Source of the DNA: a virus
Taxonomy: Duplodnaviria > Heunggongvirae > Uroviricota > Caudoviricetes
Virus record (IMG/VR): IMGVR_UViG_2740892236_000003
DNA: 25,153 nt
Direction: 5' to 3' (one strand)
Shown: positions 1 through 25,153 of the stretch, one piece after another
How the letters are laid out: each line of letters begins with the position of its first letter
How positions within the stretch are numbered: the stretch's first letter is position 1
Made by a program: the position numbers and the translations under genes
Notes under the pieces: model-generated
Seen by the model: only the letters and a program-made list of their open reading frames with translations
What the model was told of the DNA's origin: nothing
Database searches by the model: none

Positions 1-51
1 ACAGAAGCCACTGGAGCACCTCAAAAACACCATCATACACTAAATCAGTAA

Positions 52-507
52 GTTGGCAGCATCACCAGCGAAGGTGATAACCGTTACCTGCGCAGGGAGC
101 AGAACGGCGCAGACATTCCGGATAAAGGGGCTTTTATCGATAACGTCGGTTTACGGGAAACGGTAAACAGGGCGGCGAATGCTCTGCCATCGGACGGCAC
201 CGCCGTTGCCGCGAATAGACTCGCCACCCCAAGAAATATTAATGGGGTTCCCTTTGACGGGACGCAGGACATAAACATCACTTCTGGTATAACACAGCAG
301 GATGCGGATTCCCGATATATCCAGGATATCAGGCTGGGAGCAGAGAACAGGCAGGTAATGTACGGTGGGGCATATTACTCTGCGTACGGTAATGTTATGG
401 CAGGCCTGCAGATTGACAGTAAAGTTGATGCTTCAAACGATTTTATAGCATTCAGACCCCTGCAAAAATTAGTCGGAGGTACATGGATTACGGTATCTCA
501 GTTATAA
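52..507 (+). CDS. Tail fibre C-terminal tip cassette (Sv-like), start-less, ~151 codons
   Basis: Frame 1 is open from 52 to TAA at 505-507 with no ATG or GTG near its 5' end. Translation ...[50 protein letters not shown]...[17 protein letters not shown]...[11 protein letters not shown] contains a GL(R/Q)ETVNRA(A/G)NA motif as recalled from P2 H at its constant/variable junction. In-frame TAA at 49-51, and stops in the other two frames at 41-43 and 75-77. Confidence 0.6.
134..159. other. Left invertase crossover site (gix/hix/cix-like, 26 bp)
   Basis: TTATCGATAACG-TC-GGTTTACGGGAA: two 12-nt half-sites around a central dinucleotide. It resembles Mu gixL as I recall it (TTATCCAAAACCTCGGTTTACAGGAA). 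Inverted relative to the site at 1451-1476 (central TC versus GA). Confidence 0.6.
134..249. repeat. Left arm of imperfect inverted repeat (~116 bp)
   Basis: The reverse complement of 134-249 aligns with 1341-1476 at roughly 85% identity by eye: identical runs of 23, 29 and 37 nt separated by a divergent ~25-nt patch. It encodes the shared N-proximal part of both fibre cassettes. Confidence 0.7.
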
Positions 508-558
508 ATAGTCAGTAAATAATATATTTTAAAACAGATTTATTTCCAGGAGGATTTT

Positions 559-1080
559 ATGGAACTAAAAAATATAACCCGTTATTATCCTGAAAATATG
601 CCATATGGTAATAATGTTCAGTATTTCCAGAGTGAAGATGGTAAGGATTTCTACGAATCCCTGCCATTATTCACCAAAAAATATAAACTTTGCATAACAC
701 CTGACAGCGGCGTTATCTGCTCAATATCACAGGACGCCTCGGCGCTGTATCCTGCGGGGTTTTCTGTGGTTGAGGTCGATGAACTCCCTGAAGGCACGGA
801 TATTTCAGGAAACTGGAAGTTTGATAATGGCATAATCTCCCGTATTCCGGTTAACTACGCAAGAAAACTGGAAGCAATGCGCCAGTCATATCTTAATCAG
901 GCATATGAAAAAATTAATGACTGGAGAACGGAGCTACAACTGGGCACCATCAGCGATGAAGACAGAGCAGCACTTACCCAATGGATGGCATACATCAGTC
1001 AGGTGAAGAAAATGGAACTACCCGCCATTAAAACAGAAGCTGAATTTAACGCCATTAAATGGCCTGAGCAGCCACAGTAA
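559..1080 (+). CDS. tfa: Tail fibre assembly protein (Tfa / Mu U-like chaperone)
   Basis: 173 aa. AGGAGG lies 6 nt upstream of the ATG. Sits immediately downstream of the fibre tip cassette. The C-terminal region (DEDRAALTQWMAYISQVKKMELPAIKTEAEFNAIKWPEQPQ) is typical of phage Tfa chaperones. The gene is AT-rich relative to the late operon. Confidence 0.8.
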   Translation: MELKNITRYYPENMPYGNNVQYFQSEDGKDFYESLPLFTKKYKLCITPDSGVICSISQDASALYPAGFSVVEVDELPEGTDISGNWKFDNGIISRIPVNYARKLEAMRQSYLNQAYEKINDWRTELQLGTISDEDRAALTQWMAYISQVKKMELPAIKTEAEFNAIKWPEQPQ

Positions 1081-1083
1081 TAA

Positions 1084-1103
1084 AGAAGGCCGGAAGGCCT
1101 TCT
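1084..1103. terminator. Hairpin between convergent tfa and minus-strand fibre cassette (possible bidirectional terminator)
   Basis: AGAAGGCC-GGAA-GGCCTTCT: perfect 8-bp stem with a 4-nt loop, flanked by AT-rich sequence on both sides. It lies exactly between the stop codons of the two convergent ORFs. Confidence 0.4.
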
Positions 1104-1111
1104 GAATATCA

Positions 1112-1495
1112 TTATATACTTGCAGCCGTCACCCATGCTCCATTTAACAGATACTGCAACGGCCGGTAATACACGCCGCCGACGTTATCTGCCGTATTCT
1201 TACCGACATCCTGTACTTTAATTCCGGTAAGAACATTGCCGCCCCCCAGATTCAGATCCCAGCTTTCCCATGTTCCGGGCATATGTGCGGTCACCGACCC
1301 CAGTCTTATGGCGGTTACTGTTCCTGATGAGATAGTGATATCCTGCGTCCCGTCAAAGGGAACACCATTAATTGTGTGGGCATTTGCCAGCCTGTTCGCG
1401 GCAACGGCGGTGCCGTCCGATGGCAGGGCATTCGCCGCCCTGTTTACCGTTTCCCGTAAACCGAGGTTTTCAGGAAAGCCAGGATTAACTCTGTT
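1112..1495 (-). CDS. Alternative tail fibre C-terminal tip cassette (S'v-like), start-less, ~127 codons
   Basis: The minus-strand frame is open from 1495 (just after an in-frame TAA at 1498-1496) to the stop at 1112. Translation ...[49 protein letters not shown]... then diverges into a different tip, ...HMPGTWESWDLNLGGGNVLTGIKVQDVGKNTADNVGGVYYRPLQYLLNGAWVTAASI. The first ~40 residues after the crossover site are shared with the plus-strand cassette. The Met reported by the ORF track at 1294 is an internal GTG. Confidence 0.6.
   Translation of the reverse strand, partial: NRVNPGFPENLGLRETVNRAANALPSDGTAVAANRLANAHTINGVPFDGTQDITISSGTVTAIRLGSVTAHMPGTWESWDLNLGGGNVLTGIKVQDVGKNTADNVGGVYYRPLQYLLNGAWVTAASI
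1341..1476. repeat. Right arm of imperfect inverted repeat
   Basis: Reverse-complement partner of 134-249; see the left arm. Confidence 0.7.
1451..1476. other. Right invertase crossover site (gix-like, 26 bp)
   Basis: TTCCCGTAAACC-GA-GGTTTTCAGGAA. Its reverse complement, TTCCTGAAAACC-TC-GGTTTACGGGAA, shares the inner half-site exactly with the left site. It lies 66 bp upstream of the invertase start, as gixR does for gin in Mu. Confidence 0.6.
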
Positions 1496-1541
1496 TTATT
1501 CCTCATGCGACAATTCCGGCTTTTTATAATAAGGAAATCGT

Positions 1542-2114
1542 ATGCTGATTGGGTATATCAGGGTGTCAACAAATGACCAGAATACGGCGCTACAAAGAAA
1601 TGCGCTGGAATGTGCAGGATGTGAGCTGTTTTTCGAAGACAGAATAAGCGGTAAGACAAGGGAGCGTCCCGGACTTAAACGCGCATTAAAGCGACTCCGG
1701 CCAGGGGATACCCTGCTGGTCTGGAAACTGGATCGCCTTGGACGCAGTATGCAGCACCTTGTCCTTTTAACAGAAGAACTCCGGCAACGCGGCGTTAACT
1801 TCCGCAGCATTACGGACAATATTGATACATCCACTCCCATGGGACGTTTCTTTTTCCATATAATGGGCGCGCTGGCGGAAATGGAGCGGGAACTCATTAT
1901 TGAACGTACACGCGCGGGTCTTGCTGCTGCCCGTGCTCAGGGGCGTCATGGCGGCAGACCTCAGAAACTGACAGAGAAAGAGCGGGAGCAAATCGCCCGT
2001 TTGCTGGCTAATGGCGAGTCCCGTAAACAAATCGCACTGATATTTGATATTGGCCTTTCCACCCTTTATCGTTATTTTCCTGCCTCACCAGCTCCGTCAC
2101 CAAAAGTACCGTGA
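1542..2114 (+). CDS. Serine DNA invertase (Gin/Pin/Hin/Cin family)
   Basis: 190 aa. The N-terminus MLIGYIRVSTNDQ carries the catalytic-serine motif of small serine recombinases; a resolvase-like core follows, and the C-terminus (QIALIFDIGLSTLYRY) is a helix-turn-helix. AAGGA lies upstream of the ATG. The gene abuts the invertible segment and reads away from it. Confidence 0.9.
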   Translation: MLIGYIRVSTNDQNTALQRNALECAGCELFFEDRISGKTRERPGLKRALKRLRPGDTLLVWKLDRLGRSMQHLVLLTEELRQRGVNFRSITDNIDTSTPMGRFFFHIMGALAEMERELIIERTRAGLAAARAQGRHGGRPQKLTEKEREQIARLLANGESRKQIALIFDIGLSTLYRYFPASPAPSPKVP

Positions 2115-2123
2115 CGCTTTTTT
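2095..2123 (+). terminator. Putative intrinsic terminator at the 3' end of the invertase gene
   Basis: CGTCAC-(10-nt loop)-GTGACG followed by C and TTTTTT (2118-2123). The stem overlaps the TGA stop codon. Confidence 0.45.
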
Positions 2124-2199
2124 GAATTTCCGCAAAACACATATTTTTCAGCGGTCGCTATTCTGACTCTGTTTAATTCAGAAACAGGCAGAAAAGACG

Positions 2200-4254
2200 A
2201 TGTCAGACTCCAAGTGGAAAATGCTCTCCGCCATGCCCGGAGAGTTTTCAGTCAAGGTTGCCGGTGGCACGGTGGCATTTATTGAAAGCCCTTTCCGCCC
2301 TTCGGGTAATAAAGGGGGGATCACCTTCGCAGACTGCGTGATCCGCTTCAGCACGAAAGAGCCATTATGGGTAATGCCGGTATCCGGTAATCCCAGTGCA
2401 GAAATCACCAGTTCAGGCGTGACTGGCATCATTCCAATCACATCTGACGTGGCCGGAACGCTCACGCCCTCCGACTGGAATGCACCGGATAACGCCGGGC
2501 CTTCCGGTAGCACGAATGGCAGCAGTTCAGAGCCGGAATATTACTTTGTTGTCATTCTCGCGGGTCAGTCAAATGGCATGGCCTACGGCGAGGGGCTGCC
2601 GTTACCGGATTCGTTTGACCGCCCGGACCCACGCATTAAGCAACTGGCACGCCGCAGTACGGTAACGCCCAACGGTACGTCGTGTACATACAACGACATC
2701 ATTCCGGCAGACCACTGCCTGCATGATGTTCAGGATATGAGCGGGATAAACCACCCGAAAGCTGATCTGGCAAAAGGCCAGTACGGGACTGTCGGTCAGG
2801 GGTTGCATATTGCCAAAAAACTGCTTCCCTATATCCCACAGAATGCCGGGATACTTCTGGTGCCCTGTTGTCGTGGCGGGTCAGCATTCACCACTGGAGC
2901 CGACGGCTCATTCAGTGAGGCCAGCGGTGCTTCCGCTGATTCTTCACGCTGGGGGGCCGGTAAACCTCTGTATCAGGACCTGGTAAGCCGCACCAAAGTC
3001 GCGCTGGCGAAAAACCCGAAAAACAAACTTCTGGCTGTGGTCTGGATGCAGGGAGAGGCAGACCTTGCCTCAGGAAGCCAGCAGCATAATAGTTTATTCA
3101 CGGCCATGGTTCAGCAGTTCAGAACTGACCTGGCTCCGCTTGCTGCGCAGTGCGTGAGTGGAAATGCCACCACGGTGCCGTGGATTTGCGGTGATACCAC
3201 GTATTACTGGAAAAACGCTGGCACCGATAAATATGAGGCAGTATACGGTGGCTACAAAGGCAAGGAAGCACAGAAAATTTTCTTTGTACCGTTCCTGACG
3301 GATGAGAATGGACAGAGCACGCCAACGAATGCTCCGGCGGAAGACCCGGATATTGTGGCTGTCGGGTATTACGGTGCAGCATCCCGAACCCAGGGCAGTT
3401 TTGTTTCGACACAGCGTGACAGCCATTTCAGCTCATGGGCACGCAGGGGCGTCATTTCAGACCGTCTGGCCTCAGCTATTATGCTCCATGCAGGGCGCAC
3501 GGCTGAACTGATGCGCGGGCAGACCGTGACACCACCGGATGAGAAGCCGTCACCTGATACACCATCAAAACCGTCCACGCCACCCGCAGACACCACGACG
3601 ATGAGTACGCTATTTGCTTACCGGGCATCTGAGTCTGAAGGACGGTTGACACCACAGGGTTGGGCTGCCGGAGGTGGCAAGGCTCAAATCGTGGATGATG
3701 CCGGAGCCAGCGGGGGTAAGGCAATGAAACTGACCAAGGAAACAGGAAGAGCCCCCTGGTACCTTGAGCATGATGCTGGTAATGGTGCGGACCTGCTGGG
3801 TAAAGGTGGTCTTGTCAGTTGTCGTTTTAAACTCGATGGCGCGCTTACGGCTAATCAGTACGCACTGGCGCTGTACTGGCCGGTTTCTGCCCTGCCGCAA
3901 GGGGTTACTCTGGAAGGAAATGCCGGTCATAACCTGCTGGCATCGTTCTACGTACAGAGCGATGCCACAGACCTTAACGTGATGTATCACAAAGGAAACA
4001 CGGCGCAGAACACGAAGCTGGGGTCATTCGGCGCATTTAATAACGAATGGCATACGCTGGGCTTCCGTTTTGCCGGTAACAACAGTATTGAGGTGACGCC
4101 GGTCATTGATGGTAAGGACGGGACACCATTCATGCTGTCGCAGTCTCCGGTCGGCACGTTTACGGCAGACAAGTTGCGCGTGACCGATATCACTAAAAAT
4201 GCGACTTACCCGGTACTGATTGACAGTATCGTGGTGGAAGTGAATAACGCGTAA
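2200..4254 (+). CDS. Multidomain SASA/SGNH-type carbohydrate O-acetylesterase-like protein (NanS-like) with Pro/Thr linker and C-terminal putative binding domain
   Basis: 684 aa. VVILAGQSNGMAYGEG (nt ~2545-2590) matches the GQSN catalytic block, and AVVWMQGEADL (nt ~3030-3060) the QGE(S/A)D block, of sialate O-acetylesterase (SASA) family hydrolases, both recalled from memory. A Pro/Thr-rich linker (PPDEKPSPDTPSKPSTPPADTT) precedes a ~230-aa C-terminal region that looks like a beta-sandwich or lectin-like domain. No N-terminal signal peptide is apparent. The RBS is weak and the start codon uncertain. Confidence 0.55.
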   Translation: MSDSKWKMLSAMPGEFSVKVAGGTVAFIESPFRPSGNKGGITFADCVIRFSTKEPLWVMPVSGNPSAEITSSGVTGIIPITSDVAGTLTPSDWNAPDNAGPSGSTNGSSSEPEYYFVVILAGQSNGMAYGEGLPLPDSFDRPDPRIKQLARRSTVTPNGTSCTYNDIIPADHCLHDVQDMSGINHPKADLAKGQYGTVGQGLHIAKKLLPYIPQNAGILLVPCCRGGSAFTTGADGSFSEASGASADSSRWGAGKPLYQDLVSRTKVALAKNPKNKLLAVVWMQGEADLASGSQQHNSLFTAMVQQFRTDLAPLAAQCVSGNATTVPWICGDTTYYWKNAGTDKYEAVYGGYKGKEAQKIFFVPFLTDENGQSTPTNAPAEDPDIVAVGYYGAASRTQGSFVSTQRDSHFSSWARRGVISDRLASAIMLHAGRTAELMRGQTVTPPDEKPSPDTPSKPSTPPADTTTMSTLFAYRASESEGRLTPQGWAAGGGKAQIVDDAGASGGKAMKLTKETGRAPWYLEHDAGNGADLLGKGGLVSCRFKLDGALTANQYALALYWPVSALPQGVTLEGNAGHNLLASFYVQSDATDLNVMYHKGNTAQNTKLGSFGAFNNEWHTLGFRFAGNNSIEVTPVIDGKDGTPFMLSQSPVGTFTADKLRVTDITKNATYPVLIDSIVVEVNNA

Positions 4255-4269
4255 GCAGGATAAAAAAAT

Positions 4270-4302
4270 GCCGCCGGTAAGGGAAAACAAGAAACCGGCG
4301 GC
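4270..4302 (-). terminator. GC-rich hairpin with a T-tract on the minus strand only
   Basis: GCCGCCGGT-(15-nt loop)-ACCGGCGGC, a 9-bp stem. On the plus strand it is followed by A-rich sequence, so it is a poor terminator for the esterase gene. On the minus strand it is followed by TTTTTTT. Confidence 0.3.
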
Positions 4303-4398
4303 AAAAAGATCGTTATATCCAAAGCAAAAAATGCAGTGCACCTTTTTACCTAACAGATATTACCGGTGTCAACACCATGTCAATAATTGGGAGGGATA

Positions 4399-4581
4399 AT
4401 GACATTTTTACAGCTTATTTTATTGTATTTCTGCACGGCAGTATGTGCGTTATATCTGGTGAGTGGTGGTTATAAGGCCATCAGAAATTATGTTCGCCGC
4501 AAAATTGAGGACGCAGCAGCTGAAAAACTCAGTAAAACAGCGCAGGTAACTCCGCTCCCAAAAGACCCGACCCAGCCCTGA
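4399..4581 (+). CDS. Small single-pass membrane protein (hypothetical)
   Basis: GGGAGGG lies 4-5 nt upstream of the ATG at 4399; the ORF track starts the frame at a TTG at 4387. The product is ~60 aa: a hydrophobic N-terminal segment (FLQLILLYFCTAVCALYLVSGGY) followed by a charged tail. Confidence 0.4.
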   Translation: MTFLQLILLYFCTAVCALYLVSGGYKAIRNYVRRKIEDAAAEKLSKTAQVTPLPKDPTQP

Positions 4582-4616
4582 TTGCAGGGCTTTATTCCCG
4601 CATAAGGAGGATATAC

Positions 4617-4871
4617 ATGCCAGAAATTAAAGGCACCGTCACTGAAGACCTGGTAAAACAGGCACTGTATTCCGGTGAAGTAAATAAGTTGCTGAAAGCG
4701 CAGGTCCGCAAGGATTTTGAGGCACAAATCGACACTTACGTTGATGAAGTGCTGGCAAAACTTATTGGGCCAGCAGTTGCGGCCAGTGATGCTGATAATG
4801 AGCCGAAAACCGACGCGCAGCCAGAGCAACCAGACCCGGCTCAGCCCGGAACTGACAGTACCATGATGTAA
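4617..4871 (+). CDS. Small acidic hypothetical protein
   Basis: 84 aa. A strong AAGGAGG lies 7 nt upstream of the ATG. The C-terminal half is acidic and Pro/Gln-rich. No recognisable family. Confidence 0.45.
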   Translation: MPEIKGTVTEDLVKQALYSGEVNKLLKAQVRKDFEAQIDTYVDEVLAKLIGPAVAASDADNEPKTDAQPEQPDPAQPGTDSTMM

Positions 4872-5264
4872 CAATACAAACCGGTGGTGTCCTCTGCCGG
4901 TTTGACACTAATGAAAACATCTTTGCCGCTATCCAGCCATATGTAATCGCTGGATAGTATTTCGTATTCAGAAATATAGCTGCTTATGGAGCAGTCAATC
5001 CTGCTTCCCCATCCGGGCAGGCAAATGAACCGGTATCATTAGTCCGATTCACGCTTTTGTAGAATCGTTCCCAGAATGCTATACAGCTCATTAGCCTGTT
5101 GCTCCATCATTGAGACGGAGGCTATACGGTGCAAAGTGATTTCAGGAGGTGGCACACCTCCATCTTCTTGCTGTGGAGGAAAAACATAAGATTTAATAAA
5201 AAAAGTTGAAGCATATGAACTCTCCCGCACTCGAACTGTATTTGCAGGCATCTGAATAATCGGA

Positions 5265-5274
5265 NNNNNNNNNN
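5265..5274. other. Assembly gap (10 N)
   Basis: A run of N. It truncates the minus-strand tail fibre ORF, and the translation beyond it is not protein-like. Confidence 0.95.
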
Positions 5275-5724
5275 TTTGCTGTAAACATCCAGATTATTAC
5301 GGGCGGTTCCCTTATTCTCCAGGTCGGCGAGATTCTGATCCTTCGCCAGGGCATTAACGTCAGCGGGACCAAGACTGTTTTTTGTGGCAAGCGTCCCCAG
5401 ACCAAGATAACCACGGGCCAGACGCTGGGCCTCCGCACCGGCATCAGCAATTTCTTTCAGGTTATTTTTCCGGGAAAAGGCATTCGCAGCGATAATGGCT
5501 TTAATGGACAGCGTAAGCTGGTTTAACTGCGCCTTATCCGGCTGAATACTGGCTTCAGCCAGAATATTCAGCAGTTCGGCCTGGAGAATATTCAGCCAGT
5601 CCTGACCAATCCAGCTGATACCTTTTTGTCCGTCACCTTCGGTAAACCAGGTGGTGGTATTACTCTGCGCCGGTGCCAGCGCAGGCATATTCGCCACGCC
5701 GGAATTATTATCAACATGAAACAT
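5275..5724 (-). CDS. Tail fibre protein, N-terminal constant part (Mu S-like), truncated by the gap
   Basis: The ATG at 5724 overlaps the stop of the upstream gp48-like gene (TAATG). The N-terminus MFHVDNNSGVANMPALAPAQSNTTTWFTEGDGQ... and the motif ...GYLGLGTLATKNSLGPADVNALAKDQNLADLENKGTARNNLDVYSK are typical of the N-terminal region of contractile-tail phage fibres. Only 150 codons are present before the N-run. Confidence 0.7.
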
Positions 5725-6284
5725 TAAATAGTCTCCTCTTCATGGCTGTTTGCATAAACGTAAATAAACGTCTGCCATGCAGGCTTATAACGGTTCAGAA
5801 TACATTCCAGCGCACCGCCTTCATAAATACGCAGCGGCGTGAGAATATCATCCAGCACATTCATATTCCGGTAGCCGGTTTCACTGTTAATCGTGACAAT
5901 ACTGACCCACTGCGAATCCGGTGAGGGCTGAATGTCAATCTGATAACCAAACTCCGCCGCAAACCGGATATAAAATTCACGGTTCAGCGAGGGCTTCATC
6001 CGGTATTTATTTCCGGCATAACGCTGTCGCTCCGTGAGGGTGGCTCCGGCCATATCACACTCGGGAAGCCCGAGATAACGCTCCCAGTCTTCCAGCAGCA
6101 GGCGCGACGTGTCAGGGAAACGCTCGGCAAGCAGCTGTTTACCCGTCCAGGATACACGCGCTGTCGAATGACTGAGGCCCAGACATAATGATGCCAGTAC
6201 GGATGACGGACGCTTGTCCCATGCCAGCCCGTCAGGCAGTAACTGCAACAGGGCGCGCTGATGCGGGGTCAGGGTTACAGCCAT
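5724..6284 (-). CDS. Baseplate/tail protein, Mu gp48 (R) / P2 gpI / YmfQ-like
   Basis: 186 aa. Lies between the baseplate J-like gene and the fibre gene. AGGAG RBS. Matches the Mu gp48 position and size. Confidence 0.7.
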   Translation of the reverse strand: MAVTLTPHQRALLQLLPDGLAWDKRPSSVLASLCLGLSHSTARVSWTGKQLLAERFPDTSRLLLEDWERYLGLPECDMAGATLTERQRYAGNKYRMKPSLNREFYIRFAAEFGYQIDIQPSPDSQWVSIVTINSETGYRNMNVLDDILTPLRIYEGGALECILNRYKPAWQTFIYVYANSHEEETI

Positions 6285-7357
6285 GTGATTTCTCCTACCG
6301 TCAGCAGCTCACTGTCTCCCGCCTGAACTGACGTCAGCGGACTGCGCACTTCAAAATCCTCCAGATTTTTCACCCCTGCCACCGCCCGCCAGAAAGACGA
6401 CGGCAGAACCAGACCGCCGGGCCGGGATTCGTTATACAACAGGTCGGTCAGCGCCTGTTTTACGGCCGCCTGATTCTCCGGTGTTTTCGGGATGCTCCTG
6501 ATGCTGAAGGGCACCGGCTTATTGGTCAGTTTAAACACGGTCACCGTCGGCCCCAGAGGCTGTCCGACAGGCTGGCCGGTCGCCGGATCATCATGACTGC
6601 GGATATAATCCGCCACCCGCTGAACATCACCGTCACCGGGGAAAATATCCGGGTTATTATCCTGAACAAACGTTACCCCCACGCTGCCCGCCTGCGGCCA
6701 TTCCGGGCGGCACCATGCCCGCGTCACGCCCGGCACTTCACGCGCCCAGCGTTCAAAATCATACTGCGTGCCGCCGGACGGTGGATTCTGCACCCGGAAA
6801 ACCAGACGGGAAAGCAGCTCCGGCACGGTTTCCACATCCGCACCACCGGTGATCCCCGTTCCGGTCACCGTGGCCGTCTGGTTGATCCCCGCCTGCGGTG
6901 TGATAAATGTCAGTTTTGTCCCTGCCGGGGCATTCCCCGCACGACCGGCACTTTCGGCTTCCACACTGACATTCAGCGTACCGGCCTTACCGGTCAGGGA
7001 GGTGGTGATACGGTAAACCACGCCATCACTTCGCTGGAGAAGCACACCTTCCTTGATCCCCGCATCCGTGGTCAGCATCAGCTGAACCGGCCCGTCCCCC
7101 CGAGAGGCAGGCTTACGCATGACGCCCCAGAATGCACAGTGTTTCAGCAGTTCGGCTTCATCGGCTTCGGTCGGGATGATCTGACGCGCAATCCAGGCCA
7201 GATGCTCATGCTCCTGAGCAGATAACCCTGCCTGAGCGTAAGCAATGGCATTCAGGGTGGTTTCATTCACACCCGGCTGCGAGCCGGGCAGGCGCTGGCT
7301 GATATCCTGCTGTGTCTGCGTGATTAACTGTGCCAGCGGTAAAGGCTGATAAGGCAT
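6275..7357 (-). CDS. Baseplate J-like protein (Mu gp47 / W)
   Basis: 360 aa. Position and size fit Mu gp47; sequence is typical of the Baseplate_J family. Confidence 0.8.
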   Translation of the reverse strand: MPYQPLPLAQLITQTQQDISQRLPGSQPGVNETTLNAIAYAQAGLSAQEHEHLAWIARQIIPTEADEAELLKHCAFWGVMRKPASRGDGPVQLMLTTDAGIKEGVLLQRSDGVVYRITTSLTGKAGTLNVSVEAESAGRAGNAPAGTKLTFITPQAGINQTATVTGTGITGGADVETVPELLSRLVFRVQNPPSGGTQYDFERWAREVPGVTRAWCRPEWPQAGSVGVTFVQDNNPDIFPGDGDVQRVADYIRSHDDPATGQPVGQPLGPTVTVFKLTNKPVPFSIRSIPKTPENQAAVKQALTDLLYNESRPGGLVLPSSFWRAVAGVKNLEDFEVRSPLTSVQAGDSELLTVGEITWL

Positions 7358-7794
7358 TACTCCCCCTTAAGATCAGCATAAAAAATCATGGGCCTCACTG
7401 AACCATCAGGCAGGGTTATGCGCACCGAAAGCGCCAGCCGCGCGTGTCCCACACGTTCTGCATGACAGACCACGGATGACGCCACGCCATCCTGACTGAG
7501 CCAGCCCAGCGCCTCATCCGCGTAAGCACGGGCACGGCTTATCACCGAGGCCAGCGTTTTTTCCCGGCTGAGAAGCCACAGACGGGAGCCAATGGGGCGC
7601 GGGCGAAAACTGTCTCCCCACCATCCCCGGCGGTCGCGCGTACCGTCAGGGATTTCATCCGATGCCAGCGCCCGGCGGTCAGTAAACAGCGAAATCAGAA
7701 CGGCCGTCAGCAGACTGTCATCCGTCAGCAGGTCGGCACCGTTCAGTTGCAGCGAACCGCATCCCTGATCCCACACAATTGCAATATCAGCCAT
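7357..7794 (-). CDS. Baseplate protein, Mu gp46-like (P2 gpW / T4 gp25-like)
   Basis: Real start is probably the internal ATG at 7794 (MADIAIVWDQGCGSLQLNGADLLTDD...), giving ~145 aa with GGAGA upstream. The ORF-track start at 7938 would overlap the upstream gene by 150 nt. Confidence 0.7.
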   Translation of the reverse strand: MADIAIVWDQGCGSLQLNGADLLTDDSLLTAVLISLFTDRRALASDEIPDGTRDRRGWWGDSFRPRPIGSRLWLLSREKTLASVISRARAYADEALGWLSQDGVASSVVCHAERVGHARLALSVRITLPDGSVRPMIFYADLKGE

Positions 7795-8401
7795 TCTCCG
7801 GCACTCCTGTCTTACTGCCTTCGCCGTTATCATGATGCACATGGCCGGAATACCGTATCCCTGCAATAACGGCATCCGACATTGTGAACAGTCCCTGAGA
7901 TTTCCCCGTACCCTCAAGCGCGAAATTACCCTTAACATGCAGGTTCTTATCCACCGTCACATTGCCCGTAAAGGTGGCTTCCGGCGTATCCACCCGCATC
8001 CCCTCGTCGGCGTAAATCTCCAGCATTTTGCATGTCACAATAATGCGGCCATCCTTTGTTAACCGTATCCGGTGCCCCTCATGGTGATACACCCCCGTAT
8101 CTCCGGCTGTGAGTCCGGTCGGGCGGCTGCGCCGGTCTTCCACCACAAGCACCACAGTCTGATCCCGCTGTCCGCCCAGACAGGCAAAAAAGGTTTCCGC
8201 ACCCGGCAGGGGAACGCTGATCTGCCCGTACTGCTGGGGACGCTCCACATCATCAAAGGTTTCGCCGTCCATGCCGGTGAGCTGCACATTCTGCATTTTC
8301 AGTTCGTCATGTGTGCCGGTCAGAACGCCCCGGCCAAACAACAGGCGAATACCGCGCGTTACCGGGGCAATCAGGCGGCTGAACACTTCATCATTCATCA
8401 A
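7787..8401 (-). CDS. Baseplate assembly/spike protein, Mu gp45 / P2 gpV-like
   Basis: 204 aa. Position between the P-like and gp46-like genes. Confidence 0.75.
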   Translation of the reverse strand: MMNDEVFSRLIAPVTRGIRLLFGRGVLTGTHDELKMQNVQLTGMDGETFDDVERPQQYGQISVPLPGAETFFACLGGQRDQTVVLVVEDRRSRPTGLTAGDTGVYHHEGHRIRLTKDGRIIVTCKMLEIYADEGMRVDTPEATFTGNVTVDKNLHVKGNFALEGTGKSQGLFTMSDAVIAGIRYSGHVHHDNGEGSKTGVPENG

Positions 8402-9515
8402 AGCTGATCCCCTGTTTTTTCATCTGCTGGCGAATAAAGGCATCAACATCGTCACCGGAACCACCCCGGCCCTTACTGTCCGGCTCTGCCGGAACGATAA
8501 AGCCGTCACGCGGTGCCAGTACCAGCCGGGTGACTTCCCCGTTATGCTCATCAAGTAAAAACTCCACCTGACAGACCAGCAGTTCAGTCTGTTCTATACC
8601 GAAACGCAGGGCTGAAACACCGGTCAGCAGATTGACATCCCATAACCGGCCATCATCCCGGAACCAGCCACGCACGGTGGCAGAAAACCGTTCTGAACGG
8701 GCAATCGCACGGCGCATTTCACGCAGGGCACGCTGCCGTGCACCGGTGATGTCTGTCTGTTGATCGGCGAGGATGATTTTCGGCCGGTAGCGGCCGATCT
8801 GCTCATCACTGATGACGCCCACAGGTGCTGCCAGACGGGCGGCGGATTCGCTGTCTCCCCGTTTGCCACCACCGCGCCCGTGTCCCCGGACACGGTATTC
8901 GCTGTATCGTCCTCGCCAGTCCGTGTTGTAATCGGCATCAAGCAGGTTATCTCCCAGCACCAGTCTGTCCGTCTGCTGGCTTCCTGCCTGGGTGAACACC
9001 AGATCGCCGTCAGCATTACTGGTCACCAGCACCCCGCGATGCCGGGCAGCACGGGTCAGCGCATCCGCCACGGTTTCTGAGTTTTCCAGCGTAAAAGAGC
9101 TGAAGGGGCGTGCAGCCGTGTCGTCGTTAACCTGCCAGCGCACGGCTATCCCGAAGGGCGCACATAAATCTGCGGCAATCTGTGCCAGCGTCCGGTTGCG
9201 CCACTGGCTGCCGGGATGGATGGCGGCACAGTCCACCAGGTCGCCGGTTTTATCCCGACCGCTGATGCTGATCTGATGACGGGTTGCACTGATCCGCTGA
9301 CTGACCTGATCCAGCCAGCCACTGATGACCGTCTGCCCGTTAATTCTGAGCGTCAGGGACTGACCGGTCCGCAGGGCTGAGGGGATGCGCTCACCGGGCA
9401 GCATCAGCCCCAGTTCAAACGACCCGGCCAGATGCTCCAGCGAGCGACGGACGCTGACCGTCAGCCAGCCGGAAAAAATACTGCCGCCGATATACAGTTC
9501 AATCCTGCTGCTCAC
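8391..9515 (-). CDS. Tail protein, Mu P (gp44) / P2 gpD-like
   Basis: 374 aa. Size and position match Mu gp44; MSSRIELYIGGSIFSGW... N-terminus. Confidence 0.75.
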   Translation of the reverse strand: MSSRIELYIGGSIFSGWLTVSVRRSLEHLAGSFELGLMLPGERIPSALRTGQSLTLRINGQTVISGWLDQVSQRISATRHQISISGRDKTGDLVDCAAIHPGSQWRNRTLAQIAADLCAPFGIAVRWQVNDDTAARPFSSFTLENSETVADALTRAARHRGVLVTSNADGDLVFTQAGSQQTDRLVLGDNLLDADYNTDWRGRYSEYRVRGHGRGGGKRGDSESAARLAAPVGVISDEQIGRYRPKIILADQQTDITGARQRALREMRRAIARSERFSATVRGWFRDDGRLWDVNLLTGVSALRFGIEQTELLVCQVEFLLDEHNGEVTRLVLAPRDGFIVPAEPDSKGRGGSGDDVDAFIRQQMKKQGISFDE

Positions 9516-10857
9516 TGATCACCTCCACGCGGCGGCCACCCGGAACAAAAACCGGATCGGGGATATTGTTTCTGCGGACAAAATACTGCCAGCGGCGGCT
9601 GTTACCGGTGGCACGGTACAGCGTGACCAGTGCCGGTTCGGTGGTTCGCACCATGACCTGAAAAGCACCGGGAAGATGCACGCTCCGCGTGGTTAAATCT
9701 TCTGTCAGCGCAAGCCCTGCATCACGTAATGCAAGGGCGGTGCCGGTATGGCCCTGTGCGGACAGATCCAGCACCTGTTGTTCCATGGCATCGCTCAAAT
9801 CCCGGTTGATACGCTGCACATCAGCAGAACTTTCCAGCCAGGCCAGTCCGCCCGCACGGTCAGTATCCTGAACGTGCGTCGTATTCTGCCGGATGACCTG
9901 ATCCAGCAGTTTTCCGACCGTCTGCGCCTGCGACACCAGGGCTGCACTCTGCATGACGCTCCGCAGCAGACGGATATTGTTCTGTGCCGCAGGCGTCAGA
10001 CCAATCAGGCGCTGCGGATCATCCTGTTCGCTGAGGGTGTAACGCAGGGAAGAAAGTGTGCGGTACAGCTGCGGCATGGCCTGCTCTGTCGTGCTGTCAC
10101 GGTTTGTGGTCAGGCTGCCGGACGGCGTTCCGGCTTTTCCGGTCAGCGACAGGGAAGGAGCGCCGGGCAGCCCCGCCAGCACGGCAAACATTCCGGCCAG
10201 CGATTCAGCCATGCGACGGGGCGCATTAATCAGGGCGGCGGCATTCCCTTTCAGGGCAGTAAAACTGGCCGTAAAGGCACTGATATCCTGCACAATCCCC
10301 ATCCCTGAAACGGCATTCTCCAGCGCATCAATTTTATCGCTGATGGTGTCGGTCATGGCCTGTACATCATGCAGACCGTCTGAAATCACCGTCCAGCCGT
10401 CTGAAAGTGTGTTAAACAGCTGATTCATTGCTGAGCCGCTTTTCTGCTCCAGCGCAGCTGCCGTATCTTCTGCCACCGAAGGGGCGGTATCGTCACTGGC
10501 GGGGATCACGTTGATCGTGAACTCAACCGTTCCCTGCTCGCTGGCGTTATAACGGCTTTCAAAGCTGTTTATCAGCACGTTTAACGTGCCGTAATCCGGG
10601 TGCATCAGTTCACCGGCACCGGGTGCACGCAGCGCATCACGCAGGCGGCTTCGCTGTGTCTGAAGATCGTCTCCGGTCACTAGAACCGTGAATGTGAACT
10701 CCGGGAGTTTTGGCCCCAGATCATCCGCACCGCCGCTTTCACGCAGTGGGTATTCACGGCGCACAATGTTACGTCCGCCCCGTTCCCGCTGCTCCTGATA
10801 AACCAGGAACGGTACGCCACGAAAGGAGCCACGCCCCGGCGTGTCAGTAGAGGCCAT
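9499..10857 (-). CDS. DNA circularisation protein N-like tail protein (Mu gp43)
   Basis: 452 aa. The N-terminal region (GSFRGVPFLV...) resembles the DNA-circulation N-terminal domain. Sits directly downstream of the tape measure gene. Confidence 0.75.
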   Translation of the reverse strand: MASTDTPGRGSFRGVPFLVYQEQRERGGRNIVRREYPLRESGGADDLGPKLPEFTFTVLVTGDDLQTQRSRLRDALRAPGAGELMHPDYGTLNVLINSFESRYNASEQGTVEFTINVIPASDDTAPSVAEDTAAALEQKSGSAMNQLFNTLSDGWTVISDGLHDVQAMTDTISDKIDALENAVSGMGIVQDISAFTASFTALKGNAAALINAPRRMAESLAGMFAVLAGLPGAPSLSLTGKAGTPSGSLTTNRDSTTEQAMPQLYRTLSSLRYTLSEQDDPQRLIGLTPAAQNNIRLLRSVMQSAALVSQAQTVGKLLDQVIRQNTTHVQDTDRAGGLAWLESSADVQRINRDLSDAMEQQVLDLSAQGHTGTALALRDAGLALTEDLTTRSVHLPGAFQVMVRTTEPALVTLYRATGNSRRWQYFVRRNNIPDPVFVPGGRRVEVISEQQD

Positions 10858-12901
10858 AGTTCCCTCCGTTCCAGACGTTCACATCCAGGCCATGCTGTGC
10901 GGTATCATCCACATCAATACTGCGCGCCCGCCAGCCTTCAGGGGCCACAAGCTCCACCCGTGCGGCGGTTTTCGCGGTGGCCTGTCCGCCGTTTTCGTCA
11001 CTGCTGCCACGCAGTTTCTGCCAGGCCTGCGTCAGCCAGCCCCCCAGATAATCACCGAGATAGCTGCCCACCGTGGAACCAATGGCAACCCCGACCGGAC
11101 CGGCAGCCGCCCCCAGCGCGCCACCGGCGATACTTCCGGCAAGAGAACCCACGGCACCGGCTTTATCGGCTGCACTGGCGCTGCTGTCCAGCAGTACAGG
11201 AGCCGCCATGGCACCGGCCCACAGGGCACCACCACCCAGCCGACCGGCACCACGGAACAGCCCGGCAAAACGCCCCAGCCCCATGCGGTTTCCGGCCGCC
11301 GTTAGCAGACCACCGGCACGGCTCATCATACGACCGAAGAAGCCCTGTTTACCGGCACTCTCCGCCAGTTGCTCACCGGCAGTCACGACGGTCGTGACAC
11401 CCCGTCCACGTCCGGGGCCGCGTTTTTTACGGCCGCGCACGGTTTTGCCGTCACCGCTGACCACCACATCCCCGCCACCTGAGGCCAGGCCACCCGCAGG
11501 CCAGTTGGTGACCAGCACGGGCTGAACGGCAGCCGGATTTACCCCGGTAAGGAAATTCAGGAACCGGCCAGCGCGTCCGGGCTGCGTTCCCGGTACAGTG
11601 GTCTGCGGTTTGCGGAAGGGCGACGTCAGCACGGAGGTCATCGCCATGCCATAGCGTAAGGGGGTTGCGCCGAGACGTAATGCCCCCGTCCCTGCAAACC
11701 TGAGCACCTTCAGCGCACGGGAGGCGAGATACATATACATCAGGTACTTTGCGGCGGTCTGCGCACCCTGACCAATACGATCCAGCGCATCGCCATAACC
11801 GGCGTCGCGCAGTGCCTGAAGCGTTTCCCTGACTTTCTGAATGGCCCGGTAAAAGCCGGTCGCAGCATCTCTGGCATACTCAAATCCCTGATTCAGTGCT
11901 GAGGCCGTCTGTGTGGCCAGCTTATCCTGTAAGCCGCTTTTCTGTGCCGCATCGGCATAATCCAGAAAGCCTTTCAGGCTCTTTTTCAGGCTGTCAAACG
12001 GTCCCTTCGCCATCACGTCACGGGCAAACTGATCCCAGACGTCACCCATCATGGACGTCATTCCCGTCCATGAGTTCATGGCGTTTTTCTGGGCACCTTT
12101 TGCCTGTTCGGCCATCACCTGAAATAACAGGCGAATGCTGTCCGGTCCCAGTTTTCCTTTCTCGCCTTTCTCACGGATGATCTTCTGGTTTACACCCAGC
12201 TTATCGGCCAGTAACTGGTAAACGTTAATCCCGTATCCGGTCAGAATATTGGCGTCCGCTGCCTGGATACTCTGGCGGGCAAACATCTGTTTGAGTTGCA
12301 GGGACGCACCCTGTGCCTCTGACAGTGACCAGCCGTGATAGCCGCCCTGATCCTGAAGCATGGTAATAAAGCGACGGGCTTCCCTGTCACTCATGCCAAA
12401 CCCGCGACTGGAGGCGTATTCCTGCATAACCCCCGCCAGCCCCCAGGTGGTGTCTTTGGCGTTCTGTACCGCCCAGGCTTTCACTGCTTCCGTTTTTGCC
12501 TTATCGCCATGATTAATGGCGTTGAGACGCAGAATATAGTTCTCCATCTCTGCGGCCGGGCGGATAAAGGCTTTATTAAAACCGTAGACCGCAGCCCCTC
12601 CCGCCAGCATCCCGTAAAGGTTGCTTATCCGCCCGATGGTGCCGGTAATGCTGCCCTGCAGGCGGTCAAAATCTGACGTTACCGTGCGGATACTGCCACG
12701 AACACCGGCAAGCGTTCGCTGCATACGGGAGCCAACAAGCTCTGTTTCCTGACCTGCCCGGCGTGCTGCATTTCCAAGACCACCCAGCCCCGTCCTGCCG
12801 GAACGGGAGAATGCCCCCAGCTCCTGTGACCACTGGCGGGATTTGGCGGAAATATTGCCGAGTAAATCGACAATCAGGGAGGCTTTCAGGTTTTTTGCCA
12901 T
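10844..12901 (-). CDS. Tail tape measure protein (Mu Y / gp42-like)
   Basis: 685 aa, alpha-helical, Ala/Gly/Gln-rich with a Gly-rich C-terminal region. Downstream of the sheath, tube and chaperone genes. Confidence 0.85.
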   Translation of the reverse strand: MAKNLKASLIVDLLGNISAKSRQWSQELGAFSRSGRTGLGGLGNAARRAGQETELVGSRMQRTLAGVRGSIRTVTSDFDRLQGSITGTIGRISNLYGMLAGGAAVYGFNKAFIRPAAEMENYILRLNAINHGDKAKTEAVKAWAVQNAKDTTWGLAGVMQEYASSRGFGMSDREARRFITMLQDQGGYHGWSLSEAQGASLQLKQMFARQSIQAADANILTGYGINVYQLLADKLGVNQKIIREKGEKGKLGPDSIRLLFQVMAEQAKGAQKNAMNSWTGMTSMMGDVWDQFARDVMAKGPFDSLKKSLKGFLDYADAAQKSGLQDKLATQTASALNQGFEYARDAATGFYRAIQKVRETLQALRDAGYGDALDRIGQGAQTAAKYLMYMYLASRALKVLRFAGTGALRLGATPLRYGMAMTSVLTSPFRKPQTTVPGTQPGRAGRFLNFLTGVNPAAVQPVLVTNWPAGGLASGGGDVVVSGDGKTVRGRKKRGPGRGRGVTTVVTAGEQLAESAGKQGFFGRMMSRAGGLLTAAGNRMGLGRFAGLFRGAGRLGGGALWAGAMAAPVLLDSSASAADKAGAVGSLAGSIAGGALGAAAGPVGVAIGSTVGSYLGDYLGGWLTQAWQKLRGSSDENGGQATAKTAARVELVAPEGWRARSIDVDDTAQHGLDVNVWNGGNYGLY

Positions 12902-13028
12902 GGGTTACTGCTTCGTTCTGAGAATTTTTTCGGTCTGTCGGCAGTGCCGGTAAAGCTGCGATAAGGGGAGGTTAAGCGCCCACTCCGGGCCGCTTTTTGT
13001 CACCATCCCCAGCACAATTGCGGCTTCT

Positions 13029-13508
13029 TCAATCTGATCCCGGCACTGCATCTGGTCGCCCCCGTTCAGCGACCAGCTTTCCTGCCATCGCGGAATCAAG
13101 CAGGCTTACCGCCGCCATCAGACGGGAGAGATCGCGCTCGCTGAGCTGTCCGATCTGACGCGGAGACAATGGCCCCTCAATCTGGCCAACAGCGGCAATC
13201 TGACGGCGCAGCAGTGCAATGCCGCGCAGTGCCGGCGAGGCTATCAGAACCGGGCCGCCATTTCGGGTTTCCATAAGACGCTCGGCCTCGGTTTCCGCGT
13301 CAATGCTGTCTTTCGCCGTCAGTTCGCGGAAGGTGACGCGGTATTCACGGGATTCCCCGAACGGCAGACCGTCGAGCAGATCCACATAGCCGTTCGCCAG
13401 CTGTTCAGCCAGCCCGGCGGTGCGGGGATCGCCGTCTTCAAGTACATCCCGGATAGCCTCCATCACGGCCTCGTCAGAAACCGCCGTTTTTTTCTTACGT
13501 GTGGTCAT
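13029..13508 (-). CDS. Tail assembly chaperone (Mu gp41-like), positional call
   Basis: 159 aa, acidic. Lies between the tail tube and tape measure genes, the conserved chaperone slot. Confidence 0.5.
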   Translation of the reverse strand: MTTRKKKTAVSDEAVMEAIRDVLEDGDPRTAGLAEQLANGYVDLLDGLPFGESREYRVTFRELTAKDSIDAETEAERLMETRNGGPVLIASPALRGIALLRRQIAAVGQIEGPLSPRQIGQLSERDLSRLMAAVSLLDSAMAGKLVAERGRPDAVPGSD

Positions 13509-13522
13509 TGCATTTTTCCTGA

Positions 13523-13888
13523 TTACTGGACACGGGTACTGGTGGCGCTGGCGAACTTCGCGGAGATATCACCGCCACCGTCAAGCGAGGCCGGTTCACT
13601 GCTCCAGGCCTTCGTCATCATATGGACTTCACCGGTATCGGCCACGAACTCAATCGTGACCGCAGTCCAGGTGTTGATTTCATCGGCAGCCGGTGAACCT
13701 TCTCCGCCAGCCGGAAATTTACAGTCCAGCGTCGCCTCACGGGGTTTCTCACGATAGCCATAGACTTTCGCGCCTTTCACCACTTCACGCTCAAAGCCGG
13801 ACGGGGAGAACGTGGCTCCCTCAAGGGTGGCGTACTCCTGTCCGTTCACACGGATGGTGGCCGTGCCCTGATGCTGTTTTCCGCTCAT
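13523..13888 (-). CDS. Tail tube protein (Mu M-like)
   Basis: 121 aa, immediately downstream of the sheath gene. Confidence 0.75.
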   Translation of the reverse strand: MSGKQHQGTATIRVNGQEYATLEGATFSPSGFEREVVKGAKVYGYREKPREATLDCKFPAGGEGSPAADEINTWTAVTIEFVADTGEVHMMTKAWSSEPASLDGGGDISAKFASATSTRVQ

Positions 13889-13896
13889 GCCTTACC

Positions 13897-15399
13897 TCAC
13901 AAAATGAAACGGATCTGCGCGGCCATGAAGCGGAACTGGTTAACCAGATCCGGTGTACACATCACATCCAGACGGTTACGGTCTTTTGTGTTGCGCTCCA
14001 CGAGCAGATTCTTTTTAAAGGTGTCCAGATTTTCGACCAGCCCGAGTTCCACCCATTCTTCCCCCAGTGCAATCAGCTGGAGCGTCATAATCTCCGGCGT
14101 CACGATATTCTGACCGGGCCGGACGGGAGTACCGTTATCGGCCAGTTTGTGGCGCGGGAAACGCTGCGTGATAAAGGTGCGCAGGGAATAACGCAGATAT
14201 GACAGGGTGTAGATGGTTTCTACATCCAGATAGCTGGGATCGCTTTCGCCGTATGCATTCTGACGGTACATCGTCACCTGACGTTCAATCTGCACCACAT
14301 CAGCGGCCGCAACGGTCACCGTGGACATGCCGGTATAAAGCAGGCTGTTTCGCTCTTCCCGCGTCAGACGAGCCGGTGCTTCAGGTGCCATACGGGCAGG
14401 CAGCGCCAGTGTCTGTAATGGTCGGGCCGGATCCGTTGACAGGGAGGGCGCACAGACCGCACAAATGGAGGCCGCCCAGACATAATACGGCTCTGGTGCT
14501 TTAGGAATAGAAGTGCAGGTAAACAGGAAGTCATTACGGGATTCACCAAAACTGGTTGCCGTACCGAAGGTGCCGGTATGCGCCATCCAGACCATACCGT
14601 CCGACATTTTTACCGGTCCCCAGCGTTTCAGCAGTTCATCCGCCAGAATTTTGAGATTTGCCGCATCCTTATAGGGCATGACGATGTAGTTGTACTGACG
14701 ATTCCCCATCCCTGAGACGCTACGGGTGATATCGGGGTTTGTTGCCTTCTGTGTTGGCGCGACGAGCTCCAGCGTAAGACCGGCCGGTGTAGTTTCACCG
14801 TCATAATAGTTCACCCGTAAATCATGAGCTGAGCATTCACCGATAAAGCGGGCGTTAACCCCCATGCTCCCTTTAAGTCCTTCAGCATTATCACCACTGA
14901 CTTCAGCTGCGATAGCAGTGAATGGCGCATCAGTGTCAGCGTTAATGACCTTAGCCAGCTCTTCCACAAGCTCTTTACCTTTTTTCCCCTTACTGACGGG
15001 CAGGAGGTAACGGCGACCGCCGATGTAAACACTTAACACCCCGTCTGCCAATGCTGTTCCAATGATATTCATCACGCATGCCCTGGACTGACCTGTTCCA
15101 GCCCCCTGTGCAATGGCATATAACTCTGTGTCAGGGTTAATGGCGATAAATTCCTCTACCATCAGTGCAATCATGGAACCTCGCCCCCAGAGTTCTCTTG
15201 CTTGTGAAGCTCGGGTAATACGTACTGGTACATCAAGCTGACCGCGCCCCTGAATGGTGGTGTCTTTCATTGCAGCCTGACCAAACAACAGTACCGCCTG
15301 ACGCTGTGGTGGAGTGCCGGTCACGGCCATTGAATTATTGATTTCAATCTGTACCAGCGGAATGCGATTGTTATCGCCGATATAATCAAAGTTAATCAT
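13897..15399 (-). CDS. Contractile tail sheath protein (Mu L-like)
   Basis: 500 aa. Typical sheath size and position. Confidence 0.85.
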   Translation of the reverse strand: MINFDYIGDNNRIPLVQIEINNSMAVTGTPPQRQAVLLFGQAAMKDTTIQGRGQLDVPVRITRASQARELWGRGSMIALMVEEFIAINPDTELYAIAQGAGTGQSRACVMNIIGTALADGVLSVYIGGRRYLLPVSKGKKGKELVEELAKVINADTDAPFTAIAAEVSGDNAEGLKGSMGVNARFIGECSAHDLRVNYYDGETTPAGLTLELVAPTQKATNPDITRSVSGMGNRQYNYIVMPYKDAANLKILADELLKRWGPVKMSDGMVWMAHTGTFGTATSFGESRNDFLFTCTSIPKAPEPYYVWAASICAVCAPSLSTDPARPLQTLALPARMAPEAPARLTREERNSLLYTGMSTVTVAAADVVQIERQVTMYRQNAYGESDPSYLDVETIYTLSYLRYSLRTFITQRFPRHKLADNGTPVRPGQNIVTPEIMTLQLIALGEEWVELGLVENLDTFKKNLLVERNTKDRNRLDVMCTPDLVNQFRFMAAQIRFIL

Positions 15400-15686
15400 C
15401 AGGACGTCCCCTTGTCTGATGCTGCGGGTTTTTCAGTCGCGGGTTTTTCAGTCGCAGGTTTTTCTGCTGCCGCTCCCGCGGGTTTTCCGGCGGCATCAGT
15501 CGTTGCAGACGCTGCTGCCGGTGCTGCTTCAGCCGCTTTTTCCACCACAATGACATCCCCGTCATTAAGACGGCGGCACCAGAACGGGGTGAAGGGTTTT
15601 TCCTCTCCCTCCTGCGCCAGCGGTTTCATGGTGTCCGGATCGCGGATCAGGCATCCCGGCGCGGGTTTGATAAAAATGGTTGTCAT
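15399..15686 (-). CDS. Mu gp38-like small protein with (EKPAT)n repeat tail
   Basis: 95 aa. N-terminus MTTIFIKPAPGCLIRDPDTMKPL...GDVIVVEKA. The C-terminus is a low-complexity Ala/Glu/Lys/Pro repeat encoded by the 15-bp tandem repeat at 15424-15468. Confidence 0.6.
   Translation of the reverse strand: MTTIFIKPAPGCLIRDPDTMKPLAQEGEEKPFTPFWCRRLNDGDVIVVEKAAEAAPAAASATTDAAGKPAGAAAEKPATEKPATEKPAASDKGTS
15424..15468. repeat. 15-bp tandem direct repeat, 3 copies (third imperfect)
   Basis: GCGGGTTTTTCAGTC, GCGGGTTTTTCAGTC, GCAGGTTTTTCTGCT. On the minus strand it encodes EKPATEKPATEKPAA in the gp38-like protein. Confidence 0.8.
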
Positions 15687-15689
15687 CTG

Positions 15690-16253
15690 TTATTCCTCTG
15701 ACGGTCCGGCTTTTTCACCGGCGGCGGTTGCACCTGGCAGGCTGATGTGCGCCTTAAATTCCGGTGTGCCTTCCGGTTCGGTGAAGGTTTCGTAATGGCG
15801 CAGGAAATCATCCAGCGAGCTGATATCAGTCAGCGGTGCGATCATTTCCTCGCAGGAGAAATAAAGCGCATACATCACCGCGCCACTGTCGGCCTGCGTT
15901 TCGGTGTAACCGTTGACCGCCTTTTCAAAGTAAAGCGGTGAGGTTTTTTCGGTTCTGAAGCCGTCCAGCACGGTAATCAGGCGGGCCACAATCTGATAAA
16001 GCCCGGGACGGCTGACCTCACGGCCATTGAGCATGTCGCCGATGACGTAGAACACCCAGTGGCTGACCAGACGCCCACGGGTACGGCCTTCACCGGCACC
16101 CAGCCAGGCAACGTAGATCGCCGGGGCGCTAATCAGCATGGTGCGCAGCACACTGTCGCTCCAGTCGCCGGGATGCGTGTCAACTGACACCAGTTCATTC
16201 CCGAAATACTCACGGATACGGGCGATGTACGCTTGCTCGGTTTCCGTAATCAT
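15690..16253 (-). CDS. Mu gp37-like protein
   Basis: 187 aa. Position between the gp36-like and gp38-like genes; 4-nt overlap with the upstream gene. Confidence 0.6.
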   Translation of the reverse strand: MITETEQAYIARIREYFGNELVSVDTHPGDWSDSVLRTMLISAPAIYVAWLGAGEGRTRGRLVSHWVFYVIGDMLNGREVSRPGLYQIVARLITVLDGFRTEKTSPLYFEKAVNGYTETQADSGAVMYALYFSCEEMIAPLTDISSLDDFLRHYETFTEPEGTPEFKAHISLPGATAAGEKAGPSEE

Positions 16254-16669
16254 ATAAAGCCCTTCTGGTTGCGCCCGAACACCGCCGCATCAGACTGCAC
16301 CTGCGGTAAATCCCCGGATTCAGGGGCCGCACCGTCTGTATCCACGCCGACCGGCACGTTACCGTTCATGACATCTTTCAGCCAGGCCAGCGCCTCACGG
16401 TAACGGTCACGCGCCTGATCGGATGCCCGCTGATCGCACAGGTAATAAAAGGCAATCGTGCAGCAATGCTGAACAAGGACCGCCGGAACCACCGCCAGCG
16501 GCAGCGTGTAACGGGCAGACAGGTAACTGTCGATAAGGGCAGACGCGTCCGTCAGTGCCCGGTTCAGCTTGCGCGCGTCCGGCTCATCCGAACGGGGCAC
16601 GGCCAGTAATGGCCTGAGCAAATCCTCGCGGTAACGTGCCCGCATATCGGTTTCGGTGGCGTAATTCAT
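16250..16669 (-). CDS. Mu gp36-like protein (putative head-tail joining)
   Basis: 139 aa. N-terminus MNYATETDMRARYRED... fits the gp36 family pattern as recalled. Confidence 0.6.
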   Translation of the reverse strand: MNYATETDMRARYREDLLRPLLAVPRSDEPDARKLNRALTDASALIDSYLSARYTLPLAVVPAVLVQHCCTIAFYYLCDQRASDQARDRYREALAWLKDVMNGNVPVGVDTDGAAPESGDLPQVQSDAAVFGRNQKGFI

Positions 16670-17019
16670 GCGCGAGCCTTTTTCGCCTGTCTGGCGTTAT
16701 TGCCGGTCTTTTTCCGGGGAGCATCCTGTCCGGCTTCGGCTAAATCTGCACCGGTCTCTGCATGAACCACACCCGCCACGGCTCCCGCATCATCACCAGG
16801 CGTCTGTAGTATTCGTACAGTGAGGCATGGCTCCGCTTCCAGTCGGGCAAGCTGCTCCGGGGTGACGTCAACCTGCTGGCGTCCCCGCATGAACAGGAAC
16901 CCCGCACGACGAAACTGCGCACGACTGCAACGCACTTCTGCCAGTACCGTGACAGGACTGTCACCACTGACCTGAAGGCCTGAATCATCTGTTGCTGCCA
17001 CAGTGTGATGTTCATTCAT
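16666..17019 (-). CDS. Hypothetical protein (Mu gp35 position)
   Basis: 117 aa, in the slot directly after the major capsid gene; 4-nt overlap with the downstream gene. The competing ORF 16740-17015 in another frame is less protein-like. Confidence 0.4.
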   Translation of the reverse strand: MNEHHTVAATDDSGLQVSGDSPVTVLAEVRCSRAQFRRAGFLFMRGRQQVDVTPEQLARLEAEPCLTVRILQTPGDDAGAVAGVVHAETGADLAEAGQDAPRKKTGNNARQAKKARA

Positions 17020-17062
17020 ATTTGCCCTCCGCAGGGGCCGGGCCGTAAGCCCGGCTCACCGT

Positions 17063-18010
17063 TTACAGATAATCCGCGACAACCAGCTCCAGCTTGCCCT
17101 TCATCTCGTTAGAGACGGTGGTGTTACCGTCCGCGAACAGCTCGCGCTCCAGCAGCTGCACCGCCTGTTTTTCCAGCGAGGTGGGGACAACAATATGGGT
17201 GGGTTTGATGCCGAGTTTGCGGCCACCGTCAGCCTTAAAGTCACGCATGGCTGACCAGCCGTGCCACAGCGCATCCAGCGTCAGCGGTGACTGCATCATG
17301 TAGGCCATCTGCCAGAAGCCGTAGCCCACATTGCGACGGGCGGAAGCACCGAACACAAACTCGTTATCAGTAAACGCACGGCCTTCATCGACTTTTGTCT
17401 GGGCAACCAGTTCGGCCTTGCGGCGATCCTGATAAATCAGCGGTTTTACCGCGCGGGAGCAGTCAAGCAGATACCAGGCCGGGCCGCTGTAATCCGCCTG
17501 TGCACCGACAGAGCCGGTTTTTGCCACAAACATATTGCTGACCATCTGTGCATCACCGGAGCCATCCACTTTGGGGTAAACAGGGTGTTCGGTATCAAAG
17601 AAGTTCTGGCCGTCATAGCAGGCCGCATTCAGACCATCACGCAGTGCAGCAAAGACCAGTTCATCCGGTTGTGCCGCCGCAGCGCGCCCCATCTCCTGGA
17701 ACAACGGGGAGTAGATGCCAAGATTGTCGTCTTCAAAGTCATCGCGGCTAATGGCAACGGTGCCTTCAAAGGTTTTGTTCACGATGGCGTAGCCATAGGC
17801 TTTCATCTTCTCGATGACGCGGGAGCCGATCCACTCACGGAACTGCGGGAACTGCCCCAGCCAGCCGTAGGTGTTGGATTTCGACGTGGACGGTACGGTC
17901 ATCGCAATTTTCTGGTACTGAGACGGAGCCATGGACATCCCGGCCTGAAAATCAGAACGGTAGCCCGTCATCAGGGCGGTGATCATCGCCGGTGTGATCG
18001 GGGTAGGCAT
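17063..18010 (-). CDS. Major capsid protein (Mu T-like)
   Basis: 315 aa. Follows the I protease/scaffold gene, as in Mu. Confidence 0.8.
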   Translation of the reverse strand: MPTPITPAMITALMTGYRSDFQAGMSMAPSQYQKIAMTVPSTSKSNTYGWLGQFPQFREWIGSRVIEKMKAYGYAIVNKTFEGTVAISRDDFEDDNLGIYSPLFQEMGRAAAAQPDELVFAALRDGLNAACYDGQNFFDTEHPVYPKVDGSGDAQMVSNMFVAKTGSVGAQADYSGPAWYLLDCSRAVKPLIYQDRRKAELVAQTKVDEGRAFTDNEFVFGASARRNVGYGFWQMAYMMQSPLTLDALWHGWSAMRDFKADGGRKLGIKPTHIVVPTSLEKQAVQLLERELFADGNTTVSNEMKGKLELVVADYL

Positions 18011-19134
18011 TATTGCATTTCCTCTTTCATTTTCAGGAACTCGGCTTCGGTTTTACCCAGCAGATGGGCGGCGGCGATATCTTCAGCCGACAGCGCAGCG
18101 GTGGCGGTCTTTTTATCCGGCACGGTTACGGTGTCGGTCTGAAGAGTGGTCAGAGCCGCAACCGGCTGGCGGGCGTCAAGCTGTGCAGAAAGTGCCGCAA
18201 CACCAATCTGTTGTCCGAGTCCTTCCATGTATCCGCGTTCGCTTTTGAAAATGCGTCCTTCGGACTCGGCCTTATCCAGCAACTGCTCCAGCGTGGTGCT
18301 GCCGTGTTGTGCCGACAACGCGACATATTCGGTACGCAGGGCGTTATACGTCTCAACGGGCACGTATTTCGTCAGATCAATAGTGCCGCCAGTTGGTGTG
18401 CCTTTTGCGGTTTCCAGCTCTGCCGACAGGCTGGCAACCTGCGTTTTCAGGGTGTCGTGCGCATCCGCACGGGTTTTGATCCCGGTAAGGGCAGACAGCG
18501 CCGCCGTGCCCAGTTCCGGTGTAAATTCGTCACCGTCGGCCACGGTCAGACCGAGCGCCGTCAGCAACTGGCGTAATTGCTCATTCATGGAGGTGTCCTT
18601 TAAAGGAGGGTTTAAGGCGTTATAAAGGTCATCCGCCGACAGTGCGGCGACAGGATTCATGCCAGTCAGACCGGGGTCACCGGTAATAGCCAGCATCCGA
18701 AGCTCAACAGGTTCACCGGTGATTTCGTCATAACCAATCACCGGGGAAAACCAGGGAAATTCGTTATTGCGCAGGTGTTCAATGGCCGGAGGGTTCCAGT
18801 CCGGACGCACTTCAAAACCCCGCTCTTCACTGAAGCGGAAGTTTTCCGGTGAGGCCATGACAAAACCGGCAGCCGGTGCCGGATGCCCCTTAATCAGGGT
18901 CTGGTGGTTGTAGTCAATTTTTACCGGCTGATTGAGCGCCACAACCCGGGATACCATGCGCTCAACGGCCGCATGGTTAATCAGCCAGCCTTCCGCCGGT
19001 TTTTCCGGGCGACCGTCACGGGCCTTTACCCGACCGGCTGGCATGATCTGACACCAGTCACCGTCCCCGTCTGCGGATAGGCTGATGGCATTCAGAATGG
19101 CATAAGCAAGTTTGGGCGTGTTTTTCGTCTTCAT
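18010..19134 (-). CDS. Head maturation protease/scaffold (Mu I-like)
   Basis: 374 aa. An N-terminal protease-like region is followed by an Ala/Leu/Thr-rich coiled C-terminal half, as in Mu gpI. Confidence 0.8.
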   Translation of the reverse strand: MKTKNTPKLAYAILNAISLSADGDGDWCQIMPAGRVKARDGRPEKPAEGWLINHAAVERMVSRVVALNQPVKIDYNHQTLIKGHPAPAAGFVMASPENFRFSEERGFEVRPDWNPPAIEHLRNNEFPWFSPVIGYDEITGEPVELRMLAITGDPGLTGMNPVAALSADDLYNALNPPLKDTSMNEQLRQLLTALGLTVADGDEFTPELGTAALSALTGIKTRADAHDTLKTQVASLSAELETAKGTPTGGTIDLTKYVPVETYNALRTEYVALSAQHGSTTLEQLLDKAESEGRIFKSERGYMEGLGQQIGVAALSAQLDARQPVAALTTLQTDTVTVPDKKTATAALSAEDIAAAHLLGKTEAEFLKMKEEMQ

Positions 19135-19311
19135 TCCGGCAGCATAAGCCGGTGTTTTTCGGGGCCGGTTTTGCGGGACTTCAGAAAGTGCTGACAGGGG
19201 AAAAATGAGAAAGGCGCTTCACGCAGATTTTAAAGCCCGTTAAATACAGGTTAGAAAATCACGACACGCGCCTGAAGAGGGTAAGGTAATGCGTTTGTAT
19301 ACCTTAAACCA

Positions 19312-19785
19312 TTACGGCGTTTCTGTGGCCTTTTTAAAGCGTTTTCTGATTTCGTCCATGATCTCCTGTTCTGCCACCTGATCAAAGCCCATATACGGAC
19401 GTGCGCCAATGGCCGCCGGTCCCGGTGGCATACCAGGCAGGCCACCCCACTGATGAATGGCCGCATAAGGTTCATTTGATCCAATCAGCGCCCAGGTATC
19501 GCCATAATCCGTGGTCAGGCGGCGGGCCAGATCGCCGTTCAGTGTCAGGATTTTGCCGGGCGTGTATCCCTTACGGGTACGCCACTTGCGGTAAGGATCT
19601 GACCAGTCATGCCAGCGTTCGCCGTCCGGCTCTTTTTCCTGTTCAAACGCCATTTCTGACGATGACAGAAGACTCTCCGCCACACTGCGGGCCAGGTCTT
19701 TTCCGCCGCCCACAAACTGAAGCCGGGCAAACACCCGCTGGAGACGCGTAACGTCAACAACGACAGCGGCATCAATGGATGACAT
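19312..19785 (-). CDS. Virion morphogenesis protein (Mu G-like)
   Basis: 157 aa. GGAGG RBS. Position between the F-like and I-like genes. Confidence 0.75.
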   Translation of the reverse strand: MSSIDAAVVVDVTRLQRVFARLQFVGGGKDLARSVAESLLSSSEMAFEQEKEPDGERWHDWSDPYRKWRTRKGYTPGKILTLNGDLARRLTTDYGDTWALIGSNEPYAAIHQWGGLPGMPPGPAAIGARPYMGFDQVAEQEIMDEIRKRFKKATETP

Positions 19786-19825
19786 ATTGCCTCCGCATAA
19801 AGGATGAATATAAAATAAACAGGCG

Positions 19826-19905
19826 GTCAGTGTACGCTTAACTGGTAAAGTCGGTGCCTGCCTCCGGGTGGATCATGTATGCGGGTTCGACCCCCGCCAC
19901 TGACC
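19826..19905 (+). ncRNA. tRNA-like element lacking a canonical anticodon arm (possible tRNA remnant)
   Basis: 7-bp acceptor pairing (GTCAGTG 19826-19832 with CACTGAC 19898-19904). U at position 8. D-arm-like GCTT-AACTGGTA-AAGT with a consensus-like D-loop. T-arm GCGGG-TTCGACC-CCCGC. No 5+7+5 anticodon arm could be folded, and there is no encoded CCA. Confidence 0.3.
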
Positions 19906-19906
19906 G

Positions 19907-21238
19907 TTAATCAATTTGTCCTTCCAGCACCTCAAGCATTCCGCCCCGGATATCCGATTTCAGCTTATCCATATTGATAACCCGGTAAGCATTCACAATC
20001 ACATCCAGTTTGTCGGGCTGACGTTTCAGACTGTACGGTGCATTAACGGCAATCTGCACACTGCCATCCTTATTTTCCACGATATACATCAGATTTTTGT
20101 GCCGTTTGTCCCACAGCACCGCTTTTGGCTTTGCCAGCATTGCCGGTAAGCGCCCGAAGTCCTCTGGCATCAGGGCGATGCCGTCATTCTGATGTTTCAC
20201 ACTGTCTGCATGGAGCACATTTTTACCGCTCATCGCCAGCAGGCGGGCCGGTGGCGTTCCCGTCCGGCTTTCCACTGCCTGCGCAATGCTTTCAGTCATA
20301 AAGCCCAGCGTGCGGATATCGTTACCACCTCGCCGGGTCTGCATGATGTTTTTTGCCCAGATGCGGAACGCCAGCTGCCGCTCCGGGCTGTTGTTCATCT
20401 CCTGAACCACCATTTCCCGTAACGCCGGGCTTTTCACCTCGATCAGTTTGCGGATCAGCGCCTGGTCTGTGCCGAACGCTGCCGAGCCGGGGTTATATGA
20501 CCAGCCCACATCCGGTGTCATGGTTCTGGTGCCATCTGAATATGTGGTCACCGGCATTTCTCTGACTTCTCCGGTCTGTTTATCCACGCCAGCCTCAACA
20601 TTGCGGGTGGAGAGATGATCCTCACCGGATGAAACGGATAACCCCATTGCATCCAGACGAGCCTGAGACAATGGCCGCACACGGCAGCGGCAGTTCCAGC
20701 CATTAGGTGGGTAGTGTGTTTTCCAGAACGGATCGTCATAGCGGAATACCAGACCGTTAAGGGCGGAATGCGACGGGCGGGTACGGCTGTCCATGACCGC
20801 CACATACTGCCAGAACGGATGCGTGTCCGTGTTGTTCATCATCTGCGTGTAACGCCCGGCATTGTAAGCCACACGGGTGTTCACGTTGTAAATCAGCGCC
20901 AGACGACGGGGACTGCCCAGTTGCACTTCTTCCGCGTTACCGTCGCTGTCCACCACAATCTGCTTTCCCCACCATCCCAGCTTTTGCAGGCGTGGCGTCA
21001 GCGTGCGGATAAATGCTTTCTGTGAAATTCCCTCATCAATGGCCCGCTGCACTTCGGCCTGTAACGTGGTCACCACATCCAGGCGTGCCGCTTTTGCTGC
21101 CGTGAATGAGCGGGCATGAACATCCGCGGCTGTTTCGAACCAGTTCCAGCTGATATGCGCCCCTTTGACACGGAAGTATGCTACCGCCTCTTTTGAGGGA
21201 AGCGTGGCGGCATAACCTAAATCAATCCCCTGTGTCAT
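19907..21238 (-). CDS. Head morphogenesis protein (Mu F / gp30-like)
   Basis: 443 aa. Follows the portal gene with a 17-nt overlap. Contains an RPSH-type motif (DSRTRPSHSALNG) of the Mu F family as recalled. Confidence 0.85.
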   Translation of the reverse strand: MTQGIDLGYAATLPSKEAVAYFRVKGAHISWNWFETAADVHARSFTAAKAARLDVVTTLQAEVQRAIDEGISQKAFIRTLTPRLQKLGWWGKQIVVDSDGNAEEVQLGSPRRLALIYNVNTRVAYNAGRYTQMMNNTDTHPFWQYVAVMDSRTRPSHSALNGLVFRYDDPFWKTHYPPNGWNCRCRVRPLSQARLDAMGLSVSSGEDHLSTRNVEAGVDKQTGEVREMPVTTYSDGTRTMTPDVGWSYNPGSAAFGTDQALIRKLIEVKSPALREMVVQEMNNSPERQLAFRIWAKNIMQTRRGGNDIRTLGFMTESIAQAVESRTGTPPARLLAMSGKNVLHADSVKHQNDGIALMPEDFGRLPAMLAKPKAVLWDKRHKNLMYIVENKDGSVQIAVNAPYSLKRQPDKLDVIVNAYRVINMDKLKSDIRGGMLEVLEGQID

Positions 21239-22811
21239 CCAGCATCCCCTTCATTTCCGCAGCAAACATGGCATCACTGAGCAGCGTCATCAGGCGGGAA
21301 TCATCCATTTCACGATAAAGGGCAGGCAGGTCTGCCAGCGCATCCGCCAGCCCCCGCGTTCTGATGGCATCAATGACCGGCTCCAGTACCGGGTCGATGG
21401 CCTCCTGTAAGCGGCGGGCAGGCACCGCGTCCCCCATATCATCCAGTTCATCACGCGGCGTGCTTTTCGCTTCCGGCAGTCTGGCTGACAGCGCCGTCTG
21501 CTCTGTTTTTTCCTGTTTTTCCGGTGGTGTTTCCCTGTCGGTCTGAGCCGGTTCATTGCCACTCTGACGGACACGGAATATGGCTTCACCGGGCGTGGGC
21601 TGCGGAATACCGGTCTGCTCACGTATCCAGGGATCAGAAATATCCATCCCCGTACTGAGCTGCATCACCGCACTGGTGATTTTGGTGATATCACCTGGTT
21701 CTTTTGTCTGGAAGCAGATACGTGGCAGACGGCGGATATCAATAGTGTGCGTGGTGTTCAGGGCGTACAGCGGATACACCAGATCGCGGTTCAGGGTTGC
21801 AGCCAGCTGCCGTAAATCAGAATCCCTGATTTCCCGGCGCACCTCGTTATGCACCTCACCCAGCGAGCGCGCGCCTTTGTCTCCGGCTTCCGTGGTCAGC
21901 GTGCCGCCGAGTATTGCTTTGGAGATGGAACGCTCCCCCCACGAAATCATGGTTTCAAATGGATCGGCCTGACCGTTTGCTGCCGCCTGAAATTCCAGCG
22001 ACATCCCGGCCGGGATGATCCCGCCTGTACGTCGCCCGATATCCATCACCGCCCGCATCAGGGCACTTTTCTGCTCCGGTGTTGCCCCGGACGGGTATTT
22101 CCCGACCTTCATCGGCAGGCCGTACACCTCCAGAAATTCCGCCAGATCGCGCACGGAATAGTTTTTGAAAATGAACGGCCAGATAAGCGTCCGGACAAGC
22201 CCGGTTGCACCACCGTAACCGGTGCGTGAACGCGACTGATGCACTATCCAGCCAAAGGGCTGAAACGCCACCCCGGAATGGCTGCCGTCACGCAGCCGCA
22301 GTTCGCTCAAATCATCCGGGTTAAGGCAGAAATGCCCGCTGTCACGCCAGCGGATGGCGCGGATGATGTGCATTTTACCGAGCATCCCGTGCTCAATTTC
22401 CATGCAGGAATAGCCCTTCAGGATGGCATCCGTGGCGTCAAACAGCATGGCATCAAACCAGTCTGCGGAATGCAGATATTCGTCGAGCATTTCCGCGTCC
22501 TTTTTCTCATTCGCGCTGGCGTTCGGTGGCGGCTCAATACTCCATGGCACCCCCTGAATGGCAAGACGTCGCTTGCCCAGCTCCGCAAAAAGGTGGGTGT
22601 CCTTTTCTTCAATATCAGCGGCCAGATCGGACTGGGCAATCAGATCGCCACGTTCAGCCCCGCGAAGGCACTGCGCCGCCCGGTTCGGGGTGATACCCGA
22701 AGCCGGATGTTCAATATAACGGCTGGCAATCTGCGGAATATCCAGCGCGGCACTCTGCATCTCCGGGTCAAAGGAGAAAGGTTTTCCGTCAGTATCAATG
22801 ATGCGTCCCAC
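21222..22811 (-). CDS. Portal protein (Mu gp29-like)
   Basis: 529 aa, directly downstream of the large terminase with a 1-nt overlap. Confidence 0.85.
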   Translation of the reverse strand: MGRIIDTDGKPFSFDPEMQSAALDIPQIASRYIEHPASGITPNRAAQCLRGAERGDLIAQSDLAADIEEKDTHLFAELGKRRLAIQGVPWSIEPPPNASANEKKDAEMLDEYLHSADWFDAMLFDATDAILKGYSCMEIEHGMLGKMHIIRAIRWRDSGHFCLNPDDLSELRLRDGSHSGVAFQPFGWIVHQSRSRTGYGGATGLVRTLIWPFIFKNYSVRDLAEFLEVYGLPMKVGKYPSGATPEQKSALMRAVMDIGRRTGGIIPAGMSLEFQAAANGQADPFETMISWGERSISKAILGGTLTTEAGDKGARSLGEVHNEVRREIRDSDLRQLAATLNRDLVYPLYALNTTHTIDIRRLPRICFQTKEPGDITKITSAVMQLSTGMDISDPWIREQTGIPQPTPGEAIFRVRQSGNEPAQTDRETPPEKQEKTEQTALSARLPEAKSTPRDELDDMGDAVPARRLQEAIDPVLEPVIDAIRTRGLADALADLPALYREMDDSRLMTLLSDAMFAAEMKGMLDDTGD

Positions 22812-24639
22812 TACCAGCCCCCCCGATCAAATTCATGATATGCCTCATCGTCATCACGATAACCGCCCTCCATTGCCCGCGACCGCTCCGGTAGCGCCTG
22901 ACAGGCTGATTCATCCAGGATGAAGCCCTCCATGTATGACGCCCGGTTTGCCATACAGAGCGCCACGGCAAAATCACCATGGCGGCGGGCGTTCGCAGCC
23001 GTTGCGTTCTGGTCCTTCGTGCGCCCCTTGTCGATTTGCGGGATACCATTCACTACCTTCACATGGCGCAAATCATCAAGCGTGGTCTGATGGCGGGCGA
23101 CGAGGATATTCTGATCTTCAAACTCGGCTTTCAGTTTTGGCATCCACTCGCCGTACCACTTCGGCGACAACATCACGCAGTCGATGATGTCCGGGCCAAA
23201 GGCCAGCAGTGCGGCCTCTGCCAGATAGCCGCCGTTACCGGTGGCGTCGAACGCCGCACCGACCAGCGCCGGAACGCGGGTCAGGATGTACATCATCACC
23301 TGTTCCTGCTGGGCATACGGCAGGTTGCGCAGCTCCACGCGAAACACCTCGCGCTTTGCCAGGGATTCGGTGATTTCCAGCAGCACAAAGCAGGACAGGT
23401 CACCGGTGCGGGCAAAGTCTTCCCCGAAGCTGAAGCGGGAACGGGGATTTAATTTCTCTAAAAGCGGTTTTAAATGTTCTTCACACCAGGTTAAAACTTC
23501 CGATTCACGCAGCCATGCGGCACGGCTGATGAAGTTGTCCGGGGCTTCAAACGTCAGAATCGGGATGTCGCGGATCATCGCCATTTCAATAAGCGCGTGG
23601 GGGATATAGGCACCGCCGGATTTTTTCGGGATACAGCCGTATTCCTCGTCGGCATCCTCACGGGTCGGGGCATTTTTGTAGAGATCATCACGCCATTTCT
23701 GCTCGCTTTCCGGTGACCATTCCTGATCGGTGACGTAACAGATACGACGGTACAGCCCGTCCGCAATGGCATCATCCAGGGTTATGCGGTGGACGCTGTA
23801 ATCCTTGCGCCCCTCGCGGGCTTCCTGAATGTACTGATTAAACAGATTATCGACGCCGTTATGCGTGGAGATAATACGCACGCGCGCGCCCCACATAGTG
23901 AGCGCCATTGCCGCCTTGAGAAGTTCATCCAGCGACTCGTGGAACGCGGCTTCATCAATCACCACATCCCCCTGAAGGCCGCGCAGGTTTGACGGACGGG
24001 AAGACAATGCCTGAATTTTGAATCCACTGTTCGGAAAGCGGATCATGTAGGTCAAAATTTCTTCTTTTTTATCCCGATCCCAGAATGTCTGCTCATACAC
24101 ATCAGCATCTGCCAGCTGGTTAAAGGCACGGGAGAACAGCGCGCAGGCAGAAATATATTCCAGCGCCATCTCCTGCTTTGATCCCACATAAAACACATTG
24201 CGGCCACCACGACGCTTCGGTTTTGCAGCAGTAATGACGTTACGCCCGGCTTCCGCCCAGGTAAGACCGGTGCGGCGGGATTTTTCCGCAATGCAGACCT
24301 GACTTTCATCCTCAAACCAGCGGGCCTGATAATCCAGAAACACCGGCATATCACCGGGCAAATCAAGTCTGTCCGGCACATCCACGCCCAGCAGGGCTTT
24401 TTCACCGGACAGATCAATTTTGCGGGGAGGCGTCNNNNNNNNNNCTCCGCGATGCAGACCTGACTTTCATCTGCAAACCAGCGGGCCTGATAATCCAGAA
24501 ACACCGGCATATCACCGGGCAAATCAAGGCTGTCCGGCACATCCACGCCCAGCAGGGCTTTTTCACCGGACAGATCAATTTTGCGGGGAGGCGTCATTTG
24601 CATCAGTGAAGGCGACGTTTCTCTGGCTTTGTTCATCAT
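22811..24639 (-). CDS. Terminase large subunit (Mu gp28-like), interrupted by assembly gap and duplicated overlap
   Basis: The ORF-track pieces 22811-24385 and 24052-24639 are one gene. The N-terminal segment ...DVPD(S/R)LDLPGDMPVFLDYQARWF(A/E)DESQVCIAE is encoded twice, either side of the N-run, and the apparent start at 24385 is an internal GTG. The true start is the ATG at 24639 (MMNKARETSPSLMQ...), overlapping the stop of the upstream gene. Estimated ~555-560 aa once the duplicate is collapsed. Confidence 0.85.
24285..24594. repeat. Two 150-bp near-identical direct copies flanking a 10-N gap (unmerged contig overlap)
   Basis: 24285-24434 and 24445-24594 differ at about 4 positions. The N-run at 24435-24444 lies between them. 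Confidence 0.9.
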
Positions 24640-24884
24640 GCTTTACCTGTCAGAATGCTTTTGATTCGGGACTCAAGCTCTTCAGTCATCACGTCCACGC
24701 CGCTCAACTCATCAGTGGCAGCCTCTGCCAGCAGCGAATGCAGTTGTTCCAGGGATATTTCCCCGGCAATGCTGAGTTCAGTCAACTCACGACATACCTT
24801 TATGGTTTCAGGAGGTAACTGTGTTGCAAGACTGAATGCTTTCTGATGGGCACTGCTCATCAGTGAGCGGTTATCTGTTGCCAT
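24636..24884 (-). CDS. Small hypothetical protein, paralogue B
   Basis: 82 aa. AGGAGGTGA lies 5 nt upstream of the ATG and overlaps the stop of the upstream paralogue. Its own stop overlaps the terminase start. The C-terminus ...ATDELSGVDVMTEELESRIKSILTGKA is shared with paralogue A. Confidence 0.6.
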   Translation of the reverse strand: MATDNRSLMSSAHQKAFSLATQLPPETIKVCRELTELSIAGEISLEQLHSLLAEAATDELSGVDVMTEELESRIKSILTGKA

Positions 24885-24894
24885 GATTCACCTC

Positions 24895-25152
24895 CTACGC
24901 CTTACCCAGCAGCATCTGCCTGATACGGAATTCGATCTGCTCGCTCATGCCATCCACGCCGCGCAACTCATCGGTGACCGCATTCGCCATCTCTTCAGCA
25001 AATGCGGCCCGGATTTCTTTTTCACGCTTAATGCTGCGCTCGGCGGCACTTTCTGCACGCTGTGCCGACAGGAGGATGTCCTTAATAAGGCGCATATCCA
25101 CATCGCTGTCGCTGTTCAGGGATTCGGTGGCGGCACGCAGACGGCGGTACAT
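24895..25152 (-). CDS. Small hypothetical protein, paralogue A (may extend beyond the window)
   Basis: At least 85 aa. C-terminus ...VTDELRGVDGMSEQIEFRIRQMLLGKA. The first Met is 1 nt from the window edge, so the 5' end cannot be assessed. Confidence 0.5.
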   Translation of the reverse strand: MYRRLRAATESLNSDSDVDMRLIKDILLSAQRAESAAERSIKREKEIRAAFAEEMANAVTDELRGVDGMSEQIEFRIRQMLLGKA

Positions 25153-25153
25153 C

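Follow-up and report, generated by a model that had tools for sequence, protein, structure and literature searches.

The tail-fibre gene of a Mu-like prophage of E. coli appears here in two halves that face opposite ways, and this layout probably reflects a contig break induced by IS1 or another repeat together with an unreliable scaffold join, in which case the flipped 5.3-kb block would be a scaffolding artefact and not a new inversion. The stretch analysed (the window, 25,153 nt) is one entire draft WGS record, CCVS01000099.1 of the E. coli assembly GCA_000752955.1. Whether the record ends at positions 1 and 25153, a point raised in an earlier note on this DNA, can be answered in the affirmative: record and window have the same length (25,153 bp), and position 1 is a true contig end that lies inside IS1. 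Three short-read contigs make up the record, c1 (1–5264), c2 (5275–24434) and c3 (24445–25153), and the N runs between them (5265–5274 and 24435–24444) are each exactly 10 N long, that is, fixed placeholders, not measured gaps. The earlier reading had overlooked the IS1 end, the whole-record and three-contig make-up, and the two-allele overlap at the second N run. Scans of the window for tRNAs and Rfam families gave no match, and a literature search for GCA_000752955 and CCVS01 found no paper. The features are as follows.

1–66, minus strand: IS1 terminus of 66 bp (IRL with the first insA bases), which reads outward toward the adjoining fibre gene and opens the record
67–507, plus strand: tail-fibre nt 451–891, covering the last stretch of the constant part and then the left gix site and tip cassette 1 (441/441; PHROG 1833 positions 151–321)
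134–159, no strand: left gix-like site TTATCGATAACGTCGGTTTACGGGAA, within the inverted repeat 139–224/1386–1471
559–1080, plus strand: tail-fibre assembly protein, the sole tfa in the invertible segment (Pfam Caudo_TAP, E 4.8e-19; PHROG 136)
1112–1480, minus strand: alternative tip cassette (PHROG 1833 profile positions 173–322)
1451–1476: right gix-like site, inverted relative to 134–159
1542–2114, plus strand: Gin-family serine DNA invertase, intact, 190 aa (Pfam Resolvase and HTH_7)
2200–4254, plus strand: cargo, a 684-aa protein with SASA-type carbohydrate esterase and DUF6645 domains (Pfam; PHROG 143, function unknown)
4399–4871, plus strand: small DUF1378 and DUF826 genes
5040–5264, minus strand: hypothetical gene (WP_000571916.1 in relatives), lacking 36 nt at its start, at the contig end
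5265–5274, no strand: scaffold join 1, N10 placeholder
5275–5724, minus strand: tail-fibre nt 1–450, the constant N-terminal part (449/450 to L001; PHROG 1833 positions 1–150)
5724–24434, minus strand: Mu-like late genes (gp48, baseplate J, gp46, gp45, gp44, DNA circularisation, tape measure, tube, sheath, head, protease, portal, terminase)
24285–24595, no strand: scaffold join 2, with 150-nt flanks duplicated across the N10 at 24435–24444, two alleles

The split tail-fibre gene

Read from 5724 to 5275 on the minus strand, the window holds nt 1–450 of an 891-nt Mu-like tail-fibre gene, and nt 451–891 follow at 67–507 on the plus strand. E. coli DLI.5a has this 891-nt ORF intact (L001 5551–6441). 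Against it, the reverse complement of 5275–5724 agrees with nt 1–450 at 449 of the 450 positions, and 67–507 agrees with nt 451–891 (L001 6001–6441) at all 441. The pieces abut with no base lost or doubled (450 + 441 = 891 nt; 890/891 identity to the intact gene), and the PHROG 1833 (tail fibre) profile is shared out likewise, positions 1–150 to the N part and 151–321 to the C part. Identity extends further on either side: 5275–6300 is identical to OZ547136, and c1 from 67 to 5264 shows no mismatch to L001 6001–11196. The earlier note had the fibre N-terminus (5275–5724, minus strand) running into the N gap, which fits nt 1–450 with the N10 at 5265–5274, and it rightly saw no intact fibre ORF as drawn, since the halves lie on opposite strands. 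Its placement of the continuation, with gix and tip cassettes, at 52–1495 in the opposite orientation holds from 67 onward; 1–66 is the IS1 end instead. The rest of the block (tfa, second tip, invertase and cargo) is as it described, by domain and profile matches. A 200-aa ORF that crosses the gap (5122–5724, minus strand), already listed in the collection, contains XXXX and is an artefact; a cluster look-up of it gave no exact-sequence match.

What lies at the split point? Positions 1–66 match the IS1A termini of uxuR-IS1 and yraJ::IS1, two unrelated loci, at every base, with the flanks diverging beyond 66, and this terminus adjoins the fibre at nt 451, exactly where the gene is split; the record contains the junction IS1 IRL-AGCGAAGGT. 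No IS1 sequence is found at 5275 on c2, nor any IS sequence at the right end of c1 (5199–5264), which is pure phage DNA. No 9-bp IS1 target duplication is visible, the N part stopping at nt 450 and not at 459, a weak test given that the gap edge was possibly trimmed. IS1 occupies a median of ~10 places per E. coli genome. Its junction with the fibre gene occurs in none of 5,426 complete genomes and gave no match in exact-pattern scans of IMG/VR, GTDB representative genomes and JGI metagenomes. A homologue search with the 150-aa N part for an IS1 fusion (predicted 176 or 179 aa) or an inversion-junction fusion (173 aa) found neither among the matches fetched, which covered seven of the best ten plus three lower-ranked ones; all were ordinary partial proteins ending at the G-segment boundary. 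A recurrent IS1-in-fibre junction, considered for IS1 matches extending to query positions 93–97, was discarded, these being unrelated loci with chance flank similarity.

A Mu-like prophage with an invertible fibre tip

The record carries a Mu-like transposable prophage. Its late gene set and order are of Mu type, including the gpT head protein, as judged by Pfam on the called genes and by the annotation of near-identical complete prophages. Relatives adjoin ten different host neighbourhoods, and Mom, MuB and Mu transposase families occur in related loci; the prophage ends fall outside the window, and the end genes (com-mom, transposase, MuB) were assessed in those loci. DNA identity to Mu, D108 and SfMu is confined to a few hundred bases. 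As in the Mu G segment with its Gin-driven switch (S/U, S'/U'), a constant fibre N-terminus is followed by gix, inverted tip cassettes, a second gix, a Gin-family invertase and, at the right end, com-mom. Unlike in Mu, one tfa serves two tips, ~3 kb of cargo (SASA esterase/DUF6645, DUF1378, DUF826 and the hypothetical gene) separates gin from com-mom, and the fibre is short (296 or 293 aa).

The two gix-like sites, each 26 bp and in inverted orientation, bracket the alternative C-terminal cassettes, and the left one matches what we take to be the sequence of Mu gixL at 22 of 26 positions. The repeat pair at 139–224/1386–1471 (86 nt, 93%) is the only long inverted pair in 1–5724, and residues 1–184 of the invertase match the Mu Gin structures 3UJ3 and 4M6F (~E 1e-88). 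Both in-silico orientations of G give full fibre ORFs, of 296 and 293 aa; the latter, from the in-silico flip, agrees in length with WP_000469166.1, a fibre CDS of 882 nt (293 codons) annotated in complete genomes. In nature, too, the 1.3-kb segment is found both ways round, even within one genome, where the two DLI.5a copies are opposite; orientation differs between H1–H5 and H6–H15, and all ten contigs (10/10) carry the other orientation. Finished genomes with the same fibre truncation, sought by means of the 49-aa tip fragment, were not returned by that look-up, which gave normal prophages only, with G in the other orientation.

Gene order in related prophages

The fibre halves are contiguous in all 223 of the complete E. 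coli genomes that have the gene, which is the restored junction. In nine complete genomes, window positions 67 and 5275 map to adjacent coordinates on opposite query strands. The order there runs from the late genes through the fibre, the G segment with tfa and second tip, the invertase, the SASA/DUF6645 cargo, DUF1378, DUF826 and the hypothetical gene to com and mom, and the same order recurs in 10 of 10 long contigs at different host sites. In the references the hypothetical CDS extends to L001 11232, with com and mom next, and the normal continuation past P5264 toward com-mom reads AAAATAATC. On these alignments, the natural place of c1 is immediately downstream of the fibre N-terminus and on its strand. 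The scaffold junction 5264|5275, by comparison, is found nowhere in the 5,426 complete genomes, the GTDB representatives or IMG/VR. The earlier proposal that inverting 1–5264 gives the Mu order is right as to the order, which is the natural one (223/223 genomes), but flipping the block in place restores no intact ORF here, since the IS1 stub would sit between the halves. Polymorphism between reference copies was considered as the cause of the break at 5264 and set aside, since three copies show no difference between P4465 and P6609; the reference copies leave this break unexplained.

Contig ends and scaffold joins

At join 2, 24285–24434 and 24446–24595 overlap with 4 mismatches, or 5 differences when the pair 24284 (T) and 24445 (C) is counted. 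As these flanks overlap and represent two alleles, there is no real gap at the second N10, and two alleles are present in the sample; as they are also non-identical, the join is demonstrably imperfect. Contig c2 stops exactly 66 nt past its last variant, and c3 opens on a variant base. A 66-nt regularity thus appears in three places: c1 begins with the IS1 stub, c2 ends in an invariant tail, and the first base of c3 is a variant one. From this we infer contig ends of the kind left by a de Bruijn graph at k = 67, and such ends would imply that the sample contained this prophage DNA in two copies or variants; closely related genomes hold 2–6 copies or remnants of this element. The assembler, probably Velvet-like, would have run at k = 67, a value that suits 100-nt reads, and would have written the node after a gap without its k-1 prefix. 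The model rests on one clear test case, join 2, and on the behaviour of Velvet, which drops this prefix at gaps.

How could these elements produce the layout of the record? A contig boundary exactly where the IS1 end meets fibre nt 451 would make the fibre look split, and the opposite orientation of c1 would stem from an unreliable join in a repeat-rich context, with IS1 present and the prophage DNA in more than a single copy or variant. If the node after the gap lacks its k-1 prefix, fibre nt 450, the first base after join 1, would be the first base that tells c2 from a path sharing the preceding 66 nt, for which IS1|451–516 would be the simplest candidate. The reads would then also hold an intact 450|451 junction, and IS1|451 would come from a second copy, or from a subpopulation, produced by IS1 insertion or by an IS1-mediated adjacent deletion. 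Short-read scaffold artefacts at repeats, where N runs of minimum length link de Bruijn contigs, share the N10 at both joins, the duplicated flanks of join 2, the record end in an IS and the 66-nt (k-1) regularity. The wrong orientation, however, is unusual for pair-aware scaffolders, unlike a wrong distance. A properly working scaffolder implies read pairs that link 5264 with 5275, and the choice of the right over the left end of c1 as partner for c2 is not accounted for by an unreliable join.

Alternative explanations

The earlier note had left the choice between a scaffold joined in the wrong orientation and a real large inversion. The three contigs, the N10, the imperfect join 2 and the lack of the junction in all 5,426 complete genomes give the misjoin the better support. 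A real IS1-associated inversion of ~5.2 kb (fibre nt 451 to P5264), whether in the source genome or in a single copy of the prophage, appears unlikely. The scaffold as written has exactly such an orientation, a single event would cover both breakpoints with IS1 at one of them, and the k = 67 model accommodates direct adjacency of 5264 and 5275 in one copy without contradiction. IS1-mediated inversions are classical. In the classical version of such an event, the first N10 would conceal a second, inverted IS1; in a non-canonical version, 5264 would join 450 directly and IS1 would lie at the opposite junction alone. Only one IS1 stub (1–66) is seen at c1, whose right end has none; a second IS1 could be concealed in that N10. 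Under the Shapiro model, every IS1 transposition product should carry the 9-bp duplication on both sides, but the N and C parts share no such duplication, which would be expected in inverted orientation on both target sides. Nor do we know of any canonical mechanism whose inversion product would be bounded by a single IS1 and a clean junction. Neither the complete genomes nor two other collections contain the 5264|5275 junction, and the other join of the same scaffold is demonstrably imperfect. That one prophage copy carries a genuine 5.2-kb inversion (fibre C-terminus to gin plus cargo) with a clean 5264|450 junction and a single IS1 opposite strikes us as highly improbable; if true, it would point to one-ended or otherwise aberrant IS1 strand transfer, since no canonical IS1 pathway gives this combination.

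An ordinary IS1 insertion in the fibre gene of a single-copy prophage, with a collapsed IS1 that broke the assembly, a misoriented c1 and a 9-bp duplication and stub on the c2 side lost by edge trimming, is doubtful. It would draw on the IS1 end that adjoins nt 451, on the abundance of IS1 in E. coli, and on the flipped c1, which yields the exact layout of an insertion (fibre-N, gap, IS1 stub, fibre-C). A perfect IS1A terminus at fibre nt 451 and contig breaks at the repeat are features shared with IS1 insertions or adjacent rearrangements in prophage genes; unlike a typical insertion, the record includes a single IS1 end, of 66 bp, and displays neither the second junction nor the expected 9-bp target duplication. 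A simple insertion would show ...CAGCAAAAGCGAAGGT followed by the IS1 IRR end. Yet c2 stops at nt 450 without the 451–459 overlap and without an IS1 stub, whereas c1 keeps its stub, and neither the second break at 5264, where there is no IS, nor the two alleles of join 2 are accounted for. An inversion by Gin at a secondary site, enlarging the invertible segment to 1–5264, could appeal to the intact Gin-like invertase inside the block and to a motif resembling a gix half-site just upstream of the break (GTTTACAGCAA, read by eye). It is extremely unlikely, and ruled out on coordinates: the break 66|67 precedes the left gix site (134–159) by 67 bp, and lies at the IS1 terminus and not at the gix core or crossover, and is therefore not a Gin inversion; the IS1 junction contradicts this origin, no gix-like sequence is found at 5264, and the long inverted repeats in 1–5724 are the normal G-segment pair only.

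Implications

All components of the record are of kinds already known: a Mu-like prophage, a Gin-invertible fibre tip and an IS1 end in a fibre gene. For annotators the case carries a caution, as a truncated or chimeric fibre gene, or a large prophage inversion, could be wrongly called from this record. For the phage itself, much would hinge on copy number: if the IS1 lesion sits in the only copy, the prophage would be unable to make fibres, and if an intact copy coexists, as the contig-end pattern suggests, there would be no loss.

Record layout and the split fibre gene

An exact protein match to the ORF spanning the first N run traced the window to NCBI assembly GCA_000752955.1, record CCVS01000099.1. 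This record measures 25,153 bp, as does the window, which is therefore the entire record; positions 1 and 25153 are its true ends, a point on which the earlier note had asked for certainty. Two runs of exactly ten N each separate three pieces:

Pieces of the record (window coordinates)
1-5264: piece c1
5265-5274: first N run (join 1)
5275-24434: piece c2
24435-24444: second N run (join 2)
24445-25153: piece c3

Is the tail fibre gene truly split, as had been claimed? Measured against an intact homologue in E. coli DLI.5a (an 891-nt ORF, locus L001, 5551-6441), the split is exact: fibre nt 1-450 are the reverse complement of window 5275-5724 (449/450 identical), nt 451-891 are window 67-507 (441/441), and 0 bases are lost and 0 duplicated between the halves at 450|451. 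Both halves match tail-fibre family PHROG 1833, at positions 1-150 and 151-321, respectively. Because they lie on opposite strands, no intact fibre ORF exists as drawn; a 200-aa ORF at 5122-5724 (minus strand) spans the first N run and contains XXXX in its sequence.

Gene order in relatives and the IS1 end

When c1 and c2 were searched by megablast, window 67 and window 5275 fell at neighbouring record positions, on opposite query strands, in 9 complete genomes (in one of these, OZ547136, the junction is 4892964|4892965). A 190-nt query across the restored fibre junction was unbroken in all genomes with any match (223/223). Annotated relatives share the following order:

Gene order in annotated relatives
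late genes and gp48
fibre
tfa (tail-fibre assembly gene) and second tip
invertase
DUF6645/SASA protein
DUF1378 and DUF826
small hypothetical gene
com
mom
host DNA

The same order is common to 10 further long contigs, beside 10 different host neighbourhoods, as expected of a transposable Mu-like phage. The proposal that inverting 1-5264 yields the Mu-type order is therefore correct. The flip does not, however, give an intact gene, but fibre-N, N10, 66 bp of IS1 and fibre-C.

Window 1-66 is identical to the IS1A terminus at the unrelated insertion sites uxuR-IS1 and yraJ::IS1, with identity ending at 66|67. Position 1 of the record thus lies within IS1, whose end sits directly against fibre nt 451, the exact split point. 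This IS1|451 junction occurs in 0 of 5,426 complete E. coli genomes and was not found in IMG/VR, GTDB representatives or JGI metagenomes. At its right end, c1 carries no IS sequence and has 0 mismatches to L001 through 5264. Every IS1 transposition product is expected to show a 9-bp target duplication on both sides.

Contig ends and the two joins

Join 2 is flanked by one 150-nt sequence in two copies (24285-24434 and 24446-24595) with four mismatches. The base ahead of each copy differs, T at 24284 versus C at 24445, the reference carrying the c3 allele (C); in all, 5 differences (24284, 24290, 24311, 24312 and 24368) separate this stretch from 24445 onward. The join creates a false tandem duplication inside terminase-region ORFs (window 24284-24595). 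The last variant of c2 is 24368, and c2 ends exactly 66 nt beyond it; c3 starts on a variant base, and the IS1 stub opening c1 is also 66 nt long. We infer that contigs end in this way when they are de Bruijn nodes built with k = 67, the post-gap node being written without its k-1 prefix, as Velvet would probably do; Velvet also writes a minimum gap of 10 N. The contig-end pattern therefore means that the N10 runs are placeholders, not measured gaps. At join 2 an unmerged bubble has been written out as a spurious tandem duplication, and the prophage DNA of the sample comes in two alleles, either as two copies or as two variants. A k of 67 for 100-nt reads would follow if the record was made by the Sanger Illumina pipeline, which runs Velvet with k at 66%-90% of read length, then SSPACE and GapFiller (PMC5320598).

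How might join 1 have arisen? Position 5275 (fibre nt 450) would be the first base separating c2 from another path with the same preceding 66 nt. The simplest common prefix would be the reverse complement of window 67-132, after which the paths would part, one going on to fibre nt 450 and the other entering IS1. Such a two-path arrangement would explain the exact abutment without a 9-bp target duplication. The reads would then include the intact 450|451 junction, and IS1|451 would belong to a second copy or subpopulation, via insertion or IS1-mediated adjacent deletion. As for the break at 5264, three reference copies are identical across P4465-P6609 (P5264 is window 5264), so that differences between them do not explain it; we therefore infer something strain-specific, such as two-copy divergence right after 5264.

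Invertible segment, cargo and remnants

The invertible segment is normal. It is bounded by gix-like sites within an 86-nt inverted repeat:

gix-like sites (window coordinates)
134-159: 26-bp site
1451-1476: 26-bp site

The Gin-family invertase is intact and matches Mu Gin structures at E of about 1e-88. Joined in silico, the halves encode a fibre of 296 aa; with G flipped in silico, the fibre has 293 aa. Both lengths agree with annotated fibre CDSs of complete genomes (891 nt and 882 nt), and both orientations are found in nature, including the two copies within DLI.5a. Whereas Mu has U and U', this segment carries one tfa for two alternative fibre tips (tfa and second tip, window 559-1480). 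The tfa is co-oriented with tip 1; the flipped segment, encoding the 293-aa fibre, has no same-strand tfa downstream. A Gin event is ruled out as the cause of the split: the left gix site begins only 67 bp downstream of it, and nothing gix-like was seen at 5264. Just upstream of the break, GTTTACAGCAA (window 5286-5296, fibre nt 439-449) resembles a gix half-site, which we take to be GGTTTACAGGAA; the likeness is probably coincidental, since its position does not suit a crossover at 450|451.

The invertase (window 1542-2114, 190 aa) is also intact in several complete prophages. Its homologues are:

Invertase homologues
L001 (DLI.5a), 7476-8047
L002 (AST46), 7497-8068
L015 (DLI.5a), 5954-6525

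In the deleted remnants in DLI.5a and AST46, the annotation gives the invertase gene a frameshift; even so, the two remnants in DLI.5a have the G segment fixed in opposite orientations.

In the genomes closest to c1 the element is present several times, as copies or remnants; of the two in DLI.5a, one has 0 mismatches to c1. Internally deleted Mu-like remnants (L001, L015 and L002) are fixed in ypdB and beside bglJ/fhuF, and keep only early or right-end parts, fibre to mom. Fibre-region matches occur at two to six places in several genomes. Between gin and com-mom, all relatives seen conserve a SASA/DUF6645 cargo gene; the 684-aa product (window 2200-4254) combines a SASA-type carbohydrate esterase domain with a C-terminal DUF6645, and may, purely by analogy, be a surface-polysaccharide deacetylase. 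Its PHROG 143 match gives no function. RefSeq annotates a 'tRNA-OTHER' in OZ547136 (L003 23552-23631) between virion morphogenesis and minor head genes, corresponding to window about 19790-19900; ARAGORN and Rfam scans found nothing in the window.

Artefact or inversion?

The junction as drawn, 5264|5275, occurs in 0 of 5,426 complete genomes and was not found in GTDB representatives or IMG/VR, the record's only other join is demonstrably imperfect, and to our knowledge the drawn structure is not the product of any canonical IS1 pathway. The most likely reading is therefore an artefact of scaffolding among repeats, and its two-path version is, on balance, the probable course of events. A single-copy IS1 insertion combined with mis-orientation would be an artefact of the same sort; we regard it as improbable. 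A real IS1-associated inversion would, besides the missing junction and the imperfect second join, have to accommodate the lack of an IS1 stub at 5264 and of any target duplication, and we think it rather unlikely; it keeps some weight because the artefact offers no explanation for why a pair-aware scaffolder chose the wrong end of c1.

Everything combined in the record is of a known kind: the prophage is Mu-like, its fibre switch is of the Gin/G-segment type, the insertion-sequence end is that of IS1, and the scaffold follows short-read conventions. The large inversion that the record seems to show is not established as part of the genome.

Follow-up and report, generated by a model that had tools for sequence, protein, structure and literature searches.

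Textbooks have described the DNA inversion switches driven by Gin, Cin, Pin and Hin since the 1980s. In the G segment of phage Mu, the constant part of the tail-fibre gene S (Sc) is followed by gixL, the variable tip Sv, U and, further on, the alternative tip Sv', gixR and gin, with gin pointing away from the segment; in the wider genome the order is gp47, gp48, S, the segment and gin, then com and mom. The window analysed here, a stretch of 25,153 nucleotides from the Caudoviricetes record IMGVR_UViG_2740892236_000003, shares both of these orders. Its two crossover sites agree with Mu gix at 22/26 (left site versus gixL) and 21/26 positions and have the same TC/GA core, its Sc and tail-fibre assembly protein (Tfa) have their homologues in Mu S and U, and at the protein level the crossover falls at the same position, FI(D/Q)N(V/L)GL(R/Q)ETVN. 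However, the site-to-site distance is about 3,058 bp in Mu and 1,317 bp in the window, the Mu fibre has 504 aa compared to 296 and 293 aa for the window lineage, and Mu has the two chaperones U and U' where the window has one tfa gene. The inverted repeats measure 41 nt in Mu and about 145-154 bp in the window, and the spacer from site to ATG is 54 and 65 bp, respectively. In addition, a 684-aa DUF6645/SASA esterase gene separates com/mom from the invertase gene in the window prophage, and its Sc is severed by IS1.

Other members of the family differ more in their layout. The C segment of P1/P7 has 26-bp cix sites, alternative fibre tips with Tfa genes and an enhancer annotated in the 5' end of cin, whose product is 73% identical to the window invertase and belongs to the same family, but cin is reversed, its 3' end adjoining cixL, the core is AA/TT, and the 4-kb segment has one or more chaperone genes for each tip. 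The e14 element of E. coli K-12 is, like the window prophage, defective and has a small fibre-tip segment, the P segment, with 1,797 bp between its arms. Here, pin adjoins the segment across a 54-bp spacer and the segment is flipped by PinE and also by PinQ in trans, which shows that such switches continue to flip in crippled prophages; unlike the window prophage, e14 is lambdoid, has two tfa genes (tfaP, tfaE) and has a TT/AA core. The Hin/H system of Salmonella uses a recombinase of the same family, 26-bp sites and a Fis enhancer located in the gene of the recombinase, at a distance of about 100 bp from the closest site (about 106 bp predicted in the window), but it flips a flagellin promoter, hin lies inside the segment and fibre genes are not involved. 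The phage collection contained no close relative, the best matches being Mu-like inserts in Stx phages (76-78%).

We consider it likely that this region corresponds to the G segment in a Mu-like prophage of E. coli, in which the DNA probably flips but the IS1-severed fibre gene yields no fibre product. It is an unexceptional, probably orphaned member of a well-known class and is of little importance for the basic mechanism. Sequencing has already revealed inversions in prophages of E. coli, a Mu prophage among them, and in the Mu prophage of EPEC E2348/69 both segment orientations were detected experimentally in a clonal culture (Goldberg et al., 2014; PMC4272514). The modest practical value of the locus lies in the documentation of a miniature 1.3-kb G-type cassette, which RefSeq labels just as "hypothetical protein" and "recombinase family protein", and in a crossover that can be cleanly mapped in natural genomes. 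It also illustrates that the assembled orientation of such a locus is arbitrary and is even able to confuse scaffolding.

Crossover Sites and Inverted Repeats

134-159, + strand: left crossover site, gixL-like (winL), TC core at 146-147; TTATCGATAACG TC GGTTTACGGGAA
1451-1476, + strand: right crossover site, gixR-like (winR), GA core at 1463-1464; TTCCCGTAAACC GA GGTTTTCAGGAA
134-287, + strand: left inverted-repeat arm, with a divergent patch at about 225-247
1323-1476, - strand: right inverted-repeat arm

The original prediction placed a pair of gix-like sites, inverted relative to each other, at the outer ends of inverted repeats, and proposed that they be aligned with published crossover sites. 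A degenerate 26-mer derived from the Mu gix, P7 cix and e14 pix sites alone, allowing ≤2 mismatches, matches 134-159 and 1451-1476 and nowhere else in 25 kb, where 0.09 matches are expected by chance; both sites align with Mu gix, and the pair thus stands as proposed. The same search found no third or fourth site in the 25 kb, as would occur in shufflon, Min or EPEC P2-like layouts. The likeness to Mu gixL and gixR extends beyond the sites into their flanks (...ACGGTAAACAGGGC). Both sites are 26-bp imperfect palindromes in inverted orientation with a common asymmetric central dinucleotide: TC in winL and GA in winR represent one and the same asymmetric core in the two possible directions, which is the arrangement needed for inversion. 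The left outer half-site TTATCGATAACG is two positions off the AAACC consensus, and the same site has recombined in the E. coli genomes NCCP 13983 and FORC_029 described below.

The inverted repeats exist as predicted but are slightly longer than the 116-136 bp first given. An outer stretch of 86 nt (139-224/1386-1471) has 93% identity and an inner stretch of 50 nt (238-287/1323-1372) has 84%; joined by BLAST, the arms span 142-145 nt at 87%, with an overall length of about 145-154 bp. The divergent patch of about 25 bp noted earlier was recovered as a patch of about 23 bp, at roughly 225-247, where one tip has the encoded residues ATPRN and the other ANAHT. The shared coding segment is mosaic, as had been remarked, which is correct though unremarkable, the arms encoding a common fibre motif.

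The Invertible Segment and Its Single Chaperone Gene

160-507, + strand: variable tip Sv, open in frame with the site and now joined to the Sc remnant
559-1080, + strand: tail-fibre assembly (chaperone) gene tfa, 173 aa, the sole one in the segment (Pfam Caudo_TAP, 4.8e-19)
1084-1103, no strand assigned: G+C-rich hairpin between tfa and Sv', terminator-like on the - strand, i.e., 3' of Sv'
1112-1450, - strand: alternative tip Sv', open in frame with the site (1450-1112), without a downstream chaperone gene

Between the sites lie 1,317 bp with two fibre tips in opposite orientation and a single gene for tail-fibre assembly, in agreement with the alternative tips on opposite strands that had been proposed. 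The C-terminus of Sv is homologous to the tip of Mu S (the second matched stretch of PDB 5YVQ_A). Sv' forms part of the 293-aa fibre WP_000469166/9 in genomes with the flipped segment, and is 45-52% identical to the tips of P1, SfMu and P2-like phages. Tfa matches the Mu U structure chain PDB 5YVQ_B (E 4.2e-16) and shows 32% identity with Mu U and 36% with Mu U'.

The tips do not each have a chaperone gene of their own, as Sv' is followed by the hairpin and by tfa in antisense. An O157:H7 relative has the same one-tfa layout, and related copies of the segment occur in about 236 complete genomes. The compact segment with its single chaperone gene is thus a conserved feature of this E. coli Mu-like prophage lineage. 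It may represent a truly asymmetric switch, although we regard this as rather unlikely. If so, the Sc-Sv' fibre, which belongs to the commoner flipped state, would be made without a co-transcribed chaperone. A single Tfa might then serve both tips from an orientation-independent promoter, Sv' might fold chaperone-free, or one state might be deliberately fibre-defective. The Sv' tip is assigned to the Tfa-dependent Mu/P1/P2 class, and a sigma-70 scan, which is blind to Mu-type late promoters, found no - strand promoter able to drive tfa in the flipped state. The layout raises a small, testable question on the supply of tail-fibre chaperones.

Invertase and Predicted Enhancer

1542-2114, + strand: Gin-family serine DNA invertase, 190 aa, intact (Pfam Resolvase, 1.6e-51; HTH_7, 4.9e-15)
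1560-1627, + strand: predicted Fis-dependent recombinational enhancer, by homology to the annotated P7 cin enhancer (cin nt 19-86)

A Gin-family invertase had been placed 66 bp beyond the right site; it is indeed found there, 65 bp from site to start, with both Pfam domains of the family, in which an N-terminal catalytic domain with its nucleophile at Ser9/10 is followed by a C-terminal HTH. The protein shares 72-74% identity with Gin and Cin and matches the NCCP 13983 invertase at 100%, and the catalytic residues R7-V8-S9, R65 and R68 are invariant in its alignment with Gin and Cin. Also invariant are Q150, R153 and L154, which correspond to Hin Q151, R154 and L155, while K46, R47 and K50 occupy Hin positions 47, 48 and 51, the numbering of the two proteins being offset by one residue. 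In Hin, Q151, R154 and L155, together with the basic residues at 47, 48 and 51, make contact with Fis and the enhancer and are reported to be conserved uniquely in Fis-dependent invertases (PMC3798978).

A Fis-binding enhancer had been expected within 1600-1720; homology to P7 cin instead puts it at about 1560-1627. Two candidate 15-bp G-N13-C cores lie in this stretch, at 1563-1577 and 1612-1626, 49 bp apart. Synonymous-codon identity in 1560-1627 is 0.60 to Mu gin and 0.71 to e14 pin, versus 0.35 and 0.39 elsewhere in the gene, a comparison confounded by the strong conservation of the overlapping protein.

In the proposed mechanism, the invertase would bind the two 26-bp gix-like sites, and Fis bound to the enhancer within the 5' end of the invertase gene would presumably assist it. 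The invertase would cut both sites at the central TC/GA, rotate the ends and rejoin them, which would invert the 1,317 bp. In an intact prophage, the 176-codon Sc of gene S would be joined either to Sv, followed by tfa, or to Sv', giving fibres of 296 and 293 aa with presumably two receptor specificities. Systems of the Gin/Cin/Pin/Hin family characteristically depend on Fis and on negative supercoiling. For the present locus, we infer the dependence on Fis and the enhancer, the change of host range and continued flipping in the source genome. As sites, enhancer region and invertase all appear intact, flipping of the DNA is probably still possible there.

Natural Inversion in Escherichia coli Genomes

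The switch works in nature, as identical copies have been inverted at the predicted site in E. coli. In the near-clonal E. coli genomes NCCP 13983 and FORC_029, the flanks are 100% identical over 3,000 bp on each side, and the segments have opposite orientations. The interior of the segment is identical but reversed, and just the outer half-sites remain with the flanks. The exchange maps to the 19-nt sequence TCGGTTTACGGGAAACGGT, which starts at the predicted core and is the sole perfectly identical block around the crossover, bounded by mismatches. Among close copies in complete E. coli genomes, five have the orientation of the window and 18 are flipped; the complete genomes of DLI.5a, TOE17 and AST46 have two copies of the region each, one per orientation.

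Inverted repeats of about 150 bp could in principle also recombine through RecA, and the differences in orientation would then arise without the invertase. With 142-154 bp at 87%, versus 41 nt in Mu, the arms are of unusual length, and compared to NCCP 13983 some arm SNPs are apparently homogenised between the two arms of the window segment, which suggests gene conversion. Nevertheless, we consider RecA-dependent inversion very improbable: the exchange in the clonal pair took place in the 19-nt block from the core, and the inner arm markers kept their linkage to the tips. RecA normally needs identity longer than such a block. The locus has both an intact Gin homologue and sites homologous to gix, and efficient inversion is established for the Gin, Cin and Pin systems.

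The segment in the source genome itself might be a frozen relic in decaying prophage DNA that no longer inverts, for instance through a lack of invertase expression. Several related copies are frozen, with frameshifted invertases, the frameshift in the DLI.5a invertase lying at the run of five T that corresponds to 1847-1851, and the window prophage itself is damaged by IS1. A sigma-70 scan, with Mu-type late promoters outside its reach, found no promoter upstream of the invertase. In contrast, the invertase reading frame in the window is intact and identical to that of a lineage with a flipped segment, and both sites are identical to functional ones, which makes a frozen segment doubtful.

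IS1 and the Divided Constant Fibre Part

1-66, - strand: last 66 bp of an IS1 copy that continues to the left, outside the window; 100% identity to the terminus of K-12 IS1A
67-145, + strand: the 26 codons (151-176) left of the constant fibre part Sc, without a start codon
5265-5274, no strand: 10-N assembly gap dividing the switch contig from the contig with the rest of the prophage
5275-5724, - strand: detached N-terminal 150 codons of Sc, beside the gap and directly after gp48- and gp47-like baseplate genes of a Mu-like prophage

Identity to K-12 IS1A reaches the last base of IS1A, beyond which the sequences diverge, and position 67 of the window corresponds to position 451 in the fibre gene of DLI.5a and NCCP 13983, which has 296 codons. 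The other half of Sc stops exactly at the complementary coordinate beside the 10-N gap; codons 1-150 lie 5.2 kb from the remnant, on the opposite strand. Sc is homologous to Mu S (E 6.7e-51), and its detached part corresponds to Mu S residues 1-191. The junction between IS1 and Sc has no 9-bp target duplication. It has no exact match in the public genome-contig and metagenome-contig collections scanned and is absent from the complete E. coli genomes in the collection, in which matches begin at window position 67.

The reading frame of Sc meets a stop within IS1, and no ATG, GTG or TTG occurs in it before 358; after the IS1 cut, the longest reading frames that can start in the tip frames encode 49 aa (Sv) and 60 aa (Sv'). 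As there is no start codon upstream of either tip, flipping cannot alter the host range in this window. Fusion of Sc across a site to one of two tips is found in intact relatives, with fibres of 296 and 293 aa, and not in the window. The original prediction that inversion swaps the tip on the constant part and switches host range therefore stands in its anatomy and mechanism, but does not apply here, where Sc is cut by IS1. In the window, IS1 adjoins codon 151, with codons 1-150 and the late operon 5.2 kb away on the other strand past the gap. The window would probably represent an orphaned switch, flipping without the ability to produce either fibre.

The large-scale structure is uncertain and could be a 5.2-kb inversion bounded by IS1, a mis-oriented contig or two collapsed prophage copies. 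Under the last of these, the switch might be fully functional in the source, the IS1 junction coming from a second, degraded prophage copy or from a subpopulation, and the intact prophage (contig 5275-24434) sharing the collapsed switch contig, so that a complete S would exist and inversion would alter the host range. Such a situation has parallels in DLI.5a, TOE17 and AST46, where two copies occur in opposite orientations. The contig with Sc codons 1-150 ends where the IS1-bounded contig starts, with no target duplication, which fits a break at a repeat boundary in the assembly graph, and read pairs from a flipped copy would be expected to link Sc on the second contig to Sv' on the first in the observed scaffold orientation. 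However, the junction of the 66-bp IS1 end with Sc codon 151 lies within a contig, which means that at least one copy is truncated, and the window has no sequence that is continuous across Sc codons 150/151. We therefore consider a fully functional switch unlikely.

A more remote possibility, by analogy with e14, is that the IS1-orphaned switch still flips and has been co-opted by the host. PinQ-driven inversion of the e14 P segment creates StfE2, which blocks adsorption of phage T2 and provides a precedent for defence by inversion of a cryptic-prophage fibre (PMC12529663). In the window, the short reading frames left in the tip frames (≤49 aa for Sv, ≤60 aa for Sv') and the lack of any sign of expression argue against such a role, which we regard as highly improbable.

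Divergence of two prophage copies was also considered as the cause of the contig break and was rejected, as both DLI.5a copies continue through com and mom. Separately, thousands of IS1 matches to the window are explained by bases 1-66.

Architecture of the Invertible Segment

The window is a Mu-like prophage, and the two alternative tail-fibre tips of its fibre gene S (Sv and Sv') lie in a segment of 1,317 bp that is bounded by two 26-bp gix-like crossover sites.

Features of the window (coordinates, strand where given, description)
1-66, terminal 66 bp of IS1
134-159, left crossover site, TTATCGATAACG-TC-GGTTTACGGGAA
160-507, + strand, tip Sv, open frame from the left site
559-1080, tfa, the sole tail-fibre assembly gene between the tips (Pfam Caudo_TAP, 4.8e-19; PDB 5YVQ_B, Mu U, 4e-16)
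1084-1103, G+C-rich hairpin between the tips
1450-1112, - strand, tip Sv', open frame from the right site
1451-1476, right crossover site, TTCCCGTAAACC-GA-GGTTTTCAGGAA
1542-2114, invertase, starting 65 bp past the right site (Pfam Resolvase and HTH_7)
2200-4254, 684-aa protein, SASA (sialate-O-acetylesterase-like) at residues 117-312 and C-terminal DUF6645
5725-24434, - strand, morphogenetic module (gp48-/gp47-like baseplate, tape measure, sheath, head/capsid, portal, and terminase genes)

The original prediction of two gix-like sites in inverted orientation, with inverted repeats, a tip on each strand and a Gin-family invertase just outside the right site, is confirmed as an observation. A degenerate 26-mer built from six reference sites (Mu gixL/gixR, P7 cixL/cixR, and e14 pixL/pixR) matches the 25-kb window with at most two mismatches at exactly these two places, while 0.09 matches are expected from shuffles. 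The left site is identical to Mu gix at 22 of 26 positions and the right site at 21 of 26, and the likeness extends into the flanks. The central dinucleotides, TC and GA, represent one asymmetric core in opposite orientations, an arrangement that in this invertase family leads to inversion.

Each site forms the outer end of one arm of an inverted repeat. The arms comprise two parts, one of 86 nt (93% identity) and one of 50 nt (84%), separated by a divergent patch of ~23 bp. BLAST merges both parts into 142-145 nt at 87%, slightly longer than first proposed. In E. coli NCCP 13983, which carries a related prophage, three SNPs distinguish the Sv and Sv' arms (GGTGAATAAGG vs. GGTAAACAGGG, window positions 164-170 vs. 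1440-1446); in the window the two arms do not differ there, suggesting that gene conversion has acted between the repeats.

Both strands are open when read inward from each crossover site. Sv and Sv' share a protein stretch encoded by the repeats and have a related C-terminus, (F/Y)RPLQ..(V/L)(G/N)G(T/A)W, the same motif as in the S and S' tips of Mu. A 97-aa ORF (1236-1529, + strand) runs antisense to Sv' and crosses the right site; part of it is annotated in RefSeq as hypothetical protein WP_071995513.1, but it is probably a spurious call.

The Invertase and Its Predicted Enhancer

The invertase is intact, 72-74% identical to Gin and Cin (the invertases of Mu and P1/P7) and identical to that of NCCP 13983, and all its catalytic residues are invariant. 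It also has the residues singled out as unique to Fis/enhancer-dependent invertases (McLean et al., PMC3798978). The gene contains a T5 homopolymer (1847-1851), which in E. coli DLI.5a is T4, resulting in a frameshift; in other genomes, several copies that are frozen and degraded likewise have frameshifted invertases.

The original prediction pointed to 1600-1720 as the place to search for a Fis-binding enhancer, but homology to the annotated enhancer of P7 cin (cin nt 19-86) places the predicted element at 1560-1627 instead. Two candidate 15-bp G...C cores (1563-1577 and 1612-1626) are spaced 49 bp centre to centre. About 106 bp separate the first of them from the middle of the right site, the native distance in Hin being ~100 bp (PMC3798978). 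Codon identity at identical amino acids in this stretch of only ~20 codons is 0.60 with Mu gin and 0.71 with e14 pin, compared to 0.35 and 0.39 elsewhere, which fits an additional constraint at the DNA level, small as the sample is.

The right site and the ATG are separated by 65 bp (1477-1541), compared to 54 bp in Mu and e14, a difference of 11 bp or about one helical turn. This spacer contains a perfect TATAAT (1525-1530) without a convincing -35; lying so near the ATG, it would leave no space for the AAGGA ribosome-binding site.

Natural Inversion in E. coli

As far as genome sequences can tell, nature has already run the inversion experiment. In E. coli NCCP 13983 (5,189,943 bp) and FORC_029 (5,189,944 bp), the 3,000-bp flanks on either side of the segment are 100% identical and the flanking proteins have the same accessions; the segment interior is identical yet reversed. 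Alignment of the four junctions shows that the outer half-sites remain with the flanks (TTATCGATAACG on the fibre side, its counterpart on the invertase side), while markers 18 nt inside the core move with the tips, which maps the exchange within TCGGTTTACGGGAAACGGT, a block of 19 nt that starts with the predicted core and is flanked by mismatches at either end. Recombination of the RecA type between the 150-bp arms would also reverse the segment, but an exchange confined to so short a block argues against it.

Three genomes (DLI.5a, TOE17, and AST46) each harbor two copies, one per orientation. In the complete E. coli genomes, the orientation of the window (the constant part Sc joined to Sv) occurs in 5 close copies and the flipped one (Sc-Sv', without a downstream chaperone gene) in 18, a bias toward Sc-Sv'.

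A Switch Detached, as Assembled, From Its Fibre Gene

The original reading of an invertase-driven tip switch holds for the family but not for this copy. The window opens with the end of an IS1 element, which matches K-12 IS1A at 100% as far as the annotated terminus; it cuts the fibre gene at codon 150/151 and adjoins codon 151 of Sc. Followed back from Sc, the reading frame runs into a stop within the IS1 sequence, and ATG, GTG, and TTG are all absent before 358, leaving translatable only 49 aa of Sv or, once flipped, 60 aa of Sv'. A 9-bp target duplication of IS1 is not visible at the IS1/Sc junction. This junction lies inside a contig, and at least one copy is therefore truncated.

Sc codons 1-150 occupy 5724-5275 of the other strand; the gp48-like gene immediately precedes them, and they end at a gap of 10 N. 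Positions 67-5264 are collinear with DLI.5a at 99.96%, and 5275-6130 resumes at the immediately preceding DLI.5a base, but reversed. As assembled, the switch, the invertase and the cargo genes are detached from the late operon and inverted relative to it, so that flipping, as read from this assembly, cannot change host range here.

As a draft scaffold with two 10-N gaps (5265-5274 and 24435-24444), the window is not reliable in its long-range order and orientation. The 150-bp stretches on the two sides of the second gap are near-duplicates (24285-24434 vs. 24446-24595, 97.3%) and look like an unmerged contig overlap with read-end errors. The reversal at the first gap has three possible explanations: a true IS1-bounded inversion of 5.2 kb whose second IS1 has collapsed into the gap, a contig placed in the wrong orientation, or two prophage copies collapsed during assembly.

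Comparison With Mu and Related Systems

The switch belongs to a thoroughly known family, and prophage fibre inversion in E. coli is already documented, both by experiment, Mu prophage included (PMC4272514), and in systematic surveys listing Mu-type fibre inversions (PMC9881135). The window shares with Mu the order of constant part, left site, tips, right site, and invertase, but its segment is shorter (1,317 bp vs. ~3.06 kb in Mu and 1.8 kb in e14), as is the fibre of its lineage (~295 vs. 504 aa in Mu). Whereas Mu, P1/P7, and e14 have at least one chaperone gene per tip, the segment has one in total, a layout kept in an O157:H7 relative. In the flipped, commoner state, the hairpin and tfa in antisense orientation come after Sc-Sv', yet the Sv' tip shares 45-52% identity with those of P1, SfMu, and P2-like phages.

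Downstream of the invertase follow the 684-aa DUF6645/SASA esterase gene and genes for DUF1378 and DUF826, with com and mom next in complete relatives. The 684-aa gene is kept between the invertase and com/mom in Mu-like prophages of E. coli, O157:H7 included, whereas Mu has nothing at this position; it probably encodes cargo or a carbohydrate-modifying virion enzyme.

Follow-up and report, generated by a model that had tools for sequence, protein, structure and literature searches.

The window analyzed here is a 25,153-nucleotide stretch of viral DNA (IMG/VR record IMGVR_UViG_2740892236_000003). As the first-pass annotation of its sequence had proposed, it holds a Mu-like prophage in which an esterase gene comes immediately behind the invertase gene. 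The esterase and its surroundings comprise the following features.

1..66, no strand: IS1 end of 66 bp, bordering on codon 151 of the tail-fibre gene
67..507, plus strand: C-terminal part of the tail-fibre gene, placed by comparison with complete genomes
139..1471, no strand: invertible tail-fibre segment with an 86-nt inverted repeat at either end (139-224 and 1386-1471)
1542..2114, plus strand: Gin-type serine DNA invertase, intact, 190 aa (Pfam Resolvase and HTH_7)
2200..4254, plus strand: esterase gene, ATG start, 684 aa, 100% identical to RefSeq WP_001284083.1
4399..4581, plus strand: DUF1378 small single-pass membrane protein, second cassette gene (Pfam PF07125, E 1e-31)
4617..4871, plus strand: DUF826 protein, third cassette gene (Pfam PF05696, E 6e-16; synteny)
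5039..5264, minus strand: orphan small ORF, truncated by the N run; its full length is 86 aa in complete genomes (WP_000571916.1)
5265..5274, no strand: run of 10 N, a contig join and not a physical junction (complete-genome comparison)
5275..5724, minus strand: N-terminal 150 codons of the tail-fibre gene, lying apart from the rest of the gene in the window
24435..24444, no strand: second run of 10 N, flanked by 151-nt near-identical overlaps (146/151)

The invertible segment contains a tail-fibre assembly gene (559-1080), and both of its orientations were seen among E. coli genomes. Complete genomes have the tail-fibre part at 67..507 fused without interruption to the N-terminal part (5724..5275, minus strand). 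Set against these genomes, the window as assembled carries its esterase block (67-5264) in the opposite orientation to the Mu-like tail-gene block, which may be a true inversion between IS1 copies or a scaffolding artefact. Positions 1-66 match more than 5000 plasmid records with 100% identity, under features labelled 'IS1 family transposase'. The window is a patchwork of draft contigs, not contiguous DNA; a real adjacency in which the tail genes converge on the esterase was rejected, as the N10 joins, the IS1 sequence at the window's edge, and the gene arrangement of complete genomes all speak against it. A scan of positions 1400-5264 for promoters and terminators returned no convincing candidate, with site counts not above those of shuffled sequence, and an alignment of the gin-esterase spacer revealed partial conservation and no recognisable promoter.

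The esterase is annotated under WP_001284083.1 as either a 'DUF6645 domain-containing protein' or a 'sialate O-acetylesterase'. Its 684 residues are divided as follows (all on the plus strand).

2200..2445: N-terminal orphan domain, aa 1-82, predicted all-beta (AF2 pLDDT, homologue searches)
2446..2544: Ser/Gly/Pro-rich linker, aa 83-115 (pLDDT <50 for aa 83-108)
2545..3489: catalytic SASA / NanS-like domain, aa 116-430 (3PT5 match, motifs, block definitions of PMC10462455)
2569-2571: codon of the putative nucleophile Ser124 (alignment to NanS, GQSN motif)
3424-3426: codon of the putative catalytic His409 (alignment to NanS, block IV)
3490..3603: Pro/Thr/Ser-rich interdomain linker, aa ~431-468, TVTPPDEKPSPDTPSKPSTPPADTTT (from the sequence)
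3604..4251: C-terminal lectin-like jelly-roll domain (DUF6645), aa 469-684 (6YP6 and Pfam DUF6645)

Solved structures that match the sequence were used to assign these domains because the full-length AlphaFold2 model, obtained with a 21-sequence alignment, was unusable (mean pLDDT 43). Against Pfam, the protein matched SASA (PF03629) at aa 117-312 (E 1.5e-13, 51 bits compared to a cut-off of 24.8) and DUF6645 (PF20350) at aa 533-650 (E 7e-68). The solved structure of NanS (3PT5) aligned with aa 110-428 (E 1.8e-117), and that of the NanS-p C-domain (6YP6) aligned with aa 469-683 (E 7e-98). The first-pass annotation had called an ORF with SASA/SGNH esterase motifs, a Pro/Thr linker, and a C-terminal carbohydrate-binding domain, and had pointed to the NanS-p enzymes of Stx phages as comparable; each of these calls was borne out. 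The motifs are real (GQSN at aa 122-125 and QGEAD at aa 284-288), the profile search placed SASA above its cut-off and matched DUF6645 as well, the linker is seen as a Pro/Thr/Ser-rich stretch, the Pfam, 3PT5, and 6YP6 matches fit a NanS-like esterase with a C-terminal binding domain, and the closest characterised relatives by sequence match are the NanS-p enzymes. The predicted lack of a signal peptide also held: in a simple hydropathy check with no dedicated predictor, the first 65 aa contained no signal-peptide-like hydrophobic stretch (maximal Kyte-Doolittle 15-residue mean, 1.08). A pseudogene or remnant was ruled out, as the ORF is undisrupted, recurs without change in many genomes, and shows a dN/dS of ~0.1 in all domains. 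Judged by its sequence matches, the 684-aa protein is by family a real, intact sialate O-acetylesterase of the NanS-p type.

We then compared the two C-terminal domains with those of characterised enzymes. In the alignment to 3PT5, Ser124 and His409 pair with chain positions 30 and 312, which correspond to Ser19 and His301 of NanS after subtracting an 11-residue tag. Ser19 and His301 reportedly form the catalytic dyad of NanS; by this alignment, Ser124/His409 is a conserved, putative catalytic dyad. The catalytic domain is alignable end to end with that of chromosomal NanS (YjhS, 9-O-acetyl-N-acetylneuraminate esterase, 3PT5), and the nucleophile Ser and the His are shared; however, NanS is a single-domain protein of 326 aa, whereas the phage-borne protein adds an N-domain, two linkers, and a C-terminal binding domain. 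NanS belongs to the nanCMS sialic-acid operon. The variant SGNH blocks, as defined in PMC10462455, are all present, with GQSN at 122, QGE at 284, and block IV at 406-409; block IV reads RDSH in the window esterase, in contrast to RSSH or RASH in published NanS-p alleles (PMC10462455). Four proposed binding-site aromatics are also kept, namely Y554, Y559, Y584, and F654, which were mapped from Y510, Y515, Y540, and F611 of 933W (PMC10462455).

The NanS-p enzymes of Stx phages (933W L0105/z1466; phi24B vb_24B_21/gp84; 6YP6) have in common with the window esterase the SASA domain, the variant SGNH blocks, the jelly-roll C-domain with its aromatics, and the Pro/Ser/Thr-rich linkers. Identity to L0105 of 933W is 65% over aa 94-683, and the catalytic and C-domains are 88-93% identical to those of DUF1737-type NanS-p of lambdoid prophages. 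The window esterase differs from the NanS-p of Stx phages in length (684 aa vs 636-657 aa), in its N-terminus, where DUF1737 is missing and a beta domain of ~80 aa, unrelated to it, precedes a longer linker, in its carrier (a transposable Mu-like myovirus prophage vs lambdoid phage), and in its location (after gin and before com-mom vs between Q/stx and the lysis genes).

Close homologues of the esterase fall into two classes, DUF1737 and non-DUF1737. A Pfam search of the window esterase gave no match to DUF1737 (PF08410), and its N-terminal 95 aa yielded partial alignments with 19-31% identity to 933W and lambdoid alleles that are not meaningfully alignable. Residues 7-79 of the N-domain reach AF2 pLDDT values of ~70-89 and are predicted to form a compact beta domain, with a flexible linker after it. 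This domain had no match in Pfam or PHROG, no informative fold match in structure comparison, no likeness to known adaptor domains in PHROG and fold searches, and no paralogue elsewhere in the prophage. Word-indexed sequence searches recovered only fragments of the same esterases, and an exhaustive search of 1.84 billion proteins gave four matches, one of them useful (Salmonella P0006). The N-domain was found only in esterases of Mu-like prophages: in E. coli, where it has two subtypes (~60% identity), and in Salmonella, with one form at 30% identity. Purifying selection acts on it, and the esterases that bear it each sit downstream of tail-fibre and invertase genes. Nucleotide similarity to lambdoid nanS-p breaks off at position 2532 (aa 112), within the linker. 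Read from this breakpoint, DUF1737 is swapped for an orphan, predicted beta domain of ~80 aa exactly at residue 112, and such a replacement of DUF1737 in a Mu-like lineage has not been described before.

The gene neighbourhood was compared across nine E. coli Mu-like prophages, which are inserted at different chromosomal sites. The order in complete E. coli genomes is gin, esterase, DUF1378, DUF826, the small ORF, com, and then mom or a C5 cytosine methyltransferase. The DUF1378 gene starts at ATG 4399 according to RefSeq vs TTG 4387 in the mechanical ORF. The small ORF (WP_000571916.1), which lies between DUF826 and com in these relatives, had no match in Pfam or PHROG. The first-pass annotation had placed the esterase in a slot equivalent to that of mom; however, com and mom (or com and the C5 methyltransferase) are still found ~1 kb downstream of the esterase cassette in all nine prophages, and comparison of the gene content after the invertase showed that the esterase does not replace mom. 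The truly variable modification slot is the position after com. The right end of phage Mu resembles that of the relatives of the window, with a Gin-type invertase beside an invertible tail-fibre segment and com-mom at the right end, but Mu has gin-com-mom without an insert (zero genes between gin and com), whereas the window lineage has an insert of ~3.3 kb consisting of the esterase cassette and the orphan ORF.

A blastn comparison with a lambdoid locus (L012) revealed 88% nucleotide identity from position 2532 to position 4533. In this locus the order is RusA, Q, ..., esterase, DUF1378, DUF826, holin, lysozyme, and Rz1. DUF1378 thus has its place after nanS-p in a lambdoid locus likewise, and the literature reports it there too; the DUF1378 and DUF826 genes found downstream of NanS-p in lambdoid phages are both retained behind the window esterase. 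On this nucleotide identity and gene order, esterase-DUF1378-DUF826 is the same cassette as the one upstream of the holin in lambdoid phages.

The esterase had been regarded at first as unexpected for a Mu-like phage, a view that did not survive the survey of its distribution: it belongs to the standard gene set of the Sp18-type lineage of Mu-like prophages. All Sp18-like Mu prophages that we examined carry it, including Sp18 of E. coli O157:H7 Sakai (ECs_4993). The esterase of Sp18-like Mu prophages was found in about 230 of the 5426 complete genomes, and ECs_4993 and its homologues were found in 205 of 5426 complete E. coli genomes. ECs_4993 has the architecture, the N-domain family, and the position (gin-esterase-DUF1378-DUF826-orf-com-mom) in common with the window esterase, but identity between the two is only ~60% for the N-domains and ~70% for the catalytic and C-domains. 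The catalytic/C-terminal core of the window esterase is much closer to lambdoid alleles than to ECs_4993, which indicates, at the level of sequence, that Mu-like and lambdoid phages exchanged the core of the cassette by recombination. The esterase stays intact in heavily deleted prophages in which gin is frameshifted; this preservation may reflect recent decay and not selection because the intact copies in the decayed prophages do not differ from those of undamaged ones (100% identity). A literature search found no paper on ECs_4993, DUF6645, or a sialate O-acetylesterase in a Mu-like phage. The NanS-p-type esterases studied so far are those of lambdoid Stx prophages. Such an esterase also resides in a Mu-like lineage that about 4% of complete E. 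coli genomes harbour, O157:H7 Sakai among them, and this copy is easily missed when nanS-p alleles are counted. Apart from its different N-domain, which is its sole unusual feature, the esterase is an ordinary member of the known NanS-p family and routine in one E. coli Mu-like lineage.

We consider it likely that the window gene is accessory cargo of the Sp18-type Mu-like lineage and that its product, a NanS-p-family esterase, acts after lysis in the manner of NanS-p. Our comparisons show the family of the two C-terminal domains, the conservation of catalytic and binding residues, the gene order, and the distribution. In the protein, an SGNH-like serine esterase domain that contains the putative Ser124/His409 dyad is joined to a glycan-binding domain of the lectin-like jelly-roll type. 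Its gene is an accessory ('moron') gene of Sp18-type Mu-like prophages in E. coli and Shigella, part of a three-gene cassette (esterase, DUF1378, and DUF826) that separates gin from the com-mom modification module. Lambdoid phages have this cassette between Q/stx and holin, and its core has been swapped between the two phage types by recombination. The substrate, the timing of expression, and the route to the substrate we infer. NanS-p alleles have esterase activity on Neu5,9Ac2 and mucin glycans and benefit the growth of lysogens (reviewed in PMC8065619), and the most likely action of the window esterase is the one shown for them. The protein, which has no export signal, would be made inside the cell and be released into the mucus of the host when the phage lyses the cell, perhaps bound to particles. 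In the mucus, it would remove 9-O-acetyl groups from the sialic acids of mucin glycans, and the sialic acid would become usable by surviving lysogens. The orphan N-domain, which stands in for capsid-binding DUF1737, probably serves this lineage for docking or oligomerisation. Substrate specificity could differ, for example toward O-acetylated O-antigen or capsule, because the catalytic domain is only ~65-70% identical to that of the assayed alleles.

It is possible, albeit doubtful, that the esterase decorates the Mu-like virion as a structural enzyme, docked via the orphan N-domain. Such a reading concerns the delivery route and is compatible with the mucus-esterase explanation; mucus or the surface of bacteria would be the target of the displayed esterase and lectin domains. 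In phi24B, the NanS-p protein gp84 is a capsid decoration protein, abundant in the virion, which is anchored by an N-terminal DUF1737 domain that forms hexamers on the capsid hexons (2026 preprint). The first-pass annotation had offered two functions, a glycan esterase freed by lysis and a virion-associated enzyme, and the gp84 result makes the second more plausible. Decoration is favoured by the clean replacement of DUF1737 at aa 112 in a protein that is otherwise 88-93% identical to lambdoid alleles, by the restriction of the N-domain to esterases of Mu-like prophages downstream of tail-fibre and invertase genes, by the purifying selection on this domain, and by its predicted compact beta fold followed by a flexible linker. 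A role of the N-domain as virion anchor is plausible. In a broader and equally tentative form, NanS-p-type esterases might be modular 'display enzymes' that swap anchors, with DUF1737 on lambdoid/P2-like phages and the orphan N-domain on Mu-like contractile-tailed particles, and the Mu-like virion might display an active sialate or glycan O-acetylesterase. At stake is whether esterases are delivered on phage particles and how anchor modules suit different virions; because DUF1737 is reported as a capsid anchor (preprint), the clean N-domain swap offers a testable handle on particle delivery and on anchor adaptation to different virions. Apart from this anchor-domain question, the gene is ordinary.

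We regard as improbable a role of the esterase in unmasking receptors, in which it would deacetylate O-antigen, capsule (e.g., O-acetylated polysialic acid), or another surface glycan and thereby aid adsorption or block superinfection, as with SGNH-type tailspikes. Receptor unmasking has been raised for NanS-p (PMC8065619), the gene adjoins a host-range module (tail fibre, invertible segment, and invertase), and there are weak matches to a minor tail protein of an Arthrobacter phage with a SASA domain (29% identity) and to phrog_25867, a 'tail protein' (E 1e-6). However, the catalytic domain is much closer to sialate-specific NanS (E 2e-117) than to any tailspike esterase, its core is common to the lambdoid alleles shown to be active on sialic acids, and neither a tail-attachment domain nor a trimeric beta-helix signature was recognised in the protein. 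Finally, a defence or DNA-modification cargo in place of mom deserves almost no credence: the esterase begins 85 bp after the invertase stop, much as com lies 95 bp after gin in Mu, but the window merely stops at a contig join ahead of com-mom, nothing in the protein relates to nucleic-acid chemistry by Pfam or structure matches, and the gene order in complete genomes, with Com and Mom, or Com and the C5 methyltransferase, downstream in every relative examined, rules it out.

The open reading frame at 2200–4254 (+) starts with ATG and encodes a protein of 684 aa (the esterase), in which Pfam detected SASA (PF03629, aa 117–312, E 1.5e-13) and DUF6645 (PF20350, aa 533–650, E 7e-68). The GQSN motif starts at aa 122 and QGEAD at aa 284, an R-D-S-H block occupies aa 406–409, and a Pro/Thr-rich linker spans aa ~431–468; a simple hydropathy check found no segment resembling a signal peptide. 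The gene directly upstream encodes a serine invertase, in which Pfam identified Resolvase and HTH_7 domains. The first-pass annotation, which had reported the ORF, a SASA/SGNH-type enzyme with GQSN and QGEAD motifs, the linker, the lack of a signal peptide and the adjacent invertase, was accurate in these respects. The features discussed are:

225–1385, Gin-type invertible tail-fibre segment, flanked by inverted repeats at 139–224 and 1386–1471 (86 nt, 93% complementarity)
1542–2114 (+), serine invertase gene (gin)
2200–4254 (+), esterase gene
5039–5264 (−), orphan 86-aa ORF between DUF826 and com; 24972–25232 in L001, the DLI.5a locus
12221–13472 in L004 and 9283–10489 in L006, two E. coli relatives, Com-like zinc-finger gene followed by a Dcm-type C5 cytosine methyltransferase gene, not Mom; this region lies beyond the contig end of the window

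Comparison with solved structures matched aa 110–428 to chromosomal NanS/YjhS (3PT5, E 1.8e-117) and aa 469–683 to the NanS-p C-terminal domain (6YP6, E 7e-98). Chain positions 30 and 312 of 3PT5 pair with Ser124 and His409 of the esterase; after subtraction of the 11-residue tag they correspond to Ser19 and His301, which reportedly form the catalytic dyad of NanS. For the C-domain of phi24B, a carbohydrate-binding site made up of four aromatic residues has been proposed, Y510, Y515, Y540 and F611 (PMC10462455); these correspond to Y554, Y559, Y584 and F654, all four of them aromatic. A tblastn search of phage genomes returned 349 records, nearly all from Stx-converting phages, at ~65% identity over aa 94–683, among them L0105 of 933W, the founding NanS-p. 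The likeness to NanS-p drawn in the first-pass annotation was thus borne out. The esterase agrees with NanS-p in its catalytic and C-terminal domains but not in the N-terminal DUF1737 or the lambdoid context, and the best-supported reading of its sequence is a putative sialate O-acetylesterase of the NanS-p kind.

The likeness extends to neighbouring genes. The interval from nanS-p to the holin gene S is reported to hold DUF1378 and DUF826 in Stx phages, and the same two genes are the cassette partners of the esterase. In a lambdoid locus the order is RusA, Q, ..., esterase, DUF1378, DUF826, holin, lysozyme and Rz1, and window positions 2532–4533 are 88% identical to this locus at the nucleotide level.

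The family itself is known, and the one distinctive feature of the esterase is its N-terminus without DUF1737. Published NanS-p proteins start with a DUF1737 domain; Pfam found none in the esterase. There, residues 1 to ~82 make up a domain of their own, with a Ser/Gly-rich linker after it. Two classes can be told apart among close homologues: proteins of 680–691 aa without DUF1737, 83–100% identical over the full length, and proteins of 647–650 aa with DUF1737, which are 88–93% identical in the catalytic and C-terminal domains and have an N-terminus that cannot be aligned to the esterase. The nucleotide breakpoint relative to the lambdoid locus falls at aa 112, exactly where the catalytic domain begins. 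Every occurrence found of the replacement N-domain was in an esterase of a Mu-like prophage. In E. coli it occurs as two subtypes with ~60% mutual identity, the window type and the Sp18 type (including ECs_4993 of Sakai), and a homologue in Salmonella enterica is 30% identical, its esterase gene likewise following Mu-like baseplate, tail-fibre and invertase genes. The N-domain is under purifying selection (dN/dS 0.07 versus CI5; pN 0.26 and pS 0.76 versus Sp18, where pS is saturated).

According to a 2026 preprint (bioRxiv 10.64898/2026.04.10.717836), phi24B contains NanS-p gp84 in full length as an abundant structural protein; its DUF1737 is seated on capsid hexons as a hexamer, and processing of gp84 at its linkers follows later. 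If DUF1737 is a particle anchor, an enzyme displayed on the virion would be expected to have exactly this module exchanged when its phage builds a different particle, and by analogy the N-domain might anchor the esterase to the Mu-like virion. We consider this somewhat improbable, as P2-like phages, too, have esterases of the DUF1737 type, located after their lysis genes, and the N-domain resembles no known decoration or adaptor domain. Escherichia phage vB_EcoM-569R5 (Peduoviridae) carries a DUF1737+SASA esterase immediately after its lysis genes (L014, 2770–4020); the range of NanS-p-type esterases therefore covers lambdoid, P2-like and Mu-like phages, three types at the least.

The element that bears the esterase is a transposable Mu-like prophage. 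The complete HH35 prophage, about 38 kb, carries in order repressor, transposase A and B, gam, mor and lysis genes, then head and tail genes, the tail fibre and the invertible segment, and at its right end gin, esterase, DUF1378, DUF826, the 86-aa ORF on the opposite strand, com and mom. The host gene that is hit differs per genome (bglJ, ypdB, a diguanylate cyclase gene, flgL, yfcU, sorM in Sakai, or another prophage), as expected of a Mu-type element. Most of the prophages compared share the right-end order gin-esterase-DUF1378-DUF826-(orf)-com-mom; the E. coli M3 prophage lacks gin, and CI5 and Mu_JNE082796 have a C5 cytosine methyltransferase after com in place of mom. In phage Mu nothing lies between gin and com-mom, whereas the E. 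coli lineage has an insert of ~3.3 kb between gin and com. The esterase belongs to this insert and so does not occupy the mom slot, where the first-pass annotation had placed it; the variable DNA-modification slot is the gene after com, as the C5 methyltransferases of the two relatives indicate; in these two, Com may have another modification enzyme under its control. The orphan 86-aa ORF had no match in Pfam or PHROG. Its place is taken by a 154-aa ORF in Sp18-type prophages and by small unrelated ORFs in CI5 and KY203, and the DUF826-com interval looks like a second small variable spot.

DNA specific for the window-type N-domain was present in 32 of 5426 complete E. coli genomes and DNA specific for the Sp18 type in 205, including O157:H7 Sakai (annotated 'prophage Sp18, Mu-like phage'); the two counts overlap, as both types coexist in some genomes, and their sum is not a valid total. 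Mu-like baseplate genes of the same lineage occurred in 229–230 complete E. coli genomes. The identical RefSeq protein is WP_001284083.1, whose 90% cluster has 599 member sequences; our literature search found no paper discussing it or the Sp18-lineage esterase. The esterase, which the first-pass annotation had considered unexpected in a Mu-like phage, thus seems to belong to the regular gene set of this prophage lineage; that annotation held for the family and the NanS-p comparison, and failed for the mom slot and the unexpectedness.

For other NanS-p alleles, a review (PMC8065619) describes activity towards Neu5,9Ac2 and towards mucin glycans in mono-, di- and tri-O-acetylated form, and notes that these alleles enable lysogens to use Neu5,9Ac2 for growth. 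Since the esterase has no export signal, its access to an extracellular substrate would depend on phage lysis, on transport by particles, or on the two together. A scan of 1400–5264 gave no convincing promoter or terminator, and the 85-bp spacer after gin is partially conserved between subtypes, with no recognisable signal in their alignment. The prophages of DLI.5a and AST46 are heavily deleted copies that have lost most structural genes and carry a frameshifted invertase (L001 21476–22047; L002 21497–22068); their esterase, DUF1378, DUF826, com and mom are all preserved intact, with no difference from the copies in complete prophages. Retention of the esterase would fit a benefit to the host, but the evidence is weak, given 100% identity between these copies and the ones in intact prophages.

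The invertible segment has the window orientation in DLI.5a and TOE17 and is reversed in HH35 and about 10 others; as these E. coli genomes are otherwise near-identical, the switch has been active. The window itself is a composite of three or more draft contigs. Two gaps of exactly 10 N, at 5265–5274 and 24435–24444, interrupt it; the 151-nt flanks of the second match each other at 146/151 positions and are overlapping contig ends, concatenated but unmerged. Positions 1–66 are the terminal 66 bp of IS1 (100% identity to >5000 plasmid records, under 'IS1 family transposase' features), and no target-site duplication was visible at this junction. The reverse complement of the sequence from 5275 onward comprises Mu-like tail genes and closes with codons 1–150 of the tail-fibre gene; the sequence from 67 onward holds the rest of that gene, followed by the invertible segment, gin and the esterase. 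Complete E. coli genomes, for example HH35 (NZ_CP136993.2), join the two directly, so the block 67–5264, bounded by the IS1 end and a contig join, is flipped relative to the tail-gene block. Possible causes of this flip are an inversion mediated by IS1, a mixture of two copies of a Mu-like prophage and an artefact of scaffolding; the convergence of tail genes on the esterase in the window is not trustworthy as a physical arrangement. The tail-fibre gene is split at codon 150/151 in the window.

Two minor observations concern the head region. RefSeq annotates a 'tRNA-OTHER' at 25226–25305 of the HH35 prophage locus (L003), between virion morphogenesis and minor head genes, a region that corresponds to ~19.8 kb in the window; ARAGORN found no tRNA anywhere in the window. 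Positions 18591–18975 (~385 bp), in the head protease/scaffold region, gave no megablast match to the HH35 prophage, to which the window is 96–98% identical elsewhere, and are a locally divergent (mosaic) segment.

Follow-up and report, generated by a model that had tools for sequence, protein, structure and literature searches.

The window analysed here is a 25,153 nucleotide stretch of phage DNA (IMG/VR record IMGVR_UViG_2740892236_000003). Downstream of a gene encoding a large carbohydrate esterase, it contains two small genes, both genuine phage genes already catalogued as DUF1378 and DUF826, followed by a series of hairpins, part of an orphan gene on the opposite strand and a joint between two contigs:

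2200-4254, forward strand: carbohydrate esterase (684 aa) with a SASA catalytic domain and, at the C-terminus, DUF6645; it opens the cassette
4262-4336, reverse strand: candidate antisense small RNA gene (~75 nt), inside the cassette
4389-4395, forward strand: Shine-Dalgarno sequence GGGAGGG of the DUF1378 gene, read from the sequence, 3 nt before the ATG
4399-4581, forward strand: DUF1378 gene (60 aa; PF07125, phrog_494)
4604-4610, forward strand: Shine-Dalgarno sequence AAGGAGG of the DUF826 gene, read from the sequence, 6 nt before the ATG
4617-4871, forward strand: DUF826 gene (84 aa; PF05696, phrog_311)
4877-4904, no strand assigned: hairpin or terminator closing the cassette, 6 nt past the stop codon of DUF826, from folding
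4928-4958, no strand assigned: second hairpin, CTATCCAGC N11 GCTGGATAG, followed on the forward strand by a U-rich stretch, in variable filler
4980-4994, reverse strand: small terminator-like hairpin, 45 nt after the stop of the reverse-strand ORF
5039-5264, reverse strand: 3' part of the orphan ORF (WP_000571916.1, a hypothetical protein in locus L001)
5265-5274, no strand: run of 10 N that links two contigs, produced by the assembly

The esterase is matched by PF03629 (E 1.5e-13), PF20350 (E 7.4e-68) and phrog_143 (E 1.7e-296), is annotated in complete genomes as a DUF6645 domain-containing protein, and resembles NanS-p. RefSeq holds exact copies of the two small genes, at 100% DNA identity, in genomes that annotate them as DUF1378 and DUF826. 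DUF1378 scores 109.4 bits against PF07125 (cut-off 25; residues 1-58 on a 59-position profile) and matches phrog_494, whose function is unannotated, over positions 1-59 of 59 (E 1.3e-32); DUF826 scores 58.7 bits against PF05696 (cut-off 25; profile positions 1-58 of 75) and matches phrog_311 over positions 1-85 of 85 (E 4.9e-28). Almost all of the ~80 loci compared (the best 80 of 292 matches) keep the ORFs intact, with 23 distinct DUF1378 and 31 distinct DUF826 protein variants. Ratios of dN/dS range from 0.14 to 0.32 for DUF1378 and from 0.09 to 0.4 for DUF826, indicating that purifying selection acts on both. Their GC content is 0.45-0.50, against 0.57 for the structural genes. The two small ORFs picked out by a first-pass annotation of this DNA are real, with profile matches, RefSeq annotation and dN/dS in agreement, and the strong Shine-Dalgarno sequences it reported for both are present. 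The TTG at 4387, where its interval begins, was rejected as a start codon: it sits inside the Shine-Dalgarno sequence, and the RefSeq start is the ATG at 4399.

Sensitive homology searches, a check proposed in that annotation, placed both proteins in catalogued DUF families with no characterised relative. Pfam, PHROGs, PADLOC and PDB searches found no characterised-family, structural, defence or holin homology for the pair, and PDB sequence searches, PADLOC and NCBIfam gave nothing meaningful for either protein, PADLOC contributing one match at chance level. An exhaustive profile search for DUF826 recovered 42 clusters among 1.84 billion representatives, all uncharacterised, and a scan of species-representative genomes for DUF1378 recovered two loci only, one of them a decayed remnant. 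Literature searches by identifier, 933W locus tag and nanS-p context found one descriptive mention and no functional study; a published survey records ORFs of both DUF families in the interval from nanS-p to S and assigns them no function (PMC10462455). In many prophages of pathogenic E. coli the pair is an immediate neighbour of genes for Shiga toxin, the esterase and lysis.

Predicted form of the two proteins

DUF1378 has the features of the ~60 aa single-pass membrane protein originally proposed, namely a single, strongly hydrophobic stretch at residues 3-24 (Kyte-Doolittle 2.27) and a tail of 36 residues that is basic (8 K/R, 4 D/E) and helical in an AF2 model; the overall pI is 9.3. Alignment identifies Y10, F11, C12, T13, C16, Y19 and S22-G-G-Y25 as conserved. 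The protein is predicted to be a bitopic inner-membrane protein with a transmembrane helix at approximately residues 3-24 and a cytoplasmic basic tail. Judging from hydropathy and the positive-inside rule, it would insert in the inner membrane N-out/C-in, placing almost nothing in the periplasm and presenting a basic amphipathic helix to the cytoplasm.

The second product is the 84 aa acidic protein that had been described (ORF 4617-4871, pI 4.2). Its AF2 model is helical (pLDDT 68) and, taken with alignments, suggests a short helix at residues 10-17, a long amphipathic helix at 20-50, and a disordered, acidic, proline-rich tail with a hydrophobic end (MM); DUF826 is accordingly predicted to be an acidic soluble protein. 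Foldseek comparison of this model with BFVD returned no significant neighbours. Because the two proteins are complementary in charge and their genes invariably adjacent, we propose, tentatively and at somewhat less than even likelihood, that the acidic coiled-coil-type helix and disordered acidic tail of DUF826 dock on the cytoplasmic helix of DUF1378, which would yield a small membrane-associated complex. As a surrogate for this complex, AF2 was run on P0148, a natural read-through product in which the DUF1378 tail is fused to DUF826; the model (pTM 0.28) contained no confident inter-domain arrangement.

DNA between DUF826 and the contig joint

Almost all intact contexts have a GC-rich hairpin 5-15 nt beyond the stop codon of DUF826, though its sequence differs between them. 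The example in this window (4877-4904; -16.7 kcal/mol, z -3.7) has a weak U-tract on the forward strand and a U-rich tail on the reverse strand. Homology with FORC_069 stops at 4903, and related Mu-like prophages diverge there. The second hairpin (4928-4958) folds at -15.3 kcal/mol (z -4.4), and its inner stem is not preserved in L020, a variant with 80% identity; for each of the two hairpins, 0 of 200 shuffled sequences fold as well. Both hairpins noted in the first-pass annotation are thus real, but its observations are confirmed only in part. Besides the start at 4387, the claim that the ~390 bp following DUF826 (4872-5264, 393 bp) are non-coding needs correction: the 167 bp at 4872-5038 are indeed intergenic, but 5039-5264 belongs to a reverse-strand ORF. 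The former is convergent-terminator intergenic DNA. Positions 4905-5264 are variable filler, in which this intergenic DNA gives way to the 3' end of the orphan reverse-strand gene, cut by the contig joint.

Two stable hairpins in 4872-5038, together with the Hfq-dependent small RNAs that esterase-linked prophage regions are known to carry, would suit a small regulatory RNA encoded there, such as a product of the DUF826 mRNA 3' UTR. However, an Rfam search at E <= 1 gave no match anywhere within 4872-5264, where a small RNA had been suggested; the structure of the second hairpin is not conserved in L020; everything past 4903 is replaced in related prophages; and convergent terminators account adequately for the stretch. 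We give such an RNA only a slim chance.

The orphan ORF encodes 86-100 aa in complete genomes, has homologues in E. coli and Shigella only, and is without a match in Pfam, PHROGs, NCBIfam or PADLOC; its dN/dS against L020 is 0.36. Here the end of the contig cuts it, and one additional A in the homopolymer at 5199-5205 (A7 here, A6 elsewhere) shifts its frame. The sequences flanking the gap map to positions 10004 and 4807 of L001, in opposite orientations, and the far side is the N-terminal part of the tail-fibre gene of the same prophage, reversed; this gene appears to carry an IS1 insertion. The joint is therefore an assembly artefact: at 5265-5274 two contigs have been placed together in arbitrary order and orientation, and the gap is not a biological boundary.

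This bears on the suggestion that 4872-5264, which has many hairpins, is AT-richer and runs into the assembly gap, contains a prophage end or attachment site. The sequence instead continues, in 14 complete E. coli genomes that share 99.9% identity over this stretch, through the rest of the ORF, com and mom, and reaches the prophage/host junction ~1.34 kb further on; gene order in complete genomes is gin, esterase, DUF1378, DUF826, reverse-strand ORF, com, mom, host DNA. Another 1.3-1.8 kb of phage DNA (com, mom) precedes the host genes in both L001 (ybfB/rhsC) and L002 (fimbrial genes), and two such prophages occupy different chromosomal sites. Likeness to the termini of known Mu-like phages was not found either: when 4260-5264 was searched by sensitive blastn against a collection of 50,697 phage records, the only segment matched was 4426-4900, in two records and within an inserted Mu-like region, and 4904-5264 had no match. 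A phage end or attachment site at this position is unsupported by these comparisons and very improbable.

The cassette in Mu-like and lambdoid prophages

Positions 4399-4904 probably make up the distal two-thirds of a cargo cassette that is conserved among prophages and consists of esterase, antisense small RNA-like unit, DUF1378, DUF826 and terminator hairpin. The loci compared are the best 80 of 292 matches, mostly from E. coli isolates and therefore not independent; 27 of these 80 are in Mu-like contexts, 51 lambdoid, 1 hybrid and 1 undetermined. Within the same best 80 of 292, the esterase ends 143-171 nt upstream of DUF1378 in 76/76 IMG/VR loci, and DUF826 starts 23-77 nt downstream of DUF1378 in 77/77. 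The corresponding positions in this window are 4254 (esterase stop), 4399 (DUF1378 start) and 4617 (DUF826 start). The earlier idea of a membrane protein and acidic partner forming an accessory module is borne out to the extent that they are a conserved pair, carried as accessory cargo after the esterase.

In the Mu-like setting, that of this window, the cassette is located between gin and com/mom; in the lambdoid/Stx setting it is located between Q/stx and the holin. The interval from nanS-p to S (holin) in O157:H7 TW14359 (L003) has the same three-gene order and spacing, followed by a hairpin. In Stx/lambdoid regions of this type a holin is adjacent, whereas the Mu-like interval here, from gin to com/mom, has no adjoining holin. 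Lambdoid esterases also do not share the first ~110 residues of the esterase in this window (tblastn matches begin after approximately residue 100-140), and lambdoid alleles of DUF1378 and DUF826 are 55-75% and ~40% identical, respectively, to those found here. Further divergent examples are a Mu-like locus without gin (L086) and one ordered Q, esterase, pair, holin (L092). DNA and protein searches of the phage collection found the small genes of the cassette in two records only, both an inserted Mu-like region, a count obtained with tblastn at E <= 1e-3, which missed lambdoid DUF826 alleles of ~40% identity.

The association is not universal. Phage Mu itself lacks the pair, as do some prophages that carry the esterase, such as those of EPEC E2348/69, where the esterase is followed by a holin; a Cedecea Mu-like prophage carries DUF1378 without esterase or DUF826; and short relatives of DUF826 stand alone in other phages. 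Common ancestry and short distances, and not function, could therefore account for the synteny seen in Escherichia.

Proximity to lysis genes raises the alternative of a holin/antiholin-like lysis-timing pair, in which DUF1378 permeabilises the membrane and DUF826 regulates it, acting with or on the lysis machinery. DUF1378 does look like a holin, being small, with one transmembrane domain whose small and aromatic residues are conserved and a highly charged tail at the C-terminus, features that are generic and not diagnostic; and in 51 lambdoid loci among the best 80 of 292 matches a class II holin and lysozyme come immediately after the pair. T4 T/RI/RIII and the S21 pinholin are systems of a holin plus cytoplasmic regulator, and the pair resembles them in combining a small membrane protein with a charged tail and a small helical soluble partner, near lysis genes in lambdoid phages. 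It differs from them in having no homology to either and in the virtual absence of a periplasmic part from DUF1378. Neither Pfam nor PHROGs gives a holin-family match (only DUF1378/phrog_494), the lambdoid phages in question already carry a full set of holin, endolysin and spanin, including a separate bona fide class II holin, and prophages with esterase and holin exist without the pair. In 27 Mu-like loci among the best 80 of 292 matches, this window included, the pair is kept far from lysis genes, and no lysis gene occurs in the interval from gin to mom in either this window or L001. That it keeps company with the esterase even where the backbone is Mu-like and unrelated speaks against a role linked to the neighbouring lambdoid lysis cassette, and we regard a lysis-timing function as unlikely.

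Equally unlikely, in our estimate, is a moron unrelated to the esterase, expressed in the lysogen and acting on the host envelope through superinfection exclusion or modulation of a host membrane protein. Several phage exclusion proteins are small membrane proteins (HK97 gp15, T4 Imm), and the pair, which includes a small inner-membrane protein, occupies classic moron positions in both backbones. Like the morons lambda bor/lom and HK97 gp15, it is accessory, terminator-delimited and lower in GC than the neighbouring structural genes. Unlike morons, DUF1378 and DUF826 have no identified promoter of their own; PADLOC gave a match at chance level only; and linkage to the esterase is invariant in Escherichia among the best 80 of 292 matches.

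Antisense RNA candidate, transcription and proposed role

The reverse strand from 4336 to 4262, upstream of the interval first flagged in this DNA, is a better small RNA candidate than 4872-5264. By our own reading its putative promoter hexamers are TTGACA (-35, 4372-4367) and TAAAAA (-10, 4348-4343), separated by an 18 nt spacer on the reverse strand, and it ends in a hairpin (GCCGCCGGT/ACCGGCGGC, 4270-4302; -26.8 kcal/mol, z -3.85) followed by U7 (4268-4262), abutting the stop codon of the esterase. The same architecture recurs in most of 31 distinct upstream regions, which include several unrelated sequence types. PasA and PasC, validated Hfq-dependent small RNAs encoded by EPEC prophages, occur at the same position and on the same strand, downstream of esterase genes; like these and Esr41, the candidate is antisense, is located just downstream of a SASA esterase and has an intrinsic terminator. 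No match to PasA or PasC was found by blastn. Rfam at E <= 1 on 4200-5264 gave one weak match, to Esr41 (22.2 bits against a gathering score of 102) and outside 4872-5264, and at the gathering threshold it found nothing in the spacer between esterase and DUF1378 of 14 related loci. For this window the analysis is corrective, leaving no phage end in 4872-5264, a gap that is an assembly joint, and the best small RNA candidate just upstream of the interval originally flagged.

On the forward strand, no terminator was found in the interval between gin and the esterase, and no convincing sigma-70-like promoter before DUF1378, where the sole AATAAT-like hexamer would place the transcription start within the Shine-Dalgarno sequence. 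Because no promoter of its own was identified, the pair seems to be transcribed together with gin and the esterase; co-transcription of DUF1378 and DUF826 with the esterase is likewise suggested by their spacing and by the lack of an intervening forward-strand terminator or promoter. From its position, the hairpin after DUF826 would end this unit, and may shield what follows from read-through unless the late regulator of the phage is active; the genes so insulated are harmful ones, mom in this window and the holin and endolysin genes in lambdoid phages.

Since the pair moves with the esterase across unrelated phage types, we speculate that it serves the esterase, for example through membrane permeability or release of an enzyme that has no signal sequence, and not a function specific to either backbone. 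We hold this to be rather less probable than the docking of DUF826 on DUF1378; it offers a testable hypothesis of an accessory function in release or localisation of the esterase. A more elaborate version, to which we assign only a small probability, is that DUF1378 and DUF826 constitute a self-contained holin-like device with a cytoplasmic regulator, by which the signal-less sialate O-acetylesterase would exit living or partly lysing lysogens independently of the phage lysis cassette, with the antisense Pas-like RNA as a built-in regulator. If true, the cassette would combine cargo and export in one module, passed as a whole between Mu-like and lambdoid phages.

Identity and conservation of the two small genes

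Downstream of the 684-aa SASA/DUF6645 esterase gene (2200-4254, plus strand), the reading frames, ribosome-binding sites and hairpins proposed in the first-pass annotation are present, with the first start moved to ATG 4399:

4262-4372, minus strand: small-RNA candidate in the esterase/DUF1378 spacer
4399-4581, plus strand: DUF1378 ORF, 60 aa, Shine-Dalgarno GGGAGGG at 4389-4395
4617-4871, plus strand: DUF826 ORF, 84 aa, pI 4.2, preceded by AAGGAGG at 4604-4610
4872-5038: convergent-gene spacer, 167 bp
4877-4904 and 4928-4958: hairpins (z -3.7 and -4.4, both stabler than all 200 dinucleotide shuffles)
4994-4980, minus strand: small terminator-like hairpin
5039-5264, minus strand: 3' part of an orphan ORF, 86 aa as annotated in E. 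coli JE86-ST05

A TTG start at 4387 for the first gene was rejected because it falls within the GGGAGGG Shine-Dalgarno. Homology searches place both proteins in known families. The first scores 109 bits against PF07125/DUF1378 (cut-off 25) and belongs to phrog_494; the second scores 59 bits against PF05696/DUF826 (cut-off 25) and belongs to phrog_311. RefSeq genomes that annotate them as WP_000143468.1 and WP_001114100.1 match their DNA at 100% identity. Their description as a ~60-aa single-pass membrane protein and an 84-aa acidic protein holds: in DUF1378 a single, very hydrophobic stretch covers residues 3-24 (Kyte-Doolittle 2.27), and the tail behind it is basic (pI 9.3). The finding is ordinary and the earlier observation is largely correct; the modest value left lies in conservation of the cassette across backbones and in the adjacent Pas-like small-RNA candidate.

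Both families are narrow, with DUF1378 relatives in Escherichia, Shigella, Citrobacter and Cedecea, and only 42 DUF826 clusters among 1.84 billion representatives in an exhaustive profile search. Across ~80 loci, carrying 23 (DUF1378) and 31 (DUF826) distinct protein variants, the ORFs are intact, the exceptions being a single decayed remnant and a few DUF826 copies that are truncated. With dN/dS of 0.09-0.4 against the window alleles, sequence comparison indicates that both are real genes under purifying selection. Residues Y10, F11, C12, T13, C16, Y19 and the motif S22-G-G-Y25 are invariant or nearly so in DUF1378, which points to specific intramembrane helix-helix contacts. DUF826 is predicted to fold as a short helix, then a long amphipathic helix (20-50), with a variable acidic, proline-rich tail that usually ends in hydrophobic residues.

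A cassette in Mu-like and lambdoid prophages

An IMG/VR scan via DUF1378 recovered 292 relatives, the best 80 of which were mapped by tblastn. Among these 80, an esterase gene ends 143-171 nt upstream of DUF1378 in 76/76 loci with enough flank, and DUF826 starts 23-77 nt downstream in 77/77. The backbone is Mu-like (gin-esterase-pair-...-mom) in 27 of the 80 and lambdoid (esterase-pair-class II holin-(YdfR)-lysozyme) in 51, leaving one hybrid and one locus assigned to neither. Two more divergent loci keep the trio: a Mu-like prophage without gin (L086) and a lambdoid region arranged Q-esterase-pair-holin-lysozyme-Rz (L092). The only published mention of DUF1378/DUF826 that we found is a descriptive remark on Stx2a phages (PMC10462455), which places both ORFs in the interval from nanS-p to S. 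The linkage of pair and esterase is not absolute, since EPEC E2348/69 prophages have esterase then holin with the pair missing, a Cedecea neteri Mu-like prophage carries DUF1378 alone after the tail fibre, and other phages have short DUF826 relatives on their own.

Residues 1-110 of the window esterase (2200-2529) have no Pfam match, and lambdoid NanS-p-type esterases lack this N-terminal ~110-residue part, their tblastn matches beginning past residue ~100-140; the upstream recombination boundary of the cassette thus appears to fall within the esterase gene. At the other end, a GC-rich hairpin occurs 5-15 nt past the DUF826 stop in nearly all intact contexts, its sequence varying by lineage and several copies having a clear U-tract. 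The window's copy, 4877-4904, is the exact divergence point of related Mu-like prophages. This hairpin would end the cargo transcript and shield harmful downstream genes (mom in the window, holin/endolysin in lambdoid phages) from read-through. No terminator was found in the gin-esterase interval and no credible plus-strand promoter upstream of DUF1378, and the esterase-DUF1378 hairpin lacks a plus-strand U-tract, making co-transcription of the pair with the esterase the likeliest arrangement.

In the hybrid (L070, IMGVR_UViG_2617270951_000022, 96-5136), gin and an esterase that shares 99% identity with that of the window precede lambdoid-type DUF1378/DUF826 alleles, a class II holin and lysozyme, reflecting either Mu-like/lambdoid recombination inside the cassette or chimeric assembly.

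Possible roles of the pair and the adjacent small-RNA candidate

The analysis establishes which genes these are, how far they are conserved and in what order they occur, along with their predicted secondary structure and the terminator; what the proteins do can be sketched conditionally. By the positive-inside rule, given five K/R in the ten residues past the transmembrane segment, DUF1378 would be an N-out/C-in bitopic inner-membrane protein. Its cytoplasmic basic helix, predicted at pLDDT 71-81 (AF2), might bind DUF826 at its acidic amphipathic helix; AF2 on a natural read-through product linking the two parts gave a pTM of 0.28, with no confident arrangement of one relative to the other. 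An accessory module of membrane protein and partner, as first proposed, is reasonable, though already catalogued as two DUFs. Profile and structure searches of the pair returned no holin, defence-system or solved-structure homology, and the suggested holin-like role seems improbable to us, as does an exclusion-type role. Because the pair travels with the esterase in a backbone without an adjacent holin, we rank slightly above these a tentative reading in which it might be an esterase accessory, for example in release or localisation of the signal-less enzyme.

The small-RNA candidate, read from the sequence, has a -35-like TTGACA (4372-4367), an 18-nt spacer and TAAAAA (4348-4343); it runs ~75 nt after TAAAAA and closes with a hairpin (4270-4302) and U7 touching the esterase stop. 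Most of the 31 distinct spacers compared, which belong to several unrelated sequence types, share this arrangement of promoter-like elements and terminator. In EPEC, the experimentally validated Hfq-dependent sRNAs PasA and PasC lie at the same place behind esterase genes and on the same strand (PMC8550237 table S6), and an arrangement 'esterase-PasA-holin-lysozyme' is described by Zhu, Shabalina and Storz. The candidate has no blastn match to PasA/PasC and scores 22 bits against Rfam Esr41 (gathering score 102); it is best regarded as Pas-like in position and architecture rather than as an established member of the PasA/PasC/Esr41 families.

The downstream stretch and its genomic setting

Of the ~390 bp first described as non-coding, 4872-5038 fits that description and 5039-5264 does not, being part of the orphan ORF. 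Rfam has no match within 4872-5038, where a check for a small RNA had been proposed; the spacer reads as an ordinary convergent-terminator zone. The proposal of a phage end or attachment site in 4872-5264 is wrong: com, mom and then host sequence follow, the phage/host junction lying ~1.34 kb past the contig end in JE86-ST05, and 4904-5264 has no match in 50,697 phage records.

The orphan ORF is found in E. coli and Shigella only, matches no family in profile searches, and is probably 97 aa at full length, from an upstream in-frame ATG behind AAGAGG. A variant 79-80% identical keeps the frame (dN/dS ~0.36), and the ORF is plausibly, not certainly, a gene. The window copy is cut off by the contig end and frameshifted by an extra A at 5199-5205 (A7 vs A6 in 14 near-identical genomes and one divergent copy), either a sequencing error or a pseudogene.

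The window was scaffolded via 10-N spacers at 5265-5274 and 24435-24444:

1-5264, contig A: 66-base IS1 end, variable/invertible tail-fibre part, gin-type recombinase, 684-aa esterase, DUF1378, DUF826
5275 onward, contig B, opposite orientation: N-terminal part of the same tail-fibre gene, then Mu-like baseplate, tail and head genes

Positions 1-66 are IS1 terminal bases, 100% identical to thousands of annotated copies, and the contigs abut at 4807/4808 of the JE86-ST05 locus (L001); IS1 therefore splits the tail-fibre gene in this strain and broke the assembly there, which suggests a prophage defective in its tail fibre. Contig A ends within a gene at L001 position 10004, and 4260-5264 is 99.9% identical in 14 complete E. 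coli genomes. Gene order in L001 is baseplate, tail fibre, invertible segment, recombinase, DUF6645/SASA esterase, DUF1378, DUF826, minus-strand hypothetical ORF, com, mom, host ybfB and rhsC. A related prophage in FORC_069 occupies another chromosomal site, as expected of a transposable phage; the sequence it shares with the window ends at 4903, and other filler then precedes com/mom.

The invertible, G-like tail-fibre segment (129-1480), beside the gin-type recombinase gene (1542-2114), is oriented opposite to JE86-ST05 and FORC_069, which fits an invertase switch that is or once was active. Terminase large subunit N-terminal coding sequence lies on both sides of the second joint with a few amino-acid differences, which suggests either that the genome carries two related Mu-like prophages or that an overlap was left unresolved. 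Past contig A, the com/mom upstream region (L001 10140-10330), from which the orphan ORF diverges, has clustered GATC sites (gatcgatcg...gtcgatcgatt) recalling phage Mu's Dam/OxyR-controlled mom promoter.
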